Of a stretch of DNA of 64,000 bases, positions 1 to 64,000 are shown one piece after another. The position numbers and the translations under genes are program-made. The notes beneath the pieces were generated by a model that made no database searches, was not told the DNA's origin, and saw only the letters and a list, made by a program, of their open reading frames with translations. The DNA is from an archaeon. GTDB taxonomy: Archaea; Aenigmatarchaeota; Aenigmatarchaeia; PWEA01; JAGHBM01. The stretch covers positions 350,357 through 414,356 of the forward strand of contig CP070662.1 in NCBI GenBank assembly GCA_020355185.1, given 5' to 3'. Each line of letters starts with the position of its first letter. Within the stretch, counting starts at the first letter, position 1.

Positions 1-713
1 CAGCCGCTCACGATACGGCTGACATAGGAGACATGAGGGCTTTTCAGGACGGAGATCTGGTGAAGCTGGACATCGGGGTGCAGGTGGACGGATACATAGC
101 AGACTCCGCCCTCACGATTTCCCTTAATTCCGGCAAGGAAGAGCTTTACAAAACCGCGCAAAAAGCTCTTGGGAGAGCCCTTAAGCTAATGAGACCCGGC
201 ACACCGGTTCCGGTAGTTTCCCAAACAATAGAAGAGACTATAAGAAATGCCGGGTTCAATCCAATAATAAACCTGACCGGCCACGGGCTTGACAGATACA
301 GGCTTCATTCCAGGATAGAATTCCCGAACGTAAGGACAGACGTAAACTATGTGCTAAAGGAAGGGGACGTATTCGCTCTGGAGCCTTTCGTCACAGACGG
401 TTCCGGGAAGGTAACAGAAACTGAAAAGGTCCTTATTTACATGTTCATCTCCGACAGGCCTACCAGATTTCCGGAAAGCAGAAAGATACTGGAAATGGCT
501 TCGGACATGTTCCACGGCCTGCCCTTCACCAAAAGGTGGATAAACCAAAGACTTAAAATTTCCCCCCTAAAACTGAATCTGGTCTTAAGACAACTGGAAC
601 AGAACAATTCCCTTTACGCCTACCCGGCTCTCAGGGAAATAAAAAACGGGTCAGTTGCCCAGGCCGAGCACACCGTAATAGTTGGGGACAAACCCAGGAT
701 AACCACGGCTTAA
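1..713 (+). CDS. map: Methionine aminopeptidase, type 2; 5' end cut by window edge
   Basis: Track ORF 33..713. The same frame stays open back to nt 3 ([10 protein letters not shown] before the first Met). Pita-bread metal-ligand blocks present: [39 protein letters not shown]. Confidence 0.85.
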
Positions 714-3004
714 CCGACGTAGCTGATATCTCTTTTTTCTGCTACCCTCTTCTTGAGGTCAACTTCCCTGTAATATTTCTTCATATCCTCTGATACGGAA
801 GGTTTTATCTCCTTCAGGGCCTGTTTGAAGTGTTTCATGGTCACCTTTTTGCTCTTTATATTTTCTCTCAGGGCATTGAGCGCAGCTTCCCTGACAACTG
901 CTTCTATGTCGGCGCCGCTGTACCCCTGTATCTCCTTAGCAAGTTTTTTAAGGTCCACCTTTTCGAGGGGCATGTTTTTGGTGTGTATCTTGAATATCTT
1001 CAGCCTGCTTTCCTCATCAGGCTCCGTTATAAGTATCTGTTTGTCAAACCTTCCGGGTCTCAACAGGGCAGGTTCCACAATATCCGGTCTGTTGGTGGCT
1101 GCCAGTACCACCACGTCATGTAGCTCCTCCAGGCCGCTCATCTCGCTCAGAAGCTGGGAGACGACTCTTTCCCCCACGCGGCTGTCAGACGAGGACACTG
1201 ACCTGCTGGGAGCCAGAGATTCTATCTCGTCAAAGAATATTATGGTCGGGGAAACCTGTTTGGCCTTGCGGAATATTTCCCTTACCATCTTCTCGGATTC
1301 TCCGACCCACTTGCTCAAGAGTTCCGGTCCCTTGACGGAGATGAAGTTTGACTCGCTTTCGTTGGCTACGGCTCTTGCCATGAGAGTCTTTCCGCATCCT
1401 GGCGGCCCGTAAAGTAGTATCCCCTTGGGCGGATTGATTCCCATGTTTTTGAATGAATCTGGATACTTCAGAGGCCATTCCACTGATTCCTTTAACCTTT
1501 TTTTCACGTTTTCCAGACCACCGACATCATTCCATGTGGCTTTAGGGATTTCTATCATGACTTCCCTCATTGCCGAAGGCTGAACCATTCTCATTGCGTA
1601 ATCAAAATCCTTTTTCTTTACCCTAAGTTTGCCTATCAGTTCTTCCGGCAGGGGCTTGTTCTCCTCCAGGCCGGACATCTCTGGCTGTACTCTCCTCAGA
1701 ACATGCATGGCCGCCTCCTTGGCCAGCGCCTCCAGGTCCGCTCCCACGAAGCCGTAAGTTCTGTCGGCAATCTGGGTCAGGTCCACATCCTTGGAAAGAG
1801 GCATGTGCCTGGTATGTATCTCGAGTATCTCCTTTCTTCCTTTTTTGTTGGGGACGCCCATCTCCACTTCACGGTCAAATCTTCCCGGTCTTCTCAGGGC
1901 GGGGTCCAAGGCGTTAACCCGGTTTGTTGCGGCTATGACAATAACCTTTCCCCTGCTTTCCATGCCATCCATGAGGGTCAGGAGCTGTGAAACAACCCTT
2001 CTCTCAACTTCCCCCGTGACTTCCTCCCTCTTGGGCGCTATAGCGTCCAGTTCGTCTATGAAAATTATGGCAGGCGCATTCTGCTCCGCCTCCTTGAAAA
2101 CCTTCCTAAGGTTCTCCTCTGACTGGCCGTAGAACTTGCTCATAATCTCCGGTCCCGCCAGTGATATGAAATGCGCCCCCGCTTCGTTTGCCACAGCCTT
2201 GGCCAGAAGGGTCTTACCGGTTCCCGGCGGTCCGTACATAAGGACCCCTGTCGGAGGGGCTATACCCAGTCTCTCAAAGAGCTCCGGGTGCTTGAGTGGA
2301 AGCTCTATCATCTCCCTGACTTTCTTTATCTCCTCGTGCAGCCCTCCGATGTCCTCGTAAGTAACAGTCGGTATTCTGGATTCCTCTATTTTTTCCACGG
2401 CATGCTCCTTCATCTGTATCTCGGTGGTCTCGCTTATCCTGGCTACGCCCTCCGGGCTTACCTTGCTCACCACCATCTTTATCTCCGTGCCAAAACTTCC
2501 GAAAGAGCCGGGACCCATTATGTCTATGTTTATCCCGAACTGCTTGAAAAGGTCTTCAAATGGATCGGTCGGCGTTCTTCTGTTTATGACTGATGACGGG
2601 ACAATTATATCCCCCTTGCTGACGGGTCTCATCAGAAGCTTCTGCTTAAGAATCCCGGGATTCATGAAAACTCTTATTCCTTTCTGGGCGGGTGCCAGTA
2701 CCACGGACTTGGCCTCCTTAATCTCGGCTTTCCTTATCTTGACCAGTTCCCCCAGGCTGGTGCCGGCATTCTTCCTTACCAGCCCGTCCATCCTTATGAT
2801 GTCCAGTCCTATGTCATCTGGGTACGGCCTGACTGCTATTGCTCCGGTTAGCCGGTTACCTTCTATCTCTACGACATCACCCTCCCTCAAACCCAGACTT
2901 TTCATTATCTTCGAGTCCAGGCGAGCGATGCCTTTCCCATATTCATCCCTGCTGGTCAGTTCCCCGACCTTTAATTTCACATCCTTATCTTTCTTTAAAA
3001 TCAT
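710..3004 (-). CDS. cdc48: Cdc48/VCP-like AAA+ ATPase (two AAA modules)
   Basis: 764-aa ORF. N-domain, then D1 Walker A GPPGTGKT / Walker B IIFIDELD, then D2 Walker A GPPGCGKT / Walker B IIFFDEIE. Conserved second-region-of-homology blocks [16 protein letters not shown] and [19 protein letters not shown]. Confidence 0.95.
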
Positions 3005-3012
3005 TAAACCAC

Positions 3013-3402
3013 CTACCTTATTTTTATTTCCTTGCCTTTAAGACTTTCTTTCTCCAATTTTTCATACTCATCCGGGGCCAGTAAAACCCGGAAAAAGTCG
3101 TAATCTATCTTGTCCTCCCACTCCCTCATATATTTCAAAATTCTTTCCATTTCCTTGAGGGCCACTATGAAAACTGAGCTGTCAACCTTTATGTGCGGAA
3201 CCTCGTTCAGCAGACCCTCCCTGTGATACCTGTACTCGGATTCCTCTTTCCTTATAATCTGCGTCCACCCATAAAGGCCACGGAAGAACTTGTTCCTCTC
3301 GTAATTTGACTCAAACTTATCCGAGTGGGTATCAAAACTGATCAAGACGGCCACCTTGCCGTCTTTACCTTCCTTTATTTTTATTTTCACCGCACACACC
3401 AA
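3013..3402 (-). CDS. Hypothetical protein (129 aa)
   Basis: Clean ORF 8 nt downstream of cdc48 on the same strand, with codon usage like its neighbours. No motif I can name with confidence (weak Cas2/VapD-like beta-alpha-beta feel, not claimed). Confidence 0.5.
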
Positions 3403-3592
3403 TCAGGCCCACACACCGGGAGGGCTTCAACAAACTATTTAGTGTTTATTTAAACTAAAAAGTATATAAAGATATCGGTCTCCGGGTAGTGGTGCGTTGA
3501 CGTTGGATAAGTTGTTTTTTCTTCCGAGCGGTGCAAATTGATTTAAGATTTAAATACTTTTCGTTACCTAATTTTAGTAACGAGGTGAATAT

Positions 3593-3928
3593 ATGTTCAA
3601 ACTTCCAAAATATGTAGAAAAAACAATAACCAGTCCGACAGCAAAGTCTGGAAACTATGGATTACTTTCGGAGAACCAATGGAGGGACTTAGCAAACCAT
3701 ATATATAATGATGAAAAGGAGCTGAACAGACGGGGTAAAACATATCTTCCTAGAGGAAATATGAACGCACATAGAAAACATGGTAAAAAGAGCGTTCTTG
3801 ACGGATTGCTTTATGATGCAGTAGTCATGCATGGTGGAATTACTTTTTTCGGAGATTTCATTCCAAACCATGAGGAAGTGGGTTTTCTCTTTAAAGCAAA
3901 TGAAATGGGAGTAAAAATTGCAAGATGA
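3593..3928 (+). CDS. Hypothetical protein (111 aa), AT-rich gene
   Basis: ATG preceded by GAGGTGA Shine-Dalgarno-like sequence and a TTTAAATA box. No recognisable domain. Confidence 0.4.
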   Translation: MFKLPKYVEKTITSPTAKSGNYGLLSENQWRDLANHIYNDEKELNRRGKTYLPRGNMNAHRKHGKKSVLDGLLYDAVVMHGGITFFGDFIPNHEEVGFLFKANEMGVKIAR

Positions 3929-3989
3929 CGAATCTTCCATTCCATTCGAATAATAAGTTAATTCAAAAACCTATCTCGGATGAAAATTC

Positions 3990-4778
3990 TTATATAAATA
4001 GGGTCAGCACGGCCAGAATCCCAAGAAAGATGCAGAACCAGCCGAAGTTAATTTTCCCCGCGATTTTCATGAGTGCCTTGATGGTGGCCAGGCCGAACAG
4101 GAAGGAAAAGGCCACAGCAACAGCCGAGTATAAATCAAAACTTATTTTACCGAGCAAGGCTATCCCAATTTCCGCTACCAAGATAACGGGAATGCTCATA
4201 AGGAAGCTCAGGCGGAGCGCATCCCTAGCCTCGTATCTATCCAAGAGAAGGAAAGACGTCGTAAGGCCCGAACGGCTGAGACCCGGAAGCACCGAAAAGG
4301 CCTGGACCACTCCGACCAGAATGGCATCACGGATTCCCGGCCTTTTTTTCAGAGAAACGGCTTTCCTGGAAAATCCCTGGAGAATACCCGTGAAGATCAG
4401 GAGTAAGCCTATGAAGGCCATGGCACGGTTTCCTGAAAATTCCATCATATTAAGTCCCAAAAGAAGCAGGGGAGCCCCGATAATTGCCGTGGCCAGGGTT
4501 GATACCAGAAGAAAAGAAGTCAGGCCGTTATAGCCTTCCATGCCTTTCACTTTGTAGGCAGGGAGGTTACTGATAATTTTTCCAATATCCTCGCGGAAAT
4601 AAACCAGGGCCGCGATAAGGGTGCCGGCATGGAGCCATATGGAAAGGAAAATAGCCTCGGAAAGGCCTTTGCCGAAAAAGCTGACCATGATAATAGAGGA
4701 TATGCCCTCGCTGCTTAGTGGCAGCCATTCTGTTATCCCCTGGGCAATTCCCAGCAACACTGGCTCAAAAAGGCTCAT
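3990..4778 (-). CDS. uppP: Undecaprenyl-diphosphatase (BacA/UppP family)
   Basis: Polytopic membrane ORF with UppP signatures GIAQGITEWLPLSSEG and PGLSRSGLT. Confidence 0.9.
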   Translation of the reverse strand: MSLFEPVLLGIAQGITEWLPLSSEGISSIIMVSFFGKGLSEAIFLSIWLHAGTLIAALVYFREDIGKIISNLPAYKVKGMEGYNGLTSFLLVSTLATAIIGAPLLLLGLNMMEFSGNRAMAFIGLLLIFTGILQGFSRKAVSLKKRPGIRDAILVGVVQAFSVLPGLSRSGLTTSFLLLDRYEARDALRLSFLMSIPVILVAEIGIALLGKISFDLYSAVAVAFSFLFGLATIKALMKIAGKINFGWFCIFLGILAVLTLFI

Positions 4779-5038
4779 GCGATTTTCACTATCCCCAGAT
4801 ATATCACAATCCCGGTGAGAAACAGGTTCATTATAATAAGCGCCATTATTGATATGCTGTAAATCCTTTCCTTCTTTTTAAGCTTAAGAATAAGCTCATA
4901 TTTTCTTTTGGAATCTTTAGTCAGTTCATCCTCTCCCAAGGAGCTTATCTTTCCCGTGTGCTCAAAATCGGAGATCGGTTCCAGTTTTTCCAGGTCTACA
5001 TCTCCGATTTCCCCAAAATTCTTCTTCTTGAACAGCAT
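4775..5038 (-). CDS. Small single-pass membrane protein (87 aa)
   Basis: 4-nt overlap with the uppP start. C-terminal hydrophobic helix ISIMALIIMNLFLTGIVIYLGIV. Confidence 0.45.
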   Translation of the reverse strand: MLFKKKNFGEIGDVDLEKLEPISDFEHTGKISSLGEDELTKDSKRKYELILKLKKKERIYSISIMALIIMNLFLTGIVIYLGIVKIA

Positions 5039-5117
5039 AATTATATTTTGGTTATATATTATAAATTTTTTGAAAACCTACTTAAGGTTGAAAATACAAT
5101 AAAATTTGGGATTTTAA

Positions 5118-5807
5118 GTGATTAACAAAAGGCTTTCTTTCGGAAAGAAACCCCTTGACGAGCTTCTGGGCGGGGGGATAGAGCATAAGTCCCTTACCAA
5201 TCTTTACGGGCCACCGGGTTGCGGGAAGACAAACATAGCTCTTCTGGCCTCTGTCTCAGCAGTGAATAACGGAAAAAGGGTCATATTCATAGATACAGAA
5301 GGCGGGTTCAGCCCGGAAAGACTTTCCCAGATTTCCAAGAATTTTGAAAAGTTCTCAAGAAACATAATCCTTGTGGAGCCCAAAACCTTTGAGGAGCAGG
5401 ACAAGGCAATAAAGGACCTGGAAAAGGTTGTTGACGGGAAGACGGGACTCGTGGTTTTGGATTCCCTGGTGAACCTTTACAGGCTGGAGCTTGATGACGA
5501 GAATTTTCAGAGGGTGAACAGAAGGCTTTCAGGCCAGCTTGCTCTACTTTCCAGAATATCCAGGGAGAAGGACATACCGATCCTGATAACCAACCATATT
5601 TATTCGGACAACAACGGCACCCAGCCCGTTTCCCGGGACATAACCAAATACTGGTCCAAGTGCTTGGTCGAGCTATTGAAACTGGAGAGAGGCAGGAGGA
5701 TCGCCATTTTACGTAAACACAGGTCCATGCCGGAAGGTAAGGAAGTCTGTTTTCATATAACCCAGGATGGAATTGCCCAGGCCGAGAAGAAGTTCAAACT
5801 GTTCTAA
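5118..5807 (+). CDS. radB: DNA repair and recombination protein RadB
   Basis: 229 aa, GTG start. RecA-superfamily core without the RadA N-domain. Walker [22 protein letters not shown], Walker B LVVLDS. Confidence 0.9.
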   Translation: MINKRLSFGKKPLDELLGGGIEHKSLTNLYGPPGCGKTNIALLASVSAVNNGKRVIFIDTEGGFSPERLSQISKNFEKFSRNIILVEPKTFEEQDKAIKDLEKVVDGKTGLVVLDSLVNLYRLELDDENFQRVNRRLSGQLALLSRISREKDIPILITNHIYSDNNGTQPVSRDITKYWSKCLVELLKLERGRRIAILRKHRSMPEGKEVCFHITQDGIAQAEKKFKLF

Positions 5808-5920
5808 TCTAGCGGGATTTTTACATAATCCTTATCCTTCGAGTTTTCGTGTATTCTTCTGGCCACTTCAAGCGTGGTAAGCGGTTTATAGGGCTTCTTC
5901 TTATCTTCATATTCAATCAT
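5804..5920 (-). CDS. Possible 38-aa ORF translationally coupled to the pyrD-like gene
   Basis: ATGA stop/start overlap with the pyrD-like stop, and GGAGGTG 6 nt upstream of the ATG. Product MIEYEDKKKPYKPLTTLEVARRIHENSKDKDYVKIPLD. Below the track size cut-off and not recognised. Confidence 0.3.
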   Translation of the reverse strand: MIEYEDKKKPYKPLTTLEVARRIHENSKDKDYVKIPLD

Positions 5921-6768
5921 TCCCACACCTCCTTACCTTGTTTTTCAAAATAATCATCAAGAATATGATTAAATCCGGCTTTGGTTTCATTAACAAAATC
6001 CTTTTTTGTCGGATAACGGTTTATTCCCGAGCCCAGTTGAATGGCATTTGCCCCGGCTTTCAAAAACTCTGCTACATCATTTCTGTCCACGATTCCGCCG
6101 CAGCCAAAAATAAACTTGTTCGTGAATCCTCTAGTCCTGTAGACTTGTCCGATCGCCAGAGGTTTTATTGCGGACCCGGAAAGACCGCCCAGTCTGTTTG
6201 AAAGTCCGAATTTTTTCCCCAGAACCATGGCCTTGCCCACAGAGTTAATTATAGTATAGAAATCTGCACTTTCCGAAGCTCTAATACAACTTTTGAGCAT
6301 TTTGTCAGTAGGATAATATGGCATCTTCAGACCGAAGGGTTTTTCACAATATTCTTTTCCAGCTTTACAAAGTTCTCCGAGTAGCTTGAAATCATACCCC
6401 ACGGAGCTACCCAGACCCTCAGCATGAGGACAGGATATATTGAATTCAAGGGCGTCTGCATACTTGCCCAGAAAGGTTATCATTTTCTGCAGTTCCTTTT
6501 TGTCCGAGGCAGCAAAGGAAGCTATGACGAATATATCAGGGTGCTTGATCTTGATTTCCTTTACAAAAAGTGCCACCTTCTTGTATCCAGGATTAGGGAG
6601 GCCCATTGCCTGCACCACGCCTTCATTAAATACGGCCGCATTTGGATAGTCATAGCCTTTTCTAGGTTTGTAAGTCGCGGTCTTAACAATCAACGCCTTT
6701 AAGCCCGCATCTAACCAACCTTCAAGTGAGTCAACAGTGGAAGAAAAAACACCCGAAGCATTAGTCAT
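5917..6768 (-). CDS. pyrD: Dihydroorotate dehydrogenase-family TIM-barrel flavoprotein (class 1-like)
   Basis: NISCPHAEGLG active-site-like block, GGLSGSAIKPLA, GCGGI..D..EF..AGA..QLGS FMN-binding tail. Confidence 0.7.
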   Translation of the reverse strand: MTNASGVFSSTVDSLEGWLDAGLKALIVKTATYKPRKGYDYPNAAVFNEGVVQAMGLPNPGYKKVALFVKEIKIKHPDIFVIASFAASDKKELQKMITFLGKYADALEFNISCPHAEGLGSSVGYDFKLLGELCKAGKEYCEKPFGLKMPYYPTDKMLKSCIRASESADFYTIINSVGKAMVLGKKFGLSNRLGGLSGSAIKPLAIGQVYRTRGFTNKFIFGCGGIVDRNDVAEFLKAGANAIQLGSGINRYPTKKDFVNETKAGFNHILDDYFEKQGKEVWE

Positions 6769-6874
6769 TTTTGGTAGCGTAAGAACCCGACTATATCTTT
6801 GCGCAAACAGGATATAAAAATTTCTATACAGGAGAACAAAAATTTATATTCAGAAAAAACAAAATAAATACAAG

Positions 6875-8950
6875 CTATTTGGTTTTTATTTGTTTTTTCC
6901 TTGGTTTTTTGTTCCAGTCAGCCTTGCTGGGGCACTTGGGGTCTATGCACATCGTATATGGTCGCCGTCCCTTTCTTATGACCTTTATCACGGGCAGCCC
7001 GCACTCCTTGCATTTCCCCGAATGTTCTATTTTACCGGACTGAGGCAGTGGAAAAGATTCCCTACAGCCTTCCTTGTAGCCCTCGCATCCCACGAACCTT
7101 TTTTTGGATGCCCTTGATATTATGATTCGGAGATTGTGCCCGCACTTGGGGCATTCCCCCAGCACGTAAGCATCGTTTCTGGTTTTTATGAGAGCTTCCT
7201 GAAGCTCCTCTCCTATCTTCAGTTCATTTTCCTTGAAATTCCCCAGAATCTTGGAAAGGGTTTTTATAGCCCTTTCTATAATCTTTTCCTTTTTACACAA
7301 ACCCTTCTCAACCTCATCCATGTCCTCCTCAAATTCCTTTGTAAGTTCTTCCGAAAGCATTTCCGGGCAGTACTTTTCCAGGGTATCCACCACGGCGAAT
7401 CCCAGTTCCGTGACCTCTATCTGGTTTCCCCTTACATAACCCCTCTCGTAGAGGGTATGTATTATGTGGGCACGGGTGGCCTTGGTTCCGAGGTTAAGCT
7501 TTTCCAGCTCCTTCAGGAGCGAGGCCTGGTTGTACCTGTTGGGTGGCTGCGTTTCCTTTTCCAGCAGCACAACTTTCAAGACATCCAGAACGTCACCTTT
7601 CTTCATGGGTGGAAGCAGCTGCTCCTCGTAATTTACGTATTTCTCATAAAACTCAATCCAGTTCTTTTCAAGTGTCCTCTTACCCTTCGCCACAAAAAGC
7701 TCCGAGTTTATGTCAAAAACAACATCAATTGTCTCCCTTACCGCAGGCTCACCGAAAACCGCCAGAAACCTCCTCACAATCATGTCATAAAGCTTCTTTT
7801 CCCACTTGTTCATCTTTTTCGGGGTCTCTCCGGTGGGAAAGATAGAAGGATGTGCCGGGTCGTCCTTCTTGCCTTCATTGGGTTTTAACTTGCCTTTCAA
7901 GACCTTTTCTGCCAGTTCCCTGTAAGCTTTTTGCTGGCCTATTTTCTGGACTATATTTTTAAGTCCCAGTCTTGCCGGCAGTTTCTGGGAAGACGTTCGC
8001 GGATAGGAGATGAGACCGGAATCATAAAGGCTCTGGGCGACCTCTAGGGTCTGCTTAGGATTGAAACCGAATGAGGAATGGGCCTCCGTCTGCAGGGCCG
8101 TCAGGTCAAAGGGATGCGGCGGATTGTGCTTGTACTTTTTCTTGCTGATATCAGAAACAACGGCCTTTCCGCCCTCGCACCTTTTCTTTATTTCCTCGGC
8201 CAGACCCTTTTCCCAGAACTTGCCTTCCTTGTGTTTGGCCAGGATTTTCTCCTCTGCCTTGAGTTCGGCCTCCAGCTCCCAGAAAGGCTTGGGAACGAAC
8301 TTCCTTATCTCCTTTTCACGTCTGGCTACTATTTTCAGGGCAGGTCCCTGAATTCTTCCTGTGCTAAGAATCTTGAAGTAGTTGGAAGCCTTTTTTATGG
8401 CCAGCGTCAGCGCACGGGACGTGTTTATACCATAAAGCCAGTCCAGCTTGTGACGAACTATACCGGCCTCTATCTGCGGAAAATCAAGCTTGGGAGAGGC
8501 TTTCCGGTAGGATTCTCTCAGTTCCACCGCGGTTAAGGTGGAAAACTTCATCCTCTTTGCATTTTCCGTCCCGCATACAAAGCGCAGTATGTTGTAGCCG
8601 ATAACGGAACCTTCCGAGTCGTAGTCCGTGGCCACTATAAAATCATCCGCCTCCCCGCTCAGTTTCTTGAAGTTGTAGAGGTAGGCCTTGGAGAATGCGG
8701 AATTTTTGCTTACCTCGTAGCTCGGAACCCATTCCGTCTCGAAAACAGGGTAGGTCCACTTCCCGTCGCCCTTCTGCTTAAGGTTGTAAAGGTGGCCCAC
8801 CGCTGGAACCACGAGAACTCTCTTCCCGTCTACCATTATCTCAAACCATACTGCCTTGCCTCTCTTTCCCTTTTCAAGGTGGCCGTCTGAAAGTGCGGAA
8901 GCTATTCTCTCTGCAGCCTTTGGCTTCTCTGATATTATGAGGGTAGTCAT
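6875..8950 (-). CDS. topA: DNA topoisomerase, type IA
   Basis: Toprim start TLIISEKP and DYDSEGS, active-site Tyr block ISYPRTSS, and C-terminal Cys4 zinc ribbons (CPKCGH..., CKECG...). Confidence 0.9.
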   Translation of the reverse strand: MTTLIISEKPKAAERIASALSDGHLEKGKRGKAVWFEIMVDGKRVLVVPAVGHLYNLKQKGDGKWTYPVFETEWVPSYEVSKNSAFSKAYLYNFKKLSGEADDFIVATDYDSEGSVIGYNILRFVCGTENAKRMKFSTLTAVELRESYRKASPKLDFPQIEAGIVRHKLDWLYGINTSRALTLAIKKASNYFKILSTGRIQGPALKIVARREKEIRKFVPKPFWELEAELKAEEKILAKHKEGKFWEKGLAEEIKKRCEGGKAVVSDISKKKYKHNPPHPFDLTALQTEAHSSFGFNPKQTLEVAQSLYDSGLISYPRTSSQKLPARLGLKNIVQKIGQQKAYRELAEKVLKGKLKPNEGKKDDPAHPSIFPTGETPKKMNKWEKKLYDMIVRRFLAVFGEPAVRETIDVVFDINSELFVAKGKRTLEKNWIEFYEKYVNYEEQLLPPMKKGDVLDVLKVVLLEKETQPPNRYNQASLLKELEKLNLGTKATRAHIIHTLYERGYVRGNQIEVTELGFAVVDTLEKYCPEMLSEELTKEFEEDMDEVEKGLCKKEKIIERAIKTLSKILGNFKENELKIGEELQEALIKTRNDAYVLGECPKCGHNLRIIISRASKKRFVGCEGYKEGCRESFPLPQSGKIEHSGKCKECGLPVIKVIRKGRRPYTMCIDPKCPSKADWNKKPRKKQIKTK

Positions 8951-9005
8951 TTGCCCAACCTTTCAAAACGGTATTAATAGAAAAAGGGTTAACTAATTTA
9001 AAAGT

Positions 9006-10277
9006 TTACTTGAATTTAATCACTTTTTTGCCGTTCATGTACGGTTGCAGCGCCTCCGGCACGAGAACGGAGCCGTCTTTCTGCTGGAACTGTTCTAGAA
9101 TGGCTATCATTGTGCGTGACGTGGCAAGAGCCGTATTGTTCAGTATGTGAACGTAGCCAGCGGGCGGCCGCCCCTCTTTTTCCCTGAACTTGATGCCAAG
9201 GCGTCTTGCCTGGTAGTCCGTGCAGTTGGAGTTGGAACCAACCTCCCTGAACTTTCCGTCAGCCATCCAGGCTTCCACATCATAAGTTTTGGCCTGCTTC
9301 TTTCCCAATTTACCGCTGCAAACGTTAACAACCCTGTAATGAAGGCCCAGTTTTTGGTAAAGCTCTTCGCAGTTTTTCTGCAGTTCCTCAAAAAATTCCC
9401 ATGATTCGTTTGGCAGACAAACTATGATTTGTTCAACTTTGTTAAACTGGTGCATCCTGAAGAGGCCTTTAGCATACTTGCCGTGTGTTCCCACCTCCCT
9501 TCTGAAACAGGAAGAAACGCCAACCAGTTTTACTGGTAATTCGCTTTTGTTCAGGGTTTTATCCAGAAACATTCCACCAAGAGGATACTCAGCCGTTGGT
9601 ATCAAATAGAGTTCTTCACCATCAATCTTGTAGCTAGCTTCCCCAAGTTCTGTCGGGTCCCCTATCATTGCCTCGTAAACTCTTTTGTTAACCAAATAAG
9701 GTGGTTCAACGAGTTTGTAGCCCTTCTTGACAAGAAAGTCTACAGCAAACCTCAGAAGGGCCAAATCCAGAAGTACCATATCATCTTTTAGGTACGTGAA
9801 AAGACTGCCCGAAGCCCTCGCACCGGCTTCAAAGTCTATACCTTTCCTCCCAACTTCCAGGTGGCTCTTTCCCTTGAACTCGGGAGGCTTGCCCCATTTA
9901 CCGATTTCAACGTTATCCTTTTCTTCCTTACCTTCAGGCACAGAATCGTGGATAAGATTCGGTATCTTCAGTAGCAGAAGGTCGCATTCCTTCCTGAGCT
10001 TGTCAATCTTTTCGTTGTTTTTCTTTATCTTGGCCGGTATCCCCGAGACTTCTTTCATTTCCTTTTTCGCGTCCTTCTTTCCGGCCTTAAGCTCCCCGAT
10101 TTTCCTGCTGAGGACGTTCCTCTTGTGCTGGAGTTCCTGATTTTTCGTTTTCAGCTTTCTCCATTCCCCGTCCTTTTTCAGGACTTCATCAAGCATCTTC
10201 ACGTAATCTTTATCCCTTCTCTTCAGGTTTTCCTTAACCCTTTCTGTTTTGTTCCTTATCAGGTTTATATCAAGCAT
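9006..10277 (-). CDS. serS: Seryl-tRNA synthetase
   Basis: N-terminal coiled-coil arm plus class II core (FRREVG, GLFRMHQFNKVE, GSNSNCTDYQARRL). Confidence 0.95.
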   Translation of the reverse strand: MLDINLIRNKTERVKENLKRRDKDYVKMLDEVLKKDGEWRKLKTKNQELQHKRNVLSRKIGELKAGKKDAKKEMKEVSGIPAKIKKNNEKIDKLRKECDLLLLKIPNLIHDSVPEGKEEKDNVEIGKWGKPPEFKGKSHLEVGRKGIDFEAGARASGSLFTYLKDDMVLLDLALLRFAVDFLVKKGYKLVEPPYLVNKRVYEAMIGDPTELGEASYKIDGEELYLIPTAEYPLGGMFLDKTLNKSELPVKLVGVSSCFRREVGTHGKYAKGLFRMHQFNKVEQIIVCLPNESWEFFEELQKNCEELYQKLGLHYRVVNVCSGKLGKKQAKTYDVEAWMADGKFREVGSNSNCTDYQARRLGIKFREKEGRPPAGYVHILNNTALATSRTMIAILEQFQQKDGSVLVPEALQPYMNGKKVIKFK

Positions 10278-10281
10278 TTTT

Positions 10282-11355
10282 TCACCTGGTAATTTTCAAA
10301 TGTTTTACCGTATTATAGAGTTCACCCGCCTTTTTGTTCTTTTCAAAGTATTCCCTAGCAGGTTTTATGAGTTTATTTAGCTCAACTATCACCATTTTTT
10401 TCAAGTCTAAAGGATGAAGATTTCCCTTTCTGTATATTTTCTCAAGTTCGTCGTAACTTTGTATTTCCAAGTTTCCTCCAAACTTTTCAGGCCTTTCTAT
10501 TGTTACAGAATCCTTTTCTTTGAATATTATATATTTACAATATTCTAGAAGCGGATTTCCTTCAATAACTTTTTCCGGACAGTAAGCTTTGTTTATTTTT
10601 CTCTGTAACTCTTCAAATGACTCATGCATGTATATGCAAGTCTCGGGCTTTGATTTGGACATTTTCGATGACATTAGCGCTTCTTCTTTCGTTGCACCGG
10701 ATTTCATTCCCTGTAATCCCAATAAGATATGATGGTGCACAGCCACAGGTTTTTTCCATTTCAATTTTTCTGCAACATCCCTTGCAAGCATATGTGCTCT
10801 TCTCTGGTCCATGCCCAATTGACAAATGTCTATTTTCATGTCAAATATGTCTGTAACCTGCATTGAAGGATAGAATAACTGGGCAGTATTTATTATATCC
10901 CCTTCCTGTCTGCCCATAATAGTCAGGCATCTTTTAGTCCTGCTTAAGGTAGTTTCTTTTGCTATTCTGAGTGTTTTATCCCAATAATCCAGCTTGTCCA
11001 TTATATCCTTTGCCCATATAATCTCTACTTTATCTGTATCTATTCCACAGGCTTTCCAGACTTCTATGAAATATTTTCCAGCTGTTCTTATTTTCTCCAA
11101 ATCTCCGTCTAGCTTGTTGTTTATAAAGCCAAAATAATCTGCCAAATAAAGTTTAAACTTGATACCAGCCTTTAACATGTTTTTAAGATTTGTGGCTCTA
11201 AGAAGACCGAAATGAATCGGAGCTACTCCACTTGGTTCAAATCCATCGTAAGCTACTGGATGGTTTTTGGTTTCAAAGGTCTGTCTAAGTTCGTCCTCCG
11301 TGATAATTTCCTCTGCAAAATCTTTTATCAAATTCACTTTTGTCTCCAAGTCCAT
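10282..11355 (-). CDS. tyrS: Tyrosyl-tRNA synthetase, archaeal type
   Basis: YDGFEPSG..HFG in the HIGH region and a KMSKS loop (KMSKSKP). C-terminal EGNPLLEYCKYI...RPEKFGGNLEIQSYDELE matches my recollection of M. jannaschii TyrRS. Confidence 0.9.
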   Translation of the reverse strand: MDLETKVNLIKDFAEEIITEDELRQTFETKNHPVAYDGFEPSGVAPIHFGLLRATNLKNMLKAGIKFKLYLADYFGFINNKLDGDLEKIRTAGKYFIEVWKACGIDTDKVEIIWAKDIMDKLDYWDKTLRIAKETTLSRTKRCLTIMGRQEGDIINTAQLFYPSMQVTDIFDMKIDICQLGMDQRRAHMLARDVAEKLKWKKPVAVHHHILLGLQGMKSGATKEEALMSSKMSKSKPETCIYMHESFEELQRKINKAYCPEKVIEGNPLLEYCKYIIFKEKDSVTIERPEKFGGNLEIQSYDELEKIYRKGNLHPLDLKKMVIVELNKLIKPAREYFEKNKKAGELYNTVKHLKITR

Positions 11356-11446
11356 GAAAGCACCGTTATTTAGTTTTAATTCTTATTATTTATATTTCAT
11401 TAAAACAGATTTTAAAGATATAACAAGTAAGTACAAAGGAGATGGC

Positions 11447-12724
11447 ATGAATCTAAAATTTCTTGGAGGTGCCGGAGAGGTCGGAAGGTCAGGCGTGCTT
11501 CTGGACACGGGAAGGGAAAAAATACTGATGGATTACGGCATAAAAATTGTCAGCCAGGCCGAGGGCCCGCTCAACGCGCCCCAGATACCCATGAAGGTCA
11601 AGCTGGCACTTGACGCCATGTTGCTTTCCCATGCGCACTTGGATCATTCCGGTTTCGTTCCTAACCTTTACAACAGGGGTTACCGCGGCCCCACCTATTC
11701 CACTGCCACCACCTTCGACCTGGCGCGGATTCTGCTGAACGACAGCATAAAGCTGGCGGATCTCAGGAACCAGGAGAAATACTTCTTCAAGAAGGATCTG
11801 AAAGTCATGGAAAAGAACGAGTACAGGATAACATACGGCCAGCAGTTTGACGTGGGAAGAACTCTGGTGGGGATCTACGATGCAGGTCACATACCGGGCT
11901 CCGTGACTTTCCACCTAAACACGGGTGAAAAGAATCTGATTTATTCCGGTGACATAAAGACCAAGGACACAGAACTTCTGAAAGGCCTTGAGCCAGTTCG
12001 CGACGAAACCGATGTCCTGATAATGGAGTCCACCTATGCGGAAAGGGAACACCCTGACAGGGAGGCCCAGGAGAGGAGGCTGGCAGAAGTCATCAGGGAA
12101 ACCCTTGAGACGGGGGGAACAGCAATGGTTCCCTGTTTTGCGGTCGGAAGAGCCCAGGAAGTGCTCCTGATTCTTGAAAAGTTCGGCCTAAACAGGTATC
12201 CGATATATCTTGACGGCATGGCGGTTGATGCGACCAAGATAATCATGAAGTACCCGGAGCTGATAAAGCAGCCCAAACGTCTGGAGAAGATATACAGTCA
12301 GATTACGAAGGTTTACAACAACGGCCAGAGAAACAAGCTGGTAAACCAGCCATGCATAATAGTCACCACCTCAGGAATGCTGAACGGCGGGCCCATAGCA
12401 CATTATCTGGAAAAGCTTTATGACAGGGAGAACTGTTCCCTGACCCTCACGGGCTACCAGGTCGAGGGTTCGGCCGGCCATACACTTATCAACACAGGGA
12501 AATACGTTACAGAGGATAAAAACCTGGGAGTAAAATGCAGGCTAAGTTTCATTGACCTGAGCGCCCACTCAGGAAGAAAAGAGCTTTTCGAATACGTAAA
12601 AATGGTGGACCCCCAGAAAGTTTTCGTTATCCACGGGGACTCCTGCGGAAAATTCGCTGGAGAACTCAGGGAGAAAGGATATGACGCCTACGCCCCGAAA
12701 ATCGGGGAAGTCTGTGATGTGTAG
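11447..12724 (+). CDS. Beta-CASP / metallo-beta-lactamase RNase (aCPSF2-like, no KH domains)
   Basis: Track ORF 11267..12724, but the first 60 codons overlap tyrS antisense. ATG at 11447 gives MNLKFLGGAGEVGRSG. HAHLDHSG motif, then beta-CASP motifs and a terminal HGD. Confidence 0.85.
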   Translation: MNLKFLGGAGEVGRSGVLLDTGREKILMDYGIKIVSQAEGPLNAPQIPMKVKLALDAMLLSHAHLDHSGFVPNLYNRGYRGPTYSTATTFDLARILLNDSIKLADLRNQEKYFFKKDLKVMEKNEYRITYGQQFDVGRTLVGIYDAGHIPGSVTFHLNTGEKNLIYSGDIKTKDTELLKGLEPVRDETDVLIMESTYAEREHPDREAQERRLAEVIRETLETGGTAMVPCFAVGRAQEVLLILEKFGLNRYPIYLDGMAVDATKIIMKYPELIKQPKRLEKIYSQITKVYNNGQRNKLVNQPCIIVTTSGMLNGGPIAHYLEKLYDRENCSLTLTGYQVEGSAGHTLINTGKYVTEDKNLGVKCRLSFIDLSAHSGRKELFEYVKMVDPQKVFVIHGDSCGKFAGELREKGYDAYAPKIGEVCDV

Positions 12725-12727
12725 ATT

Positions 12728-13738
12728 ATGATTGACGTGGATGGCTCCTATCTGGAAGGCGGCGGCCAGATTCTCAGAACTTCACTTGCCCTGTCCGCAG
12801 TCACCGGCAATCCGTGCAGAATTTTCAATATCAGGAAAGGCAGGCCCAAACCCGGCCTGAAGCCGCAGCATCAAAAGGCCGTAGAGACCGTTGCCCGCAT
12901 TTGCAACGCCCAAGTGAAGGGCAACAGAATAGGTTCTGTGAAAGTTGAATTCATTCCCGGAAGTATAACGGGCGGCAAGTTTGACGTGGATATAGGCACG
13001 GCCGGTTCCATTACTCTCCTTCTCCATGCTTTGATACCCCCCCTTCTCCACGCAAACCAGGACTCGGAAATAAATTTAACCGGCGGCACGAATGTCCTCT
13101 GGAGTCCCACCACGGATTTCTTCCGTCACGTATTCTGCAGCTTCATAGACAGGATGGGGGTAAACATCCGCATGGACGTAAGAAAGCACGGTTTTTATCC
13201 CAGGGGCGGCGGGAAGGTCAGACTTAGAATACAACCCAACACCAAATTAAAGACCTTAAGTCTGACCAGAAGAGGGAGAATGGAGAGGATAGATATATGG
13301 TCGATATCCTCCAAGGACCTCAAGGAAAAAAGAGTGGCTGAGAGACAGCTTGAAGCCTTCAGGGAGGTTCTCAGGGTAAAGGGTCACGAGCACTTGGTAT
13401 ATGTGGACGCACTTTCCACAGGAACCTCAGTTCACGCCCATGCCCATTACAGCAATACGAAGCTTGGCGCCGATTTTCTGGGTGAGAGGGGCAAACCGGC
13501 CGAAAAAATAGGAAGGGAATGTGCCCTGCTTCTAAAGGGGCAGATGGACAGCGGGGCCTGCCTGGACAAATGGATGGCCGACCAGATTCTTCCTTACATG
13601 GCCCTGGCCGGAGGAGACAGGATTTATGTGGCAGAGGTAACGGACCACTGCAGGTCCAACATGTGGGTCATTGAAAAGTTTCTGCCCGTGAAATTCACCA
13701 CAGAAGAAAACATAATATCCTGCAAGAAAATAAAATAA
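12728..13738 (+). CDS. rtcA: RNA 3'-terminal phosphate cyclase
   Basis: GSYLEGGGQILRTSLALSAVTG, NIRKGRPKPGLKPQH, and catalytic His context SVHAHAHY. Lies 3 nt after the beta-CASP stop. Confidence 0.9.
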   Translation: MIDVDGSYLEGGGQILRTSLALSAVTGNPCRIFNIRKGRPKPGLKPQHQKAVETVARICNAQVKGNRIGSVKVEFIPGSITGGKFDVDIGTAGSITLLLHALIPPLLHANQDSEINLTGGTNVLWSPTTDFFRHVFCSFIDRMGVNIRMDVRKHGFYPRGGGKVRLRIQPNTKLKTLSLTRRGRMERIDIWSISSKDLKEKRVAERQLEAFREVLRVKGHEHLVYVDALSTGTSVHAHAHYSNTKLGADFLGERGKPAEKIGRECALLLKGQMDSGACLDKWMADQILPYMALAGGDRIYVAEVTDHCRSNMWVIEKFLPVKFTTEENIISCKKIK

Positions 13739-13745
13739 ACGGGGG

Positions 13746-14150
13746 TTAACTTATTTTAAGTTCTTTTCCTTTTTTCCTGCCTTTCTCTTTTTTGGGAAGC
13801 TCAACCATAAGAACCCCGTCTTTCATTTCAGCCTTTGTGGAGTCCTCTTCAACTTCAACCGGTAGGCTTATTTCCCGGTGGAAGTTTCCGTACCTTCTTT
13901 CCTGCCTGAAGTAGTTTTTCTTTTCCTCTCTTTCCTCCTCACTCTGTTCCCCTTCTATCACCAATCTGTTGTCAACTATCCTCAGAGAGACGTTCTGCTT
14001 GTCTATTCCCGGCATGTTAGCCTTTACTATGATACTTCCCTCGGTTTCAGAAAGGTCTACGGGTATACCGGACCTTATGTTGTCGAACTCTTCCCAGGGA
14101 TTCCAGTTTTCGTCTTCCCAAAAGAACCTGAACGGCCTCCTTCTTCTCAA
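13746..14150 (-). CDS. Small heat-shock protein, Hsp20/alpha-crystallin family
   Basis: Alpha-crystallin domain: VDLSETEGSIIVKANMPG ... RYGNFHREISLP ... AEMKDGVLMVELPK. Confidence 0.85.
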   Translation of the reverse strand: MRRRRPFRFFWEDENWNPWEEFDNIRSGIPVDLSETEGSIIVKANMPGIDKQNVSLRIVDNRLVIEGEQSEEEREEKKNYFRQERRYGNFHREISLPVEVEEDSTKAEMKDGVLMVELPKKEKGRKKGKELKIS

Positions 14151-14198
14151 GTAATCACCCTTTTAGTTCTTTTAAACACTAAATAGCTTTTCAGATAT

Positions 14199-14417
14199 TT
14201 AAACCTTTCTAACAATCCTCTTTATCCTGTGCGTTGGTATTTTAGTCCCGTTTCCCAGAACAAGAAACCTGTTCTTGAATTTCACAACATCCTTTCCCCG
14301 GATTAGTTTTTCATCATTCGGGGCTCCCCTATGAAGTATAACAAACTCATAATTTTGTATCTGGCCGGTCCAGATAAGCTTGTTGATTTTTTCTACAAGT
14401 TCCGATTTCATAAGCAC
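14199..14417 (-). CDS. UPF0248/DUF504 (MJ1316-type) small protein
   Basis: 72 aa with the family pattern ...ILHRGAPNDEKLIRGKDV ... IPTHRIKRI. The stop abuts the upstream MBL gene. Confidence 0.7.
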   Translation of the reverse strand: MLMKSELVEKINKLIWTGQIQNYEFVILHRGAPNDEKLIRGKDVVKFKNRFLVLGNGTKIPTHRIKRIVRKV

Positions 14418-15068
14418 TCATATGCTGTCCAGGGCCTTCTTTATGGCATCCTTTGCATAGATGTTCCTTCTGGATGCTGGTGCCCCGTGGCCCGGCAGAA
14501 GTATTTCTATATCGCCCAGATTCTTTATCTTCTGGAGCGATTTTTTCAGGGAATTATCGTCCCCTCCCTCAAGGTCGGTTCTTCCCACCCCTTCTATAAA
14601 TAAGGTGTCACCGCTTATCAGAATCTTGTTGTCAGAGTCCCAGAGGCATATCCCTCCGGGTGTATGTCCTGCGGTGTGTATAACTTCAAAGGAATACTTG
14701 CCTGTTTTTATAATATCCCCTTCCTTGAGGGTTTTGTCCGCCTTGGGCGGCTCGTAGGGGATTTCATAAGTCTCGACCAGGGTCCCTTTACCGCTTTCCA
14801 GGGCTTCCCTGTCCCTTTCGTGTATCAGGACCCGGGCTCCGGTTATCCTTTTCCATTCCCTGGTTCCGCCGCAATGGTCAAAATGAGCGTGAGTAATTAC
14901 TATGGTCTTGATTTTTTTGGGGTCCAGTCCGTATTCCTCCATCTGGTCCAGGGTTTCCTTGATAAACATACCGCTGCCGCAGTCTATAAGCAATTCGTTG
15001 TTTATGCAGAACATGTTGGAATCAAATTCTGCTCCGTCTATCAGGAATATGCTGTCGTTTATCTTCAT
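14418..15068 (-). CDS. MBL-fold metallo-hydrolase (glyoxalase II-like)
   Basis: VITHAHFDHCGG, HTAGHTPG, GDTLF, LPGHG. Confidence 0.85.
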   Translation of the reverse strand: MKINDSIFLIDGAEFDSNMFCINNELLIDCGSGMFIKETLDQMEEYGLDPKKIKTIVITHAHFDHCGGTREWKRITGARVLIHERDREALESGKGTLVETYEIPYEPPKADKTLKEGDIIKTGKYSFEVIHTAGHTPGGICLWDSDNKILISGDTLFIEGVGRTDLEGGDDNSLKKSLQKIKNLGDIEILLPGHGAPASRRNIYAKDAIKKALDSI

Positions 15069-15138
15069 TCCTCCTCACCCTTCCAAATAAAAGAAGTACT
15101 TTCATTCTTAAAAAGGTTACAGCAAAAGCTTTTTAAAT

Positions 15139-16002
15139 TCATTTTAACTTTCTGTACATCTTTCTGTAGGCATCTAGGCCGGCCCTGACGACCTCTCTTA
15201 TCTCCTTTTCGTGGTTTTTAACCCCGGGTCTGACATCTTCCAGCTCCTTTACCACCTTTTTGCATTCCTTTTCCACAAGGTCGGGAATTCCGAAAGGTCG
15301 TTTCAGCTCCTTCAGGTACTTCGGCGATTTTAGCTTGAATGGTATCCACATATTATTGTAACCGATGTAAAGAATCATAGCCCTTGCCAGGTTAAGTCTC
15401 CCTACCTTTATCCGCTTACTTCCGGAAGCGGAAGCCAGTCTCTTATGCTCAAAAATCTCCTCTTCAAAACCGTTTTCTATGAGTATCGTGTCCACTATCA
15501 GATCCTTCATACAAAGTATGAAGAAAGTAACCAGCTTTACAAGATCATTGAGCACCTGTTCATAGTTCTCGCCTATTCTCTCCAGAGTCTTTATTATAAA
15601 AGGCCACTGTTTTTTCCCGACCTCAGATATCCTGGGTTCTATGCCCTCTGATTTTACTATGGTATGCATGAATTCATGGGCGATGAGTCCTGTTGCGTAA
15701 CCCCTGTTTTTTATATTCGGATCCTTCAAGTTAATCATTATCTTGACCTTGTTTCCTTCCTGGACGGAGAATGAAGATACGCTCTCGGAAAGCCAGTATT
15801 CCATCTTGTCATACCTCCTGCCGGAATACATTCTCTCGGGATTTGCGATGTCCAGAAAGGCCTCCTTTGGGTTCTCGGTGAAAAGAAAGGCGACTTCCCT
15901 GAATTTTGGGATCCCCAGTCTCTTTACAACTTCGTTTACCAGCGGATAAAGGTCCTTCTTGACAAAATTCCTGTTGCTATCGGTTTTCTTGACCAGCTTC
16001 AT
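15139..16002 (-). CDS. Hypothetical protein with HExxH motif (putative zinc metallopeptidase)
   Basis: 287 aa with GLIAHEFMHTIV and no other recognisable feature. ATGA overlap with the porA stop. Confidence 0.5.
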   Translation of the reverse strand: MKLVKKTDSNRNFVKKDLYPLVNEVVKRLGIPKFREVAFLFTENPKEAFLDIANPERMYSGRRYDKMEYWLSESVSSFSVQEGNKVKIMINLKDPNIKNRGYATGLIAHEFMHTIVKSEGIEPRISEVGKKQWPFIIKTLERIGENYEQVLNDLVKLVTFFILCMKDLIVDTILIENGFEEEIFEHKRLASASGSKRIKVGRLNLARAMILYIGYNNMWIPFKLKSPKYLKELKRPFGIPDLVEKECKKVVKELEDVRPGVKNHEKEIREVVRAGLDAYRKMYRKLK

Positions 16003-17176
16003 AACAACCAGTATCTCTTGGGTTTATTTTCAAGGGACATCTTTTCGTATATCTCTAGGAAATCCTTCAGTCCTGTATGTGTTCCGCCCAGGCTGACTAT
16101 GAAGTCGGAAACCAGGGCTTCGTTATCGTAAAGGGCGGCTTTTATTTCCGGGAACACTATGCCTCCGTAACCGGGGGCAACATTGTTGTCTATAACCGCG
16201 ACTTTTTTCACGTCTTCCAGGGCTTTTTTTATTTCCTCTTCCGGGAAAGGCCTGTAAGTTCTTAATCTCAGCAACCCGACCTTCTCTCCCCTTTCCCTGA
16301 GTCTGTTTACGGTTTCCTTAACGGTGGTGGATATGGCCCCGGTGCTGACAAAAGCGAACTTGGCGTCATTCATTCTGTACTCTTCCAAAAGGCCGTAATT
16401 TCTTCCAAACTTTTTTCCAAATTCCTTCCCGACTTCCTCTATCTTCTTTTTGGAATTAAGCTGTGCTTTATGATGCTGTGCCCTGAACTCCATGTAATTC
16501 CTGCCCATGGCACCCACCCCCTGGCACATGGGTTCCTTCGGGTCCAGGACGACTTTTGGTCTGTATTTTGGCAGGAACTTGGCCACCTCAAACCTGTCCG
16601 GTATCTCCACCGGTTCCCTCGTAAAGGAGTGTATGAATCCTTCCATGTTTACCAGGGCCGGAAGCAAAACGTCTTCATTCTCGCATATTTTGTAAGCCTG
16701 GATAATGGTATCCAGGACTTCTTGGTTGTTCTGGGAAAAAAATATGAGCCATCCAGCATCCCTCATGGCCAGAATATCGTTTTCATCCGTCCACAAGGTT
16801 ATCGGTGCCGACAAACCCCGCGAGACATTAACCATCACAATCGGCAGTCTCATTCCTGCGGCCACATACATAACCTCGTGCATATACAGCGTTCCCTGAG
16901 AACTGGACGCCGTGAAAGTCCTTACTCCAGATGCCTGGGATCCTATGCACGCTGACATGACCGAGTGTTCCCCTTCAACATCCACGAATTCCCCCCTCCA
17001 TTCCCCGTCTACCTTCCACTTGGCCAGCTTTTCTATCAGCTCGGTTTCCTCATCTAGTTAGATTAACCAACTAAATTTTGAGGTGTAATCGGAAAGTTTG
17101 GTACAACTTTCACATCACAGAGACGAACTGCCCAAGCCGCGGCGGTATTACCGTCCATTAACGTCTTTTTGGTCAT
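15999..17176 (-). pseudogene. porA: Pyruvate:ferredoxin oxidoreductase alpha subunit; reading frame interrupted near codon 38
   Basis: 5' piece 17176..17066 encodes MTKKTLMDGNTAAAWAVRLCDVKVVPNFPITPQNLVG then TAA. The rest (open from 17057; track ORF 15999..16985) continues in another frame: LDEETELIEKLAKW...VDVEGEHSVMSACIGSQASGVRTFTASSSQG. Together they give a full-length PorA. Confidence 0.8.
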
Positions 17177-17225
17177 GTTTTAACAATAGTTAATTTTAAA
17201 TATATAAAACCATAAAAGACATTAT

Positions 17226-18530
17226 ATGTCACAACATATATTTCTAAATTCTAACTGGAAAGAGATAGTTGATAAGTTTAATATACCAGAAGAGTTCGTA
17301 TTACCTACGGAGAGATATTTTAAATCACATGAAAAAAATAAGCCTAATTTAAGAAAAAAATTTTTCAAAAAAGCTTTAAACGCCAAAGCTATTAGAAAAT
17401 TGGATTCTTTTAGTCTATCCCCCCAGACTAAATTTAATGTGAAATATAACTATGTTAAGTTAAAGAAAAATGAAGGTTTCATAAGATGGGATAAATTAAC
17501 TCAAAGAGAAAGAAAAGAAGAAAAAATTTATGCAGCTAAAAACTGGAGAACGGACTTGATTGAAAAACCCAAACTAAATGTAAATTTACATACTCCAGAA
17601 GGGATTAGAATTAGAATGCATATAAGAGGAGATGGTGGCATAGATAAAAATGCCAGAGTTTTTTATTTTAATAACGAAAGAAATCTTCTTGAAGAGTTTA
17701 TAAAAGATGCAATTTCTTTGTTTGGGAAATGTAGATATTCCATAGTAGACGACAGAAAAAAAGTTTACCTATCAAAAACGGTATCAAGAATTTTTACAGA
17801 TAACTTAGGCTACAGGTTAGGTAGAGAAATAGCACACGATATAGGTATAGACAAAGATATAATAAATGCAAAAAGAGAACTAAAGTCACATGCTATTAGA
17901 AGTTATTTTGACGACGAGGCAAGATTTCATTCAAATTCAATAGAAGTTGTAAGATCAAAAGATATGAGTTACATAGATAGAAATAAATTGAAGAAAATCA
18001 TCAGTAATCCAAGGAAATACTATCATTTTGCCCCTAAAGTATTATTGGATTTAAGGGAAATGTTGAAAGATTTTCAAATAAAAACTTCTTTGCCTTATTT
18101 TTACAAAGGAGACTTGCTAGTAACAGTAGATCCGTATAATAATCTTAGATTATCGGTTGGTTGGAGGTTTAGGATAACATCAGAAGAGAACATTAAAAAA
18201 TACCAACAAGAGATTGGTTTCAACCACAACAAAAAAAGAAAGTTAATAGAAGATTATTTAAAGAATATAAAAGTACATAAATCTGAAAGAAATAAAGCTT
18301 GGGAACTAGCTTTGATCAAATGCAAAGAATTGGAAAAGAAAGAAAAGCCAATATCAATTAAAAATCTTTCTTTTGTTTCAGAAAGGAGTGAAAAGCAGAC
18401 AAGAAGATGGATAAAGACCTTAGAGAAGAAAAATTTAATAGAACTTGCCAAAGGAAGAGACGTTAAACAAGGCTTAGATGGAAGATTTGTTGGCGGTTCC
18501 GAATATTTTGAATACAAACTAAAGAAATAA
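17226..18530 (+). CDS. Free-standing double-motif LAGLIDADG homing-endonuclease-like protein with C-terminal wHTH-like tail (likely mobile)
   Basis: 434 aa. LAGLIDADG-type motifs IRMHIRGDGGI and IRSYFDDEARF about 90 aa apart. Markedly AT-rich and Lys/Asn-rich compared with flanking genes. Confidence 0.75.
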   Translation: MSQHIFLNSNWKEIVDKFNIPEEFVLPTERYFKSHEKNKPNLRKKFFKKALNAKAIRKLDSFSLSPQTKFNVKYNYVKLKKNEGFIRWDKLTQRERKEEKIYAAKNWRTDLIEKPKLNVNLHTPEGIRIRMHIRGDGGIDKNARVFYFNNERNLLEEFIKDAISLFGKCRYSIVDDRKKVYLSKTVSRIFTDNLGYRLGREIAHDIGIDKDIINAKRELKSHAIRSYFDDEARFHSNSIEVVRSKDMSYIDRNKLKKIISNPRKYYHFAPKVLLDLREMLKDFQIKTSLPYFYKGDLLVTVDPYNNLRLSVGWRFRITSEENIKKYQQEIGFNHNKKRKLIEDYLKNIKVHKSERNKAWELALIKCKELEKKEKPISIKNLSFVSERSEKQTRRWIKTLEKKNLIELAKGRDVKQGLDGRFVGGSEYFEYKLKK

Positions 18531-18533
18531 GTT

Positions 18534-18677
18534 TCATTTGTTTTTCACCTTCTCCTCTTTCTCAAGAACCACGGGTCCCCTGTAGCCGCAGTCATTGCAC
18601 CTGTAAATTATTCCCAGATTGCCTCCAAGCCAGAGGTAAATGTTTTTACTTTTGCACTTTGGGCAAATCTTTGCCAT
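18534..18677 (-). CDS. Possible 47-aa zinc-ribbon protein
   Basis: MAKICPKCKSKNIYLWLGGNLGIIYRCNDCGYRGPVVLEKEEKVKNK has two CxxC pairs. Its start overlaps the last 32 nt of porD in another frame. Below the track size cut-off. Confidence 0.5.
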   Translation of the reverse strand: MAKICPKCKSKNIYLWLGGNLGIIYRCNDCGYRGPVVLEKEEKVKNK

Positions 18678-18963
18678 GCAAATCCCTCTCCATCTCTATT
18701 GCCTTTACTAGGCAGTTTACCGCGCAGATGCCGCAGCCCTTGCATATTTCATAATCAAATTCCGGTCTACCATCTTTGTCCAGCCCCACTGCGTTCTCCG
18801 GGCAGAGTTGCCAGCAGAGTCTGCACTTTATGCACTTTTCGTTACGCACGGGCTTGAAGATTCTCCAGGTCCCGGTGTTAAGTCTCTTTGCTTCTGAGGC
18901 CCTTATGACCGGAATGCCTTCTGCCCCCCTGTACTTTATCTGGTGCTCCTCAATCATTTTCAC
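18646..18963 (-). CDS. porD: Pyruvate:ferredoxin oxidoreductase delta subunit (2x[4Fe-4S] ferredoxin)
   Basis: CIKCRLCWQLCPENA and CKGCGICAVNC cluster motifs. 4-nt overlap with porG. Confidence 0.9.
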   Translation of the reverse strand: MKMIEEHQIKYRGAEGIPVIRASEAKRLNTGTWRIFKPVRNEKCIKCRLCWQLCPENAVGLDKDGRPEFDYEICKGCGICAVNCLVKAIEMERDLHGKDLPKVQK

Positions 18964-19577
18964 AACCTCATTTTGCTGTAGCAGACCTTCACGGCCCGGT
19001 TGTTTTTCTCCACCAGCTCTCCCTTGCCCTCCTCTTCCAGTTCCTTCTTAACGGCCTTTTCAAGCGTCTCCGGCGGAATCTTCCCGAAAATCTTGGCAAA
19101 GGCCCCGAGTATTGCTGTGTTTGGTATTGGAAGCCCTATTGTGTCCAGCGCCACCTTGGTAGCGTCTATGGTGTAAACCTTCTGCTTTGTTGAGGAAAAA
19201 CGTCCCGGGTATTTGTTGGTGTTAATAAGGACTTTACCGTCTTCAGAAAGGCCCCTGACCACCTCCTCCAGTTCCAGGGTGTCATCTATGCAAACCACGA
19301 AGCCGGGATCGAAAATATACCCCCTTTCCAGTATCTCCTTCCTGTCCATTCTGACAAAGGAAGTCAAAGGAGCCCCCCGTCTCTCAGCCCCGTAGACAGC
19401 GAAGCTCTGTACCTGGTATCCGGAAAGAAAAGCTGCCCTGGCCAGTATATGCGCGGCCAGCTTTATTCCCTGACCACCCCTCCCGTGAAACCTTATCTTA
19501 TACACTTCTCCTGCCCCCACGATAGTTTCCGGGATAGTTACGGCCTTGCTGCTGTCCGCGGGGCTGCCGTTCTCCAT
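18960..19577 (-). CDS. porG: Pyruvate:ferredoxin oxidoreductase gamma subunit
   Basis: IRFHGRGGQGIKLAAHILARAA and GAERRGAP signatures. The true start may lie downstream of 19577 because of an 80-nt overlap with the upstream gene. Confidence 0.9.
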   Translation of the reverse strand: MENGSPADSSKAVTIPETIVGAGEVYKIRFHGRGGQGIKLAAHILARAAFLSGYQVQSFAVYGAERRGAPLTSFVRMDRKEILERGYIFDPGFVVCIDDTLELEEVVRGLSEDGKVLINTNKYPGRFSSTKQKVYTIDATKVALDTIGLPIPNTAILGAFAKIFGKIPPETLEKAVKKELEEEGKGELVEKNNRAVKVCYSKMRL

Positions 19578-20055
19578 ACTGCCTCCCGGGGTATCCCCTG
19601 CTACTGATTATCGCCTCCCGGATCAATTTTTCAAGCCTTTCGGGATGGCTTATTGAATTTAACCAGAAGTGGGCTTCTCCCGTGTCTATTTCTATGCTCC
19701 CGATTTTCAGAACCCTTTCATACCACTGCTGACTGGAGGAAATCTTTTCCACCATCTGGTAGGGTATGTACTCGATTTTTTTATTTATCAGCCCATCTTC
19801 TTTCACCACCCGGCTTTCGGTTATGCTGTATTTTGTCAGGATTCTTTTGAACTCGCTCGACAGAATCAGGATTGCACCAATCGCCGCAATGAAAATAGAA
19901 ACGTAAAGGTAGAAATCGGAGAGAAATGTTATAAACTGCTTCAGGATTCCTGAAAAGGTGATTCCCCCAAGCGCAAGGAACAAGACGCCGAAAACGTAAT
20001 GGAAAAGAAAAGATTTTCTTGACTTCCTCCCTTTCCAGTAAGTCTTTTCATCCAT
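19498..20055 (-). CDS. Membrane protein with bacterial-type PH domain (bPH_2/YdbT-like)
   Basis: Two N-terminal TM helices followed by ...YSITESRVVKEDGLINKKIEYIPYQMVEKISSSQQWYERVLKIGSIEIDT. Confidence 0.7.
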   Translation of the reverse strand: MDEKTYWKGRKSRKSFLFHYVFGVLFLALGGITFSGILKQFITFLSDFYLYVSIFIAAIGAILILSSEFKRILTKYSITESRVVKEDGLINKKIEYIPYQMVEKISSSQQWYERVLKIGSIEIDTGEAHFWLNSISHPERLEKLIREAIISSRGYPGRQYGERQPRGQQQGRNYPGNYRGGRRSV

Positions 20056-20675
20056 CAGCTCATCCTCACATCCGCTGCCCAGACCCCCTTCTCGGAACAG
20101 ATCAGAGGATTTATGTCCAGTTCCCTTATTTTTTCGTTTACCATGAGCCTGGAAACCCTGAGCAGTGCTTCAACCAGTCCATCCGTATCATAGGTCCTGC
20201 CCCTGTAGCCCTCGAGTATTCTGTAAATTTTCGTTTCCCGTACCATGTCCCGGGCGTCTTTTTTTGTTATAGGACAGACCCTGAAGTTGACGTCCTTGAG
20301 AACCTCCACGAAAATGCCGCCGGTACCGAAGCTAACACAAGGACCGAACTGGGAGTCACGTATTCCCCCGGCAATAGTTTCTATACCTTCAACCTGTTTT
20401 TGGACAAGAACTCCCTCCGCTCCCTTTATCCTCATAATTTTCCTGAAAAACTTTTCCACTCTCCCCCTTACCACACCGATGAAGACTCCTCCGGACTCCG
20501 TCTTGTGGGAAATAACGGAGGAAGAAACCTTCATAACAACGGGATATCCTATTTTATCCGCGAATTTCAGGGCTTCCCGAGAACTTTTAACGATTTTCTG
20601 GCATGGGAGAGGAATGCCATATTTTCTCATCATTTTTTCGGCATCTTCAGGGGATTTCATGATTAGTATTCGCAA
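20055..20675 (-). CDS. ADP-forming acetyl-CoA synthetase beta-subunit-like ATP-grasp protein
   Basis: 206 aa: ...LKFADKIGYPVVMKVSS..ISHKTESGGV ... ELDINPL. This is the ATP-grasp_5 pattern and fits the adjacent POR genes. Confidence 0.8.
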   Translation of the reverse strand: MRILIMKSPEDAEKMMRKYGIPLPCQKIVKSSREALKFADKIGYPVVMKVSSSVISHKTESGGVFIGVVRGRVEKFFRKIMRIKGAEGVLVQKQVEGIETIAGGIRDSQFGPCVSFGTGGIFVEVLKDVNFRVCPITKKDARDMVRETKIYRILEGYRGRTYDTDGLVEALLRVSRLMVNEKIRELDINPLICSEKGVWAADVRMS

Positions 20676-20691
20676 TTCTTATATAATAAAC

Positions 20692-21567
20692 TTAATCCTG
20701 TGCAAGGGATCCGTACTTGAGAATGCCGTCCTCTTGCCAAAAGGACAGGCCCTGTAAAAACTTTTCATTAAGTAAGCCCAAGCAGGCTCCGTCCAGCCTG
20801 TTTCTTTGGCCTATTCCCAATCTTTCGTTATACCTCCTTTTGACAAAAACTCTTGTCAGGTTCTCATCACATTCTATGAATTTTTTTCTTGGGCGGGGAA
20901 AAAGTGGATAGATTTTTTCCTCGCTCTTTCTGGCAGCCTCATAAAGAGCAAACCCGTGTTTACATACAAAATGCGGGGGATTCACATACTTGAAAGATGT
21001 GAATCTGTTGAAAAGGTTCCCTTCACAAGTGCAGCTGCAGTTATAGGATAGCCAGTCAGCAAAAAAATTTTTACCATCCTTCTGAATAACGTTCTCAAAT
21101 ACGGTGTAACTATAATTTTTTAAACTAGATTTTACCTTCCCGGAAATAACTTTCTGGTCGTGGTCGTGATAAAGTTTGGCTTTTATCTCATTCCTTTGAG
21201 ATACATAGAGTTTTAACCCGTCAAAAAGACTGGAAAAGGGAACGACTATGGTGGTATTGCTTCTTTTGTTGCGCCACGAATAACCCCTCTTGTGGGAATC
21301 TGCAGTAAGATTCTTGAATTCTTTTGGGAAATATCTCCAGGGGGAGTCCACTTTTCTGGGGATTTTAAGTTCAGGCCCCCTTTTCATGAATTTTCTCGGG
21401 CTCTCGGAAAGAAAATCACAGCCTTTAATTATTATGTATTCATCCTCTCCAAGATTCTCCACTTCTTCCGAGACATTCCTTATGCTTGGAGATTCAAGTT
21501 CTATTGATTCGAATCCTCTATCCTTATAGTAACTTATGCCCGGATAATCTTCCCATCTCAAGTGCAT
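20692..21567 (-). CDS. Hypothetical protein with SWIM-type zinc finger
   Basis: CSCTCEGNLFNRFTSFKYVNPPHFVCKH fits CxCx(n)CxH. Confidence 0.55.
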   Translation of the reverse strand: MHLRWEDYPGISYYKDRGFESIELESPSIRNVSEEVENLGEDEYIIIKGCDFLSESPRKFMKRGPELKIPRKVDSPWRYFPKEFKNLTADSHKRGYSWRNKRSNTTIVVPFSSLFDGLKLYVSQRNEIKAKLYHDHDQKVISGKVKSSLKNYSYTVFENVIQKDGKNFFADWLSYNCSCTCEGNLFNRFTSFKYVNPPHFVCKHGFALYEAARKSEEKIYPLFPRPRKKFIECDENLTRVFVKRRYNERLGIGQRNRLDGACLGLLNEKFLQGLSFWQEDGILKYGSLAQD

Positions 21568-21677
21568 GATATTATTAGAAAGGGAAAAGGATAAATCAAT
21601 AACCTCTTGTGAATAGTTTAAAAACTATCCTTCAGAATAACGTTTTCAGAAAGTCGACTGTCTGGAGATTAACTCTT

Positions 21678-21965
21678 TCATTCCTCTGCTTCTTCTTCCG
21701 GTTCCTTAATCGCGGGCGGAGTTATATGCTTGACTATAACTATGTCATCAACCGATTGCACCATCTGGTAGGGTACGATGACTCCTCTCTTCCCCCCAAC
21801 AATTTCCGACAAGTAAGATCCTCTGGCAGCCTCTATGACTAGAGACCTTACCCTGAATTTCTTCAGGTTTACCTTAACATCTCCAACCTTTCCGCAATAG
21901 GTTCCCTTAGTTGTAAAAACGTCCTTTCCAAACATTTCAGAAAGATTTTTCACGTTTATTGGCAT
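21678..21965 (-). CDS. PRC-barrel domain protein
   Basis: 95 aa: ...GKDVFTTKGTYCGKVGDVKVNLKKFRVRSLVIE...VPYQMVQSVDDIVIV, with an acidic tail. Confidence 0.75.
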   Translation of the reverse strand: MPINVKNLSEMFGKDVFTTKGTYCGKVGDVKVNLKKFRVRSLVIEAARGSYLSEIVGGKRGVIVPYQMVQSVDDIVIVKHITPPAIKEPEEEAEE

Positions 21966-21998
21966 GCTCTACCCCCCTTATCAATAAATATTTTCCTT

Positions 21999-22010
21999 AA
22001 TATTTATAAA
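21999..22010 (+). promoter_or_regulatory. TATA-box-like element upstream of tRNA-Ser
   Basis: AATATTTATAAA about 28 nt upstream of the tRNA 5' end. Confidence 0.4.
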
Positions 22011-22037
22011 TCCCACAACTATTTAAAGGTTAAATGA

Positions 22038-22283
22038 GCTGGGGTGGCCGAGCGGTTTAAGGGCACAATTGCACCCATAAACGCGCAAAATGCCCGACCA
22101 GAGGCGCTAGCCTGCTAAGCTAGTGGGGCATGTCCCCGCGAGGGTTCAAAAACAAAACCTTTCTTAGAAAGAAAGTTTTGTATTTTGCGACAAAGTCGCA
22201 ATACTTGGAACTTCAGTTCCAAGATTCAAAGAATTGCAATTCCTTCGGATTTGCCTTTCGTGAGAGTCCCTCCCCCAGCGCCA
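22038..22283 (+). tRNA. tRNA-Ser(GCU), class II, two putative introns, CCA encoded
   Basis: Acceptor GCUGGGG (22038-44) / CCCCAGC (22273-79). D arm GCC-GAGCGGUUUAAG-GGC. Anticodon arm CUAGC-CUGCUAA-GCUAG with anticodon at 22114-16. Long variable arm GGGG-CAUGU-CCCC. T stem GAGGG (22140-44) / CCCUC (22268-72). Interruptions: ~22065-22105 (41 nt, D-stem/pos 26 region; boundary ambiguous because GGC is repeated) and 22151-22266 (116 nt, T loop UUCAAA|U, pos 59/60). Confidence 0.8.
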
Positions 22284-22340
22284 TTATGCTTTTAATATAA
22301 AAGCCTTGATATACAAAGTCAAATAGCGCTCTAGTGCCAT

Positions 22341-22481
22341 GGGCTGGTAGTCTAGTGGTTATAGACCGACACGTTTTCGTGTCTCGATCAAGACGCTGCC
22401 CTTACAAGGCAGAGGTCGGGAGTTCGACAGACTGACGTGCATTTCATGCGCGTCTTTGCGACGTTCTCCCCCGGCCCACCA
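22341..22481 (+). tRNA. tRNA-Val(UAC), two putative introns, CCA encoded
   Basis: Acceptor GGGCUGG / CCGGCCC. D arm GUCU-AGUGGUUAU-AGAC. Anticodon arm CUGCC-CUUACAA-GGCAG with anticodon at 22403-05. Variable AGGUC. T stem GGGAG / CUCCC. Interruptions: ~22367-22394 (28 nt after the D stem; AGAC repeated at both ends) and ~22428-22463 (36 nt in the T loop). Both fold into hairpins. Confidence 0.85.
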
Positions 22482-22483
22482 TC

Positions 22484-23119
22484 TTAAAACTCTCTAATAG
22501 TTAAGAAATTTCGAATTTTGTTAGACTTCCTTTCTAAAATAAGGTTCGGTAAAACATATTTTTTAATAAATTCCGCATTTTTAGAAGAAATATAAAATTC
22601 CAGTTCATACCAAGTTCCATATATTTTTCGGTTACCAATTTTACTAACTCTACTTCTTTTTGTTATTAAAGTTGAGCATTTTAAACGTTCTTTTATGGAA
22701 ATTGACAAATCTTTTGGAAATTTACCACTTGATATACGAATGGTACATTGGGGGTATTTGGGTCTTTTTATCCTCACGTCTCCGTCACCATCTATAATTC
22801 CTGCAAGATAAGAACCAAATAGCTTATCATTCTCACAAAAAATTTTAGGTGGCATTGGAGGGTCTGAAAAATATATTTTATTTTTCTCAAACATTGGAAT
22901 AAGTTTAGTTATTCCTATTTTACAGGACCAAACATCTTTTTTATTTCTCTTGAAAATACTAGATTTACTATTGAAAATCTCTTTGGAGATAGTCTGAAAT
23001 CGTTTAATTAGAATGAAATCTATAGATTCAATTTCAATTAAAAATGAGCTTTTATTTCTTTTCATCCATCCATCTGCTTGGGATAGACCAGTCCAATACG
23101 CCAATTTTTTCAATTTCAT
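22484..23119 (-). CDS. Free-standing double-motif LAGLIDADG homing-endonuclease-like protein (likely mobile)
   Basis: 211 aa. Motifs YWTGLSQADGWM and LAGIIDGDGDV about 105 aa apart. Very AT-rich. The stop codon lies 2 nt from the 3' CCA of tRNA-Val. Confidence 0.8.
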   Translation of the reverse strand: MKLKKLAYWTGLSQADGWMKRNKSSFLIEIESIDFILIKRFQTISKEIFNSKSSIFKRNKKDVWSCKIGITKLIPMFEKNKIYFSDPPMPPKIFCENDKLFGSYLAGIIDGDGDVRIKRPKYPQCTIRISSGKFPKDLSISIKERLKCSTLITKRSRVSKIGNRKIYGTWYELEFYISSKNAEFIKKYVLPNLILERKSNKIRNFLTIREF

Positions 23120-23198
23120 AATTAATTATTTATTGAAACACCTATATTTTATTTTAGCGAAGCGACCTCAAAGAGGGAAAATAAATATATAAGTGTTG

Positions 23199-23208
23199 AA
23201 ATATAAAG
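23199..23208 (+). promoter_or_regulatory. TATA-box-like element upstream of tRNA-Glu
   Basis: AAATATAAAG 22-31 nt upstream of the tRNA 5' end. Confidence 0.4.
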
Positions 23209-23229
23209 AACTCAAACGTGAAAAAATTG

Positions 23230-23423
23230 GCTCCCGTAGTCTAGCCCGGCCAAGGATGTCGATGCCGGAAATGGCAACATAGGCCTTTCGATTTACCTCG
23301 AAAGATTTGAAAACTCCTTCGGAGTTTTGTGAAAGAAGATAGCCGAAGACCCGGGAAGTTTTGGATTTTTTCCATAATTCGGGAATTCAAATTTTGGGAA
23401 TGAGATTCCCGGCGGGAGCACCA
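23230..23423 (+). tRNA. tRNA-Glu(UUC), four putative interruptions, CCA encoded
   Basis: Acceptor GCUCCCG (23230-36) / CGGGAGC (23413-19). D arm GUCU-AGCCCGGCCAA-GGAU. Anticodon stem UC+GGC (23259-60, 23282-84) pairs with GCCGA (23342-46). Loop CUUUCGA with anticodon at 23287-89. Variable AGAC. T stem CCGGG (23351-55) / CCCGG (23408-12). T loop UUCAAA+U. The remaining 116 nt fall in four blocks: 23261-81, 23292-341, 23356-85, 23392-406. Confidence 0.75.
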
Positions 23424-23476
23424 CTACTTTTAACTTTTTTAAACTCTCAAACTCAAGAAATAGTTAAGGTGATAAC

Positions 23477-23851
23477 ATGGTCAAGAAAAAGGTTACTAGG
23501 AAAAAGACGGTCAAGAAAAAAATTGCCGGGAAGGGGGTTGCAAAGAAAGCGAATAAAGAACCCACCTGGGACGAGATCGGAAAGCTTGTCGGGAAAAAAA
23601 TTGAAATGGCTTCAAAAGAGGGCAAATTTAACTGCAAACACTGGGACAGGCACAATATCAAATATACGGTAAAAGAGAAGATCCAATGCGGCGGAACCGG
23701 AGGATGCTTTTATTTCCTGGGGTTCATCGGCTCACTTGTATATTACGTGACTACAGCTCCAAGCCTTTGGGATGCTTTTTTGGGATTCTTCAAGGCGATT
23801 TTTTGGCCGGCTTTCCTTGTCTATGGAGTGCTACATTTTATAGGAGTGTAA
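23477..23851 (+). CDS. Hypothetical membrane protein with Lys-rich N-terminus
   Basis: 124 aa. Basic N-terminal 30 aa, then two C-terminal hydrophobic helices (FYFLGFIGSLVYYV, IFWPAFLVYGVLHFIGV). Confidence 0.55.
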   Translation: MVKKKVTRKKTVKKKIAGKGVAKKANKEPTWDEIGKLVGKKIEMASKEGKFNCKHWDRHNIKYTVKEKIQCGGTGGCFYFLGFIGSLVYYVTTAPSLWDAFLGFFKAIFWPAFLVYGVLHFIGV

Positions 23852-23932
23852 TGGTCTAAAGACTGAGCAAAGGATAATTATTTCCGGGTGGCAAAAGCAT
23901 ATTATTTAAAAGTTAACCGGCTAATATTGGTT

Positions 23933-24818
23933 ATGCAAATTGTAGGCAAAACCAACTTGCCTTTACCTGTTTTTAAGAAGGGTAAGGTAAGGGACACGTA
24001 TGAAGTCGATAGCAATCTTCTTATCATAACCACGGACCGCATTTCAGCCTTTGATTACGTTCTTTCCAATCTCATACCATACAAGGGTGTGTGTATAAAC
24101 AATATATCCAATTTCTGGTCCGACTATCTTGGGGACGTGGTTCCGAATCACTTGATTCACACGGATATCGGCGATTTTCCGCAGGAATTGCAAAAATACG
24201 AGATTTTGGGGGGGGAGAAGCGTAATAGCAAGGAAAGCGAAAGTCTTCCCTATAGAGTGCATAGTTCGTGGTTACATCTTTGGTTCGGCATGGAAATCCT
24301 ACAAAAAAGACCAGACCGTATGCGGCATAAAGTTTCCCCCGGGCATGAAAGAGTCGGAAAAGTTTGACGAACCTCTTTTCACCCCATCCACAAAAGCACC
24401 GGAGGGAGAGCATGACGAGAATATTTCCTTTGACAGGATGAAAGGGATAATAGGCCCGGATTACGCTGAAAAGCTCAGGGATCTGACCCTGGAACTTTAC
24501 GAGAAGGCCACAAAATTTGCCGAAAAGAAAGGTATTATAATCGCTGATACCAAGTTCGAGTTCGGAAAAATTGGTGACCAGGTTGTAATGGTTGACGAGG
24601 TTCTGACTCCGGATTCTTCAAGATTCTGGCCCCTCGACAAATACAAACCGGGTCACTCACAGCCAAGCTTCGACAAGCAATACGTAAGGGACTACCTTAC
24701 AGGCAAGGGATGGGACAAGGAGTCCGACCCGCCAGAACTTCCGACATACGTGATTTTGGAAACAACAAACAAGTACAAGGAAGTCCACGAGAGAATTACG
24801 GGAAGGAAACTGGACTGA
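23933..24818 (+). pseudogene. purC: SAICAR synthetase (PurC) split by a 1-nt frameshift in a G8 run
   Basis: Track ORFs 23888..24367 and 24345..24818. N-part: KGKVRDTYEVD..LLIITTDRISAFD. After GGGGGGGG at 24208-24215 the next frame reads RSVIARKAKVFPIECIVRGYIFGSAWKSY...LFTPSTKA...IIIADTKFEFG. Removing one G restores ...YEILGGRSVIARK... Confidence 0.85.
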
Positions 24819-24970
24819 TTCCTAAAGCCCCGAAAACAAGAGTTTTAGACCTTCTAGTATATAAATCTTATTAAAAATAGCCCGAAACCTTTATATTTGA
24901 TGGTTTCATAATATCAATAAAGAAGGCTTATAGAGGCCTTTTAAAGACGTTTCAAGGAGGTGTGTAAAGA

Positions 24971-25138
24971 ATGGCATTGATAGTGAAGAATGCAATAAAA
25001 GACCTTGTAAAAGGAAAAGCAAACGTAAGTGCTGATTTCTATAGTGCTTTGGACGCTGAAGTCAATTCAATGGTAAGCAAGGCGTTGAGCAGAGCAAAGG
25101 CAAACAACAGAAAAACAATTCAGGCAAGAGACCTTTAA
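24971..25138 (+). CDS. Possible 55-aa histone-fold-like protein
   Basis: GGAGGTG 9 nt upstream of the ATG. Product MALIVKNAIKDLVKGKANVSADFYSALDAEVNSMVSKALSRAKANNRKTIQARDL. The ...A..NNRKTIQARDL tail resembles the archaeal histone C-terminal helix (GRKTI...D). Below the track size cut-off. Confidence 0.5.
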   Translation: MALIVKNAIKDLVKGKANVSADFYSALDAEVNSMVSKALSRAKANNRKTIQARDL

Positions 25139-25197
25139 ACGGTCTCAAGCCCCCTTCTTTTTATTGAATTTAAACTTTAGAATCCAATTATTATCAG

Positions 25198-25617
25198 GTG
25201 AAAATAATGGGTGACTTGGTAAAAAAAATGACAAATTCCTTTGTTGTTTCGAATCTTGCTGGCTCTGTTGTCTTTGGTCTGGAATATTTCAGACTGCATA
25301 ATGAGCTTGACAAAACATTTCAAAACAGTCTGAAAAAAGGAATAAGATTTATAGAAGGAATGGAAAAGGGACTCGAATATCCCAAGAGAGAGAAATGGAG
25401 CGAAGAAGGGAGCAGATGGTACAATATAGTAGAACCCATCAAAGATGGTTTGAATCTTGAAAAACTGAAAGAATACAAAACTATACTCAAATCCGTTTTA
25501 AAGGGTAAAGATATACCGGAAGACAAGATAAAAGAAATGCAAAAATACTTTGATGTAATAGCCGACTATTACCAAGGCAACGCTTTTGAAATAAACGAAT
25601 TTTTAAAAGATTTTTAA
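25198..25617 (+). CDS. Hypothetical protein (139 aa)
   Basis: Clean ORF (GTG at 25198 or ATG at 25207). Helical and Lys/Glu-rich, with no recognisable motif. Confidence 0.5.
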   Translation: MKIMGDLVKKMTNSFVVSNLAGSVVFGLEYFRLHNELDKTFQNSLKKGIRFIEGMEKGLEYPKREKWSEEGSRWYNIVEPIKDGLNLEKLKEYKTILKSVLKGKDIPEDKIKEMQKYFDVIADYYQGNAFEINEFLKDF

Positions 25618-25627
25618 AGGAATTTTT

Positions 25628-26329
25628 ATGACGGAACTCCTTCACATGAAAGACTGCTATCTCCGGGATTTCAGGGCCAAAGTTGTCAGGACCGGAGAAA
25701 ACTTCGTTGTCTTGGACAGGACTGCTTTCTACCCCGAGGGTGGTGGCCAGGAAAGCGATACAGGATATCTGGAATGGAACGGCCAGAAGTCCGTTGTGAC
25801 CAGGGCGGAGAAGAAAGGGGAAATCGTGCACAGGGTTGACAAAGTCCCGCCCCTTGGAACCGAGGTGACGGGACACCTGGACTGGGACCAGCGTTATGCC
25901 AGAATGAGGATGCACACGGCCCAGCACTTGGTCTCTCTGATGACAATGAACCTTTTTGGCGTGACCACGGTAGGGAACCAGATTCACGGAGACAAATCAA
26001 GGATTGATTTCCATCCCGCCGATTTCTCGGAGAAGGACCTGAAGAGGATAGAGGAAGAGTCAAACAGGATTATAGAAAGGGGTCTGGAAGTTAAGATTTA
26101 CGAACTCCCAAGGGAGGAGGCCCTGGAGAAGGTGGACCGGAGGAGGTGCGACCTAAGCAGGCTGCCCGCTTCCGTACAAAAACTGAGAATTGTGGAAATA
26201 GACTCTCTCGATTTTTGCCCCTGCGCTGGAACCCATGTTAAAAACCTTAAAGAGCTGGGAAGGATAAGAATTCTGGAAAAGATTAATAAAGGCAAGGACA
26301 AACAAAGAATAGTATACACATTGGTTTGA
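25628..26329 (+). CDS. alaX: Alanyl-tRNA editing protein AlaX (AlaX-M type)
   Basis: Zinc/editing motifs MHTAQHL and CAGTHV. N-terminal beta-barrel FYPEGGGQ. Confidence 0.9.
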   Translation: MTELLHMKDCYLRDFRAKVVRTGENFVVLDRTAFYPEGGGQESDTGYLEWNGQKSVVTRAEKKGEIVHRVDKVPPLGTEVTGHLDWDQRYARMRMHTAQHLVSLMTMNLFGVTTVGNQIHGDKSRIDFHPADFSEKDLKRIEEESNRIIERGLEVKIYELPREEALEKVDRRRCDLSRLPASVQKLRIVEIDSLDFCPCAGTHVKNLKELGRIRILEKINKGKDKQRIVYTLV

Positions 26330-26351
26330 ATTGAATAAAGCGGGGGTACCC

Positions 26352-26385
26352 AAGAAAGCTTTTTAGAAAAAAGCTTTAGCAAAAA
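26352..26385 (+). repeat. 34-nt direct repeat, copy 1 (inside tRNA-Leu D-loop interruption)
   Basis: AAGAAAGCTTTTTAGAAAAAAGCTTTAGCAAAAA is identical to 26437-26470 and contains its own inverted repeat AAAGCTTTTT/AAAAAGCTTT. Confidence 0.85.
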
Positions 26386-26436
26386 ACTAAAAGGCTTTGG
26401 GAATGGCCAAACCTACGGGCTATAGGGGCAGGACTT

Positions 26437-26470
26437 AAGAAAGCTTTTTAGAAAAAAGCTTTAGCAAAAA
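26437..26470 (+). repeat. 34-nt direct repeat, copy 2 (inside tRNA-Leu anticodon-loop interruption)
   Basis: Identical to 26352-26385. In both copies the first AAG is the last exon triplet (CCCAAG| and CUUAAG|). Confidence 0.85.
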
Positions 26471-26601
26471 CTTAATCTGTGAGAAATCCTGTGAACGTAG
26501 GTTCTTCGTGAGTTCGAACCGGCCGACGCGCACGAGGTGTGCGTCCGTGCGAAGCACGCAAGGCGGAAGACTGCCGAGAAGATCTCATCCCCCGCACCAA
26601 A

Positions 26602-26629
26602 GGCCTTTTCTTTTTTCAAAAAGAAAGGC
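26602..26629 (+). terminator. Hairpin plus T-run downstream of tRNA-Leu
   Basis: GGCCTTTTCTTTTTT CAAAAAGAAAGGC is an imperfect inverted repeat with a pyrimidine/T tract, which is a typical archaeal termination signal. Confidence 0.35.
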
Positions 26630-26714
26630 ACTTGTGGAAAAGAAAAAGAATATAGACAAGTTGTGCGCCCGCACCAAACATGAAAACTGTGTCCGCACCA
26701 CTTTCGGTGAAAAA

Positions 26715-27692
26715 ATGAGAATCAAGATTGAGGAAATCAGGCAGTTATGTGCTGACGTTTGCCTGAAGCTCGGGTTGACTAAAGAGAATGCCGAAATTGT
26801 TGTGGACGAGTATTTATACGGGGAGTTGACGGGCAAAAAATCTCATGGTTTCTCTTCCTTCGTGGGTTTTGCAGTCAAAAAAATAAAAAGCAGGAAGGGA
26901 GACTGGAAGATTGTAAAAGAAGATGAAGCGTATGCACTGATTGACGGGAACGGTAATCTTGGCCAGCTGGTTGGAAAGTTTGCCATGGAATTAGCCGTAA
27001 AAAAAGCCAGGAAAACAGGGATAGCTCTCGTAGGAATGAATGGTATGGAATCCTATCTGATGCCCGGTTATTACGCAAAAATGGCTTCTGACAAGGGTAT
27101 GATAGGATTTGTTATAGATAATGCTAAATCAAGAGTCGCACCCTTTGGTGGAACTGAACCGCGGTTGGGGGCCAACCCAATAGGTCTGGCGATACCAACC
27201 AAAGACGTATCATTTGTTCTTGATATGGCAACATCCATGAGAGCCATGGGTGAAGTGAGGTTATGCAAAAAATTAGGTAAGCTGTTGCCCGGGGGGATGG
27301 CCCTGGACGGTGAGGGAAATCCGACAACAAACCCGGATGAGGTCAAAGCTCTTCGGTCATTCGGAGGTTACAAGGGCTACGGATTGTGTCTGGCCATAGA
27401 AATTCTTGCAGGTTCTTTCATAAGGGCCAAAATGGGGAGCAAAATCCGGAGCGGCCTGGACAGGGGTTACCTTTTTTTGGCCATAAATCCCGAGATTTTT
27501 GTTGACTTGGATACTTTCAAGAAAGAAATTTCTGATTTAATACAAGAAATTAAATCATGCAAAAAGGAAGAAGGAGTGGAAGAGATTTTGATTCCGGGAG
27601 AGATGGCACAAAGGAACATGGAAGAAAACCTGAAGAGGGGTTATCTGGAAATTGATGACAAAATAGTTGGGGAAATTAAAGGACTTTTGTGA
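26715..27692 (+). CDS. Ldh_2-family dehydrogenase (malate / L-sulfolactate dehydrogenase-like)
   Basis: Track ORF 26508..27692, but its first 69 codons run through tRNA-Leu. ATG at 26715 gives MRIKIEEIRQL. Motifs: GELTGKKSHGFSSF, APFGG.EPRLG.NP, GGYKGYGL. Confidence 0.8.
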   Translation: MRIKIEEIRQLCADVCLKLGLTKENAEIVVDEYLYGELTGKKSHGFSSFVGFAVKKIKSRKGDWKIVKEDEAYALIDGNGNLGQLVGKFAMELAVKKARKTGIALVGMNGMESYLMPGYYAKMASDKGMIGFVIDNAKSRVAPFGGTEPRLGANPIGLAIPTKDVSFVLDMATSMRAMGEVRLCKKLGKLLPGGMALDGEGNPTTNPDEVKALRSFGGYKGYGLCLAIEILAGSFIRAKMGSKIRSGLDRGYLFLAINPEIFVDLDTFKKEISDLIQEIKSCKKEEGVEEILIPGEMAQRNMEENLKRGYLEIDDKIVGEIKGLL

Positions 27693-27696
27693 TAAC

Positions 27697-28239
27697 ATGG
27701 ATACAATTGAGTGCATAAAAACAAGGAGGTCCAGAAGGAAGTTTCTGGACAAGAAAGTTACGGATGAAATTCTGGAAAAGATATTGGATTCTGCCCGTTA
27801 CGCACCTTTTGGAGGGCCTCCAATCAAGGATTGCCAGGTATGGGATTTTGTTGTCATAAAGGACAAAGAAACAATTAAGGAACTGGTTTTGGGGTATGAG
27901 GACAGGGACTTTTTACTGAAGGTACCGGTTGTTATAGCCTGCTGTGCGGACAAAACAAAAGACCAGGACTACAAGGAATGGACCATAACAACAAGCCTTG
28001 CCATTGAAAACATCCTTTTGGCAGCAAATTCTTTGGGTCTGGGGGCCTGCTTTTTGACGACCTTCACCAAACATGAAGAGCACAGTGAAGACAGAGAAAA
28101 AATGATAAAAATCTTGGGGCTTCCGGATAATATAGAGTTAATAGGGATGATTGCTTTGGGTTATACAGACCCTTCAGAGATTTTGGAGAATAAGGAACTT
28201 AGGGACCTTGAGGAGATGACTCATTATGACAGGTGGTAA
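27697..28239 (+). CDS. Nitroreductase-family protein
   Basis: ATG 5 nt after the upstream stop. CIKTRRSRRKF and ...LAAANSLGLGACF... Confidence 0.8.
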   Translation: MDTIECIKTRRSRRKFLDKKVTDEILEKILDSARYAPFGGPPIKDCQVWDFVVIKDKETIKELVLGYEDRDFLLKVPVVIACCADKTKDQDYKEWTITTSLAIENILLAANSLGLGACFLTTFTKHEEHSEDREKMIKILGLPDNIELIGMIALGYTDPSEILENKELRDLEEMTHYDRW

Positions 28240-28786
28240 CAAAGTAGTTGCGGTTGTGGGCATGCCGGGTTGCGGCAAGAGCGAGGTCGTGCGGTGCTTC
28301 GAGGAGGCAGGTTTCTCCAGGGTTTATTTCGGTGACGTGGTTTTTGACAGAATGAAGGAGGAAGGCCTGGAGATAAACGAAAGGAACGAGCAGATGACCC
28401 GTGAGAAGCTGCGGGCCGAGCACGGGATGGGAGTTGTTGCGAAGCGAAGCCTTCCCAAAATTGAGTCTTTTCTGGAAAAGGGCAACGTGGTGGTGGAGAG
28501 CATGTATTCCTGGGAGGAATATCTGATTCTTAAAGAGAAATATGGCGAGAGCTTCAAGGTTGTTGCCGTTTATTCCTCGCCCGGAACCAGGTACGAAAGG
28601 CTTGGCACGCGGAATGTGAGGCCTCTCAATCCGGATGATGCCAGAAGTCGTGACTATACCCAGCTTGCCAACATAAACACCGGGGGTCCCATAGTCATGG
28701 CCGACTTTACCCTGGTCAACGAGGGTTCACTTGAAGAACTGCGGGAACGGACAAAAGCTTTTATTAAGACCATGACTACAGAATAG
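28226..28786 (+). CDS. P-loop nucleotide kinase, UPF0200 / dephospho-CoA-kinase-like
   Basis: VVAVVGMPGCGKSEV P-loop, with the archaeal UPF0200-like layout (...GDVVFDRMKEEGLE...EKLRAEHGMGVVAK...). Confidence 0.7.
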   Translation: MTGGNKVVAVVGMPGCGKSEVVRCFEEAGFSRVYFGDVVFDRMKEEGLEINERNEQMTREKLRAEHGMGVVAKRSLPKIESFLEKGNVVVESMYSWEEYLILKEKYGESFKVVAVYSSPGTRYERLGTRNVRPLNPDDARSRDYTQLANINTGGPIVMADFTLVNEGSLEELRERTKAFIKTMTTE

Positions 28787-28787
28787 T

Positions 28788-29885
28788 ATGCACGTTTCTC
28801 ACCAGCAATGCTTTCACTGCAAGAAGGAATATGCCGCCTCCCGGACTCTTTTCTGGTGCCCTGATTGCGGCGGTTCACTTGCGGTTCATTACAAAATAGG
28901 GGAAATAAGGGAGAAACTGGACAGAAAGTTCCGGAAGGCGAAGCCTTCCCACTGGAAGTACTGGATGTTTTATCCGATACCGAAGAGAAAAATCGTGACC
29001 ATGGGTGAGGGGGGAACCCCGATTGTAAAGGACAGGAAAAAGGATGACTGGTTCTTCAAGATAGAGGGGGAGAATCCCACCGGCAGCTTCAAGGACAGGG
29101 GTTCCACGGTCGAGATATCCCATGCGCGTCATCTTGGTGTGAAGAGAGTTGTTTGCGCCTCAACCGGGAACATGGGCGCCTCCGTTTCCGCTTATTCAGC
29201 AAGAGCAGGAATAAAGACCACAATATACGTTCCAAGGGGGTCCACCATAATAAAGAAGGAGCAGATAAAGGATTACGGTGCAAGGATAGTCAGGGTAAAC
29301 GGGGATTACACGGATGCCCTGGAAAAGACACAGAAACTGTGGGAAAAGAGAGGAATTTACTTGACCGGGGATTACTTGTACAGGCAGGAGGGGCAGAAAT
29401 CTGTCATATTTGAGGCAATAGACCAGATGGGTTGCACGCCCAAGTACGTTGTCCTTCCGGTGGGCATGGGAAACCTGTGCTATGCGACGTACAAGGGACT
29501 CAGGGAAATGAAAATGGTCGGTCTCATAAACAGGATGCCCAGGATCGTAGCAGTGCAATCTTATCACTGTTCAACCGTTGCCGAGGCTTTTCTTAAAGGT
29601 GGGCGTATACCGGAAGTGGACGATCCGGAAACCATAGCCTCCGCAATCTGCTGCGGAAGGCCGAACTACGGGGAGGAAGCCCTTCATGCACTCAGGGACA
29701 CGAGAGGCAAGGCAGCAACCGTGACCGACAAGGAGATTCTGGAGGCCAGGGACGAGCTGGCAGAGCAGGGAATTTTCGCGGAGGCATCTGGCGCGGCCAG
29801 TTACGCCGGGGCAAAAAAACTTAGGTTAAGGGGGAAGGTTCTGATGGTGGTGACCGGCCACGGACTGAAGGACGTTATAACTTGA
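28788..29885 (+). CDS. thrC: Threonine synthase
   Basis: N-terminal Cys4 ribbon (CFHCKK...CPDCGG), PLP-lysine block NPTGSFKDRG, and GNMGAS. Confidence 0.9.
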   Translation: MHVSHQQCFHCKKEYAASRTLFWCPDCGGSLAVHYKIGEIREKLDRKFRKAKPSHWKYWMFYPIPKRKIVTMGEGGTPIVKDRKKDDWFFKIEGENPTGSFKDRGSTVEISHARHLGVKRVVCASTGNMGASVSAYSARAGIKTTIYVPRGSTIIKKEQIKDYGARIVRVNGDYTDALEKTQKLWEKRGIYLTGDYLYRQEGQKSVIFEAIDQMGCTPKYVVLPVGMGNLCYATYKGLREMKMVGLINRMPRIVAVQSYHCSTVAEAFLKGGRIPEVDDPETIASAICCGRPNYGEEALHALRDTRGKAATVTDKEILEARDELAEQGIFAEASGAASYAGAKKLRLRGKVLMVVTGHGLKDVIT

Positions 29886-29918
29886 AAACATTTTAAATAA
29901 GCTTTACAAAATTAAATC

Positions 29919-30902
29919 ATGGATTTGAAGAAGCAGATAAAGGAGCAGAGCAGAAAACTGGAAAAACTGAAAAATGAAATCCAGAAAGGTATAATAGGCC
30001 AGGAATACGAAATAGATTCTGTCATAAAATGTCTGATGTGCAACGGTCACGTTCTTCTGGAGGGGGTTCCCGGCCTGGCAAAAACCCTCCTGGTAATGCT
30101 TCTCGCAAGGGCGGTTTCCGGCACGGTTTTTAAGAGAATACAGTTTACCCCAGATCTCCTTCCCTCTGACATAACAGGCACCACCATGTACCTAGAGGAA
30201 AAGGGAACTTTCACCGCGCAGAAAGGACCGATATTCGCGAACTTCGTTCTCGCGGACGAGATAAACAGGACAACCCCCAAGGTCCAGAGTGCCATGCTCC
30301 AGGCCATGCAGGAAAGACAGGTAACCATAGGCAAGGAAACCTTTGACCTGCCGAAACCCTTCATAGTTCTGGCAACAGAGAACCCGCTTGAGCAGGCAGG
30401 CACTTATCCTCTGGCCGTGGCCCAGACGGACCGTTTTTTGTTTAAGGTTTTCGTTAATTATCCCAGCGAGGACGAAGAGCTCAGGATTATAGATATCAAT
30501 TCCGTTGTAAAGGATCTGGAGGAATACAAGATAAAAGAGGTCATGGGGCCCCAGGACATAGAAGCGGTCCAGAACATAGTGAAAAAGATAAAGATAACGG
30601 AAAACGTGAAGGAATACATCCTCAACATAGTTGAGTCCACGAGGGTTCCGGAAAAATATGGGCTGGAGTTTCACAAGCTGATAGATTACGGCGGAAGCCC
30701 CAGGGCCACAATTTATCTGGCACTGGCAGGAAAGGCCAATGCAATGATGGAAGGCAGGGATTACGTGACACCTGACGACGTAAGGAAGATTGCGCCGAAT
30801 GTCCTCAGGCACAGAATCATCCTGAATTATGAGGGTAAGGCAAGAAACATATCCACAGATGAAATAATCAAGGACATAATAGAGAAGGTTCCGGTGATTT
30901 AG
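29919..30902 (+). CDS. MoxR-family AAA+ ATPase, copy 1
   Basis: GHVLLEGVPGLAKT Walker A, LADEINRTTPKVQSAMLQAMQE Walker B/sensor, GGSPRATI. Confidence 0.9.
   Translation: MDLKKQIKEQSRKLEKLKNEIQKGIIGQEYEIDSVIKCLMCNGHVLLEGVPGLAKTLLVMLLARAVSGTVFKRIQFTPDLLPSDITGTTMYLEEKGTFTAQKGPIFANFVLADEINRTTPKVQSAMLQAMQERQVTIGKETFDLPKPFIVLATENPLEQAGTYPLAVAQTDRFLFKVFVNYPSEDEELRIIDINSVVKDLEEYKIKEVMGPQDIEAVQNIVKKIKITENVKEYILNIVESTRVPEKYGLEFHKLIDYGGSPRATIYLALAGKANAMMEGRDYVTPDDVRKIAPNVLRHRIILNYEGKARNISTDEIIKDIIEKVPVI
30134..30169 (+). repeat. 36-nt stretch identical between the two MoxR copies (other copy at 31121-31156)
   Basis: GAGAATACAGTTTACCCCAGATCTCCTTCCCTCTGA occurs in both genes. A second identical patch of 39 nt lies at 30279-30317 and 31263-31301. 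Confidence 0.85.
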
Positions 30903-31886
30903 TTGGAAAACCTGAAGAAAATGGTGGGCATTTACAGCAAAAAGGTGAATGAAATAAAGGCCCAGATAAAGAAGTGCGTCTTCGGTCAGGATGAGGCAAT
31001 TTCCTCTGTCATAAAATGCCTGATGTGCAACGGTCATGCTCTTCTTGAGGGCGTCCCGGGGACGGCCAAGACCCTGACCATACTGGTGCTTTACAGAACG
31101 ATCAAGGATGCGGTCTACCAGAGAATACAGTTTACCCCAGATCTCCTTCCCTCTGATATAGTGGGAACCCTTATTTACAGAAAAGGCAAGGGATTCGAGG
31201 TGCAGAAAGGTCCTGTTTTCGGGAACATAATCGTGGCCGACGAGATAAACAGGGCCCCCTCAAAGGTCCAGAGTGCCATGCTCCAGGCCATGCAGGAAAG
31301 AGAGGTATCCATAGGAAGGGAGACTCATCCCCTGCCGAAGCCTTTCATGGTGCTTGCAACCCAGAACCCGCTTGAGACCAAGGGCGTTTATCCGCTTCCC
31401 GAGGCCCAGATAGACCGTTTTCTTTTTAAGATAAACGTTGGTTACCCCGACAGGGAAAGCGAGAAAAGGGTCGTTGAGCAGAACAATGAAGTCATGTCCA
31501 TGGAGGAATACGACATAAAAGGGGTGGTTTCAAAAAAGGACATACTGGACATCCAGAAACTCGTGCCTCAGGTAAAATGCTCACAGGAAATCAAAAGATA
31601 CGTGGTGAAGCTGGTCTTTGCCACAAGATACCCGGACAAATACGGCCTGGAGTTCGGAAAGTACGTAAAGTGGGGCGCCTCACCGCGGGCATCAATATTC
31701 CTTACCCTGGCAGGAAAGGCCAATGCAATGATGGAAGGCAGGGACTACGTGACCCCGGATGACATAAGAAGAATATCACACAACGTTCTGCGTCACAGGA
31801 TGATTCTGAATTACGAGGGAAAGGCAGAGGGAATAAAAAAGGATGACGTGGTTAACGAGGTTATAGAGAAGGTCCCGGTGGTCTAG
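30903..31886 (+). CDS. MoxR-family AAA+ ATPase, copy 2 (tandem paralog)
   Basis: TTG start directly after the TAG of copy 1. GHALLEGVPGTAKT and VADEINRAPSKVQSAMLQAMQE. Also 327 aa. Confidence 0.9.
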   Translation: MENLKKMVGIYSKKVNEIKAQIKKCVFGQDEAISSVIKCLMCNGHALLEGVPGTAKTLTILVLYRTIKDAVYQRIQFTPDLLPSDIVGTLIYRKGKGFEVQKGPVFGNIIVADEINRAPSKVQSAMLQAMQEREVSIGRETHPLPKPFMVLATQNPLETKGVYPLPEAQIDRFLFKINVGYPDRESEKRVVEQNNEVMSMEEYDIKGVVSKKDILDIQKLVPQVKCSQEIKRYVVKLVFATRYPDKYGLEFGKYVKWGASPRASIFLTLAGKANAMMEGRDYVTPDDIRRISHNVLRHRMILNYEGKAEGIKKDDVVNEVIEKVPVV

Positions 31887-32837
31887 TTGGAAAGCCACGA
31901 GGAAAAATTAAAAAAGGTTATGGAAGGCTTGAAGAAAGGTGCGAAAGAAGCCACTTCCATAATGGACATGAAAGAACTGATGTATGAAGTGGACTCCAAG
32001 GTAAAGAGGCTCAGCGACGTATTCTCTTTCCTCCTTACGTACCAGATACTTTTCAGGGGTACGGGTCTGGAATTCGCTCAACTGAAGGAGTACGTGCCGG
32101 GCGAGGATGATGCCACTAGGATAGACTGGAAGGCAAGCCTCAGGACAGGAAAGGTTTTCATAAAACAATACGAGGAAGAGAGGGACCTGGACATAATCGT
32201 GCTTCTGGATGTTTCTTCTTCCATGGAATTCGGAACCCAGAACAGGATAAAAAGGGAATTCGCGGGTATAATTGCCGGATCTATAATAAGTGCAGGCATA
32301 CAGATAGGCGATAATGTTGGGTTTTGCATGTATTCCGAGGAGGTAAAAAAATTTCTGGAGCCGTCTAACGACGAAACACAGTACTACAGAAGTCTTGAAC
32401 TGATAGTTGACAAGAGAAATTACGGAGGCAAGGCCGACCTGGATAAGGCCCTGAGATTCATTCTAAACAACGTGAAGGAAAACACCATACTTTTTCTGAT
32501 CTCTGATTTTATAACCCCCGGAAAGGAGTGGGAGGAAAGCCTGAAGATGGTTTCCAACAAACTGAACGACGTAATGGGTATCATGGTCAGGGATCTGAGA
32601 GACGAGTTTTTGCCGGATGGCACGGGCAACTTCAGGTTCAGGGACCCCTATTCCGACAGGAGCATTATAGTAAACCTGGACAAGGCCAAGGAACATTACG
32701 AAAAAATGGCCAGAGAGCAGTACGAATACGTGAAGTCCAATTTCAGAAGAAGCAATGTGGGCTTCGTAAAGGTTTTCACCCACGAGCCTTTCATAAAGGC
32801 CCTGATTCGGGAGCTTACCATCCGGAGGGTCATCTAA
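31887..32837 (+). CDS. DUF58 (vWA-like) protein, MoxR partner
   Basis: TTG start directly after the TAG of MoxR copy 2. ...ATRIDWKASLRTGKVFIKQYEEERDLDIIVLLDVSSSM... Confidence 0.8.
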   Translation: MESHEEKLKKVMEGLKKGAKEATSIMDMKELMYEVDSKVKRLSDVFSFLLTYQILFRGTGLEFAQLKEYVPGEDDATRIDWKASLRTGKVFIKQYEEERDLDIIVLLDVSSSMEFGTQNRIKREFAGIIAGSIISAGIQIGDNVGFCMYSEEVKKFLEPSNDETQYYRSLELIVDKRNYGGKADLDKALRFILNNVKENTILFLISDFITPGKEWEESLKMVSNKLNDVMGIMVRDLRDEFLPDGTGNFRFRDPYSDRSIIVNLDKAKEHYEKMAREQYEYVKSNFRRSNVGFVKVFTHEPFIKALIRELTIRRVI

Positions 32838-32867
32838 TTTTTTATATAACCGGAACTTAATTAAATC

Positions 32868-33848
32868 ATGAGAAGAACACCCCTGTTAGTATTCATCCTT
32901 CTCTTGTTGCCTTCCCTTTCCATGGCCCAGAGCAGCATGGAATTGCATGAAGGCGAAATGGATCTGAGGATATCACTGGAAACGGGATATATAAATCCTC
33001 TGGAATCGGAACCGGAGCTGTTTCTTTGCAGGCAGGAATGCAGGCATCTGGAAATAAGTTCTTTCAGCTACTCCGCGGGCAGCATGGATTTCTTTGTCCT
33101 GCCCGAGGTGTCCGGAGATTATAACCTGAAGATTTTTATGACGGTCAACGGGGAGGAAGTTGTTTATGAAAAGGAAATAAGCATTTCCAGAGAATACACA
33201 AAAAGCGAGACCCAAGAAAAGAACCAGGACGTGACGGCCAATATAATGAGAAATGCAGCCAGCCCCGTAGTTGGTCTGGGTTTACTGGCTTCCGTATTAC
33301 TCCTTTTTCTTTTCAAAACGGAGGGGTTTGGCCTCAAAAAAAGTCTTTTGCCCATGCCTAAGAATGGATTAAAGATTCTGACAGTCTTTCTCGTTTCTTT
33401 CCTGTTTCTGTCCTCGTTCACCCACGAGTTGTTCCACATATTCCTGGCCGGCATGTTCAGCTGTCCGGCTGTCCTGGAATCCTTTATACCGGTGTTCACC
33501 CCGACTTCAGTTTCACTTCAGGCCTGCCGGATAACATCGGTGCAGAGCATCCTGATTCTGGCCGCGGGTGTCGTGGGAAACTTGGTCTTGGGCGGAATTT
33601 TCTGCATTCTGGCCAGGCTGAAGAAAAAGAGTTTTTTGTCCGTAATTTCCCTGGCCCTCTTTTCATCGTCCTTTTTGTACCTTTTTTACACCACCGGCGA
33701 CATTCACAGTATAATGAGCATACTTAATATAGGCATAAGCCAGATTTATCTTGACGCGACCGGGATAGCTCTAATTCTGGTCACCTTTATTGTTTTTCTG
33801 AGAACTCAGAACAGGGGCACGTATCCCAGGTACCAGAGGAATATGTAA
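32868..33848 (+). CDS. Polytopic membrane protein with signal peptide and HExxH in a TM helix (putative intramembrane metalloprotease)
   Basis: Signal peptide LLVFILLLLPSLSMAQS, an extracytoplasmic domain of about 120 aa, then 5-6 TM helices with FTHELFHIFLAG and AAGVVGNLVLGG. Confidence 0.5.
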   Translation: MRRTPLLVFILLLLPSLSMAQSSMELHEGEMDLRISLETGYINPLESEPELFLCRQECRHLEISSFSYSAGSMDFFVLPEVSGDYNLKIFMTVNGEEVVYEKEISISREYTKSETQEKNQDVTANIMRNAASPVVGLGLLASVLLLFLFKTEGFGLKKSLLPMPKNGLKILTVFLVSFLFLSSFTHELFHIFLAGMFSCPAVLESFIPVFTPTSVSLQACRITSVQSILILAAGVVGNLVLGGIFCILARLKKKSFLSVISLALFSSSFLYLFYTTGDIHSIMSILNIGISQIYLDATGIALILVTFIVFLRTQNRGTYPRYQRNM

Positions 33849-36013
33849 ATCAGGAGGATTAGAGTGGCTAGGGATACCAGTGGATACATTATTCCCACGT
33901 ACTTGCCTCTCCTCCTGAGGATTATCAGTGAAAACAGCAGTATCAGGAATATGACGGTCAAGAGTGGTATGAGCGGTATGCCTCCCGGAAGAAGTGCCGA
34001 GGGGGCGGCGACATTTATCTTTATCCTGGCAAATGCATAGGCGTCCTCAATGGATTCTATTATAAGCATTGCATTGCAGCTCTTGGGGCCTGTCTTTGTT
34101 TTTACCTTTAAATTCAGGTTGCCTTCCTCTTCCAGATCCAGTACCATTTTCGGCGAACTGAAGTTGACAATGCAGTCTTCCGCGTTTTCCAGCTTGGCCT
34201 TAACCCCGGACAGGGGTTTCTTTCCTATATTCTTCACCAGTATGGGTATCTCCCCCTCGGAATCCGAATCAAGGATAATCTCTGCGGGACTCTCCACTAT
34301 CTTTATCTTGGCCAGAAACCTCCCGGGCAGGACCTCAAACCAGAAGTAAGTCATGTCCAGTATGTCCCCGTCACCGTCTATTGCCTGTACCGGAATTGCG
34401 TATACAGCAGGCTCCACCATGTACGTGGGTTGTATGAAAAGTGTCCTGTTAAGTTTTTGCCTCGGTGCTATGATGTCAACAACAGCAGACCCCGCTATCC
34501 AGTTCTCGCCCACTATAGGCACCAGGGTTATGTCACGGACCGTTCTTCCTCCAAGATTTTCCACTATAAATTCAACGGGGGTAAGCTGTTCCTGCATCCC
34601 TGTGACCTCTGGTTCAACCGGGTATATGTTTATTTCTATTTCCCCCGGCGCAGGGGTTGGTGTTGGTTTTGGACTTGGAGTGGGGCTAGGTTCCGGATAA
34701 GGTTCGGGAGAGGGCTGTTCCTCCTCCCCTCCCCTCCTCCTTACAAGTTCCAAGTCATCAACTATCTCCAGACTGCCGTTGCACTGTATGTAATCATCAC
34801 ATTCCAGCACCTCTGCCGTGTAGTTAACCTCGCAAATGGAAATAATATATCTGTCGGTGCAGCTGGTAAAGGTCTCGGAAAATGTTACATTAGTCCCGCT
34901 GGAGGTAAGTTGCGTAACGGTCAAATTACCCAGTTCATTGCTTATAATTCCTCCGTACCATTTTGTTGAATAGGCACATTCATTTGGGGTCAGGGTGGTG
35001 TCGTTGCTTAAGCAGGCATAACAGTATTCCGTGCAGTCATTCATCCGGAAGGTGTATGCATTGAACATGTCACCTGTGGCATTTACCATTCCGTGGTGGG
35101 TGGGATAGCTTGTATTCTGGCCCGAAACGTTAACAGAGGAGGTACCCGTCGTATTTGACTGATGTTCCATGGCATATGCATTGAAACAGGTTCTCCTGTA
35201 ATGATACCAGCATTCAGTTTCATTTATTCCGTCTTCGTCCTCGTCCTCAAGTTCGGTACAGCTGGCCGTTTGGTTGTATCCCGGCCAGGGATATGTAACA
35301 TCTTGGCTGTGAGATACCTTGCCTTTGAAATCAGTTATACCGTGCCAGTAATACGTACCGATTGCCGTGTCATTTTTTGTTGTCCACAGGCCGTAGTGCA
35401 AATCATCTTCCCCGAGTTTTAGTAAAATTGTGCTGTCAATAACAGGACCCCAGACCCGGTTCCCGTTCTGATAATCCAGATACATCTCACTGGTCTCGTT
35501 TATGTCGATATTACCCACATTCTCATTTACCTGTATGAAGAACACGGTCTGTTCCCTTACCACCTCTTCAGGGACGAAATAGAAACTGAAAATAGAGCCG
35601 CAACTTGGTGAAACCTCCAGGGAGATTGTCAACTGGTCTATTACAAGTATAGAGAAGTTGTATTCACCCGAGATTACGTAGCTTCCTGTGGAGTCGTTAA
35701 CGAATATACGATAGCGGTACAGACTTGGAAGGTCTGTTGAAAAGTCCAGTTCGTATTCTCCGCTCAGGCCGTATGCACCGCTGGTGTTGACCATCTCAAA
35801 AGTCTTGTTCATTGGGAATGTGAAATCGACCAGAACCTTGTCTATATCCCCGTCCGTATCAGTAACGTTGGCGGTTAGGGTCACATTATATCCCTGGAGC
35901 TGCGGGTCAGGATAGTCCGTAACGCCATTTATCACCGGGTCAGCGGCACCTGCAAGAGGCAGGAATACAGAAAAGGCTAAAAATGCCAGTACAAACGGGG
36001 GTGCTCTTTTCAT
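33806..36013 (-). CDS. Secreted, C-terminally anchored multi-domain surface protein (735 aa)
   Basis: Signal peptide ...FLPLAGAADP. N-terminal Ig-like module also repeated in the 4285-aa protein. Cys-rich central part, a Pro/Thr/Ser linker, two CARDB-like modules (IVENLGGRTV, LVKNIGKKPL) and C-terminal TM helices. Confidence 0.7.
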   Translation of the reverse strand: MKRAPPFVLAFLAFSVFLPLAGAADPVINGVTDYPDPQLQGYNVTLTANVTDTDGDIDKVLVDFTFPMNKTFEMVNTSGAYGLSGEYELDFSTDLPSLYRYRIFVNDSTGSYVISGEYNFSILVIDQLTISLEVSPSCGSIFSFYFVPEEVVREQTVFFIQVNENVGNIDINETSEMYLDYQNGNRVWGPVIDSTILLKLGEDDLHYGLWTTKNDTAIGTYYWHGITDFKGKVSHSQDVTYPWPGYNQTASCTELEDEDEDGINETECWYHYRRTCFNAYAMEHQSNTTGTSSVNVSGQNTSYPTHHGMVNATGDMFNAYTFRMNDCTEYCYACLSNDTTLTPNECAYSTKWYGGIISNELGNLTVTQLTSSGTNVTFSETFTSCTDRYIISICEVNYTAEVLECDDYIQCNGSLEIVDDLELVRRRGGEEEQPSPEPYPEPSPTPSPKPTPTPAPGEIEINIYPVEPEVTGMQEQLTPVEFIVENLGGRTVRDITLVPIVGENWIAGSAVVDIIAPRQKLNRTLFIQPTYMVEPAVYAIPVQAIDGDGDILDMTYFWFEVLPGRFLAKIKIVESPAEIILDSDSEGEIPILVKNIGKKPLSGVKAKLENAEDCIVNFSSPKMVLDLEEEGNLNLKVKTKTGPKSCNAMLIIESIEDAYAFARIKINVAAPSALLPGGIPLIPLLTVIFLILLFSLIILRRRGKYVGIMYPLVSLATLILLIYIFLWYLGYVPLF

Positions 36014-36014
36014 T

Positions 36015-36776
36015 CTATCTCCTTAACTTTCTGTATGCAAGATAAATCAAGACAAAAATCACAATTATGATTATCAGATACAACAGTGAATCGGATTCCT
36101 CCTCCTCGCCCAGGGAGAAAAACCCGGTGGGAAGGCGGCCTCTTTCTTGGCTTTCCTCCTCCTCTTTTTCTCTCACCCCGATGTTCCAAGTCCCGCCGGT
36201 GCCCGTACCCGATTTGTTGGACTCTATCTCCTGGTAATACTGCTCCAGAGTCTCCTCGTATTCCTCCTGGGTTTCGGCATTAACGTTTCCGGGTATGGTT
36301 ATGGAATAGGCATATTCTCGGGCCTGGGATATCTTTTCCCTGGTACCGCCGGGTCCCCCTTCTTCCGAGGTGGCCGTGGCTATTATCTTTACAACGTGAT
36401 AGTTTCTGGAAATCTCGCTTATGTTGTCCGGGATTTTAAGCGTTACGTAAACAGGAACAGCCTTTGCGTAGTTATCACCAAGAACAACCCATTCCTCCTC
36501 TCCCATCGGGTTAATTACGCTTTTCCAGTTCTCAAGAATGAAATATCTCGGGTTTATGCTTGTCCTTATCTCCCTGCTGCCTTCTTTCCCCATCTCCACG
36601 ACAAGAGGGGTATTTCCGTTGTTGAAGAAGGAGAGCTTGAATTCTCTTGCCTCCCCGGGTATCATGGTGACCCTCTGGTTGTGGCCCACGGAACCGAAGC
36701 TCATCTGGTCTCCACAGGCGGTACCGGCAAACAAGAGAATTAAAACAACCAAAATGCCCAAATACGATTTTTTCAT
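36015..36776 (-). CDS. Secreted beta-sandwich protein with acidic linker and C-terminal TM anchor (253 aa)
   Basis: Signal peptide, MIPGEAREFKLSFFNNGNTPLVV strand signature, Glu-rich spacer, and TM + YRKLRR tail. The stop lies 1 nt before the next start. Confidence 0.6.
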   Translation of the reverse strand: MKKSYLGILVVLILLFAGTACGDQMSFGSVGHNQRVTMIPGEAREFKLSFFNNGNTPLVVEMGKEGSREIRTSINPRYFILENWKSVINPMGEEEWVVLGDNYAKAVPVYVTLKIPDNISEISRNYHVVKIIATATSEEGGPGGTREKISQAREYAYSITIPGNVNAETQEEYEETLEQYYQEIESNKSGTGTGGTWNIGVREKEEEESQERGRLPTGFFSLGEEEESDSLLYLIIIIVIFVLIYLAYRKLRR

Positions 36777-36808
36777 GTTATAACCTTCGCTTTTATGTAA
36801 TTTATATT

Positions 36809-39800
36809 TTACCAGGAGGCGTTTGCCATTATAGTTACAGTGCCCGCGTACGACCCCGTATACACTGGCGGGGTGTCCAGCCAGAAGTAAACCGAATGGG
36901 TTATTCCTGAATCGGCAGGCTCAATTATAGCTTCATAAGTATGGTTCATCCTGGCGGAAACACCGTAACCGGCGCATGCCCTGCACCAGCTTATGTTGGA
37001 AACTTCTATGGGCGTGGAAGTCCCCGCCATGTCCGTGCCTTTTATGTAAAGCCCCTGTGCATCATTCGAGTTCTTGTCCAGTCCGATCTGATAAGGATTG
37101 CCCGGCGCCGCTATCCCCTGAATATCCGGGTCTCTGTCTCCCCAGTCAATTTCGTCAGTGGATACATTCAGCACCAGGACCAAACCTATCCTTATCAGAG
37201 AGTTGGTTGTGTCGTTAGACGGGTTATAAAAGATAACATCTATGTTATAGTATTCATCAAGAGAGCCCGTGGAATTAACCTTCCATATAAAAGTGTAATT
37301 TTCGTCTTGGTCCAAGTTACAACTCTGGGGGTTTAGGTCAAATGTGTAAAATGGAACATCTCCCGGTGTTGTTGAAACATCTGTGTTGGGCTCAGTTCCA
37401 CTTGAATTATATCTTACTTTTCCATAAAGAGTCCCGCATCTCGATTCCTTGCATATTACAGTTGCATTTACGGTAAAGTTTTTGTATCGCGGGGTTATTG
37501 TGTTGTCCGGCGGTTCATTTAAAAACACAATCAATTTTCCTTCGGGCAGAGTTATGTTAACAGTTGTATTGTCTTCGTAACTCTCAGAAGCGTTATAATA
37601 CAAGGTGGAATTATCGGTAATGTTACACTTCGGATAGTAAACCCCATCTTCATACCAAGTTGTATCCCAGCTTCCGATTGCATGGCCCGTAGAGTTTGTA
37701 AAGTTGCTACCAAGACTTACACTATGAGTCGAGTTTTCCACATAAAAATTAACCAAATAGTCCTGTATACCCACACTGGTGTTTGAGTTTTCCACCAGAC
37801 AAGTTAAAGGAACAATTTCACCCTGAGTATAATTATCTCCGCTATCCGGCGAAATCCAGTCTACCTTGCTCCATCCCCGGACAAAGATTGTAATGCTATC
37901 CTCTCCGGAATCATAATATTGTTTTGTAACGCTTATCGTTACAAGTTCCGGTCCTACAGAGTGGCCTGACGGAACAATCCAGGTTGTATTTTCGCCAGAA
38001 GCTATATAATCTGTTGTATTTGTCCAGTTGGCCTGGTCCGGCGTGACAGCAATGTCATTTTCATCCTTGGTCGTTGAGTTCAGCCATGTCAAACTCTCAA
38101 CCTGATAAATTGATTCGTTCGCAGGATAACCCATACTTATATTTAATATACCAATGAGAGTAACAGACCCGGAGGCGTCATCGTCTGCGGCAGTGGTGTT
38201 ATAGTATGCGGACGGTTTGTTGTTTATGAGGCACCTCAAAGTTTTTGGTCCCACCGTCTCGGTTTGCGCATCCCAGTTCACTGTGGCGTAACCGGTCGAG
38301 TTCGTGTTATCCGAGTTTATGTAATCCCAGTCATCATCGTAAAAATCAACCTGATAATTTTCTATTCCGTACAAGCCGTCCTTATCAATAACCCTGCACG
38401 TGAGTGGAACCGTACCTCTGTAAGTGCTTCCCGAAGGTCCAGTCCATTCCACTTTACTTCTGCCCCAGACATCAAAAGTTTTGTATCCCAAGGAATCGTT
38501 CCAGTTCGGCGGAACAACTTGGTCGGATGCATTAATTTTCGTCACATGCACACCAACAATCCAAGAAGAGTTTGTATTAATGGTGTGATTAGTCCAGTTA
38601 TCGCCACCGATAGTTTCTGTCGCGTATCCTACTATTTGGGATGACGTGTCGTTAAACATGGTGTAAGAGTTTCCGATAGACTCGTTCCACTGTGCATAAA
38701 TCAGTAAGGCGTCGCCCTTCCAGACAACCGTATCATTTATTCCGTAAGTAATGGCAAAGGGTGGGGTTATGTCTTCCCCGGGCTCTTTGGTGGTTAAAGT
38801 CTCTGTTTTGTTGTTGTTCGAAGAGGCATTATACATGATGGCAGCATAATCGGTGATGTTGCAAACCAGCGTATCGGTTCCGTTACTGTAATCTATGTAT
38901 TTCCAGACAGCCCAGCCACTCGAGTTTGTTTGATTTGCACCCAAAATATTCGTGGAATTGTAGAAGCTGATGTTATAACCGGAAATAGCGCTTCCATTCA
39001 AATCAGTAACCCTACAACTAAACAAAGTCGAACTCCCTTCATAAATTATGTTCGGGTTCAGGTCACTGTCACTGACCTCGGACCAACCCCAGACTTCCGT
39101 TGTGTTTATCTGGGTCATGTTTTCGTTGCTCGATGAGTCGTTTGCATAAATTCTCCATCCGAGTATACCCGGGGTCATGCTCATTGGAATGGTTAATTCA
39201 AATTCGGCCCAATTTTCTATAACAATGGCATCTGCCAGCGAACTGTTTTGCCAAGTTCCTGTTTCGTTTGTTGACAGCCAGGCATAATCTAATGCCTCGT
39301 TATCATCCCAATAGGACTTATAGAGAATAGCGTCTCCCTTATGTACTACAGAAACGTTCTGGCTTACTTGCGAGTATTTGGGAGGTTCCGTCTCTATCGT
39401 TCTTAATGTTTTTATTTCGTAGTAGTCTGATGTGACGTTGTAATAAAGCGTGGAATTTTCAGTAATGTTACATGTAATGTTTTCATACCCCAAACTGTTA
39501 TCAACAAAGGTAAAACGTGCCCAGCCTGTCTGGTTTGTATTATTTGTGCCCAACTGATTTGTCGAGTTGTAGAAAACAACATTGTAACCACCAACGCCGC
39601 TTGTATTGTCAGAGACCACCCTACAATACACTGTTAAAGGATTTCCCTGGACAACAGTTGACGGGTCAAGATAGCTGCTGGGGATGCTTGACCAGCCCCA
39701 AACCTCAAAATTAAGGTGGTATAAGGTATTATTCCAGTTACCATTCAAGTCACTTGAATAAATTTTTAGGGAGTGAACCCCCAGCAACCAAGATACATTC

Positions 39801-42800
39801 GTATAAAGAGTGCGATTAGTCCAGTTACCCGTGTATGGGGGCGAAATGGTGTGGTTAAACAAGCTGAAGGCAGTATCGTTGTATTCGGTTTTTGAGTCAT
39901 TGATTTCTTCATTCCATCTTGCGTATGCGGCCAGAGAGTCCCCTCTGTTTACAATATAATCTGTCAAACCGTATATCTCATTGTAAAGCTTGGGTGGTAA
40001 TCCTTCCGTAGGTATTAAGTTATACGTGGAATAGTCTTCTTCAGTCCAAAAAGTATCGTTTATTAAAAAGTGAACGAGTTTTTTTCCAGAACCCGTGGTG
40101 ATATTGAATATGTAATAGAAAGTTACATTATTGTTAACCTGCACCAACATATTTCCTTGGGAGGTATTCCATTCAATTTTTCCGGGGGACCAGTTACCTC
40201 CAGTATAGTTTAACGTCGAGTTTTCGTACCATATATCATGCGTATGGTTTATATTCCAACTTGAGTCCAGATTTTCATGGAATATTACATCAGAAGATGT
40301 TATTGTCCAGTTTGACTCGCTGGTGTCATTAACCCAGGCAACTATTTCTGCCCTATAAACATTACCTGTGTATAAGTCAAATGTAGTATTCAAACCAGAG
40401 CCAACGGGATCTGATGTATTAGTATGTTTATCAGAGGCATCAGTTACATCAAATATCCTTATTTCTTGAATTTGAACCAAAGATAACGGCTCTGTTATAG
40501 AGAATTGATAGTAACCAAGTATATCCGAGTCGTCGTCATTTTTTAAAATGTTTCCGCTCGGGTCTGCCAGATAACCCAAAACCCTGTAAGTTCCTGCAGG
40601 CTCCAAGTCAGTATTCCATGCGCTCGGATTCCATAAAGTGTCTAGTGCCAGAGAAGCGCCTGCAGAAATGTTGTGGGATTCGTTGTTTAAAACGATTCCG
40701 CCGGAGACATCTTGCCAGCCGCCCCCGACATATCTCTGGACTTTCATAGTCAGATATCCTTTAATATCCTTATTTCCGGTGTTCTTAATTGCGGACCTGA
40801 TATAAGCAATTTTTAATTCCGGTTGGTTTGTTCCCTGGCTTCCATCAATTTCAAAGTAGGCGTTTTCACCGCTTTCATTGATTAAATATGCCACCAAATC
40901 TTTATCGGCCATGTATGATTCGTTAACACTCACCAGTACATCTATAGTTTTATTTCCGGCTGTGGATGCGCTGAAATTCCCTATGGGATTTGATTCGGAA
41001 CATTCACTCGGTTGGCCGTCATCATAAATCGTGTTTACTGGAGTGGAGGAGTTATAGGTCCCGTTTGTATGATAAACCAAGCCTGTAGCCGATGCAGAGG
41101 CTGTAACTGAAACAGTTAAATTCGCAGATAGAATTTTTGCTCCGTCCGGAATTTCACTCAGGTTGAATTTCAGATAATACCGCTGCTTTACTGTAGTGTA
41201 AGTAATATTCAATGCGGCATAATCTATAGCAAGTAAGCTGTCGTCGCCCAGATAAGTTATCTCATATCTGGCTTTAATTTCATTGGAAGAATCGTTAACA
41301 AAGTCCGACATTTTTCCGTATGCGTCCCAGCTGCCATTTACTTCATAACCCCAGTCACTTGTGCTCAAATCCCCTATATCAACCCAAGACCCGGATGAAT
41401 AATTGTAAACTTCAACGTCTTGGAAACCCACCGGCACACCCTCCGGGGAGTCCCCGTCACAGGATGGTCCTCCTCCATTGGAGCCATCATGACAGTATAC
41501 CAGTTCGAAGTTCAGTCTGGTTATGTGATTTTCATCTATCCCCAGAGAAGTTATGTTAAAGGTCAATTCACCGTAAGCGTTGGGGCTTCCGCCCTGTGAA
41601 CCGTACCACCAGTAGGAGCCGTCATCTGATTGCGTGTCTGTATAGTCCCCGCCGCTGGCATCATAAATTCCTGTTATTTGGTCATCATCCGCCAAATCCA
41701 ACGAGGTGTCGTTCTTGTATCCGATTCCAGCCGTGCCCGGATCATCTATTCTGGTTCCGTTGAACATGGCAACCACATCATAACTAGCGTTTTTCGTTGT
41801 TTCTTGGTCAATGTAACTTGTTAAATTAACATACTCCAAGGGACCATAAGAATCATCAATTGTTTTGACATTCAGAGTGGCATTGGAGCTTATGTTGAAA
41901 TAGTAAACAGAACTTTGGTTTGTTTTTCCAGCAGTGTCCTGCGCCCAAACATAATAGGAGTATTGCCCGTTTTTCCAAGTACCTGAAAAGTTGTATTCAT
42001 ATACGTCTTGCGTGTAGTTGGTCATGTCATACGCAGTATAACTTTCTTCAGGAGGTTTTACATATACCCTTACGATATTTACACCATCCCAGTCAGTTAC
42101 ATTTGCCGAGATGGTTACGTTTTGTCCATAACCCTGCGAATCGGGTGAATTTACAACATCCTTTATGAAAGGTTTGTCGTGAACAGTTATGTTTGTCGTG
42201 TTCCAAGATGGATTCGTATAAATAGAACTTTTACCGTCATAAGAAACATTAATTTGATGGTTTCCCAAAGTTTCACTTGATGAAAGCTGATAATCTACTG
42301 TTGCCAGGCCGCCGGAATCAGTAAGGTCCCAACCAATAAAGTAACCAGTGGTTGTATCGTTAAATGTTATGTTTTGATTTGGTATTTCGGTACCGTTATC
42401 ATATTTCAAATAGGCACTTACTCTAACGGTTTCCCCCCCAACCGGATCGGAATTGTTAACTGAAGGGTTTATAGTTGTATTTGCGTAGACAGTTATTGTA
42501 ACAATATCCCAGTCTGTATAACCTTCCTGGCACGAAGTATCAAGTCTAACTTCTTGCGGACCCAGCTGGGAACTTATTACCAAACCCGCTGTTATGTTGT
42601 TCCAAAAAATGTTTCCAGGGGCAAGAGTTTCATTATTTTCGTTTAAATTACCAGAGGAGTTGGTCCAACCGCTTGGTAACGTCCAGTTAAGCCATAAATC
42701 ATTTACAGTTATCACTATTGTATTATTCACATAACCTCTTAAGTCGCCGGATCCGCCCCTGGTTACGATAGTGGGATATTCGCTAATTTCAGTAGACAGT

Positions 42801-45800
42801 CCGGGTATTCTTAACATTAATATTTTATCCTCCTGCTCCCCCCAGCTATGGTATTCCCCTCCCGGATTTGTATAATTAATAGTTGCGTTGATATGGTAAT
42901 CTCCGGCCGGTGTTGAGTTAGTTGATATATTAAAGGTGGCATTTTTCCAGCCGCCTCCGGTTATAGTACCAAGATTACAGTAGTTCTGGTTTGTTTGCCC
43001 TGCCAGAGTACAGTTACATGTAAAACCAAGGCCCTGAGGACAGTTTACCGTGACATTAACACTTGTTAAATTTTTAGACCAGGGATTCGCTACAGTAAAG
43101 TTATACAGAGACGACTTGTTCTGGTATATTTTTTCTGGGGTCATATTTGAAGAAAAGCCATCGGGCACATGGTGAATTGTAAAGTTAATAGAACTGTTTT
43201 GTGTCGTATTACCGCTGTCAGAACCCATAGTTACATTCCAGAAGAAATTATAATTTCCTGAGGTTGCATCCAAAGGAATAGGATAACCATACGTTTGGTT
43301 ATCAAATTTTTTCTCGCAGGCTTCGTCTGCATCGAGGTTCCCGCAATATTGGGTTTCATCGGGTCCCCAATCAACCATACTACTCAAATGGTCAAGAACA
43401 TTCAAGGTTATGCTTGCATTGACTGAAGTAGTGTTTCTGTTGGTTACGGTAACATTTATCCAGGCAATATTATCTCCTGTTTCATATTCTTCCACATCGA
43501 AGTTGTATTCATTTTCATGTGTCAAATTAGTTAACTCCATGTAAGCAGATATTATTGTGAAATTATAGGTTGCGACAAGGTCTGAACCAGAATAATCCTT
43601 TAAGGCATTGCCATTTAAATCAACTAAAGCAGCATAAATCCTGTAAGTTCCCGCAGGCTCAAGGGTAGTGTTCCAGCCCCCTCCCGCTTCCCACAGCGTG
43701 TCTAAATATTTCTTTTGGCCGGCATCAGTGCTTTGTATTCCATCTGACTGGTCCATTACTGGGAATCCGGTGTTTTCCCAACCAGAGCCGGTCCAGTGCT
43801 GGACTCTCATAATTATGTAGTACTTCATATCCACAGAACCCGTATTAACAACCTTTGATATTCTGTCGTAAGATTCATTTGAACCCAAGGTAACTGATAC
43901 AGGGTTTTCAACCTTCTTCCATTCGTTTCTTACAGGCACGTAATTACTACCATTCAGGGTTACGTAGTATGCTTCATAGGTATAAATCCCGGATATGGTG
44001 CTATCCTGCATGTTGAAAGGCACCCATGCCATGCCCCAAAGTCCGCCAGTTCCACCCAAATTGGTTATAGCCCAGTTGGTGTTGTTTGGGGTGTAGCTTG
44101 AATTTAACAAGAAATACCCGAAAGTTTGACCATAGCTTCCATCTAGGTGCATGACACCCCAGGTCTCATTCCAGTCTGTGTGTTGTTGTGCAAGTTCGGT
44201 GCCAAGCAGAGGTTCTGTAACTGCTCCGCTGGGGGTAATGTAACTAAAGTTGTCTTGAACCGGGTTTATATCCCACGATGGCATTCTTTCATGCGGCCAG
44301 TCGGGCCAGGAAGTTTCTGTAAAAGATGTGGAGAAATTGGAGGTATAATTTGCCTCAATCCTTGAAATCTCGTAATCCGGTGTGTAATAAATCCTCCACA
44401 CATAGGTGTACTCTGACCCGCTTATTACACCAGGATAGGCAGGATTTGCAACGCCGGGCGCCTTCATCGTTATTTTATGCATCAAAGGTCCAACGACGTC
44501 GAAAACAACAGATGAGGCGTTACCCGCATCGGAATAGTTTGTTGCATCAGAATGCTGTGTTATAAAGCCGCAGTCCGCCTCACCCGAGAAAGTGCACCCC
44601 CCAAAGACATCTCCAGCGTTACTCCAGAAGTGGAACATGCCAGGGGACAAATCCCAGTCATCATAGGCTATGATAGATTGCGCCGAATACAAGTCAAAAT
44701 AAACCAAGGGCTGATTGCTTCCCGAATAAGTTCCATTTATCTGAATCGTATCACCGGTTCCATAAGAAGTGCCAATTGAAAATCCGGTTCCCCTGTCAAC
44801 CACTGACGGGTCGTTTAAACCGGTATAGCTTGGCTTGCTTGCCTGTGAATTGTTGTAGTAAATGTAATACGTGGAGGTTGAACCTTCGCTTACATTAGAT
44901 AAAAAGACCACATTGGCCCCGACACAATAACCAGATGAATATTTTTCATCATAAACCTGCGAAGAGATTTCATCAATTTTTCCGGAAGTTACCCTTATCT
45001 CTTTTGTACAGTTGACAACTTTACCCTGGGCAAATGTAACGTAAGTGTCTATTGGCCAGAAAGTTCTGTCACCAACTCCGGGTTCTGTTACGTTCACCTG
45101 TTTTCTTGATTCCCATGAGGAATTCCACCATTCATCCGATTTGTAGTAAACTGTTATGTTTACATATTCGTTGGGACCGTAAGAATCGTTTTCAGTGGAA
45201 ACATCAATAGTGGCGTTTACAGTAACATTAAAAGTGTTAACATCGGAAAAGTACCCGGCACCGCTACTATCATTGGCCCAGATTCTGTAGCTATATCCAC
45301 TCCACTGCCAGGTGTCAGAAAAATTGTATTGCCATGTATCTGCAGAAATATTAACCATGGTGAAATTATACGAGGCGCTATCAGGATACGTAATTTCTAC
45401 AAGAGCGGTATCAACATCGCCTCCCGTTATGTCACCGGATATGGTCACATTATAACCATAACCCACCGGATCAGGAGTGTCTGTTATATCAGAGAAAACA
45501 AAAAGTGTTAGTTCAAAGTAATCGACGTTTTCTATATAACTGCTATCATCGTTCTGCAAGACATTCCCTTCATCATCTGTAAGAGCAGCGTAAACCCTGT
45601 ACCATCCCGTCTCTTGACCATATGTACTCCATGGTTCAGCGTTCCAAATAGAACCCACATCCAGATATTCGCCAGCAGAGATGTTTCTTAAAGTTGACGT
45701 ATTGGTGTCATCGATTATTATTTCAACGACATTCCAAGAACCCGAATTGTTTGTTTGAATTTCCATCAACAAATAACCGGAAATATCTGTCGGGCCATTA

Positions 45801-48800
45801 TTGAATAAAGAGGATCCGTTATATGCTGTAACCCAGATATCAGTCCAGTTTATTTCATCGATATTGGAGGAGTCGTTATAATCAAAATTCACCCCTCTTA
45901 TTCTCAAGTCCCTGTTTCCAGCAGTTTCCCAAGCACTCAAGACAGAAGAGTTGGTTGTGGAAAGACTAAAATTACCGGTTGAGTTTACACTGAAGTTTCC
46001 TATTTCTATCCATCCGCCACCATCTGTTGTTGCCATTTCCAGTTGTAAGTCGGGGTTGCCATTTCCGTTATTAGAAGAACCCGAGTTGTTGTAAAAAGAA
46101 ACATTAACAGTCACCGTTAATTTTGTCAAATCCTCCATATTTCCTGACAAAACATCATTGTAAGTCGTGTAGGATGTGTTTGCTTCTCTATCCACATCCT
46201 CTAAGGCAGAGTAAGATATGTTTATATCATCAAACCCCCTGCCATCATTTGTGCACGGAAAATTATCATGCTGCATGAATTTTACCGCGAAAGATCCGTT
46301 AACCTCGGAACAAAAGTCCGGGTCAGCTGAAATGTTATGTTCATGGTATCCCCAACTTCCCTCGTCTGTTGTGAGCGCTTCAAGTCTGTACCAATAACTT
46401 CCGTTACAGGTGAAGAACACACCGTCACCGCAGGCACTGTTGCCTGAACAGCCTGACTGGTAGTCTCCGTAATGGTCTCCTAATTGATGGGATTCTTCTC
46501 CTGTTTCTATATGATAAAAGCTAAGAATTATGTTACTTGCTCCTGAGAAATCATAAGTAGTCTTAATTACATTAGTCTCGTACTGGTTACTAGAAGTGAC
46601 ATCCATCCAAAGATAATAAAGTCCTGAATTTGGCGAAGTACAGGCAGATAACTGGACATCTGTTGAGTTATAAGTTCCCGGATTTCCTATCACAGTCCAA
46701 TTGCCCGTAATACCACCGCTTTCAAAACCATCAAAAAATTCTGCAGGAAAAGTTCCCGGTGTTTGAGCCTTTTTCTGTATTTCCCCAGACTCCCGGTCAT
46801 CAGAAGTTAGGTCTTTGCCGAGTGTCAAGTTTACGTATTGGTTCAATCCGTACGAATCTTCAATTGCAAATACCGTTATCAATGCGCTGCCATTTACATA
46901 GAAATATGGGTCGTATTCTTGGATGTTCCCGTAAGTATCGTTAGCCCATATCGAATAATAATAGCTTCCGGTTTGCCAGGGTGTATAGTTATATTCATAG
47001 ATATCTTGCGTATAGTTGGTCATTTCTCGCCATTCCAAGGTGTCGTCGGGTAGCGTTATATTCACAAAAACCCTATCCACGTTTGAGTTATCAGTTACAT
47101 TTGCCGAGATGGTAACGATTCTTCCGAGCCCGCTTGTTTCAGGACTCGCATCAACATCAGCTATAACCGGTTTGGTTGCATCCGCGCTCATTATCATTAA
47201 ATGACTTTCGCTCGAGTTCGTATAATTCTGATTCCCAGCAAAATAACCTGTTACGTTGAACATATCATCAGGACTAAAACTACTTGTGTTTGTAAAGTTT
47301 GTCAGGGGAGTAAATCCTGGGGAGTTGGAAACGTTTTCTGTTATCCCAGTAAAGTTTGTCCAGATTTCAACATCAACACCTGAAATATTCAAGGCTGCTG
47401 TTATGTTGGCGATTTGTCCCACTTCATAAACCACGTCTCCGTCCGTTCCGTTCAAGAGCAAATTAATTTCCGTGGGAGCTTTCTGGACGGTGAAAGACTG
47501 TATCGCCATGGTATCGTTCCAGTCATCTAACGTATCATTTGCCCAATAGTTCCATCCGACCGTTTTTCCTCCAGGAAGTTCTGAACTCGGGATACTGCAG
47601 TAATAAATGTTGCTTTGATTATCGCAAATTGGGTCAGTTGTCGTGTAGTTAGTCCATGTCCCGGTGTAGTTGCTCCTGAAAATAACCGTTCCCAAGCCGA
47701 CAGCATCGTTCCACGTGGAATTGCACTGCACGTCATTCCCGTAAACCGGGTTTCCCGCGGGGTTCTGTTGCACATCTGAATAGTTAGGCGGCGTGGTATC
47801 AACGCTAAAGTATCTGGTATCGGAATTGTTCATGTTACCTTTTGTGTCATTGCAGTAGAAAACCACGTAATTTGAACCGTCTGATATGCCTGAAAGATTG
47901 AGGTAAAAGTGCATGGTTGAATCATTGCTCATCGTCTGGTTTGCACCATCGTTCAGGGAAACGCCACACCAGTCACCGGTTTCGTCCAGAGTAACATTTG
48001 ACCATACCCAGTTCTGCTGATAAACTTGGTTCAGGGGGGACTCTATGGTGATTACCGGAGGATTATCATATGTTACATTCATGTAAGGCCTCAGGGAAGT
48101 GTCAACACCATATTCCTTTGAATACAAACGGTCTTCAGCGGAACTTGCAGTTTCCGGTGTCCTAATAACTATGGAAACGTTATTGTCTCCGTTTTCATAT
48201 TCCGACCTTACCGTATTGGTAACGTTCCAGCAGACCCAACCAACCGCGGTAGTTGCCTGCGTATCTTCTGATGTGAGATTACACTCAGCAGAATTATCGA
48301 ACCCAGGATCACATGGCTGATCGTTCCAAATTATTCCGCCTTCAGTCCATGTGTGGTTGTAAACATGATGCGCAGAAGCCTGGGCCGTGGCACCATTTTG
48401 ATACAAGTAAAGACAAAGCAGTGATTCGCTAATACCAACCTTGTTTGGTATCGAACTAATATTGAACTTGATGTAAGTTCTGTAGGCCCTGTCAGTTCTG
48501 TCCCTTATTCTGACATTGCTGTCATCACCATAATTCGTGGTTGCAGAGTTGCTTCTTACATGAGTGTCATCAAGGTTCTCCGAATCAGGAGCCTGCAGCT
48601 GCACTGTCGGGTCCAGAACGATATCAGAACCGGTGAAGTTGCTTATCCTTATATCTGCCGTATTTTCGTCTATCTGCTTGGTTTCAACCAAGATACCGGA
48701 GGTTGTGCAGTGGTCTTCCTCGTCGCACGTTAGGTTGTACAGGTCGGAGAAATCTATTTCCAATTCTCCGATTAGCAGGGTATCGTTATCCAGAACAGTT

Positions 48801-49666
48801 ATGCCCGACCCGGAGCTTATTGTAAGTCCAACGTATTCCAGACCCTGAACATTTGTAAACAAGTGAGACCACTTGTAATAACCGGATCCCTCTTTTATTT
48901 CAGTTTTAAAATTCATTGAGCTCGGAATCCCCTGTTCAAACCCTCCCATAACCACATAAGGTTCCAGGTTTGCGGTTTTGCCGTTCCATTCCAGTTCCAG
49001 ATTTTGTGAGGAGGCGTTGTAGGCAAAACCGACCAGTTCATTGAAGGGTCTGTAAATTCCTTCAGAATCTTCCATATTCATTTTTCCGGAGTAAAGACTC
49101 CTCGTGCAGCCATCACCGTTACAATTCTCTGTCCAGGTAGAACCGTACGTTGTTTTTGAAAAACCTGTTTCAGTTTTCGATTTAACAGTTACAGTTGGTT
49201 CAATCCAAGAAGTGGTGGTGGAGACAGAGGAAACCGTTTTTTGCATGTCCCCAATTTCAAATTCTTTTGTAACGCATTCTTTACCGGACCTGAGTATGAC
49301 CGTATAAAAACCATTTTCAAATTTAGGCAGGAATAACTTGTAAGAGCCAGACGAATCTGTTGATGTGGTCCTTTCAAATATTTCATTCTGAGAAGAATCC
49401 AAAACTGTCAGAGAGAAAGGCGTGTTTGAAGGTCCTGATATATCAAAACTTATTGATTCCTGATAAATTTCTGCATCAACAAAGAAAACTTCTGAAGATT
49501 GCGTCAAAGAACTGATGACAGGAAATAAAACAAAGGCCAAAACCATTACAAAGGCCGTGTTATAGGGATTTCTGGCGAATACGGAACCCTTCTTCAAACC
49601 GTTTTTTATTTTCAACGCAATCATATCAATCACAGTATTTTCTTGCATCCTCATCCGTTGTTCCAA
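36809..49666 (-). CDS. Giant secreted surface protein (4285 aa), multi-domain adhesin-like
   Basis: Uninterrupted 12.9-kb ORF. N-terminal signal anchor (AFVMVLAFVLFPVISSL). CarboxypepD_reg-like module. DNRLRE/CBM96-like modules (...NVRIRDRTDRAYRTYIKFNISSIP...LCLYLY; ...QRYYLKFNLSEIPDGAKILSANLTV). Many repeated Ig-like modules. Very rich in N, T, S, Y, W and in NxS/T sequons. The TTG at 49666 overlaps the upstream ORF, and the ATG at 49624 is an alternative start. Confidence 0.85.
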   Translation of the reverse strand: MEQRMRMQENTVIDMIALKIKNGLKKGSVFARNPYNTAFVMVLAFVLFPVISSLTQSSEVFFVDAEIYQESISFDISGPSNTPFSLTVLDSSQNEIFERTTSTDSSGSYKLFLPKFENGFYTVILRSGKECVTKEFEIGDMQKTVSSVSTTTSWIEPTVTVKSKTETGFSKTTYGSTWTENCNGDGCTRSLYSGKMNMEDSEGIYRPFNELVGFAYNASSQNLELEWNGKTANLEPYVVMGGFEQGIPSSMNFKTEIKEGSGYYKWSHLFTNVQGLEYVGLTISSGSGITVLDNDTLLIGELEIDFSDLYNLTCDEEDHCTTSGILVETKQIDENTADIRISNFTGSDIVLDPTVQLQAPDSENLDDTHVRSNSATTNYGDDSNVRIRDRTDRAYRTYIKFNISSIPNKVGISESLLCLYLYQNGATAQASAHHVYNHTWTEGGIIWNDQPCDPGFDNSAECNLTSEDTQATTAVGWVCWNVTNTVRSEYENGDNNVSIVIRTPETASSAEDRLYSKEYGVDTSLRPYMNVTYDNPPVITIESPLNQVYQQNWVWSNVTLDETGDWCGVSLNDGANQTMSNDSTMHFYLNLSGISDGSNYVVFYCNDTKGNMNNSDTRYFSVDTTPPNYSDVQQNPAGNPVYGNDVQCNSTWNDAVGLGTVIFRSNYTGTWTNYTTTDPICDNQSNIYYCSIPSSELPGGKTVGWNYWANDTLDDWNDTMAIQSFTVQKAPTEINLLLNGTDGDVVYEVGQIANITAALNISGVDVEIWTNFTGITENVSNSPGFTPLTNFTNTSSFSPDDMFNVTGYFAGNQNYTNSSESHLMIMSADATKPVIADVDASPETSGLGRIVTISANVTDNSNVDRVFVNITLPDDTLEWREMTNYTQDIYEYNYTPWQTGSYYYSIWANDTYGNIQEYDPYFYVNGSALITVFAIEDSYGLNQYVNLTLGKDLTSDDRESGEIQKKAQTPGTFPAEFFDGFESGGITGNWTVIGNPGTYNSTDVQLSACTSPNSGLYYLWMDVTSSNQYETNVIKTTYDFSGASNIILSFYHIETGEESHQLGDHYGDYQSGCSGNSACGDGVFFTCNGSYWYRLEALTTDEGSWGYHEHNISADPDFCSEVNGSFAVKFMQHDNFPCTNDGRGFDDINISYSALEDVDREANTSYTTYNDVLSGNMEDLTKLTVTVNVSFYNNSGSSNNGNGNPDLQLEMATTDGGGWIEIGNFSVNSTGNFSLSTTNSSVLSAWETAGNRDLRIRGVNFDYNDSSNIDEINWTDIWVTAYNGSSLFNNGPTDISGYLLMEIQTNNSGSWNVVEIIIDDTNTSTLRNISAGEYLDVGSIWNAEPWSTYGQETGWYRVYAALTDDEGNVLQNDDSSYIENVDYFELTLFVFSDITDTPDPVGYGYNVTISGDITGGDVDTALVEITYPDSASYNFTMVNISADTWQYNFSDTWQWSGYSYRIWANDSSGAGYFSDVNTFNVTVNATIDVSTENDSYGPNEYVNITVYYKSDEWWNSSWESRKQVNVTEPGVGDRTFWPIDTYVTFAQGKVVNCTKEIRVTSGKIDEISSQVYDEKYSSGYCVGANVVFLSNVSEGSTSTYYIYYNNSQASKPSYTGLNDPSVVDRGTGFSIGTSYGTGDTIQINGTYSGSNQPLVYFDLYSAQSIIAYDDWDLSPGMFHFWSNAGDVFGGCTFSGEADCGFITQHSDATNYSDAGNASSVVFDVVGPLMHKITMKAPGVANPAYPGVISGSEYTYVWRIYYTPDYEISRIEANYTSNFSTSFTETSWPDWPHERMPSWDINPVQDNFSYITPSGAVTEPLLGTELAQQHTDWNETWGVMHLDGSYGQTFGYFLLNSSYTPNNTNWAITNLGGTGGLWGMAWVPFNMQDSTISGIYTYEAYYVTLNGSNYVPVRNEWKKVENPVSVTLGSNESYDRISKVVNTGSVDMKYYIIMRVQHWTGSGWENTGFPVMDQSDGIQSTDAGQKKYLDTLWEAGGGWNTTLEPAGTYRIYAALVDLNGNALKDYSGSDLVATYNFTIISAYMELTNLTHENEYNFDVEEYETGDNIAWINVTVTNRNTTSVNASITLNVLDHLSSMVDWGPDETQYCGNLDADEACEKKFDNQTYGYPIPLDATSGNYNFFWNVTMGSDSGNTTQNSSINFTIHHVPDGFSSNMTPEKIYQNKSSLYNFTVANPWSKNLTSVNVTVNCPQGLGFTCNCTLAGQTNQNYCNLGTITGGGWKNATFNISTNSTPAGDYHINATINYTNPGGEYHSWGEQEDKILMLRIPGLSTEISEYPTIVTRGGSGDLRGYVNNTIVITVNDLWLNWTLPSGWTNSSGNLNENNETLAPGNIFWNNITAGLVISSQLGPQEVRLDTSCQEGYTDWDIVTITVYANTTINPSVNNSDPVGGETVRVSAYLKYDNGTEIPNQNITFNDTTTGYFIGWDLTDSGGLATVDYQLSSSETLGNHQINVSYDGKSSIYTNPSWNTTNITVHDKPFIKDVVNSPDSQGYGQNVTISANVTDWDGVNIVRVYVKPPEESYTAYDMTNYTQDVYEYNFSGTWKNGQYSYYVWAQDTAGKTNQSSVYYFNISSNATLNVKTIDDSYGPLEYVNLTSYIDQETTKNASYDVVAMFNGTRIDDPGTAGIGYKNDTSLDLADDDQITGIYDASGGDYTDTQSDDGSYWWYGSQGGSPNAYGELTFNITSLGIDENHITRLNFELVYCHDGSNGGGPSCDGDSPEGVPVGFQDVEVYNYSSGSWVDIGDLSTSDWGYEVNGSWDAYGKMSDFVNDSSNEIKARYEITYLGDDSLLAIDYAALNITYTTVKQRYYLKFNLSEIPDGAKILSANLTVSVTASASATGLVYHTNGTYNSSTPVNTIYDDGQPSECSESNPIGNFSASTAGNKTIDVLVSVNESYMADKDLVAYLINESGENAYFEIDGSQGTNQPELKIAYIRSAIKNTGNKDIKGYLTMKVQRYVGGGWQDVSGGIVLNNESHNISAGASLALDTLWNPSAWNTDLEPAGTYRVLGYLADPSGNILKNDDDSDILGYYQFSITEPLSLVQIQEIRIFDVTDASDKHTNTSDPVGSGLNTTFDLYTGNVYRAEIVAWVNDTSESNWTITSSDVIFHENLDSSWNINHTHDIWYENSTLNYTGGNWSPGKIEWNTSQGNMLVQVNNNVTFYYIFNITTGSGKKLVHFLINDTFWTEEDYSTYNLIPTEGLPPKLYNEIYGLTDYIVNRGDSLAAYARWNEEINDSKTEYNDTAFSLFNHTISPPYTGNWTNRTLYTNVSWLLGVHSLKIYSSDLNGNWNNTLYHLNFEVWGWSSIPSSYLDPSTVVQGNPLTVYCRVVSDNTSGVGGYNVVFYNSTNQLGTNNTNQTGWARFTFVDNSLGYENITCNITENSTLYYNVTSDYYEIKTLRTIETEPPKYSQVSQNVSVVHKGDAILYKSYWDDNEALDYAWLSTNETGTWQNSSLADAIVIENWAEFELTIPMSMTPGILGWRIYANDSSSNENMTQINTTEVWGWSEVSDSDLNPNIIYEGSSTLFSCRVTDLNGSAISGYNISFYNSTNILGANQTNSSGWAVWKYIDYSNGTDTLVCNITDYAAIMYNASSNNNKTETLTTKEPGEDITPPFAITYGINDTVVWKGDALLIYAQWNESIGNSYTMFNDTSSQIVGYATETIGGDNWTNHTINTNSSWIVGVHVTKINASDQVVPPNWNDSLGYKTFDVWGRSKVEWTGPSGSTYRGTVPLTCRVIDKDGLYGIENYQVDFYDDDWDYINSDNTNSTGYATVNWDAQTETVGPKTLRCLINNKPSAYYNTTAADDDASGSVTLIGILNISMGYPANESIYQVESLTWLNSTTKDENDIAVTPDQANWTNTTDYIASGENTTWIVPSGHSVGPELVTISVTKQYYDSGEDSITIFVRGWSKVDWISPDSGDNYTQGEIVPLTCLVENSNTSVGIQDYLVNFYVENSTHSVSLGSNFTNSTGHAIGSWDTTWYEDGVYYPKCNITDNSTLYYNASESYEDNTTVNITLPEGKLIVFLNEPPDNTITPRYKNFTVNATVICKESRCGTLYGKVRYNSSGTEPNTDVSTTPGDVPFYTFDLNPQSCNLDQDENYTFIWKVNSTGSLDEYYNIDVIFYNPSNDTTNSLIRIGLVLVLNVSTDEIDWGDRDPDIQGIAAPGNPYQIGLDKNSNDAQGLYIKGTDMAGTSTPIEVSNISWCRACAGYGVSARMNHTYEAIIEPADSGITHSVYFWLDTPPVYTGSYAGTVTIMANASW
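37550..40010 (-). repeat. Four tandem ~200-aa two-domain units inside the 4285-aa protein
   Basis: Each unit ends its first domain with V(W/R)G(W/R)S (VWGWSSIPSS, VWGWSEVSDS, VWGRSKVEWT, VRGWSKVDWI). An Ig-like domain follows with ...C(R/L)V.D/E...GY.V.FY...N.TG.A... and CNIT(E/D)..., spaced about 600 nt apart. Confidence 0.7.
48030..49160 (-). repeat. Conserved N-terminal module of the 4285-aa protein (paralogous to 53860-54985)
   Basis: About 375 aa collinear with the 1771-aa protein. DNA includes identical runs, for example AGGTTCCAGGTTTGCGGTTTTGCCGTTCCATTCCAGTTCCAGATTTT and GAGGAGGCGTTGTAGGCAAAACCGACCAGTTCATTGAAGGGTCTGTAAATTCCTTC in both copies. Confidence 0.85.
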
Positions 49667-50114
49667 TACATACGAAATATTCCAGGCTCGGTGAATACTC
49701 TCCCCTTTGCGTGCTTACGGCGAGCTGCCACTTTCCTACCTTCACCGCCCTTACCGAAACACCATCGTTCCCATTTTTGTATTCAAGTTCCCCTTCCAGA
49801 TGTTCCAATCCCTTTGGCAGTTCCAGTCTAACGCCTTCTATTTCCGGATTAATTTTCCATTCGATAACAGACTCTTCACCAATGGACATGATAAACCCAT
49901 TTCCCGTTTTTTCAACATGCCTTATATCAAATACAGCGTCTACCTCCGGTTCCATCAAAATAATTCCCAAAGCCGCCCCCATAATTCCAACTGCAATGAT
50001 TATTATCATGATTTGGTATGGTCGGGACGATTTAGGTTGGGTATTAGATCTGGGGGGAACCAGAAACGACTCTACAAACTCCCCGACCACATGTGTATAA
50101 ACCATTTTTACCAT
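49626..50114 (-). CDS. Single-pass membrane protein (162 aa) wedged between the two giant genes
   Basis: TM helix YQIMIIIIAVGIMGAALGIILM followed by a ~110-aa beta-rich ectodomain. Overlaps the 1771-aa stop by 7 nt and the annotated 4285-aa start by 41 nt. Confidence 0.6.
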   Translation of the reverse strand: MVKMVYTHVVGEFVESFLVPPRSNTQPKSSRPYQIMIIIIAVGIMGAALGIILMEPEVDAVFDIRHVEKTGNGFIMSIGEESVIEWKINPEIEGVRLELPKGLEHLEGELEYKNGNDGVSVRAVKVGKWQLAVSTQRGEYSPSLEYFVCIGTTDEDARKYCD

Positions 50115-53100
50115 GTTGCATTCGCCATTATAGTCATCGTGCCCACGTAATTCTGGGCCATTTTACCGTAAGGAACATTCAACCAGTAGTAGGTTGTCTT
50201 GTTCTGCCCCGATGGAACATTCTGGTCCATCAGAGAGTAGGAATATTCCATAGCTGAACCGGTGGAGGGATTGTTCTCAAAACTCCAGGAGATGTTGCCG
50301 GGTCCTATATCGTAGTTGGCCCAGGCTTCCCCCACCATATCAGTTGCCTTTATCCAAAGATAATCCAGGTCATTGCTGTTGGGATCCACGGAGATGTTGT
50401 AGTATTCGTCGGAGTTGTTCAGGGCGGGCCGTTCTGCCTCTCCAGGATCCAGTACCCCAAAACTTACGGTGTCAAAAGTCAGGCTCATGACCAGAACTTT
50501 GCCTATCTCCACTGTGCTGTTTTCGGTGTGGTTGCTTATCTGTGACGTTTCAAAGTAGGCCCCAATTTCGTAAAAATCTCCAAGAGTTCCGGTGGAATTA
50601 ACGCTCCACACCATTGTGGCGTTTTCATCCTGTCCTAAATTTTGCTGTTGCGGGTTGCTATCAAAGGTGTAGAACGGCGTTCCACTGTTTTCAGGTATAT
50701 CCGTATCCGGCTCATTTCCACTTGAGTTGTATCGGACATAGCCCTTAACAAGTCCGCAATTTCCCTTTAAACATATAACAGTAGCATTTATGGTGAAATT
50801 CCTGTACTGAGGAACTATGGTGTTATCCGGAGGAGTATTCAGTGTTACGTTCAGCAGGGCTTTTTGTCCGCCTCCGTATGCGTCAAATTCCGTAACGTTG
50901 AACCAGATGTGTGTAGAATTTTCCTGCATGTTGTAGTCTGAGGTTTCGTTAACCTCCCAAGAAGAACAGTTTGATGTCTTATAGTCCCAATTCGTGCAGT
51001 GAGCAATGTGGGAGACGTTAACTCCGGCCTTCGGTATACAGAGTGTCGCGTAGTCATAATTAACATTGAGTTCTTTCTGTGCATAAACAGGTGTAACGTT
51101 GCTTATTCCCTGAGGAAAAGTTCCCGTGTAGGTTTCCACTATCTGGGAAGTTATGTTCAGATTATCGGATATATTCACATTCTTCAGGTAAGTCTCCTGG
51201 AATCCAGAGGAAAGTTCGGTCCTGAGAGATATGTCATAAAGTTCGTATGCATCCACGTCAGTGGAAATGTTTCCCTGCCCTTCTGTAATAAGACTTCCGG
51301 TAGAATTATATAACCTTATATTGGTATTGCTGCTGGGACCGAGAGTAGTATTGACTGTTATGTTAAGTTCCGCCAAAACTTCATAAGAAAGTTCATCGGA
51401 AACCACATTGTTGTTGCGGGTATCATTTGCATAAATTTTCCATGCAATTACTTTGCCCAAACAGGAATCAGGCACGGTTCTGGTTACGTTGGACCAGGCG
51501 CCTGTCGGTTCTCCGGCCCAAGCCATCGAGCTTTCATTCTGGAAGCCCGCATCGCAGCCGGCTCCTGTCGCATTCCATGATAGCTTGTAAGTGTCAAGCC
51601 CCTTATCATCGCTCCAGTAAACAGAATGTTTGATTGTCGTGCCCTTGTAAATATCAGTAACGTTTATCTGTTCATCCGAAGGCGCGGGCGGATAATCCAA
51701 AATACCCAAAGGTTTTGTGACGTTTGAATCATATGTTGAATCACCCCAGTATACGTTGGCTACTCTGCCACCGGAACTCGTCACGTCCGCATACACCTTC
51801 ACCATAAGCCTCTGATTTTTGCTTATATTGAAGGAAGAGCCTGACCATATGGAAGGATATGAGTCCAAGTCAATCACGTCTGCCGTGTTGCCTGCGTTCT
51901 GGGTAACAGCTGTGCATCCGGTTCCGTCATTTTCACAGACTAGTATATCGTAATCAATATGAAATGTAATTGGTCCGCTTGTCCCTGTTCTTTGTCCCCA
52001 AAAAACAAAATCCCAGTTACCCGAGAGTATTTCCTGTGCAGGTAACTGGTTGGTTACAAACGTTGCAAGCCTATACCTTTGCACGGCGGCGCCCACGGTT
52101 GAGTTGCTGGTGCCAGAGGCAGTGTTGGTGCCGTTTAACCTGTAGAAGTTTCCGCCTGTAAGCACGGTGGTGTCATTTCTGAAGTAAAGGTTTTCAATCG
52201 GTTCACTGACCTCCATTATCCAGCTCTCCTCATCGGTTGTGTAATTTTCATCTCCTGTCCAGTTGGCTTTCACCAGATATTTTCCGTAATTAATGTTGCT
52301 GGTATTCGTTGTATTTGACAGTGGGTCAGGGCCCTCGTCAATTAACTCTAAAGGTCCGCTGAAGTTTGCATAGAGATAAAGATATTTCCCGGATACATTA
52401 AGTGTTGTCTTCAATTCCACAATTTGACCTTTAATATATTTTTTATTCCCTCTAGTCCCGTTAAGCAAAAGGGTCTGTTCCGTAGGACCCTTGGTTATGT
52501 TAAGTAACCGCGTAACAGAACCGCTGGTATAGTTTTCACCCCCGCTTGTATTGTACAGGTAAGAGTAAAGGTTTACCCCCAACCGCTTTAAATCACTTAC
52601 GGGAGAACCTAGAGAGATAGGCGTATCGTTCCTGTAAAGACTGAAAGTCAGGTCCTGAATAGCATCAGACCAAGCTGTCACGTTTGATACAACAGGATAA
52701 GTCAGGTCCTGGTTCTCTTCACTGCCGTTTATGGCCAGATGCAAATGTGAAGAAGGGTCTCTCTTTCCTACAGTCAGATAAAAAGTCTGACCAGTGAAAT
52801 TGCTGGTATAGTTCACATTCCCCGTAATGTTGACCTTGTAGGCGTACCCAGAAGGCTTCGCGCCCAAGACCAGGCTTTGACCGTTCTCCCCGGTTACGTC
52901 AGCACCGTCCCTGTAAAGGTGAACTGTTCCGGAACCAGTGTAAAGTGCGGCCCCGGTGGCGTTCGTCGCCTCCTCATACACAACGCTCATGTTCTGGTTG
53001 AGAAACTCTCCCGAGGAGTTCCTGAAGTAAAGCTCCACAGGATTGCTCTGGTTCTGCTGTATTGTAACGACCGCTGTAACACCGGTTAAGTTAGCAGTCC

Positions 53101-55423
53101 AGTTGGCACCACCCGTAGAATTGAAGCGATAAGTATAGGAACCGGCGGCAAGCAAGGCAGTCTCTTCATACGGAGAAGAGTTTGTAATCAGGCTGTCATT
53201 TCTCCAGAGCTCATAAGTCACATCGGAATCCCCGCCATCGCTTTCAGTGCCGGTAACACCGCTTTCATGAGGGTAGGTCCATGTTCCCCCGCCCGAGATT
53301 TGCAGGTCCAAGATACCCTTGTTCACATTTCTGTACTGGTTCAAAAGAGAATAAGAAGTGTAGTTCTCCGTTTCTGCTATAGCGCACGTGTAGTTGTAAA
53401 CAGCTGCACCCAAAATCACCGATGATTCATTTATCGGGCTGGTTGTACCCTGTGCAACCTGGGAATCGTTCCTGTACAGAGTCAAAGTGGAGGTGGAATC
53501 TCCTGCCAGCCTTTCACAGCCTGTTTGTGTTGATGAAGGATAAACAACAGTCGTCAGGGGACCCACCGATATAGAAGGTGTGGCCTTGTTGACTGAGTAA
53601 ACGGTCTGGGGAAAAGAATCGTTCATCTGCCCGCCGGTGCTGTTGGCATACCACTTGTAGACGTATGTCCCGGCAGCCAGGCTTCCAACATCAAAATAAT
53701 ATTCCCTCTGGTTACCTGATATGGTCCTGTAGGTTGTAACAGTATCATTTTGCATAGAGCCGGTAAAGTTATTCTCCAACCATGTCTGGTCTATTCCGCT
53801 TTCATCGTCCCAGGTAAGGTTGAACTGGTAAGACTGGCTTGGTGAATAGTTTGAACCGGAAACCGGGGAGACAGTCTCCCCCGAATAAGTTGGAGGCTTG
53901 CTGTAAGTTATGTTCATGTAAGGCCTCAGGGATGTGGTTGCATATTCCTTTGAGTATAAATCATCCTGGCTTTCGCTCCCCGTCTCAGGAGTCACTAACA
54001 CAACAGACACGTTCCCGTCCCCGCTTTCATATTCCGACCTTACCGTATTGGTAACGTTCCAGCAGAGCCAGCCCGTTCCCGTTGTGGTCTGAACATCCTC
54101 GGCAGTAAGGTTACATTCAAGCGAGTTATCGAGCCCTGTACCACATGGCTGATCGTTCCAAGTTATTCCAAGTTCCGTCCACGTGTGGTTGTAAACATGA
54201 TGCGCGTAACTCTGGCTTGTGCTACCGTCAATGTAAAGGTAAAGACAGAGGAGCGCCTTGTCAATATTTTTTCCCGAAGGAACCGAGCTTATGTTGAATT
54301 TGATATAGGTTCTGTATATCTTGTTTGTCCTGTCCCTTATGGTTACATAATCGTCAGTCCCGTAATTGTCACCGCTCTTGTCGCTTCTGACATTCGTGTC
54401 ATCTAGGTTCTCCGAGCCAGGAGCCTGCAGCTGCACTGTCGGATCCAGAACAACTTCAGCCCCTGTGAAGTTGCTTATCCTTATATCTGCAGTATTTTCG
54501 TTTATCTGCTTGGTTTCAACCAAGATACCGGAGGTTGTGCAGTTCCCGAGCCCGTCGCAGGTCTTGTTATACAAATCAGAGAAATCTATTTCCAATTCTC
54601 CGATTAGCAGGGTATCGTTATCCAGAACGACTACCCCGGAACCCGAACTAATGGTCAGTCCAAACGATTCCAGGCCGGGGGCATTTGTAAACAAGTGAGA
54701 CCACTTGTAATAACCCGGGCCTTCCTCTATCTCAGTCCTGAAATTCATGACCGCAGGAACTTCCTGTTCAAACCCGCCTATAACCGCATAAGGTTCCAGG
54801 TTTGCGGTTTTGCCGTTCCATTCCAGTTCCAGATTTTTTGAGGAGGCGTTGTAGGCAAAACCGACCAGTTCATTGAAGGGTCTGTAAATTCCTTCGGAAT
54901 CTTCCATGTTCATTTTTCCGGAGTAAAGACTCCTCGTGCAGGTATCCTTGCAACTCTCCGTCCACGTGGGACCGTAATCAAAATTTGAAATTTCCGCCTC
55001 TTGCATAGGACTTGAAATTAATGGTGCGGCGGGTGCGTAGACAGGTTGGGCGTCTTCGGAAACAGATTCAGAAGAATCTTTTACCGCACCCACCGCAAAT
55101 TCTTTTGACCTGACAGTCTGACCGGAACTGATTATAGCTACGTAATCCCCGTTTTCCAGTGGCAGGGAAAGAAAATAAGAGCCCAACGAGTCCGTGGAGC
55201 TTGCTCTTGAAAAAACTTCCCGACCTGTCTGGTCAATTACAGTCAGGGAGAACGGAGTTTTGGGAGGACCAGAAACGAGTATTGATATTGATTCTCCGTA
55301 GGAGTCTTTAGTTTCCAATACCCATTCTTCAGCAGAAAAAACAAAACCAGAAAAAAGGAAAACAGAGATTAATGTGGCTATAAATATACCTTTAAGTCGT
55401 TTATTCCCCCACACGACACCCAA
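50108..55423 (-). CDS. Large secreted surface protein (1771 aa), paralog of the 4285-aa protein at both termini
   Basis: TTG start about 30 nt downstream of a TATA box. Signal anchor IFIATLISVFLFSGFVFSA. Same N-terminal ~520 aa architecture and same C-terminal ~245-aa module ending ...YVGTMTIMANATW (compare ...YAGTVTIMANASW). Confidence 0.85.
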   Translation of the reverse strand: MGVVWGNKRLKGIFIATLISVFLFSGFVFSAEEWVLETKDSYGESISILVSGPPKTPFSLTVIDQTGREVFSRASSTDSLGSYFLSLPLENGDYVAIISSGQTVRSKEFAVGAVKDSSESVSEDAQPVYAPAAPLISSPMQEAEISNFDYGPTWTESCKDTCTRSLYSGKMNMEDSEGIYRPFNELVGFAYNASSKNLELEWNGKTANLEPYAVIGGFEQEVPAVMNFRTEIEEGPGYYKWSHLFTNAPGLESFGLTISSGSGVVVLDNDTLLIGELEIDFSDLYNKTCDGLGNCTTSGILVETKQINENTADIRISNFTGAEVVLDPTVQLQAPGSENLDDTNVRSDKSGDNYGTDDYVTIRDRTNKIYRTYIKFNISSVPSGKNIDKALLCLYLYIDGSTSQSYAHHVYNHTWTELGITWNDQPCGTGLDNSLECNLTAEDVQTTTGTGWLCWNVTNTVRSEYESGDGNVSVVLVTPETGSESQDDLYSKEYATTSLRPYMNITYSKPPTYSGETVSPVSGSNYSPSQSYQFNLTWDDESGIDQTWLENNFTGSMQNDTVTTYRTISGNQREYYFDVGSLAAGTYVYKWYANSTGGQMNDSFPQTVYSVNKATPSISVGPLTTVVYPSSTQTGCERLAGDSTSTLTLYRNDSQVAQGTTSPINESSVILGAAVYNYTCAIAETENYTSYSLLNQYRNVNKGILDLQISGGGTWTYPHESGVTGTESDGGDSDVTYELWRNDSLITNSSPYEETALLAAGSYTYRFNSTGGANWTANLTGVTAVVTIQQNQSNPVELYFRNSSGEFLNQNMSVVYEEATNATGAALYTGSGTVHLYRDGADVTGENGQSLVLGAKPSGYAYKVNITGNVNYTSNFTGQTFYLTVGKRDPSSHLHLAINGSEENQDLTYPVVSNVTAWSDAIQDLTFSLYRNDTPISLGSPVSDLKRLGVNLYSYLYNTSGGENYTSGSVTRLLNITKGPTEQTLLLNGTRGNKKYIKGQIVELKTTLNVSGKYLYLYANFSGPLELIDEGPDPLSNTTNTSNINYGKYLVKANWTGDENYTTDEESWIMEVSEPIENLYFRNDTTVLTGGNFYRLNGTNTASGTSNSTVGAAVQRYRLATFVTNQLPAQEILSGNWDFVFWGQRTGTSGPITFHIDYDILVCENDGTGCTAVTQNAGNTADVIDLDSYPSIWSGSSFNISKNQRLMVKVYADVTSSGGRVANVYWGDSTYDSNVTKPLGILDYPPAPSDEQINVTDIYKGTTIKHSVYWSDDKGLDTYKLSWNATGAGCDAGFQNESSMAWAGEPTGAWSNVTRTVPDSCLGKVIAWKIYANDTRNNNVVSDELSYEVLAELNITVNTTLGPSSNTNIRLYNSTGSLITEGQGNISTDVDAYELYDISLRTELSSGFQETYLKNVNISDNLNITSQIVETYTGTFPQGISNVTPVYAQKELNVNYDYATLCIPKAGVNVSHIAHCTNWDYKTSNCSSWEVNETSDYNMQENSTHIWFNVTEFDAYGGGQKALLNVTLNTPPDNTIVPQYRNFTINATVICLKGNCGLVKGYVRYNSSGNEPDTDIPENSGTPFYTFDSNPQQQNLGQDENATMVWSVNSTGTLGDFYEIGAYFETSQISNHTENSTVEIGKVLVMSLTFDTVSFGVLDPGEAERPALNNSDEYYNISVDPNSNDLDYLWIKATDMVGEAWANYDIGPGNISWSFENNPSTGSAMEYSYSLMDQNVPSGQNKTTYYWLNVPYGKMAQNYVGTMTIMANATW
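53860..54985 (-). repeat. Conserved N-terminal module of the 1771-aa protein (paralogous to 48030-49160)
   Basis: See the 48030-49160 entry. Protein blocks such as YSGKMNMEDSEGIYRPFNELVGFAYNASS.NLELEWNGKTANLEPY are identical. Confidence 0.85.
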
Positions 55424-55448
55424 CCTATCTTAATATATCAATATAGTG

Positions 55449-55459
55449 ATATATAAATC
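55449..55459 (-). promoter_or_regulatory. TATA box for the 1771-aa gene
   Basis: Minus-strand GATTTATATAT 26-36 nt upstream of the TTG start, implying a near-leaderless transcript. Confidence 0.45.
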
Positions 55460-55480
55460 TTATCTCAAACCAGAACCAGC

Positions 55481-55723
55481 CTACTTGAAGAATTTGCCGA
55501 TGGTTCTCTGTTCAACCCACCAAACCAGCCTTCTCTTGCTCTTGATCATTTCCTCCCTGTTCTTAACCATGTTTTTCAGTTGCAGGTCCTTCAGGTGGAC
55601 ATTGGCGGTGGACCAGGATATATTCAGTTTTTTTGCTATCTCATAAGTTGAAAGAGGTTCGGGACTTTCCCGGAGTAATTTGAGAATTTCTTCGTCCATC
55701 TCAGAAAGTCTGGGGGCGCCCAT
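55481..55723 (-). CDS. Small winged-helix DNA-binding protein (80 aa)
   Basis: DEEILKLLRESPEPLSTYEIAKKLNISWSTANVHLKDLQLKNMV is a typical HTH plus wing. It is the only non-secreted product in the island. Confidence 0.7.
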   Translation of the reverse strand: MGAPRLSEMDEEILKLLRESPEPLSTYEIAKKLNISWSTANVHLKDLQLKNMVKNREEMIKSKRRLVWWVEQRTIGKFFK

Positions 55724-55743
55724 ATTTATAATTTGTATATATT

Positions 55744-55755
55744 AATATATAAATG
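55744..55755 (-). promoter_or_regulatory. TATA box for the wHTH gene
   Basis: Minus-strand ACATTTATATATTA. The same 14-mer recurs at ~56842-56855. Confidence 0.45.
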
Positions 55756-55835
55756 TATTGACATATATTCCCGAGGCAGAAACCCCTCTAATTATAATGA
55801 TAAATAAAGAAAAAGAAGGAAAGGTAAACTTTCCC

Positions 55836-56768
55836 TTAAGCGTCGCTTGCTATCACAAAGAGTTCTCCGGAGCCAAGCGCACCTTCCTTTACACCATAAG
55901 ACAGGTGTATTGTTATGTTGGCTACTGTCGAGTTGCCCGGATACAGTGTCCCTGAATAGAAACTCTCCACAAACGTGCCCGAACCAGGCAGGTCCGTGTT
56001 CCAGTGCGACCATCTCACCCTGTCCAAAGTGGTGTTATCTACAGCTATGGTATAATTCAGTCCTCCTCCCTGATTTCCTATTATTATGTCCGCGTAGCAC
56101 CATCCGTCACCCGAGTCCGTTAGACTTCCGTATCTGAATGCTGAGGCCGGATTGGCTGTCAGATCGTTGACACCTGCCCCAGAAAAGTCTACTGTTCCTG
56201 TTGTCGTCTGTGTATGCGCAACGTCGCCTATATAAAAGTCGTTGCTGACGCAAGTGTCTCCTGTCTTGTCGAACATCCAGAACCATTCTTGTGAGGCGTT
56301 TCTGAATCTTCCGTAAGCCCACTTGGTTGAGTTGGGCGGTGAGTTTCCGTCCGGATCCTTAAGATAGATAAGGCTCCTTGTCTCGTTGAACTCAAGCCTG
56401 TCGACAGCATAATAATTTCCTGTTTCCCTTGCTATCCAAAGGAAGTTTGAAGATTCGTAGTTTGATGCTGTGCCCGTACCATAGGGGTTGCTTGTCGGCT
56501 GGGAGACATTGAACCAGAGTGTCGTTATGTTTACCGAACCTATGTTCTCTATCTGCGCCTGTTTTACAGCTCCTGTGGCTCCCGGGTCTATCGCCTCTCC
56601 CCCTTCCCAGGTGAAGGAAGCCGGAGTCAGGTCGATCATCATGCTCGAGCCTACCGTCACGTTAATCTCCGATGATTGTTCGTCTTCTGTTGCCGGTGCA
56701 AACTGTGTGAAGGCCAGAATCAAGGTGCAGATTGCTATAGAAACCAATAACTCTTTACCGTATTTCAT
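55836..56768 (-). CDS. Secreted ~310-aa protein, paralog family member 1
   Basis: Track ORF extends to 56777 (GTG). ATG at 56768 follows GGAGG and gives MKYGKELLVSIAICTLILAFTQFAPA. Shares QIENIGS, WFNV, YGRFRN.S.EWFW, AHTQT, WCYA and PGNSTVA blocks with 57870..58865 and 59000..59956. Confidence 0.7.
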   Translation of the reverse strand: MKYGKELLVSIAICTLILAFTQFAPATEDEQSSEINVTVGSSMMIDLTPASFTWEGGEAIDPGATGAVKQAQIENIGSVNITTLWFNVSQPTSNPYGTGTASNYESSNFLWIARETGNYYAVDRLEFNETRSLIYLKDPDGNSPPNSTKWAYGRFRNASQEWFWMFDKTGDTCVSNDFYIGDVAHTQTTTGTVDFSGAGVNDLTANPASAFRYGSLTDSGDGWCYADIIIGNQGGGLNYTIAVDNTTLDRVRWSHWNTDLPGSGTFVESFYSGTLYPGNSTVANITIHLSYGVKEGALGSGELFVIASDA

Positions 56769-56841
56769 TCTACACACCCTCCTTTTAGTTCTCCCATTCA
56801 GAAAATGGGGATGTTTGAGCTATTGATAATAAGTATGTGGT

Positions 56842-56853
56842 AATATATAAATG
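56842..56853 (-). promoter_or_regulatory. TATA box upstream of paralog 1
   Basis: Minus-strand ACATTTATATATTA about 75-85 nt upstream of the ATG. Confidence 0.4.
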
Positions 56854-56947
56854 TAACGATATATCGAGATAACTTTAAATATAAGCTCTCCCAAAAAATT
56901 TAATTGGTGGGGAACAAAGTGTCATCCTTTCCTCTAATTCTTAATTA

Positions 56948-56962
56948 GAGGGTGTTCCAACC
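56948..56962 (-). promoter_or_regulatory. Conserved GGAACACCCTC element (copy 1 of 3), next to a 9-bp perfect hairpin
   Basis: Plus-strand GAGGGTGTTCCAACC. The adjacent CCTCTAATT-AAG-AATTAGAGG inverted repeat lies just downstream of the 56981..57826 stop. Confidence 0.3.
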
Positions 56963-56980
56963 CCCCACCTTTATTTTTTA

Positions 56981-57826
56981 TCAAGTCAGAATTATTGTGT
57001 AGTTAACAAGCCAGCTGTCATAGTGGTATGAACGCATCCCCTTGTAATAGATTGCACTGACGTTTAACCTGAAATTGTATTTCTCCTGGGGGTACTCCTC
57101 ATAAGGCTTGGGTTTCGGGCTGTAAAACCTGAAACCAACCGATTTTGCCATCACGTATCCCTCTATGCCTTCAATTTGTATGTATTTTTCATCCGGAGGA
57201 TGCTTTTCCGGCTCCGCCATTTTCAATTCCGAGGGTTCGACCTTTACATTCATATCTACAGGATCCCTGTCCATGGGATTGTACCTTTGTACCATTGGTT
57301 CCATCTCCACCCTGAAAGAAGGCCTTTCCAGAATATCCACCTTGACGTAGTAAGTTGTATTTCCGTTTATGTTGTAGAAGTACAGAGCCTCGCCGAACTC
57401 GCTCCCTTTCCTGACCTTTAACTCCTCTCTGTTCTGTTTTATCCCCAGCGGAATAACTATGTCCTGGTTTAATATTTCCTGTACCATGCAGACGGTTTCC
57501 CTTGTCTCCGGGTCAACCCAGAGGGTCATGCTCTTGTTTTCCTTCACATCGGTGTACTGGAATTTCCAGTAGCCCTGTTTCTCGAAGCCGTCTCCGCAGT
57601 CCTGCCTTATTTCTTCAATTTCTTTTTCTATCACGCCTTCTGATATGAAATAACCCTGTACCTTTGCCCTCGGGTAAGCCTGCAGGAATTTCTGGGCCAT
57701 AGGATTCTGGTCTATGACCTCCAGAACGTTTTCCATACCCTCCCTTTCCTCTGTCTGGAAACCCGATAAAAGGAGAAATAATATTATTACAATCAAAACC
57801 AGATTTGAGATCAAAAGCTTGTTCAT
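56981..57826 (-). CDS. N-terminally anchored protein with PepSY-like and beta-sandwich regions (281 aa)
   Basis: Signal anchor LLISNLVLIVIILFLLLSGF. ...YWKFQYTDVKENKSMTLWVDPETRETVCMV resembles PepSY. Confidence 0.55.
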   Translation of the reverse strand: MNKLLISNLVLIVIILFLLLSGFQTEEREGMENVLEVIDQNPMAQKFLQAYPRAKVQGYFISEGVIEKEIEEIRQDCGDGFEKQGYWKFQYTDVKENKSMTLWVDPETRETVCMVQEILNQDIVIPLGIKQNREELKVRKGSEFGEALYFYNINGNTTYYVKVDILERPSFRVEMEPMVQRYNPMDRDPVDMNVKVEPSELKMAEPEKHPPDEKYIQIEGIEGYVMAKSVGFRFYSPKPKPYEEYPQEKYNFRLNVSAIYYKGMRSYHYDSWLVNYTIILT

Positions 57827-57869
57827 AACTATAATTAATCAAAATAAAAATAAAAAAGAGTAAGGGATT

Positions 57870-58865
57870 TTATGCTCCTTCTTCGCTTCTGACGAATACG
57901 GTTAGTATACCCTGTGAAACGACACCTTTTGCCACTCCGTACGGCAGGTAAATCTTAAGGTCGGCCACCGTTGAGTTTCCCGGGAAGGTGTTCATTTCAG
58001 AGAATATCTCGTTGTGGAATGTCTCGTCCCCGTATCCGAAGTCAGAGCCACCCGGAAACTGTATGTTCCAGTGAGACCACCTTACCTGGGTCCCGTTCAT
58101 GTTCACTGCTATGGTGTAGTTCCTTCCGCCTATGTTTATGTTCGCGTAACACCAGTCAGTGCTTCCGGCCTGTGTAAGGGTTCCTGACCTGCAGTCTCCC
58201 GCGGGTGCGTCTGTCAGCGAGTTCGGGCATGTGCTTGAAAAGTCTATCGTACCTGACTGTGCCTGGGTGTGCGGGTCGTCTCCAACATAGAAGTTCGCAC
58301 CATTGCAGTCGTCCGGCGTGGCTTCTCTTGAATCCGTGAACCAGAAGTACTCGTATGAAGTGTTCCTGAACCTTCCGTAGTGATACTTGGTCTCGTTTGG
58401 TGGTATGTTTCCGTCAGGGTCTGTAAGGTAAATCAGCCTCCTTGACTCGTTGAACTCAAGCCTGTCCACCGCGAAATAAACTGGATCAGAACTGTCGCCA
58501 GTGTAGTTTTCCCTTGATATCCAAAGGAAGTTTGCTGCATCATATTCTGTCGGGTCACCTGTTGCGAAAGGCCTGTCCGCCGGTTGAGTGACATTGAACC
58601 AGACCTTTGAGAAGTTGGTTGATCCTATGTTCTCTATCTGAAGCTGCTGTCTCGCTGTATCCTTCCCGGGGTCAACTCCAACCCATGAGAACTCTGCGGG
58701 GTTCATGTCAACCAGTGTCAATGTGGAAACATTAACGTCTATTGTCATGGTATCTGTCACGTTTATTGCTGAAACCTTTGGTGCGAATCCAACGAAGAAG
58801 GATCCTGCCACTAGTATGCTTACGGCTAAAATCCCTAAACTAATTCCTAATACTGAATATTTCAT
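57870..58865 (-). CDS. Secreted ~330-aa protein, paralog family member 2
   Basis: MKYSVLGISLGILAVSILVAGSFFVGFAPKVSA signal peptide, with the same conserved blocks as member 1. Confidence 0.7.
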   Translation of the reverse strand: MKYSVLGISLGILAVSILVAGSFFVGFAPKVSAINVTDTMTIDVNVSTLTLVDMNPAEFSWVGVDPGKDTARQQLQIENIGSTNFSKVWFNVTQPADRPFATGDPTEYDAANFLWISRENYTGDSSDPVYFAVDRLEFNESRRLIYLTDPDGNIPPNETKYHYGRFRNTSYEYFWFTDSREATPDDCNGANFYVGDDPHTQAQSGTIDFSSTCPNSLTDAPAGDCRSGTLTQAGSTDWCYANINIGGRNYTIAVNMNGTQVRWSHWNIQFPGGSDFGYGDETFHNEIFSEMNTFPGNSTVADLKIYLPYGVAKGVVSQGILTVFVRSEEGA

Positions 58866-58878
58866 TATTTCTTCACCT

Positions 58879-58894
58879 GAGGGTGTTCCTAACC
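58879..58894 (-). promoter_or_regulatory. Conserved GGAACACCCTC element (copy 2), in the 5' UTR of paralog 2
   Basis: Plus-strand GAGGGTGTTCCTAACC, 14-29 nt upstream of the ATG. In the mRNA, CACC...GGUG could pair across the Shine-Dalgarno AGGUGA. Confidence 0.3.
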
Positions 58895-58999
58895 TTTTTT
58901 AGGATGCGGGTATATTTAAAGATTTCGCTTATAAAATCAACTTTTTCTTGTTTAAACTCATTTAGTTAAGAGAAAAAAAGGAGGGTTTATGCTGGTTTA

Positions 59000-59956
59000 T
59001 TATGCTGTCGCGCTTACTATAACAGTTATCGTTCCTGTTATTTCCGGATTGCTTGAGTCGTAAACAACACCGTACGGAACCAGAGGCATTACTCTTGCGT
59101 AACCCGATCCACCCGGCATTATCGCGTCTTGCGTCGTGGAGTTAATGAAGAACTCGGCGTTGGAACAAGAGTCTGCTCCGGGCGCATCCATGTTGTATTT
59201 GTAGAACATTGCCTTGCTTGCATCATGGTACATGGCCACGCACACCGGCATAACTCCACCGAAGTTTATGTTTCCGTAACCCCAGTCTCCTGCGTAGGGT
59301 GCGGACGTCACCATTGTAAGGTCAACCTGGTTTGCAGCACTCTGAAGGTCTGCTCCTGTCTCTGTCTGGGTGTGTGCCACAGTTGAATAATAGAACCTGC
59401 CTTGAGTGTAATTACTTGCACCGTTCAAGTCAACCTGCCAGAACCATTCCCTGGAGCCGTTCCTGAACCTGCCGTAAGGCGTGTCAGGCGGGGTGGTGCC
59501 GTCAAAGCCTCTCAGATAAATGATTTCATCGCTTTCATTATATTCCACCCTGTTGGGAAAGTAGTATGTCTGTCCGGGAGTGTTGTTTGATATGACTATA
59601 AAGTTGCCTGCGTCGTACTTTGACACGTTACCTGTCCCGAAAGGCCTCTCGGAAGGATAACTGTTGTTGAACCAGACATAAGTCAGGTTAATGGAACCCA
59701 TGTTCTCTATCTGTATTTTTTTGTAGGTACCATTTGAACCAGGGTCTATCGGGGTAGTCCAGTTCAGGTCATCAGGTGCTATGTTGACTATGCATTTCTC
59801 GCTTATGTTCACCAGCACATTCAGTGTGTCGGATGCGTTTATATCAGCTGCTGTCACATCGCTAATGTTAATCCCCAGCGTAAGGGTAAATATCAAAAGG
59901 GTCAGGATACCCAAAACTAGACCGGGAATTATGTTATTATTCATATTCATTTTCAC
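59000..59956 (-). CDS. Secreted ~315-aa protein, paralog family member 3 (most divergent)
   Basis: GTG at 59956, with ATG alternatives at 59950 and 59944. Signal peptide ...LTLGINISDVTA. Motifs: QIENMGSINLTYVWFNN, PFGTG, YGRFRNGSREWFW, AHTQTETG. Confidence 0.7.
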   Translation of the reverse strand: MKMNMNNNIIPGLVLGILTLLIFTLTLGINISDVTAADINASDTLNVLVNISEKCIVNIAPDDLNWTTPIDPGSNGTYKKIQIENMGSINLTYVWFNNSYPSERPFGTGNVSKYDAGNFIVISNNTPGQTYYFPNRVEYNESDEIIYLRGFDGTTPPDTPYGRFRNGSREWFWQVDLNGASNYTQGRFYYSTVAHTQTETGADLQSAANQVDLTMVTSAPYAGDWGYGNINFGGVMPVCVAMYHDASKAMFYKYNMDAPGADSCSNAEFFINSTTQDAIMPGGSGYARVMPLVPYGVVYDSSNPEITGTITVIVSATA

Positions 59957-59960
59957 ACCT

Positions 59961-59976
59961 AGGGGGATGTTCCTAA
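59961..59976 (-). promoter_or_regulatory. Conserved GGAACA(U)CCC element (copy 3), in the 5' UTR of paralog 3
   Basis: Plus-strand AGGGGGATGTTCCTAA immediately upstream of the start region. Confidence 0.3.
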
Positions 59977-60020
59977 AGAATTGTTGGTATATTGTTATAT
60001 TTAAAGTTTTCTATATGGGG

Positions 60021-60821
60021 TTATTTCCTTTTTCTTGAGAACGCATAAATATTGGCCATAGAAGACAGAATAAGCAGAATCAGCACGACAATAAAAATGC
60101 TGTAGCCGTTTTCGTCCCAGAAATATTTCTCCTCTCTGAGCTTGAAACTTATCTTCTCTGACGAGTATCTCCCGTCAAGGCTTACTGCCTGCAGGTCCAC
60201 TTTTTCCTCCATCCAGACGGACGGCTCGTAATCCAGGACCAGCTTCGCCCCTTCCCCCGCTTCCAGATTTTCCAGCCTTTTGCTGCTGAATATCCAACCG
60301 GCCGGGTAGTTGGTTGGAATTACTATCAGGTCTTCCACGTCCGTATCCGAATCAAGCATGACTTCAATCTTTTTTCCCGGCAGGTTCCTGGCTTCTATAC
60401 CAATGGTCTCTTCGGAACGTGGAACCGATTCCACAGAGAAGTTGAAGGCTTCGCTTTTTATGGCATCATGACAGTGATGTATTACAAGCACGGTTGAATA
60501 GTTTCCCTTTTCTTCCGGCAACCAGTATGCTTCGAAATGTCTGCTCACTCCGACGGGCATCTCTCTCTCATCCGACCAGACTGTTTCATATTTTCCGCCC
60601 CCTTTCCCAATTCGGTATTCCATCCTGCTGCGGCAACTTACGGATTCACTGTTGTACCACTGGATAACAAATCTCTGCACCGAGTCAACATTTTTTTCCA
60701 GTTCAAAGTATTCGATTTGGCCCCCAATTTTATCCCTGACTCTTACGTTTATTTCAACTGCCAAGACAGATGGTGAGACCAGAAGTATGCAAAGCATTAT
60801 GCAAAAAATCCTTCTCATCAT
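60021..60821 (-). CDS. Secreted beta-sandwich protein with C-terminal TM anchor (266 aa)
   Basis: Signal peptide CIMLCILLVSPSVLA and a C-terminal TM + SRKRK tail. 4-nt overlap with the upstream gene. Confidence 0.6.
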   Translation of the reverse strand: MMRRIFCIMLCILLVSPSVLAVEINVRVRDKIGGQIEYFELEKNVDSVQRFVIQWYNSESVSCRSRMEYRIGKGGGKYETVWSDEREMPVGVSRHFEAYWLPEEKGNYSTVLVIHHCHDAIKSEAFNFSVESVPRSEETIGIEARNLPGKKIEVMLDSDTDVEDLIVIPTNYPAGWIFSSKRLENLEAGEGAKLVLDYEPSVWMEEKVDLQAVSLDGRYSSEKISFKLREEKYFWDENGYSIFIVVLILLILSSMANIYAFSRKRK

Positions 60822-61330
60822 ATTATCCCGATGATTTTTTCAGCAAGAAAATTTTTGGGTATGGTATTTCTTATCATAAGGGTTCCAGTAAAATTCCCGG
60901 TTTCTGTTCCGTTGAAAGTGATTTTTATAGACCTCTTCTCACTTTTCAGATAAATTTTTTCCGGCATTTTCATGTAGGGAGTTATGTCACCTTCGGAGCG
61001 AAGCTCGACCCTAGCCATCCCATCTGACCCCATGTCAATCGTTTTTGTTATGGAGGACTTTCTTGGTATGACACCAAAATTGAGCTCATATTTTTGTCCT
61101 GCCACCCCGACAGGTATGGTATCATTCTCAACTTCAATTACCTCACTCTTCATGGGATAGTACCACAGCTCTTCCCTGAACATGAAGTTTTCCGAGACTT
61201 CCATGGTGCGTTTATCAACTTTTTTTATTTCAAAGTTATGGTACAACAAAAGAAAAGACACAGAGACTATCATTATTAGAGCAAGTACCAATGTTGCAAC
61301 TATTACTATTGCAATGTTTATTTTCTTCAT
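60818..61330 (-). CDS. N-terminally anchored beta-sandwich protein (170 aa)
   Basis: Signal anchor IAIVIVATLVLALIMIVSVSFLLL. The start abuts the upstream stop. Confidence 0.6.
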   Translation of the reverse strand: MKKINIAIVIVATLVLALIMIVSVSFLLLYHNFEIKKVDKRTMEVSENFMFREELWYYPMKSEVIEVENDTIPVGVAGQKYELNFGVIPRKSSITKTIDMGSDGMARVELRSEGDITPYMKMPEKIYLKSEKRSIKITFNGTETGNFTGTLMIRNTIPKNFLAEKIIGII

Positions 61331-62299
61331 CTATCTTCTTCTCCAGTAAATGTATAACAGGATTAGTCCTATTATAAGAATTACTATCCACCAGGGGAAC
61401 TCTTCTGCTCTGACTTCCATCCTTGCAGTCACACCGGCCCTGGGTATAGTTACCATGGTCTCTTTTGTGACTTTTCCGGTAAGGTAGTCCACGGTTGCCT
61501 CAATTTTTATGTTCTTCTGTTCGTTGGTATCCAGGTCTCTCCAGAAAACCTTAAGGATGCCGGTGTTCTTTGGCGGGACCATGACGTATCCTCCGTCATA
61601 AGTACCCACGTAATATCCGGTCTCATTATAAACTTTAAGGGATGAAACTCTGGCGCTCATGGTAACCGTGCCCGAGTTCCTGAAGAGCACATCAACCGCG
61701 GCCCTGTCGCCGTTTCTTGAACCCGCGACCCCTTCTATCACGCCCTCCCTTTTGGCAACGCCGGGTATCTTGAATATGAAAAAAGGTCTGGTTATTCCTA
61801 TTGTCGAGACCCCGGTTCCGGATCCGCCGGAGGAAAGTTTGGGCTTCAAAACAACCTCATATGTGTGGTACCCTGGTTCAGCATCCGGAGGAACGTCCAT
61901 TATTATGGTCACCTTTTCGTTCGCGTTAACTATACTTCCGTCAGGAAACCTTACAGAGAAGCTTTCCCTGTTTGAGACCACTACCTTTTCCCTGAGGAAG
62001 CTTAGCCATTCCGACATATCCTCCTCCGATGCCTCGGCGGGTATAAATGTATAGCGGCCTGTCACGTTGTGGTCGAACATGGACCTCCTGCTCTCTATGA
62101 AATCCAGGCTCGTCACGAGGTCGTTCCTAGAGTTGGTCACAAGGTAAAAATCAACTGCGTACTCCCTGCCCGGTTCAAGCTCTCCTATTTGCATTACCCC
62201 GGGTGCCGCTCCAAGCGAAACCCCTCTCGCCTGCGCCAGGGTTAAGAGAAAAACCAACAAAAGGGACAGCAGAAACGGTGTTTTTTTAGCCAATCTCAA
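61331..62299 (-). CDS. Secreted two-domain beta-sandwich protein with C-terminal TM anchor (322 aa)
   Basis: TTG start 5 nt after GGAGGGG. Signal peptide LLSLLLVFLLTLAQA. Two Ig-like halves (ELEPGREYAVDFYLV..., AVDVLFRNSGTVTM...). TM + WRRR tail. Confidence 0.65.
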   Translation of the reverse strand: MRLAKKTPFLLSLLLVFLLTLAQARGVSLGAAPGVMQIGELEPGREYAVDFYLVTNSRNDLVTSLDFIESRRSMFDHNVTGRYTFIPAEASEEDMSEWLSFLREKVVVSNRESFSVRFPDGSIVNANEKVTIIMDVPPDAEPGYHTYEVVLKPKLSSGGSGTGVSTIGITRPFFIFKIPGVAKREGVIEGVAGSRNGDRAAVDVLFRNSGTVTMSARVSSLKVYNETGYYVGTYDGGYVMVPPKNTGILKVFWRDLDTNEQKNIKIEATVDYLTGKVTKETMVTIPRAGVTARMEVRAEEFPWWIVILIIGLILLYIYWRRR

Positions 62300-62333
62300 A
62301 ACCCCTCCTTTAAAAGGAAAATTTTTTATATGG

Positions 62334-62345
62334 ATATATAAATAT
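62334..62345 (-). promoter_or_regulatory. TATA box for the island's first gene (divergent promoter region)
   Basis: Minus-strand ATTTATATATCC 35-46 nt upstream of the TTG at 62299. Confidence 0.4.
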
Positions 62346-62347
62346 AC

Positions 62348-62357
62348 TTATATATTA
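62348..62357 (+). promoter_or_regulatory. TATA box for minD-like gene
   Basis: TTATATATTA about 30 nt upstream of the ATG at 62386. Confidence 0.35.
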
Positions 62358-62385
62358 AGATATTAATAATTTAATTGGGGGTCCG

Positions 62386-63150
62386 ATGAGAAAGGTAATT
62401 AGTGTGGTTTCTGGTAAAGGTGGGGTTGGTAAAACCGCCACCACTTCCAACCTTGCTCTTGCTCTGCAGGAGCTGGGTGAAAAGGTAATAGCCATAGACT
62501 GCGACATAGCCGGTTCCAACCTGGCTCTTCATCTGGATTTGCATCCCAATCCTGAGAGGAGTCTTCAGAGCGCTCTGGAGGGTAGAAAAAATGCCATTGA
62601 AGCCATAACTCTTCACAGTACCGGGCTTATGGTCATGCCCTCCTCGCATACCATAAAAGACGAAAACATAGACCGCAGGAAGTTCAAGAAGATACTAAAC
62701 CGCCTGGACGGGATAGTTCTTATAGACGCCCCGCCGGGACTCAACGAGAATCTCCACACTATAATAGACCTTTCTGACGAGGTAATAGTTGTAACCAACC
62801 CCGAGATTCCGGCAGTCGCGGATGCCATAAAAATCGTGGAGATAGTAAAGGAAAAGAAAGGGGGTACGGAAAACTGCTGGTGCGTACTGGCAAAGGTAGA
62901 TGAAATAAAAAAACAGCTCAACGAGGGGGAGATCGAGATGGCCCTTGAGTTGCCCATCATTTCCAGAATACCTTACGACAGAGAGCTGAAAAAAAGCATA
63001 TTCGACAGAGTTCCGGTTGTCAGGCACAGTCCTTACTCCAGTTCTGCCATAGAGTACAGGAAACTTGCTGCATGGCTCACTAACCAGAGTTTCGAACCGC
63101 CAAGATACGCCACCGTAATGAGATTTTTGGGAAAGTTAAGGGGAAGGTAG
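62386..63150 (+). CDS. minD: MinD/ParA-family ATPase, archaeal MinD type
   Basis: Deviant Walker A SGKGGVGKT, Walker B VLIDAPPG, and ...VVTNPEIPAVADA... Confidence 0.9.
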   Translation: MRKVISVVSGKGGVGKTATTSNLALALQELGEKVIAIDCDIAGSNLALHLDLHPNPERSLQSALEGRKNAIEAITLHSTGLMVMPSSHTIKDENIDRRKFKKILNRLDGIVLIDAPPGLNENLHTIIDLSDEVIVVTNPEIPAVADAIKIVEIVKEKKGGTENCWCVLAKVDEIKKQLNEGEIEMALELPIISRIPYDRELKKSIFDRVPVVRHSPYSSSAIEYRKLAAWLTNQSFEPPRYATVMRFLGKLRGR

Positions 63151-63151
63151 G

Positions 63152-64000
63152 ATGAAGTTCAAACTTTTGGCCATGACGTTATTCTTATTTGTATTGATGT
63201 CCGGAAGTGCCCTGGCCATAGACGTGACAGAGCTTACGCTGGAAGAAGAACGTTACATCGGAGACTCCTCCTTTCAGGCATCCTTCAAATGCGAGGGCGA
63301 GGAAAGTCCCGGAGCCAGGATAAACATAACCAAGGGAAGCTGGTGGTACTCCCCCTCGGACATCACCAAGACCAACATGGGAGATAATGTTACCCTGGTG
63401 CAGTACAACATAGACCCGGACGATCTGGACGGGACGGGAAATTATATTTTTAACGCAGTCTGCATGGGAAATGATACAGACCAGTCTTCCAGGAGTTTCG
63501 ACATATATGATTTTGAACTGGAAATACTTTCCCCAACATCCACCCTGGAACTGGTCCAGGGAGACTACCTGACCACGGTTTTCAACTTCAAAAAAATAAT
63601 AGGCTCCAGCAAGTACGACGTGGACGGGGCCAGGTTCAACATGATAGTTTCCAGGGAGGGACAGGAGCTCGTTCTTGCAAACAGCCAGACGCCGAACAAG
63701 GTCAGCGGCAACCTGGAAATGAAGACAATAATATCATACATACCAAGCGAAAAGTTCTACGGCCTTAACAATCTTATAGTGGAGTACAGCACCAGATCGG
63801 AGATCAGAGACTCGGTCAGCGATGTTATAAAGCTTAACAAGGCCTTTGAACTCTCATTTGAGGACCCCACTCCCCTGCAAATGAGCGGTGGAGGAAGTCT
63901 GGACGTACCTGTGTTTGTCAGTTCCCCCAGGCTCGGTACCGAGGATTTGTATGAACTTGAGTTTGACGTGGAAATAGACGGTTCACACGAGACAATAACC
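63152..64000 (+). CDS. Secreted protein, 3' end beyond window
   Basis: ATG 1 nt after the minD stop. Signal peptide MKFKLLAMTLFLFVLMSGSALA. The frame is open to the last base of the window. Not in the track because no stop is reached. Confidence 0.65.
   Translation, partial: MKFKLLAMTLFLFVLMSGSALAIDVTELTLEEERYIGDSSFQASFKCEGEESPGARINITKGSWWYSPSDITKTNMGDNVTLVQYNIDPDDLDGTGNYIFNAVCMGNDTDQSSRSFDIYDFELEILSPTSTLELVQGDYLTTVFNFKKIIGSSKYDVDGARFNMIVSREGQELVLANSQTPNKVSGNLEMKTIISYIPSEKFYGLNNLIVEYSTRSEIRDSVSDVIKLNKAFELSFEDPTPLQMSGGGSLDVPVFVSSPRLGTEDLYELEFDVEIDGSHETIT

Follow-up and report, generated by a model that had tools for sequence, protein, structure and literature searches.

An interrupted porA gene

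How can an archaeal porA gene yield a full-length protein when its first reading frame closes before the frame that continues it has opened? The window, a stretch of 64,000 nucleotides from a member of the Aenigmatarchaeota, carries such a gene on its minus strand. The gene starts with an ATG at 17176, and its codons 1-37 (MTKKTLMDGNTAAAWAVRLCDVKVVPNFPITPQNLVG) are closed by a TAA at 17065-17063. The frame that continues PorA is itself closed by a TAA at 17060-17058, is open only from 17057 (LDEETELIEKLAKW...) and runs to a stop at 15999. The stop-bounded block between them, 17065-17058 (TAATCTAA), is located within a hairpin. Since frame 1 is closed before frame 2 opens, a +1/-1 shift cannot restore porA. 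We thus found again both stops and the opening at 17057 that an earlier note on this DNA had described, and agree with it that no simple frameshift repairs the gene.

The same note had proposed that at least 8 nt, or 8+3n such as 14 nt, must be skipped. The block itself stands, but homology leads to a different size. In an alignment with 9bt4_B, a solved PFOR alpha subunit, and 16 close relatives, a gap of 8 residues directly follows PITPQ. This gap (24 nt) and the 8 nt add up to a surplus of 32 nt, 17077-17046. Its removal gives PITPQ|TELIEKLA, as in every intact relative, and joins the two parts into a 381-aa PorA in a register identical to that of all relatives. The product matches the NCBIfam model PorA_Arch with E 1.5e-134 and 448.8 bits, which does not reach the model cutoff of 550 bits. 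In the window the junction can slide by -2 to +1 positions because of flanking A's, with the product unchanged. The comparison with porA of related genomes that the note had suggested was informative, as the relatives are either uninterrupted (PITPQ|TE) or carry an insert at the identical junction. The gene is therefore described as follows:

17078..17176, minus strand: porA exon 1, 33 codons (MTKK...PNFPITPQ), N-terminus matching all relatives
17046..17077, minus strand: predicted mini-intron of the bulge-helix-bulge (BHB) type, 32 nt, AAUUUAGUUGGUUAAUCUAACUAGAUGAGGAA, delimited by the 8-aa gap plus 8 nt and by the fold
15999..17045, minus strand: porA exon 2, TELIEKLAKW... up to the stop

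The insert folds into a relaxed bulge-helix-bulge motif

The minimum free energy (MFE) fold of the region is a 4-bp CCUC/GAGG helix stacked on a hairpin of 9-10 bp (-14.2 kcal/mol). The folded unit comprises the 32 nt and 6 exon bases, with the following parts:

17080..17083, minus strand: strand H of the central helix (CCUC), in exon 1, made up of the Pro codon and base 1 of the Gln codon; 2 nt separate its end from the 5' junction
17077..17079, minus strand: 5' bulge of 3 nt (AA|A), cleavage predicted after the second bulge nucleotide (rule from PMC2738675)
17052..17076, minus strand: inner helix h' of 10 bp (17076-17067 with 17061-17052) and its 5-nt loop (17066-17062), from the fold
17048..17051, minus strand: strand H' of the central helix (GAGG), within the intron; ends 2 nt before the 3' junction
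17045..17047, minus strand: 3' splice region (AA|A), open-ended, with no exon-exon outer helix closing it

The inner helix and its loop include the block 17065-17058 and both stop codons. The 21-nt bulged hairpin noted before thus exists, but it is only the inner part of a larger structure. Although no convincing BHB had been drawn by eye, an HBh' motif can be drawn with the 32-nt unit, and its cut sites are the homology-defined junctions. The fold has a z of -2.3 in the window, and 3 of 200 shuffles are equally good, a modest, single-sequence statistic; the weight of the evidence for the fold lies in the 15 alleles described below rather than in this value.

Compared with the canonical hBHBh' motif, the window has the central 4-bp helix H (CCUC/GAGG), 3-nt bulges flanking it on opposite strands (the 3' one open-ended) and the inner helix h' closing the intron, and excision would lead to a functional product, the 381-aa PorA under purifying selection. 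Between the exon positions from -7 and those from +2, where the outer exon-exon helix h would form, we found no conserved pairing. The porA motif is therefore of the relaxed HBh' type and not a canonical strict BHB, and without the outer helix, cleavage of the 3' site requires an endonuclease of broad specificity. Scanning the window for generic BHB motifs was non-specific as a detector (hundreds of matches); with an added ORF-fusion filter there were about 2,500 matches, as many as decoy bulge geometries produced, making the scan uninformative.

Alleles of the probable intron in other DPANN archaea

We found 15 distinct inserts, that of the window and 14 others, at one codon junction in Aenigmarchaeota- and Woesearchaeota-type porA genes. 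They are 29-36 nt long, and each of the 15 contains an in-frame stop. The first seven had lengths that were never a multiple of three, a rule later broken by inserts of 30, 33 and 36 nt; those of alleles L006 and L015 are in-frame. One further candidate, an apparent N-terminal interruption in L041, proved to be an N-masked stretch. Intron presence is patchy among sisters of about 90% identity.

The geometry is conserved in all 15 alleles and shows covariation, and the intron-bearing genes are under purifying selection. In every allele the junctions lie exactly 2 nt past H and 2 nt past H'. Homology defines the junction unambiguously in five of the first seven alleles, where it equals the cut predicted from the BHB, and register 0 alone gives a full central helix in 7/7. 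Across 14 alleles, 56 of 56 cells of this helix are paired, which none of 500 shuffles reached, and slid registers gave 36-69%; in the fifteenth allele, L015, the helix is likewise paired. Coding constraints (CC-N-C) leave one of the four central pairs free to vary, and the covariation therefore rests on this pair and the inner helix. The pair at the third base of the Pro codon is AU in six alleles, GC in three, UA in two, UG in two and GU in one (14 alleles). A synonymous codon position that covaries with an intron base means that RNA structure constrains codon choice. The inner hairpins, of about 8-10 bp, adjoin the 5' bulge in all alleles and differ in sequence while sharing one architecture. 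The free MFE fold equals the BHB model in 8 of 14 alleles, and the structure is specific to the sense strand (summed -194 vs -131 kcal/mol, 20 G-U pairs).

Excision of the insert from each complete allele gives an intact ORF of 375-401 aa. Between L083 and L086, both intron-bearing, dN/dS is 0.065; for L032 against L082 and L085, pS is saturated and amino acid identity is 67-76%. The window porA differs from its sisters with a pN of 0.09-0.11, equal to that between two intron-less sisters. These values bear on the possibility that a 32-nt insertion inactivated porA and that the gene is decaying. It is true that two stops and a change of frame come with the insert, that purC in the window is also frameshifted, and that porB, which is unlinked in the window's clade, is not found in the window (the same holds for intron-less sisters). 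However, there is no other defect in the 1,143 nt of porA, its pN is that of intact sisters, 14 other alleles with an insert at this site keep full ORFs, dN/dS between the two intron-bearing alleles compared above is low, and decay offers no explanation for a covarying RNA helix. The pseudogene reading is already largely refuted and we consider it very improbable.

An error of local assembly or sequencing has a negligible chance of explaining the insert. The frameshift in purC is a plain one in a G8 homopolymer (24208-24215) and no intron, so small indel errors are possible in this assembly. A structured, non-repetitive insert of 32 nt does not resemble a homopolymer error, however, and analogous inserts are present at this site in 14 further alleles whose assemblies and source projects (NCBI, JGI, ENA, Logan) are independent. 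Samples with related alleles include SRR22387859, SRR22388313, SRR29324587 and SRR32573209. Fifteen independent alleles with intact, selected frames thus speak against both of these options.

Splicing as the probable explanation

The break in porA is quite likely a 32-nt BHB intron that the tRNA-splicing enzyme removes from the mRNA, which we regard as the best explanation overall. In the transcript, the exon CCUC would pair with the intron GAGG, placing the 5' splice site in the 3-nt bulge between this helix and the 10-bp intron hairpin and the 3' site 2 nt past GAGG. On each side, the cut by EndA would follow the second nucleotide of the bulge, after A17078 and after A17046. It would leave 2',3'-cyclic phosphate and 5'-OH ends; the RtcB ligase would join the exons, and the intron would be circularised. 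The spliced mRNA would read ...CCU CAA|ACC GAG... and encode the normal 381-aa PorA, with ...FPITPQTELIEK... (also written ...VVPNFPITPQTELIEK...) as the peptide across the junction. That splicing takes place, and by EndA and RtcB, is very likely judging from the genomic sequences. It is established that all archaea encode these two enzymes; neither was among the 25 window ORFs scanned, and RtcA is present at 12728-13738. Nine spliced PorA sequences were looked up by exact match, in search of transcriptome-derived contigs, and none is on record, which is uninformative for splicing. The cleavage rule and the cbf5 precedent are given in PMC2738675, and DPANN EndAs with an L3 loop have been linked to disrupted tRNA genes (PMC5829648).

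Two readings would leave the transcript uncut. The ribosome could skip the insert by hopping, as it does on T4 gene 60, and a stop codon soon past the junction, a hairpin in the gap and a gap of the right order (29-36 nt) are features that such bypassing would share. But the take-off codon, CAA or CAG, is matched by a landing codon in none of 14 alleles, and only one allele has a CAR codon in the exon-2 frame inside the insert. Bypassing also gives no account of a 4-bp helix exactly 2 nt before both junctions, nor of its covariation, and is highly improbable.

Alternatively, exon 1 and exon 2 could each yield a polypeptide of its own, with the two then assembling. Such split protein genes occur in Nanoarchaeum, and just ahead of exon 2 a possible in-frame start exists in 8 of 14 alleles (GTG in seven, TTG in L095). 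In the other six, the window among them, the open stretch leading into exon 2 lacks a start codon; the first one in the window, GTG at 16985, would lose about 20 conserved, selected residues. Where the GTG is present, it is the H' strand (GUGG) that pairs with CCAC, and a split gene is extremely unlikely. Among the four options that had been listed with none favored (pseudogene, assembly error, bypassing and excision at the RNA level), we therefore retain excision and abandon the other three, the excised unit being 32 nt and not 8 or 14.

A check of the gene map for further split genes in the window singled out porA alone; purC was found later. The suggestion that this genome is intron-rich gains support from a window tRNA-Val with two non-canonical inserts, in the D-loop and the T-loop, which was detected by a permissive Rfam search and missed by ARAGORN and by Rfam at gathering thresholds, neither of which found anything. 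A HExxH protein of the window had no match in Pfam.

A putative LAGLIDADG endonuclease gene beside porA

Divergently from porA, the window encodes a free-standing protein of 434 aa in a segment that is absent from sister genomes:

17226..18530, plus strand: gene of a LAGLIDADG homing-endonuclease-like protein of 434 aa, free-standing and divergent from porA; the protein has a winged helix at its C-terminus
17177..18533, no strand: cassette with the endonuclease gene, about 1.36 kb, between the Zn-ribbon ORF/porD and porA
18534-18677, minus strand: Zn-ribbon ORF, por cluster, upstream
18646-18963, minus strand: porD, por cluster, upstream
18960-19577, minus strand: porC, por cluster, upstream

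The start codons of porA and the endonuclease gene are separated by 49 nt, and the distance from the endonuclease ATG to the beginning of the intron is 148 nt. The cassette bounds follow from homology to L001 and L004, which ends at about 18534-18550 and restarts in porA.

The 434-aa ORF has a LAGLIDADG homing-endonuclease fold in its AlphaFold model (pLDDT 88), with the alpha/beta architecture and two motifs in one chain, and is a predicted nuclease. Its top Foldseek matches are the TliVMA and PI-PfuI intein endonucleases, I-Tsp061I and I-DmoI (E 2e-6 to 1e-3, TMt up to 0.63); WhiA-type regulators, which combine LAGLIDADG and HTH, are also among the fold matches. In the sequence libraries we obtained only a weak match to an NCBIfam intein region (E 3.6e-5) and none in Pfam, and a PDB sequence search with the family profile gave no match, so that the fold comparison alone was informative. 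The family has 10 proteins among 5.8 billion, all beside the 5' end of porA. Its motifs RMHIRGDGGI and YFDDEgRFH are invariant, as are D136 (IRGDGG) and D230/E231 (FDDEG) in 10/10 members; we take these acidic residues to be catalytic by analogy with I-DmoI.

The intron is present in all 10 distinct alleles that have the endonuclease and whose contig includes the junction. Five alleles have the intron only (L015, L081, L082, L083, L086), and none has the endonuclease only. Among 79 informative genome loci, the endonuclease occurs in three of the four with an intron and in none of the 75 without (hypergeometric p about 5e-5, phylogeny ignored). The cassette is polymorphic in its presence in two pairs. 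Over 4.3 kb, the only indels of at least 3 nt between the sisters L043 and L035 are a 1339-nt cassette and a 29-nt intron, and L087 differs from L083 by the cassette alone, about 1360 nt. Identity between L043 and L035 dips to 0.75-0.87 between cassette and intron, but a value of 0.73 also occurs elsewhere, so that the dip is within noise. The intron type tracks the endonuclease clade.

From this pattern of alleles it is an even question whether the intron is the partner of the adjacent endonuclease in collaborative homing. The target of the endonuclease would be the conserved coding site PITPQ|TE (CCNCAR|ACNGAR) in porA genes that lack the intron, such as those of L002, L003 and L035, and in repair from a donor with both elements the intron would always be copied and the endonuclease gene, 140-150 nt away, usually. 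As the intron would split the recognition site, its carrier would be protected. The intron may also be spliced while its link to the endonuclease has another basis, which we consider unlikely although it has several points in its favor. The endonuclease could have its own intergenic target, with the intron hitch-hiking or co-inherited, or it could be a domesticated WhiA-like regulator or a splicing helper of porA. The C-terminal winged helix, the WhiA-type fold matches and the divergent transcription from porA, like that of a local regulator, fit this, and an intron type that follows the endonuclease clade fits co-inheritance; L087 and L083, differing by the cassette alone, are also consistent with it. 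WhiA-type regulators, however, have degenerate LAGLIDADG motifs, while the acidic residues of both motifs are invariant here. The lack of endonuclease-only alleles is predicted by immunity through target disruption and not by hitch-hiking, and the patchy distribution among sisters of about 90% identity argues for mobility.

Collaborative homing would make the pair a two-part selfish element new to Archaea, in which an ORF-less BHB mini-intron in a metabolic mRNA would be the immunity determinant for a neighboring free-standing LAGLIDADG endonuclease, and the pair would spread by homing among DPANN into the PITPQ|TE codons. We propose this tentatively, on the basis of the alleles compared, and put it a little short of even.

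Significance

In the literature searched, cbf5 of Crenarchaeota was the only published archaeal mRNA with a BHB intron and the only protein-coding gene with an EndA-type intron that we found; a 2025 paper still cites the cbf5 work alone. The origin of the cbf5 intron was stated to be unclear (PMC2738675). If our reading is true, the porA introns would form a second, independent family of mRNA introns, located in a gene of central metabolism in DPANN archaea, and mRNA BHB introns would for the first time extend beyond Crenarchaeota. Homing would, in addition, offer a concrete, testable way for protein-spliced mini-introns of archaea to move, the first such mechanism. Gene callers shorten or split intron-bearing porA (calls of 328, 349, 337+41, 323 and 291 aa), so that metabolic reconstructions of DPANN genomes could record pyruvate:ferredoxin oxidoreductase as absent or defective.

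Comparison with known systems

The closest intron system is that of the crenarchaeal cbf5 pre-mRNA, with introns of 16-44 bp whose spliced form was shown by cDNA (Watanabe 2002; Yoshinari 2006; Yokobori 2009, PMC2738675). Like the porA insert (29-36 nt), it is a short ORF-less intron that interrupts a protein-coding gene at a single fixed codon position within a conserved motif, has a relaxed ("unconventional") BHB with cuts predicted between the second and third bulge residues, and shows patchy gain and loss among relatives. The gene and the lineage are different (Crenarchaeota/TACK vs DPANN), as is the endonuclease, a heterotetramer in Crenarchaeota and an alpha4/L3-type enzyme in DPANN (PMC5829648). 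Splicing of cbf5 was seen in cDNA, whereas that of porA is deduced from genomic sequence. The cbf5 intron has no dedicated nuclease, being "too short ... to encode such a nuclease" (PMC2738675), while the porA intron is associated with a free-standing homing endonuclease.

For this association, the nearest parallel is the psbA group I intron of cyanophage S-PM2 with the free-standing F-CphI (Zeng, Bonocora & Shub 2009), where, as summarized in PMC6083498, self-cleavage is prevented by the intron, which owes its mobility to the endonuclease. Trans-homing of T4 mobE and I-TevIII (PMC2790892) is a related precedent. As far as the S-PM2 summary goes, a conserved gene likewise harbors an ORF-less intron, with the gene of a free-standing endonuclease next to it, and the logic of the phage case fits the porA alleles, which have both elements or the intron only and never the endonuclease only. 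Within the same accounts, the phage introns are self-splicing group I ribozymes, in contrast to the protein-spliced BHB mini-intron of porA, and the endonucleases are Endo VII-like or HNH enzymes with a phage as host, whereas that of porA is a LAGLIDADG protein encoded on a cellular archaeal chromosome, with a predicted specificity.

The archaeal rRNA and tRNA BHB introns with I-DmoI and I-Tsp061I share both the splicing motif class and the endonuclease fold with the porA locus and are its best structural matches in the PDB. Their ORF is inside the intron of a stable RNA gene, while at porA the intron belongs to an mRNA and the ORF lies outside it, on the opposite strand, at a distance of about 150 nt. 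Non-canonical tRNA introns with HBh' motifs, which occur in DPANN and Crenarchaeota and also in the tRNA-Val of the window</find><replace> (Marck & Grosjean 2003, as cited in PMC5829648) have, according to that citing text, the same relaxed motif of a central helix, one true bulge and an inner helix. The porA intron differs from them in its substrate, a translated mRNA in which one strand of the helix is constrained by codons.

An insert of 32 nt interrupts porA

The porA gene is read in two frames that meet at a short surplus of sequence:

17176 to 17063, minus strand: start ATG at 17176 and 37 codons (...VVPNFPITPQNLVG) up to a TAA at 17065-17063
17060 to 15999, minus strand: frame that continues PorA, which follows a TAA at 17060-17058 and runs without a stop from 17057 (LDEETELIEKLAKW...) until 15999
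17077 to 17046, minus strand: insert of 32 nt, AATTTAGTTGGTTAATCTAACTAGATGAGGAA, with junctions defined by homology

The earlier note had described these frames correctly, as ones that a single ±1 shift is unable to join, but homology puts the surplus at 32 nt and not at its minimum of 8. Upon alignment of the joined query to a solved PFOR α subunit (9bt4_B), an 8-residue gap appeared right after PITPQ (PITPQ-NLVGLDEE-TELIEKL versus PITPQ-THIVEDL), and PITPQ|TELIEKLA was found in all 16 of 16 relatives (58–87% identity, mostly labelled Aenigmarchaeota). Together with the 8 skipped bases, the 8-codon gap thus sets the surplus at 32 nt. Its removal leaves a PorA of 381 aa, which among protein families matches NCBIfam PorA_Arch best (E 1.5e-134; 448.8 bits, below the curated cutoff of 550). 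Flanking A's let the junction slide from -2 to +1 with the product unchanged.

The insert has the layout of an archaeal bulge-helix-bulge (BHB) motif. Exon 1 ends in CCUC-AA and the intron in GAGG-AA; CCUC pairs with GAGG, and the sequence between them, AUUUAGUUGG-UUAAU-CUAACUAGAU, is a 10-bp hairpin. This gives a 4-bp central helix, a 5' splice site in a 3-nt bulge (AA|A), an inner helix, and a 3' site 2 bases past the second central strand; the published rule places cleavage between bulge residues 2 and 3 (PMC2738675). Unconstrained folding of the region returned the same helices. There is no exon-exon outer helix around the insert, and the motif is therefore of the relaxed HBh' type, not the strict hBHBh' type. 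The 8-nt block and 21-nt hairpin noticed before do exist, but they lie within the inner hairpin of this larger structure. A motif scan of the window alone gave BHB-like sites by the hundred, and when ORF fusion was also required, decoy geometries did just as well, so support beyond chance has to come from other genomes.

The same junction is interrupted in other genomes

A scan with one genome for each species gave 80 porA loci, of which 4 (L006, L015, L032, L043) are interrupted at precisely this codon junction. A metagenome search for PITPQ codons separated from TExIE..A.WK codons by 14–44 nt added six contigs, and seven more with an insert at the junction were fetched via a neighbouring endonuclease gene. 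Including the window, there are 15 distinct alleles of 29–36 nt. In every one of them, a stretch of four bases that stops 2 nt short of the 5' junction pairs with one that stops 2 nt short of the 3' junction. Among the first seven alleles, register 0 alone had all 28 of 28 cells paired and a complete helix in 7 of 7; other registers gave 0–2 complete helices. Across 14 aligned alleles, all 56 cells were paired, which none of 500 shuffles matched (slid partners, 36–69%).

Three of the four central-helix pairs are fixed by coding (CC of Pro, C of Gln). The remaining pair includes the third, synonymous position of the Pro codon, with which the opposite intron base covaries (A-U in six alleles, G-C in three, U-A in two, U-G in two, G-U in one). 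The inner hairpins are unrelated in sequence and alike in placement, and the free MFE structure equals the BHB model in 8 of 14 alleles. The folds are markedly more stable in the sense direction (-194 versus -131 kcal/mol in sum), with 20 G-U pairs among them, which points to an RNA rather than a DNA structure.

Interrupted porA genes are under selection

All of the inserts carry a stop in frame, and in several the reading frame is shifted as well. After excision, every allele with complete sequence has an intact ORF of 375–401 aa from ATG to stop. Two alleles with nearly the same intron (L083 and L086) differ with dS 0.31 and dN 0.020 (dN/dS 0.065). Between L032 and L082/L085 the introns are clearly homologous, with synonymous sites saturated and amino-acid identity of 67–76%. 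Window porA differs from its intron-less sisters with pN 0.09–0.11, the level seen between two intron-less sisters. A pseudogene is excluded by the intact ORFs, the low dN/dS and this sister-like pN, and an assembly artefact by the recurrence of intact, selected ORFs across alleles. Translational bypassing could also carry ribosomes over the stops, but it is unlikely, since take-off and landing codons match in 0 of 14 alleles. Nor is porA likely to be a split gene made as two polypeptides, as exon 2 is preceded by no start codon in 6 of 14 alleles, the window among them.

RNA-level excision, one of four options in the earlier note, is the one best supported, by BHB geometry and covariation in the alleles and by intact, selected ORFs. 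The most economical reading is that the insert would be removed by the tRNA-splicing endonuclease (EndA) and the RtcB ligase. Splicing has been demonstrated for crenarchaeal cbf5, the only case cited in a 2025 paper on these enzymes. No database record matched the exact spliced PorA proteins.

A putative endonuclease gene accompanies the predicted intron

Relatives have the cluster porC-porD-(Zn ribbon)-porA, into which the window adds a cassette:

about 17177 to 18533: cassette of ~1.36 kb, between porC-porD-(Zn ribbon) and porA
17226 to 18530, plus strand (opposite to porA): ORF of 434 aa in the cassette

The ORF is barely recognised by sequence libraries. Its predicted structure (pLDDT 88) matches LAGLIDADG homing endonucleases (intein endonucleases, I-Tsp061I, I-DmoI); the model has an extra C-terminal winged helix, and WhiA is also among the fold matches. 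The family has 10 members among 5.8 billion proteins, with the motifs RMHIRGDGGI and YFDDEgRFH both invariant, and each member is divergent to and adjoins the porA 5' end wherever the neighbourhood is visible. In the window, no more than 49 AT-rich nt (17177-17225, including TTTATATATTTAAAA) lie between the start codons of porA and this ORF; they may hold a shared or back-to-back promoter, and the porA mRNA may be nearly leaderless. Some members are shorter, at 302 aa (L096, 1934-2842) or at 375–378 aa without ~50 residues of the N-terminal region (L093, L094, L095 and L032; P0127-P0130); this could be degeneration, as in a homing cycle.

The association between intron and endonuclease is strong. 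The intron is present in 10 of 10 distinct endonuclease-bearing alleles with the junction on the contig; five alleles (L015, L081, L082, L083, L086) carry the intron without the endonuclease, and none of the alleles collected has the endonuclease only. In the one-genome-per-species sample, the endonuclease accompanies 3 of 4 intron-bearing and 0 of 75 intron-less porA loci (hypergeometric p about 5e-5, uncorrected for relatedness), with at least 1.5 kb of upstream sequence verified for 36 of the latter. At one locus, L041, the porA N-terminus (about 5870-5970) is masked by N's in the collection and is uninformative on intron presence. Intron-bearing alleles are scattered over the PorA tree, with intron-less sisters alongside. 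Over 4.3 kb, a 1339-nt cassette and a 29-nt intron, 141 nt apart, are the only indels of at least 3 nt between L043 and its sister L035 (~90% identity), and the cassette is the sole difference between L087 and L083.

This allele pattern suggests collaborative homing. The endonuclease would cut porA genes that lack the intron, at the conserved codons for PITPQ|TE, and donor repair would copy the intron at the break always and the endonuclease gene, ~150 nt off, usually; by splitting the target, the intron would protect its carrier. Such a process predicts alleles with both elements and with the intron only, but none with the endonuclease only, which fits the observed pattern. Alternatively, the ORF may be a regulator, or hitch-hiking may explain the pair; the co-conversion signal between L043 and L035 was within noise.

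Splicing capacity and an interrupted tRNA-Val

DPANN EndAs with an L3 loop have been reported alongside disrupted tRNA genes (PMC5829648). Neither EndA nor RtcB was among the 25 window ORFs scanned. Features related to RNA processing are:

22341 to 22484, plus strand: tRNA-Val(UAC) with encoded CCA, unannotated
12728 to 13738, plus strand: RtcA (RNA 3'-terminal phosphate cyclase, 336 aa)

The tRNA has two non-canonical inserts, a D-loop one of ~29 nt (22363-22391) and a T-loop one of ~35 nt that starts at 22425 (3' junction uncertain), which explain its low Rfam score (19.7 bits); both ARAGORN and the Rfam gathering score missed it. Only 2 of 1,500 double excisions under the BHB rule yielded a tRNA. 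The two inserts imply a splicing endonuclease of broad specificity, and lend weight to the earlier remark that this genome is intron-rich. A second LAGLIDADG-domain ORF (22484-23119, minus strand, 211 aa, PF14528 E 3.7e-7) abuts the tRNA 3' end and has no sequence kinship to the porA-linked endonuclease (BLASTP E 1.6); with the tRNA-Val gene, this ORF may form a second pair of endonuclease and intron-bearing gene in the same genome. The gene directly ahead of RtcA encodes a beta-CASP/RMMBL RNase (485 aa), and the two (11267-13738, plus strand) make up a gene pair for RNA end processing.

Other genes of the window

15139 to 16002, minus strand: HExxH protein, translationally coupled downstream of porA
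23888 to 24818, plus strand: purC (SAICAR synthetase) in two overlapping ORFs
36809 to 49666 and 50108 to 55423, minus strand: giant ORFs of 4285 and 1771 aa, together 18 kb of the window

The gene downstream of porA is not porB. It encodes a conserved protein of 287–290 aa with no Pfam family, 71% identical to its counterpart in L003 (7140-8012); porB is absent from the window, unlinked in its clade, and adjacent to porA in L043 and L032. An intron was rejected for purC, where one extra G in a run of eight (24208-24215, the window's only homopolymer of at least 8 bases) makes a plain frameshift, either a homopolymer sequencing or assembly error or a real indel; deleting one G restores an intact PurC of 309 aa.

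Comparison with known systems

In the literature searched, BHB introns were reported neither for porA nor for DPANN mRNAs, nor as tied to a free-standing endonuclease. The nearest counterpart is the mRNA intron of crenarchaeal cbf5, which is 16–44 bp long, has a relaxed BHB and is gained and lost among relatives (PMC2738675). The porA intron itself would therefore belong with known BHB introns, and its pairing with an endonuclease would be a novel form of BHB introns and of collaborative homing, with an allele pattern like that of the cyanophage psbA intron and F-CphI (PMC6083498).

What the first reader, a model, noticed from the sequence alone, without database searches (positions are those of the whole stretch)
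23230..23423. tRNA-Glu(UUC) gene with four interruptions, including one inside the anticodon stem and two flanking the T loop
The 194-nt span yields a perfect 75-nt cloverleaf + CCA when four blocks are removed. Block 23261-81 (21 nt) lies between stem positions ~28/29. Block 23292-341 (50 nt) follows the anticodon loop, carries an AACUCC-UUCG-GGAGUU hairpin, and has a UCGAAAG segment complementary to the anticodon loop. Block 23356-85 (30 nt) lies between the T stem and T loop at ~53/54. Block 23392-406 (15 nt) lies in the T loop at 59/60. The exon sequence closely resembles the haloarchaeal tRNA-Glu I recall (...GGCCUUUCGAGCCGA.GACCCGGGUUCAAAUCCCGG...). Alternative pairings in the pre-tRNA, such as CGGGAAU/AUUCCCG around the last block, are consistent with splicing helices.
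Basis: partly seen in the sequence, partly recalled or inferred. Interest (0 to 1): 0.75.

Follow-up and report, generated by a model that had tools for sequence, protein, structure and literature searches.

The report
Four-intron tRNA-Glu gene in DPANN archaeon
This 194-base stretch is a real archaeal glutamate-tRNA gene cut into five pieces by four small protein-spliced introns, one more than the published maximum of three, and standard tRNA finders miss it completely.

Summary
Removing four blocks from 23230-23423 gives a 78-nt sequence that ARAGORN calls tRNA-Glu(UUC), with CCA encoded. It is 71/75 identical to intronless tRNA-Glu genes of DPANN archaea. [quoted passage not shown] Introns 3 (53/54) and 4 (59/60) flank a 6-nt micro-exon, UUCAAA. 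Intron 4 gains its outer helix, the T stem, only after intron 3 is removed, so an ordered splicing is inferred. The window comes from an 833-kb archaeal MAG contig related to Aenigmatarchaeota. Homologous DPANN tRNA-Glu genes carry introns at 29/30, 37/38 and 59/60, up to three per gene. The 53/54 intron is seen only here. A three-intron parse exists but gives a non-consensus T loop and a weaker BHB. The kind is known; the number (published maximum three) and the lineage are new. A neighbouring tRNA-Leu also has four introns. ARAGORN and Rfam detect none of the window's four tRNA genes. No expression data, genome-wide tRNA set or EndA gene could be examined.

The parts
23200..23208 (+). A/T-rich TATA-like box (AATATAAAG) centred about 26 nt upstream of the mature 5' end; putative archaeal promoter
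   Evidence: Read directly. This is an inference from the usual -26 spacing of archaeal TATA boxes and was not tested.
23230..23261 (+). Exon 1, tRNA positions 1-29: acceptor 5' strand, D arm and the first three nucleotides of the anticodon stem
   Evidence: The D arm 19-mer is identical to 42 archaeal tRNA-Glu loci, nearly all DPANN.
23262..23282 (+). Intron 1 (21 nt) at 29/30 in the anticodon stem. Strict hBHBh': central helix AUGU/ACAU, outer helix AAGG/CCUU, inner hairpin UGCC-GGAAAU-GGCA, bulges CG|A and AG|G
   Evidence: scores it (H4, h4, h'5). Only 3e-6 of random site pairs in the window are as good. Homologous 29/30 introns with different sequences but the same motif occur in L033 and L021.
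23283..23290 (+). Exon 2, positions 30-37: the rest of the anticodon stem 5' strand and the loop C32-G37, including anticodon UUC
23291..23340 (+). Intron 2 (50 nt) at the canonical 37/38 position. BHB central helix C32UUU35/GAAG, bulges CG|A and AU|A. It contains UCGAAAG (complement of the anticodon loop), the conserved GAAAG-N-UUUGA element and an 8-bp UUCG-capped hairpin
   Evidence: scores it (4,3,3) unspliced and (4,5,3) after intron 1 is removed. One search shows GAAAG-N-UUUGA shared with the 37/38 introns of L003, L024, L025 and L030. One search lists I3 and I5.
23341..23355 (+). Exon 3, positions 38-53: A38, anticodon stem 3' strand, 4-nt variable loop and T stem 5' strand
23356..23385 (+). 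Intron 3 (30 nt) at 53/54. BHB central helix CCCG/CGGG, bulges GG|A and AA|U, inner helix AGUU/AAUU plus UGGA/UCCA, and a 2-bp outer helix
   Evidence: scores it (4,2,4); 6.6e-5 of random site pairs are as good. The placement is unambiguous. This position is not seen in any of the 43 homologous loci.
23386..23391 (+). Exon 4, a 6-nt micro-exon UUCAAA (T loop positions 54-59)
   Evidence: It completes the T loop UUCAAAU, which is identical to 35 of 38 uninterrupted homologs.
23392..23406 (+). Intron 4 (15 nt) at 59/60. BHB central helix UUCA/UGAG, bulges AA|U and AU|U. The outer helix is the T stem and exists only after intron 3 has been removed
   Evidence: scores it (4,0,2) unspliced and (4,5,2) after intron 3 is removed (2.6e-5 of random pairs). 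59/60 introns with UGAA + 2 nt tails occur in L021 and L034.
23407..23423 (+). Exon 5, positions 60-76: U60, T stem 3' strand, acceptor 3' strand, discriminator A73 and encoded CCA
   Evidence: and (I4: GCTCCCG/CGGGAGC)
23428..23440 (+). T tracts (TTTT, TTTTTT) just downstream; putative archaeal oligo-T terminator
   Evidence: Read directly; inference

Best explanation
This is a functional, collinear tRNA-Glu(UUC) gene of a small-genome DPANN archaeon related to Aenigmatarchaeota. It is transcribed as a precursor of about 194 nt, and the archaeal tRNA splicing endonuclease (EndA) and the RNA ligase RtcB remove four BHB introns from it. The introns lie at 29/30, 37/38, 53/54 and 59/60. Introns 1 and 3 form self-contained hBHBh' motifs in the primary transcript and are probably removed first. 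Their removal completes the anticodon stem and the T stem, which serve as the outer helices for introns 2 and 4. Joining the five exons (32, 8, 15, 6 and 17 nt) gives a canonical 75-nt tRNA ending in an encoded CCA. What is shown: the sequence, the cloverleaf, the BHB geometry at all four junction pairs, its rarity by chance, and homology to intronless and intron-bearing DPANN tRNA-Glu genes. What is inferred: transcription, the enzymes, the splicing order and function in translation.
For: The spliced product is called tRNA-Glu(UUC) by ARAGORN, with G15:C48, G18G19, U33, G37, U54U55C56 and A58 in place. Three independent intronless tRNA-Glu queries (L004, L007, L040) recover the same four gaps at 71/75 identity over a wide range of intron penalties, and the locus scores z = 13.6 against random windows. 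Every junction pair has a perfect 4-bp central helix flanked by 3-nt bulges in the register the cloverleaf requires. The chance frequencies per site pair are 3e-6, 1e-5 to 6e-5, 7e-5 and 3e-5. In a BHB-guided search of 2306 candidate products, ARAGORN called only three as full-length tRNAs, and the four-intron product was the only one with the consensus D arm and T loop. Relatives carry BHB introns at the same sites with unrelated intron sequences: L033 at 29/30 and 37/38 plus a third intron in the T loop whose BHB is not strict, L021 at 29/30 and 59/60, and L034 at 59/60. Exon GC is 65% against 30-48% for the introns. The other three tRNA genes in the window are also intron-rich and also encode CCA. 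[quoted passage not shown] It also reports heavy, partly undetected tRNA gene disruption in DPANN lineages, associated with EndAs that carry the L3 insertion (PMC5829648).
Against: There are no expression or processing data. The minimum-free-energy fold of the whole precursor does not show all four BHBs at once; enforcing each costs 2.6-9.6 kcal/mol. Competing helices exist: CUUUCGA/UCGAAAG over the 5' site of intron 2, and CGGGAAU/AUUCCCG over the 3' sites of introns 3 and 4. Intron 4 has only a 2-bp inner helix, and intron 3 only a 2-bp outer helix. The 53/54 intron has no counterpart in the 43 homologous loci. No EndA gene was found in the window ORFs scanned, and the rest of the genome could not be read. 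It therefore remains unknown what type of EndA the organism has and whether it carries another tRNA-Glu(UUC) gene.
Confidence: 0.85

Rival explanations
1. The gene has three introns. The 45-nt block 23356-23400 is removed in one step, and the mature tRNA has the T loop UGAGAUU instead of UUCAAAU.
For: ARAGORN still calls the resulting 78-nt product tRNA-Glu(UUC). The block has a 4-bp central helix CCCG/UGGG because intron 4 repeats the YGGGAA motif of the intron 3 tail (D1). Spliced alignment switches to this parse once the intron-opening penalty reaches -20.
Against: The T loop would lack U55 and C56, the partners of G18 and G19. None of 38 uninterrupted homologous T loops resembles it: 35 are TTCAAAT and 3 are TTCGAAT. 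Identity to homologs drops from 71/75 to 67/75. Its BHB has no outer helix, scoring (4,0,2), against (4,2,4) and (4,5,2) for the two separate introns. It may occur as a mis-splicing by-product.
Confidence: 0.05
2. It is a decaying tRNA pseudogene or relic that has accumulated insertions and is no longer processed into a working tRNA.
For: The fragmentation is extreme. The locus has competing secondary structures and some weak flanking helices in the BHBs of introns 3 and 4. The neighbouring purC gene looks frameshifted, so the genome or assembly does contain broken genes.
Against: All 78 exon bases give a flawless cloverleaf with every conserved tertiary nucleotide. All four insertions sit exactly in BHB register, which random insertions would not do. 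Small DPANN genomes normally hold one gene per tRNA; this is general knowledge and was not tested here. Relatives keep introns at the same sites.
Confidence: 0.06
3. It is an assembly or sequencing artefact: a chimeric or mis-assembled repeat that creates false insertions in a simpler tRNA gene.
For: The source is a metagenome-assembled genome. Short direct repeats occur around introns 3 and 4 (D1, D2).
Against: The window lies on a single contig of 832,879 bp. An independently assembled relative, seen in both L033 and L043, has the same architecture for introns 1 and 2. Artefacts would not create four BHB motifs in register.
Confidence: 0.02

Closest known systems
Multi-intron tRNA genes of Thermoproteales (Pyrobaculum, Caldivirga, Thermofilum; Sugahara et al. 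2008, as cited in PMC8450103 and PMC4090602)
   Same: They are collinear tRNA genes with several short BHB introns at canonical and non-canonical positions. Closely spaced introns must be removed in order, and the genes are missed by ordinary tRNA finders.
   Different: The published maximum is three introns per gene (PMC8450103); this gene has four, including a 6-nt exon between two T-arm introns. The host is a DPANN archaeon, not a crenarchaeote. Its EndA is unknown, whereas Thermoproteales use the (alpha-beta)2 type with the Crenarchaea-specific loop.
tRNA-Glu(UUC) of Ca. Aenigmatarchaeota RIFCSPHIGHO2_02_FULL_36_49 (L033 = JAGVVW010000029.1; the same sequence is in L043)
   Same: The exons are nearly identical. 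It has introns at the same 29/30 and 37/38 positions, both with 4-bp central helices, and a further intron in the T loop whose tail also carries a GGGAA motif.
   Different: It has three introns, not four, with no 53/54 intron. Intron lengths (34, 57 and about 50 nt) and sequences are unrelated. Its T-loop intron does not fit a strict BHB, and CCA is not encoded.
Disrupted tRNA genes of ARMAN/Micrarchaeota and other DPANN with broad-specificity EndA (epsilon2 type, or alpha4 with the L3 loop; PMC3239211, PMC5829648)
   Same: These are DPANN lineages with raised numbers of non-canonical and multiple introns. The authors state that undetected disrupted tRNA genes probably explain incomplete tRNA sets.
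   Different: Those papers do not report four-intron genes or Aenigmatarchaeota-type genomes. Here the enzyme could not be examined.
Three-intron nuclear tRNA-Ile(UAU) of the red alga Cyanidioschyzon merolae (PMC3728597)
   Same: It has introns in the D stem, at 37/38 and in the T loop, all with hBHBh' motifs. The splicing order was shown experimentally, with the outer introns removed before the 37/38 intron.
   Different: It is eukaryotic, has three introns, and is processed by different splicing machinery.
Box C/D guide RNA inside the tRNA-Trp intron of Haloferax volcanii (PMC4090602)
   Same: A long 37/38 intron carries a segment complementary to the anticodon region of its own tRNA. In intron 2 here, the fifth nucleotide upstream of a UUGA (D'-like) motif pairs with U34.
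   Different: Intron 2 has no terminal C and D boxes and only degenerate C'/D'-like motifs. The resemblance is a lead, not a demonstrated membership.

Membership tests
Archaeal BHB (EndA-spliced) tRNA intron / multi-intron tRNA gene | Removing the insertions restores a canonical cloverleaf tRNA with the conserved nucleotides | tested here: met
   ARAGORN calls the 78-nt product tRNA-Glu(UUC). It is 71/75 identical to intronless DPANN tRNA-Glu genes.
Archaeal BHB (EndA-spliced) tRNA intron / multi-intron tRNA gene | Each pair of splice sites lies in two 3-nt bulges separated by a 4-bp helix, with flanking helices (hBHBh' or a relaxed form) | tested here: met
   All four pairs have a perfect 4-bp central helix in the required register. 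The flanking helix lengths (outer/inner) are 4/5, 3/3 (5/3 after intron 1 removal), 2/4, and 0/2 (5/2 after intron 3 removal).
Archaeal BHB (EndA-spliced) tRNA intron / multi-intron tRNA gene | Related genomes carry introns at the same positions with the motif kept while the sequence diverges | tested here: met
   29/30 is shared with L033 and L021, 37/38 with at least 9 loci, and 59/60 with L021 and L034. The feature is not met for 53/54, which is unique to the window.
Archaeal BHB (EndA-spliced) tRNA intron / multi-intron tRNA gene | The genome encodes a splicing endonuclease able to cut non-canonical or relaxed BHBs, plus RtcB ligase | not testable with these tools
   No tRNA_int_endo hit was found in the window ORFs scanned. 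Only RtcA cyclase is present, at 12728-13738. The rest of the 833-kb genome could not be fetched.
Archaeal BHB (EndA-spliced) tRNA intron / multi-intron tRNA gene | The precursor is transcribed and processed to mature tRNA, with excised and usually circularised introns | not testable with these tools
   No RNA data are available.
Split (trans-spliced) or circularly permuted tRNA genes | The tRNA pieces are encoded at separate loci, or the 3' half lies upstream of the 5' half | tested here: not met
   All five exons are collinear on one strand within 194 nt.
Group I / group II self-splicing introns in tRNA genes | A ribozyme core of at least about 200 nt that Rfam models can recognise | tested here: not met
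   The introns are 15-50 nt. There were no Rfam hits, even at E<=5.
Intron-borne box C/D guide RNA (tRNA-Trp type) | Boxes C (RUGAUGA) and D (CUGA), internal C'/D' boxes, and a guide of about 10-12 nt that pairs with the target so that the fifth nucleotide upstream of D/D' marks the methylated residue | tested here: inconclusive
   A 7-nt complement of the anticodon loop is followed at a fixed spacing by UUUGA. A downstream RUGA motif is shared by five DPANN 37/38 introns, and the N+5 nucleotide pairs with U34. There are no terminal C/D boxes and no Rfam C/D hit at the locus.

The most novel reading that the evidence does not exclude
This Aenigmatarchaeota-related lineage may hold the most fragmented collinear tRNA genes yet seen. 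The four tRNA genes in this window carry at least 12 introns, and two of them have four each. Its introns may not be passive. The 37/38 intron of tRNA-Glu carries a conserved element, GAAAG-N-UUUGA...RUGA, that pairs with the anticodon loop and, in this gene, also with the T loop. It could act as a built-in guide (for 2'-O-methylation of wobble U34 through a K-loop/C'D'-like motif) or as a folding chaperone that sets the splicing order. That would be a second case, after tRNA-Trp, of an intron that directs maturation of its own tRNA. The repeats between the intron 3 tail and exon 4 plus intron 4 further suggest that the 53/54 intron arose by local duplication of a pre-existing T-loop intron, which would be a simple route to intron gain.
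Probability: 0.15. Interest if true: 0.75.

Novelty: new variant of a known kind. Interest (0 to 1): 0.58.

Why it matters
The tRNAscan-SE 2.0 paper states that archaeal tRNA genes contain at most three introns (PMC8450103). This gene and the neighbouring tRNA-Leu show that the EndA/BHB system tolerates at least four, with exons as short as 6 nt. The practical consequence is larger. ARAGORN and Rfam find no tRNA at all in this 64-kb window, yet it holds four. DPANN genomes that are reported to lack tRNAs, scored as incomplete, or assumed to depend on a host for tRNAs may simply have hidden genes of this kind, as Kaneta et al. 2018 suspected (PMC5829648). The locus also offers a compact substrate for studying ordered multi-intron splicing and how tRNA introns are gained.

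Tried and rejected
1. Direct detection with ARAGORN and with Rfam, at gathering thresholds and at E<=5, found nothing.

2. The one-base-shifted, sequence-equivalent boundaries were adopted instead. The 60/61 register for intron 4 was rejected for the same reason.

3. Among BHB-guided alternative products, ARAGORN called a three-intron 'tRNA-Phe(GAA)' that removes 23252-23324. It was rejected because it deletes the D-stem 3' strand AAGGAT, which lies within the D-arm 19-mer shared by all 42 homologous loci.

4. The merged intron 3+4 parse is treated as a rival explanation.

5. Haloarchaeal affinity was rejected. The D-arm 19-mer hits are nearly all DPANN, and the best protein relatives are Aenigmatarchaeota.

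6. Orthologous loci in closer relatives could not be retrieved. purC neighbours are not syntenic, and Ldh_2 neighbours are not syntenic either. The SerRS neighbourhood is syntenic, but the 10-kb flank stops at the PRC gene just short of the tRNA cluster. The metagenome scan returned only a duplicate of L033, and the viral scan returned nothing.

7. Exact-match look-ups of window proteins found no indexed contig, so the rest of the genome, including EndA and any other tRNA-Glu copies, could not be read.

8. One exhaustive search over the homolog loci timed out and was replaced by spliced alignment with local BHB scoring.

9. The whole-precursor MFE fold does not display all four BHBs simultaneously. 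This is taken as a sign of competing folds and sequential processing, not as evidence against the introns.

Full report
**Observation**

ARAGORN finds no tRNA anywhere in the 64-kb window. Rfam finds no tRNA either, at gathering thresholds or at E<=5. After the four blocks are removed, the 78-nt product is called tRNA-Glu(UUC) by ARAGORN. It has:
- a 7-bp acceptor stem;
- a D stem GUCU/GGAU;
- an anticodon stem UCGGC/GCCGA with loop CUUUCGA;
- a 4-nt variable loop;
- a T arm CCGGG-UUCAAAU-CCCGG;
- discriminator A and an encoded CCA.

Exon GC is 65%, the introns are 30-48% and the window is 45%.

**Is it more than chance, and is the parse forced?**

I aligned independent intronless tRNA-Glu genes from other genomes to the locus with a spliced aligner. 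The queries were L004 (Aenigmatarchaeota), L007 (DHVE2) and L040 (Micrarchaeum). All three recover the same four gaps at 71/75 identity over intron-opening penalties from -5 to -14. The locus scores 106, against 16.1 +/- 6.6 (maximum 30) for 150 random windows, z = 13.6.

**BHB geometry**

I applied the geometric rule of the archaeal bulge-helix-bulge motif. The last six exon bases before the 5' site are a 4-nt helix strand plus two bulge bases. The last six intron bases are the complementary 4-nt strand plus two bulge bases. The sequence-equivalent registers one base away fit perfectly.

| Intron | Coordinates | Position | Central helix | Flanking helices |
|---|---|---|---|---|
| 1 | 23262-23282 | 29/30 | AUGU/ACAU | outer AAGG/CCUU; inner UGCC/GGCA hairpin |
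| 2 | 23291-23340 | canonical 37/38 | C32UUU35/GAAG | outer helix 3 bp, 5 bp once intron 1 is gone |
| 3 | 23356-23385 | 53/54 | CCCG/CGGG | 4-bp inner, 2-bp outer |
| 4 | 23392-23406 | 59/60 | UUCA/UGAG | 2-bp inner; no outer helix in the primary transcript; full 5-bp T stem as outer helix after intron 3 removal |

Across both strands of the window, site pairs at least this good occur at these frequencies:
- intron 1: 3e-6;
- intron 2: 6e-5 unspliced, 1e-5 after intron 1 is removed;
- intron 3: 7e-5;
- intron 4: 3e-5 after intron 3 is removed.

Four such motifs in exactly the registers demanded by the cloverleaf cannot be coincidence.

**Alternative parses**

A BHB-guided search gave 2306 candidate products. 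ARAGORN called only three as full-length tRNAs: the four-intron tRNA-Glu, a defective variant of it, and a 'tRNA-Phe' that deletes the conserved D-stem strand.

Outside that search, removing 23356-23400 as one block gives a three-intron product that ARAGORN also accepts. This happens because intron 4 repeats the YGGGAA motif of the intron 3 tail (D1). That product has T loop UGAGAUU, without U55 and C56. Of 38 uninterrupted homologous T loops, 35 are TTCAAAT and 3 are TTCGAAT. Its BHB also has no outer helix. I therefore keep four introns as the best parse and list the three-intron version as a possible by-product.

**Source and relatives**

The window's seryl-tRNA synthetase and Ldh-family proteins are 100% identical to NCBI proteins annotated 'MAG... 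[archaeon]' on a single contig of 832,879 bp. The next relatives are 70-79% identical, and where named they are Candidatus Aenigmarchaeota.

A scan of one genome per GTDB species with the D-arm 19-mer returned 42 loci. Nearly all are DPANN: Aenigmat-, Woese-, Nano-, Micr- and Altiarchaeota. The window's own genome is not among them. Many of these tRNA-Glu genes carry introns:
- L033 (Aenigmatarchaeota) has three introns, at 29/30, at 37/38 and in the T loop.
- L021 (Woesearchaeota) has two, at 29/30 and 59/60.
- L034 has one, at 59/60.
- At least nine loci have a 37/38 intron.

The intron sequences differ while the 4-bp central helix and the flanking helices are kept. For example, the inner helix of the 29/30 intron is UGCC/GGCA here and AUUGUUUUC/GGAAACAAU in L033. 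The 53/54 intron is seen only in the window.

**Mechanism**

The anatomy matches EndA/RtcB splicing of BHB introns. Introns 1 and 3 are self-contained in the primary transcript. Introns 2 and 4 gain their full outer helices, the anticodon stem and the T stem, only after introns 1 and 3 are removed. I therefore infer the order 1 and 3 first, then 2 and 4. The same dependency is described for Thermoproteales (PMC8450103), and an ordered removal was shown experimentally for a three-intron algal tRNA (PMC3728597).

The MFE fold of the full precursor (-67.2 kcal/mol) prefers competing helices: CUUUCGA/UCGAAAG and GGGAAU/AUUCCC. Enforcing each BHB costs 2.6-9.6 kcal/mol. However, it places two 3' splice sites inside a continuous duplex, so it competes with splicing and is not a splicing helix.

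A TATA-like AATATAAAG lies about 26 nt upstream, and T tracts follow the CCA. Both are inferences. No EndA gene is present among the window ORFs scanned; an RtcA cyclase lies at 12728-13738.

**Comparison with what is known**

The kind is well known. Multi-intron BHB tRNA genes occur in Thermoproteales, Thaumarchaeota, ARMAN and a red alga. The tRNAscan-SE 2.0 paper states that archaeal tRNA genes contain up to three introns. Full-text searches found no report of a four-intron archaeal tRNA and no description of Aenigmatarchaeota tRNA introns. The searchable library is incomplete, so this absence is only suggestive.

Kaneta et al. 2018 noted incomplete tRNA sets in DPANN and suspected unidentified disrupted genes. 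This window is a concrete example. All four of its tRNA genes are hidden:
- Ser(GCU), at least 2 introns;
- Val(UAC), 2 introns;
- Glu(UUC), 4 introns;
- Leu(UAA), 4 introns.

**Verdict**

This is a real and very probably functional tRNA-Glu(UUC) gene with four BHB introns, confidence about 0.85. It is a new variant of a known kind. It extends the documented maximum and contains a 6-nt exon, and it lies in a poorly studied DPANN lineage. The mechanism appears conventional. Interest is moderate to high for tRNA and archaeal specialists and for genome annotation. No expression data were available.

Noticed in passing
window 26340-26599 (+): tRNA-Leu(UAA), a class II tRNA, also has four interruptions: 26355-26403, 26411-26423, 26440-26485 and 26519-26582. 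ARAGORN calls the 88-nt product. Two of its introns, one in the D loop and one at 37/38, begin with the same ~34-nt sequence AAGAAAGCTTTTTAGAAAAAAGCTTTAGCAAAAA (26353-26386 and 26437-26470), each after an exonic AAG. This looks like intron duplication or transposition within a single gene.
   Followed up: partly
window 22038-22283 (+) and 22341-22481 (+): Two more hidden tRNA genes lie here. A class II tRNA is called Ser(GCU) after removal of 22060-22101 and a 116-nt T-loop block 22151-22266, which may be nested introns. tRNA-Val(UAC) has a 28-nt block after the D stem and a 36-nt block in the T loop; its junctions do not fit a strict BHB. Both genes encode CCA. Together with Glu and Leu, the four genes carry at least 12 introns.
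   Followed up: partly
window 23298-23310 within intron 2; L003, L024, L025 and L030 37/38 introns: A conserved element GAAAG-N-UUUGA, followed downstream by RUGA(R)A, occurs in the 37/38 introns of five DPANN tRNA-Glu(UUC) genes whose introns are otherwise dissimilar. GAAAG pairs with the anticodon loop but is not the BHB strand. With UUGA read as a D'-like box, the fifth upstream nucleotide pairs with wobble U34. In the window, AAGAUUUGAA is also complementary to UUCAAAUUUU (T loop plus the start of intron 4). The element may be a guide or a chaperone.
   Followed up: partly
window 23373-23401: An imperfect tandem repeat with 15-nt spacing, CATAATTCGGGAAT / CAAATTTTGGGAAT, links the intron 3 tail to exon 4 plus intron 4. 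In addition, AAGTTTTGG (start of intron 3) resembles AAATTTTGG (end of exon 4 plus start of intron 4). This hints that the 53/54 intron arose by local duplication of the 59/60 intron region. The repeats are too short for statistical support.
   Followed up: partly
window 22484-23119 (-): A free-standing 211-aa ORF with a LAGLIDADG_3 homing-endonuclease-like domain (E = 3.7e-7) sits between tRNA-Val and tRNA-Glu. A relative (L046) has a 344-aa ORF with a faint hit to the same family next to its Ldh_2 gene.
   Followed up: no
window 23888-24818 (+): purC (SAICAR synthetase) is split into two overlapping ORFs in different frames, 23888-24367 and 24345-24818. This could be a frameshift, a pseudogene or a sequencing error. 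A split purC (65 + 221 aa) also appears in an unrelated metagenome contig (L045).
   Followed up: no
window 36809-49666 (-) and 50108-55423 (-): Two giant ORFs of 4285 and 1771 aa are followed by a run of seven ORFs (55836-62299) with no Pfam hits. From general knowledge, giant ORFs of this kind are typical of the large surface proteins of DPANN genomes. The two giant ORFs themselves were not scanned.
   Followed up: no
window 710-21965 versus L050, L052, L054 and L057: The gene order Peptidase_M24 - Cdc48 - BacA - RadB - topoisomerase - SerRS - aCPSF - RtcA - ... - PFOR is conserved in relatives with 75-76% identical SerRS. The neighbourhoods of purC and Ldh_2, on the other side of the tRNA cluster, are not conserved. 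The tRNA cluster therefore sits at a synteny break.
   Followed up: partly

Follow-up and report, generated by a model that had tools for sequence, protein, structure and literature searches.

How does a tRNA gene that is interrupted four times within some 260 nt come to carry the same sequence at the start of two of its interruptions, and is such a gene still a working one? A locus of this kind lies in the 64,000-nt stretch of aenigmatarchaeal DNA analyzed here (the window; Table 1). An earlier note, written from the letters alone, had proposed that the locus becomes a class II tRNA-Leu(UAA) once four blocks are removed. ARAGORN made zero tRNA calls in the unspliced locus and in the whole 64-kb window, and with intron options and lowered thresholds it returned 150 nonsense calls for the window; an Rfam search of the window gave no match at gathering thresholds and nothing tRNA-related at an E value of ≤10. 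After excision of the four blocks as first delimited, the remaining 90-nt sequence was called tRNA-Leu(taa) by ARAGORN, as was the 88-nt sequence (85 nt plus CCA) obtained with the corrected boundaries described below. In both versions, removal of the insertions restored a cloverleaf of a single isotype. In the spliced product, the 7-bp acceptor stem is perfect and the variable arm is long (GAAC-GUAG-GUUC); the T loop is UUCGAAU, the anticodon is UAA, and A73, a D loop AAGUGGCCAAA that includes G18 and G19, and an encoded CCA are present, as expected of a class II tRNA-Leu. The proposed identity is upheld by this call and by BHB geometry at each junction, and the acceptor stem, variable arm, and T loop that had been read from the letters all recur in the ARAGORN-called product. 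The proposed mature length of 87 nt plus CCA gives way to 85 nt plus CCA, because intron 1 ends at 26403 and not at 26401.

TABLE 1 Features of the window at and around the tRNA-Leu(UAA) locus. Positions are those of the window; arrows mark the predicted cuts within bulges.
Feature	Position	Strand	Description
tRNA-Ser(GCU)	22038-22283	+	Introns 22060-22101 and 22151-22266, both H 4/4 and noncanonical; CCA encoded
tRNA-Val(UAC)	22341-22481	+	Noncanonical insertions ~22367-22394 and 22429-22464; CCA encoded
alaX (alanyl-tRNA editing)	25628-26329		Pfam tRNA-synt_2c and tRNA_SAD
tRNA-Leu(UAA), interrupted four times	26340-26599	+	~260 nt
Exon 1	26340-26354	+	Acceptor 5' strand, U8 A9, D-stem 5' strand, A13 A14 G15 (GCGGGGGTACCCAAG)
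Intron 1 (15/16)	26355-26403	+	49 nt; H CCCA:UGGG 4/4; bulges AG↓A, AA↓U; h' 11 bp; no outer helix
Repeat copy 1	26355-26385	+	31 nt; first 31 nt of intron 1; 10-bp hairpin at 26355-26377
Exon 2	26404-26410	+	D loop UGGCCAA
Intron 2 (21/22)	26411-26423	+	13 nt; H GGCC:GGCU 4/4; bulges AA↓A, AU↓A; 6-nt loop replaces h'
Exon 3	26424-26439	+	A22, D-stem 3' strand, G26, anticodon-stem 5' strand, loop CUUAAG (anticodon UAA)
Intron 3 (canonical 37/38)	26440-26485	+	46 nt; H CUUA:UGAG 4/4; bulges AG↓A, AA↓A; h = anticodon stem, 6 bp
Repeat copy 2	26440-26470	+	31 nt, identical to copy 1; first 31 nt of intron 3
Exon 4	26486-26518	+	A38, anticodon-stem 3' strand, variable arm GAAC-GUAG-GUUC, T-stem 5' strand, UUCGAA
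Intron 4 (59/60)	26519-26582	+	64 nt, G+C rich; H UUCG:AGAA 3/4 (G.A); bulges AA↓C, GA↓U; h = T stem, 5 bp
Exon 5	26583-26599	+	U60, T-stem 3' strand, acceptor 3' strand, A73, CCA encoded at 26597-26599
T-rich run (TTTTCTTTTTT)	26606-26616	+	Within an inverted repeat directly after CCA (arms 26600-26615 and 26618-26633)

We examined each junction against a BHB template whose central helix, H (4 bp), joins exon positions −6 to −3 to intron positions n−5 to n−2. Two 3-nt bulges lie beside H, each cut after its nucleotide 2; the inner helix h' starts from intron nucleotide 2, and the outer helix h starts from exon nucleotide +2. Motifs of this kind could be drawn at all four proposed junctions (H of 4/4, 4/4, 4/4, and 3/4 bp for introns 1 to 4, respectively). 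The coordinates first given for introns 3 and 4 were retained, and intron 2 is better placed at 26411 to 26423 than at 26412 to 26424, with an unchanged product. For intron 1, comparison with orthologous genes (Table 2) was decisive. Two orthologues that lack this interruption, L002 and L174, have D loops of the form CCCRAG-UGGCCAAA-GGG, and in a third, L011, a BHB forms solely in the register that leaves AAG↓UGG. These uninterrupted D loops and the L011 register place the 3' end of the intron at 26403; intron 1 therefore most likely spans 26355 to 26403, leaving the mature D loop given above. In the window, the corrected register pairs H fully and supports the 11-bp h', compared with 2/4 pairs for H at the boundaries first proposed. 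We also considered a register with the splice at 16/17, which yields the originally proposed product and likewise pairs H 4/4 in the window; this register fails in L011 and clashes with the D loops of L002 and L174.

The motifs are relaxed rather than strict: introns 1 and 2 are without an outer exon-exon helix, intron 3 is without a contiguous inner helix (a local 10-bp hairpin stands in the place of h'), and intron 4 has a mismatched H. Intron 4 does have a 4-bp h' (CGGC:GCCG) and two internal hairpins. When each intron was shuffled, the chance of a 4/4 H in an allowed register was low for intron 1 (P = 0.004) and rose through introns 2 (P = 0.022) and 3 (P = 0.038) to intron 4 (P = 0.079); an H of 3/4 or better, as seen in intron 4, arises in shuffles with a P of 0.39 and is not significant taken alone. 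A single fold accommodates all four BHBs together with the acceptor, anticodon, variable-arm, and T stems at −84.9 kcal/mol, versus −103.3 kcal/mol for the minimum free energy (MFE) structure, a cost of ~18 kcal/mol for the BHB-competent fold. The unconstrained MFE structure already includes the H and h' of intron 1 and the hairpin of intron 3. Relaxed motifs such as these need an enzyme of broad specificity.

Orthologous genes were collected by two routes. The closest alaX proteins beyond the source genome (79% identity) are labeled "Candidatus Aenigmarchaeota," and the contigs encoding the closest alaX proteins have a tRNA-Leu(UAA) gene at the equivalent location (L001/L174, L002/L003, L004/L005, L176, and L177). 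Scanning one genome for each GTDB species with a DNA pattern added 48 loci, all in DPANN, Thermoplasmata, or Bathyarchaeia metagenome-assembled genomes (MAGs). Hand-curated mature sequences were then threaded exactly through 11 distinct orthologues, and the best BHB register was picked for each intron (Table 2). The mature exons are nearly invariant (79 to 87 of 88 nt identical to the window), whereas the introns vary in presence from gene to gene, always at exact sites. The 11 tabled genes, the window gene among them, hold 35 introns at eight sites, with 2 to 4 introns per gene; H is fully paired in 27 of the 35 and 3/4 paired in the remaining 8. Four-intron Leu(UAA) genes occur in four further Aenigmatarchaeota-like lineages. 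Introns at 21/22, the site of the 13-nt intron in the window, are also found in L004 (47 nt, with a 6-bp h'), L036 (12 nt), and L043 (48 nt), and the 37/38 introns of relatives end in UGAGAA.

TABLE 2 Intron sites in the tRNA-Leu(UAA) gene of the window and its orthologues.
Gene	Introns	Sites
Window	4	15/16, 21/22, 37/38, 59/60
L004 (=L005, L041)	4	15/16, 21/22, 37/38, 59/60
L014	4	15/16, 37/38, 53/54, 59/60
L043	4	21/22, 37/38, 53/54, 59/60
L020	4	15/16, 37/38, variable arm, 59/60
L036	3	21/22, 37/38, variable arm
L176	3	15/16, 37/38, 53/54
L177	3	15/16, 37/38, T loop
L011	2	15/16, 37/38
L002	2	37/38, 59/60
L174	2	31/32, 37/38

The paired elements of the introns covary between genes. In intron 1, h' is AAGCUUUUU:AAAAGGCUU in the window and GAGCUUU:AAAGCUC in L011. 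Intron 4 of the window and that of L004 are homologous (48 of 64 nt identical); L004 has A57-U where the window has the G.A mismatch, so that its H is paired 4/4, and the two sequences differ by a C-G to U-A covariation in h' and by three compensatory pairs in hairpin 1. These comparisons bear on whether the locus could be a decaying tRNA pseudogene, or an assembly artifact with insertions. Standard tRNA finders miss it, the purC gene alongside looks frameshifted, and a 31-nt repeat could confuse an assembler. Nevertheless, splicing leaves a perfect acceptor stem and an intact cloverleaf, the exons are 79 to 87 of 88 nt identical in independent assemblies, BHB geometry is conserved with covariation, and L011, which was assembled independently, shows the same architecture of introns 1 and 3. 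Broken stems, drifting exons, and a lack of splice motifs, the marks by which a pseudogene would be recognized, were not found. Taken together, the orthologue exons, the BHB conservation, and the covariation rule out a pseudogene or a chance pattern in our judgment, and we regard decay or misassembly as extremely improbable. Since the exons are conserved in 11 orthologues whereas introns are gained or lost at exact sites, the comparative sequence data suggest that the tRNA-Leu(UAA) of the window is almost certainly a genuine, functional gene.

We then asked how introns 1 and 3 came to resemble one another. The earlier note had described an identical 34-nt string after an exonic AAG at both sites. 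The exact repeat is real; 31 nt of it are intronic, and the length of 34 nt is reached only when the exonic AAG is counted (26352 to 26385 = 26437 to 26470). The 31-mer occurs twice in the window, 85 nt apart in one gene, compared with zero copies expected from 100 shuffles, and no further copy was found within the 64 kb. It makes up the 5' two-thirds of the introns and carries a hairpin whose perfect 10-bp stem encloses a 3-nt loop (AAAGCTTTTT-aga-AAAAAGCTTT). The 3' 15 to 20 nt of the two introns differ, each pairing with its own exon (UGGG in intron 1 versus UGAG in intron 3).

Similarity among introns was quantified by local alignment with shuffle controls. The strongest score was that between introns 1 and 3 of the window (z = 18); the window and L011 were also compared for intron 3 (z = 17) and intron 1 (z = 13). 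The same pairing of introns 1 and 3 is present in L011 in diverged form (z = 8.6), indicating that the resemblance was present before the window and L011 lineages split. Introns 1 and 3 of the window each also match intron 1 of L004 (z of ~14), a short intron of 28 nt in which the same hairpin itself forms the h' helix; the hairpin is ancestral to site 15/16. Elsewhere, the introns at 15/16 and 53/54 of the single gene L014 are similar to each other (z = 6.7), and the window introns show a weak similarity to the T-loop intron of the tRNA-Ser(GCU) gene in the window (z = 5.0 to 5.5).

One explanation, close to the proposal of the earlier note that one intron had given rise to a copy at a second site, is that intron 1 transposed whole into the 37/38 site of its own gene when that site was still free of introns, or that the transposition ran the other way, and that the identity is the footprint of that event. 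The 31/31 identity begins exactly at both 5' splice sites, each following an exonic AAG, as such an event would leave it. Similar introns at different tRNA positions, which are found here, are moreover the transposition signature published for Thermoproteales, as far as that work is summarized in PMC4090602, and the L014 pair provides a second case within one gene. However, a previously intron-free target is not what the relatives show: an intron ending in UGAGAA occupies 37/38 in every relative examined, including L002, L004, and L174, which were found by alaX synteny and so without the 37/38 intron that the DNA pattern search presupposed. Intron 3 also keeps a remnant of an older interior. 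Many relatives share within their 37/38 introns the interior ACTTAAGT-(G/T)TTGA-hairpin-(A)TGA..., of which intron 3 of the window keeps only ACTTAAT and the ending CTGTGAGAA, and that of L011 only ACTTCAA and the ending CTCTGAGAA. The distinct 3' segments, each fitted to its own exon, and the age of the resemblance, which predates the L011 split, likewise argue against the arrival of a whole intron, and we consider it unlikely. The shared sequence that prompted the earlier proposal therefore stands, and its origin in a fresh copy is less well borne out: the occupied 37/38 site, the interior remnant, and the diverged pair in L011 favor exchange of sequence between two existing introns.

A different possibility is that the 31-mer is a small palindromic element, or simply a hairpin, that was inserted into both introns independently and has nothing to do with intron biology. 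Its 21-nt hairpin core, AAGCTTTTTAGAAAAAAGCTT, was found in at least 120 metagenome contigs, none of them in a tRNA context among the matches listed, which marks the core as a common low-complexity A/T hairpin. Against independent insertion, the identity extends past the palindrome (TAGCAAAAA) and starts at both splice sites, the L004 hairpin is the h' helix of intron 1, and the 64 kb hold no extra copy; this origin appears very unlikely to us. In the simplest reading of these alignments, a hairpin module would have been copied between existing introns and later homogenized, with no new intron created. Any direction or mechanism of the exchange would be drawn from just two genomes that bear both copies. 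The ancestry of the hairpin at site 15/16 would point one way, and a stretch within intron 1, AAAAAACTAA, which may derive from the ACTTAA element found in intron 3, would point the other.

The L014 pair and the weak likeness of the Ser intron make a wider intron family possible. Conceivably, Aenigmatarchaeota-like DPANN archaea harbor a family of BHB introns with A/T-rich hairpins (5'-AAAGCYTTT...) that is still active today and copies itself, in whole or in part, within and between tRNA genes, although we hold this only tentatively and think it somewhat doubtful. If it were true, the 31/31-nt identity would be a very recent event and the mosaic of Table 2 a natural time series, and the system could reveal the mechanism by which archaeal tRNA introns are gained, whether by DNA-level conversion or by reverse splicing.

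Taking the evidence together, we judge it highly probable that the locus is a working tRNA-Leu(UAA) gene in a DPANN archaeon with a small genome, that its four BHB introns are spliced, and that the identity of introns 1 and 3 reflects exchange between introns already in place. The gene would be transcribed as a precursor of ~260 nt with introns at 15/16, 21/22, 37/38, and 59/60, and each junction would present a 4-bp exon-intron helix between two 3-nt bulges in a strict or relaxed BHB. The archaeal tRNA-splicing endonuclease would presumably cleave after the second nucleotide of each bulge, and an RtcB-type ligase would unite the five exons into an 85-nt tRNA with the CCA already present. At the DNA level, the hairpin module may have been exchanged by gene conversion or partial copying, first before the L011 split, and the copies may then have been kept identical, homogenized, or recopied in the window lineage. 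More broadly, the clade would appear to gain and lose BHB introns fast, with eight sites in one tRNA and up to four filled at once.

BHB-disrupted archaeal tRNA genes are known, four-intron cases included, and the gene described here is an added example. Two reviews give three introns as the maximum per archaeal tRNA gene (PMC4033280, PMC8450103), in agreement with the earlier view that four would be exceptional; however, Supplementary Data 4 of Valentin-Alvarado 2024 (PMC11291895) lists Asgard tRNAs with four introns, and four introns are also present in the four further lineages noted above. What the present gene adds is its DPANN setting, the eight-site mosaic among near-identical orthologues, and an identical module shared by two of its own introns. 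With it, the known range of four-intron tRNA genes reaches the DPANN superphylum, and eight intron sites in one orthologous tRNA with near-identical exons show a dynamic process. Our literature search turned up no account of tRNA introns in Aenigmatarchaeota or of DPANN tRNAs with four introns, and nothing specific on a box C/D guide in a tRNA-Leu intron.

The nearest parallels each match the window in part. In Thermoproteales (Pyrobaculum and Thermofilum; Sugahara 2008, as summarized in PMC4033280 and PMC8450103), BHB and relaxed-BHB introns likewise occupy canonical and noncanonical sites of the D and T arms, the anticodon loop, and the variable arm, with several introns per gene and rapid lineage-specific gain. 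According to the same summaries, those genes reach a maximum of three introns, versus four here; the host here is a DPANN archaeon and not a crenarchaeote, and the CCA is encoded. Intron-rich tRNA genes are also described for the Asgard lineages Atabeyarchaeia and Freyarchaeia (PMC11291895), which belong to another superphylum and in which the four-intron cases appear only as table rows; that study describes neither intragenic intron paralogy nor an orthologue-by-orthologue mosaic, both of which are seen here. Closest to the shared module are the near-identical introns at different canonical and noncanonical positions reported by Fujishima 2010 (as cited in PMC4090602 and PMC4033280). In the cases relayed by those two papers, the similar introns lie in different tRNA genes, whereas here they lie 85 nt apart in one gene, share their 5' two-thirds, and occupy sites that both appear to have held introns previously. 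The pattern in the window looks more like conversion between introns than insertion. Together with the diverged pair in the sister lineage, the same-gene module pair offers a compact test case of whether BHB introns spread by conversion or by transposition.

Within DPANN, endonucleases with an L3 loop have been associated with more tRNA gene disruption (Kaneta 2018; PMC5829648), and noncanonical and multiple introns, as seen here, are known from the ARMAN epsilon2 EndA substrates and alongside the split tRNAs of Nanoarchaeum (PMC5829648). The literature would predict an alpha4 endonuclease with an L3 loop for the present organism and not an (alpha-beta)2 enzyme with a crenarchaeal loop. A Pfam screen of 10 mid-size window open reading frames gave no match to the splicing endonuclease family (PF01974).

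The same work holds that the tRNAs missing from DPANN genomes imply undetected disrupted genes (PMC5829648), a prediction matched by three tRNA genes of the window that standard tools miss. In addition to the Leu gene, a scan for acceptor stems and T arms followed by reading of the sequence revealed tRNA-Ser(GCU) and tRNA-Val(UAC) genes (Table 1). The Ser gene is invisible to ARAGORN when unspliced, and its spliced 88-mer is called Ser(gct). The spliced Val 77-mer is called Val(tac); its insertion at 22429 to 22464 has an H of 3/4 with the T stem as h, while the insertion at ~22367 to 22394 gave no convincing BHB, at best 3/4, and brute-force enumeration of relaxed BHBs on this gene returned too many solutions. 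In total, the window contains three tRNA genes found so far with eight interruptions, all with encoded CCA and all missed by ARAGORN and Rfam. These observations suggest that "missing tRNAs" in DPANN MAGs are probably failures of annotation and not biology, and inferences of completeness or auxotrophy for such MAGs should allow for hidden interrupted tRNA genes.

The Leu locus starts 10 nt past the stop codon of alaX, and the T-rich run that follows the encoded CCA is likely an archaeal transcription stop.

The 37/38 introns of orthologous tRNA-Leu(UAA) genes in loci from related MAGs share a conserved interior, which we recognized by eye (L004, L014, L015, L017, L019-L021, L027, L028, L036, L037, L043-L045, L176, and L177). 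This interior contains, in order, ACUUAAGU, a palindrome complementary to A31-G37 of the anticodon loop; the sequence (G/U)UUGA; a short segment forming a hairpin or loop; and (G)AUGA(U)GA. The module resembles one half of a C/D guide RNA, the half with a box C'/D' K-loop. On the model of the guide in the pre-tRNA-Trp intron, this putative guide would, under the N+5 rule, direct 2'-O-methylation of wobble U34. The module has been lost from the 37/38 intron in the window and in L011.

The G+C-rich T-loop intron is conserved well past the requirements of the bulge-helix-bulge (BHB) splice motif (window 26519-26582; ~3402-3465 in locus coordinates of L004; and the T-loop intron of L177). The hairpin CGUGCG(A/U)AGCACG is invariant, as is AAGGCGGAAG, and a second hairpin carries compensatory changes. 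Given this conservation beyond splicing needs, the excised intron may have a function of its own.

Two further tRNA genes in the window are interrupted (see table), and neither was detected by ARAGORN or Rfam. We found no convincing BHB motif for the first tRNA-Val insertion (~22367-22394). Closely spaced introns were observed in the tRNA-Leu(UAA) orthologue of L174 (~1923-2075), where a 17-nt intron at 31/32 (central helix GGCA:UGCC, 4/4) is followed just 6 nt downstream by the canonical 37/38 intron; removal of one probably must precede formation of the motif of the other.

CCGCACCA occurs three times inside 110 nt (26592-26700, plus strand; expectation, ~1 per whole window), once at the tRNA-Leu 3' end and twice downstream as partial copies. 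A similar copy, GCGCCCGCACCA, lies ~190 nt downstream of tRNA-Leu in L176. These copies may be old att-like duplications left by integration at the tRNA 3' end. The genes directly downstream (Ldh_2, nitroreductase, and His_Phos_1) vary among relatives.

Features of the window (window coordinates)
Feature	Position	Strand	Remarks
tRNA-Ser(GCU)	22038-22283	+	two interruptions, both at noncanonical sites; CCA encoded
tRNA-Val(UAC)	22341-22481	+	two interruptions, both at noncanonical sites; CCA encoded
LAGLIDADG-type homing-endonuclease-like ORF	22484-23119	-	211 aa; Pfam LAGLIDADG_3, E = 3.6e-7
purC (SAICAR synthase)	23888-24367, 24345-24818	+	two overlapping ORFs, 159 and 157 aa; apparent split
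CCGCACCA, first occurrence	within 26592-26700	+	tRNA-Leu 3' end
TGCGCCCGCACCAAA, partial copy of CCGCACCA	26664-26678	+	downstream of tRNA-Leu
TGTGTCCGCACCA, partial copy of CCGCACCA	26688-26700	+	downstream of tRNA-Leu
Giant ORF	36809-49666	-	4285 aa; back to back with 1771-aa ORF
Giant ORF	50108-55423	-	1771 aa; back to back with 4285-aa ORF

The LAGLIDADG-type ORF is free-standing and ends 3 nt from the tRNA-Val 3' end on the opposite strand; neither rRNA nor an obvious host intron was seen for it. Relatives L174 and L177 carry one undivided purC (302-306 aa) in the same place upstream of the alanyl-tRNA editing gene alaX, and the apparent split in the window could be explained by frameshifting, by an error in sequencing, or by purC being a pseudogene. 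Giant ORFs like the two in the window are typical of DPANN surface/adhesion proteins.
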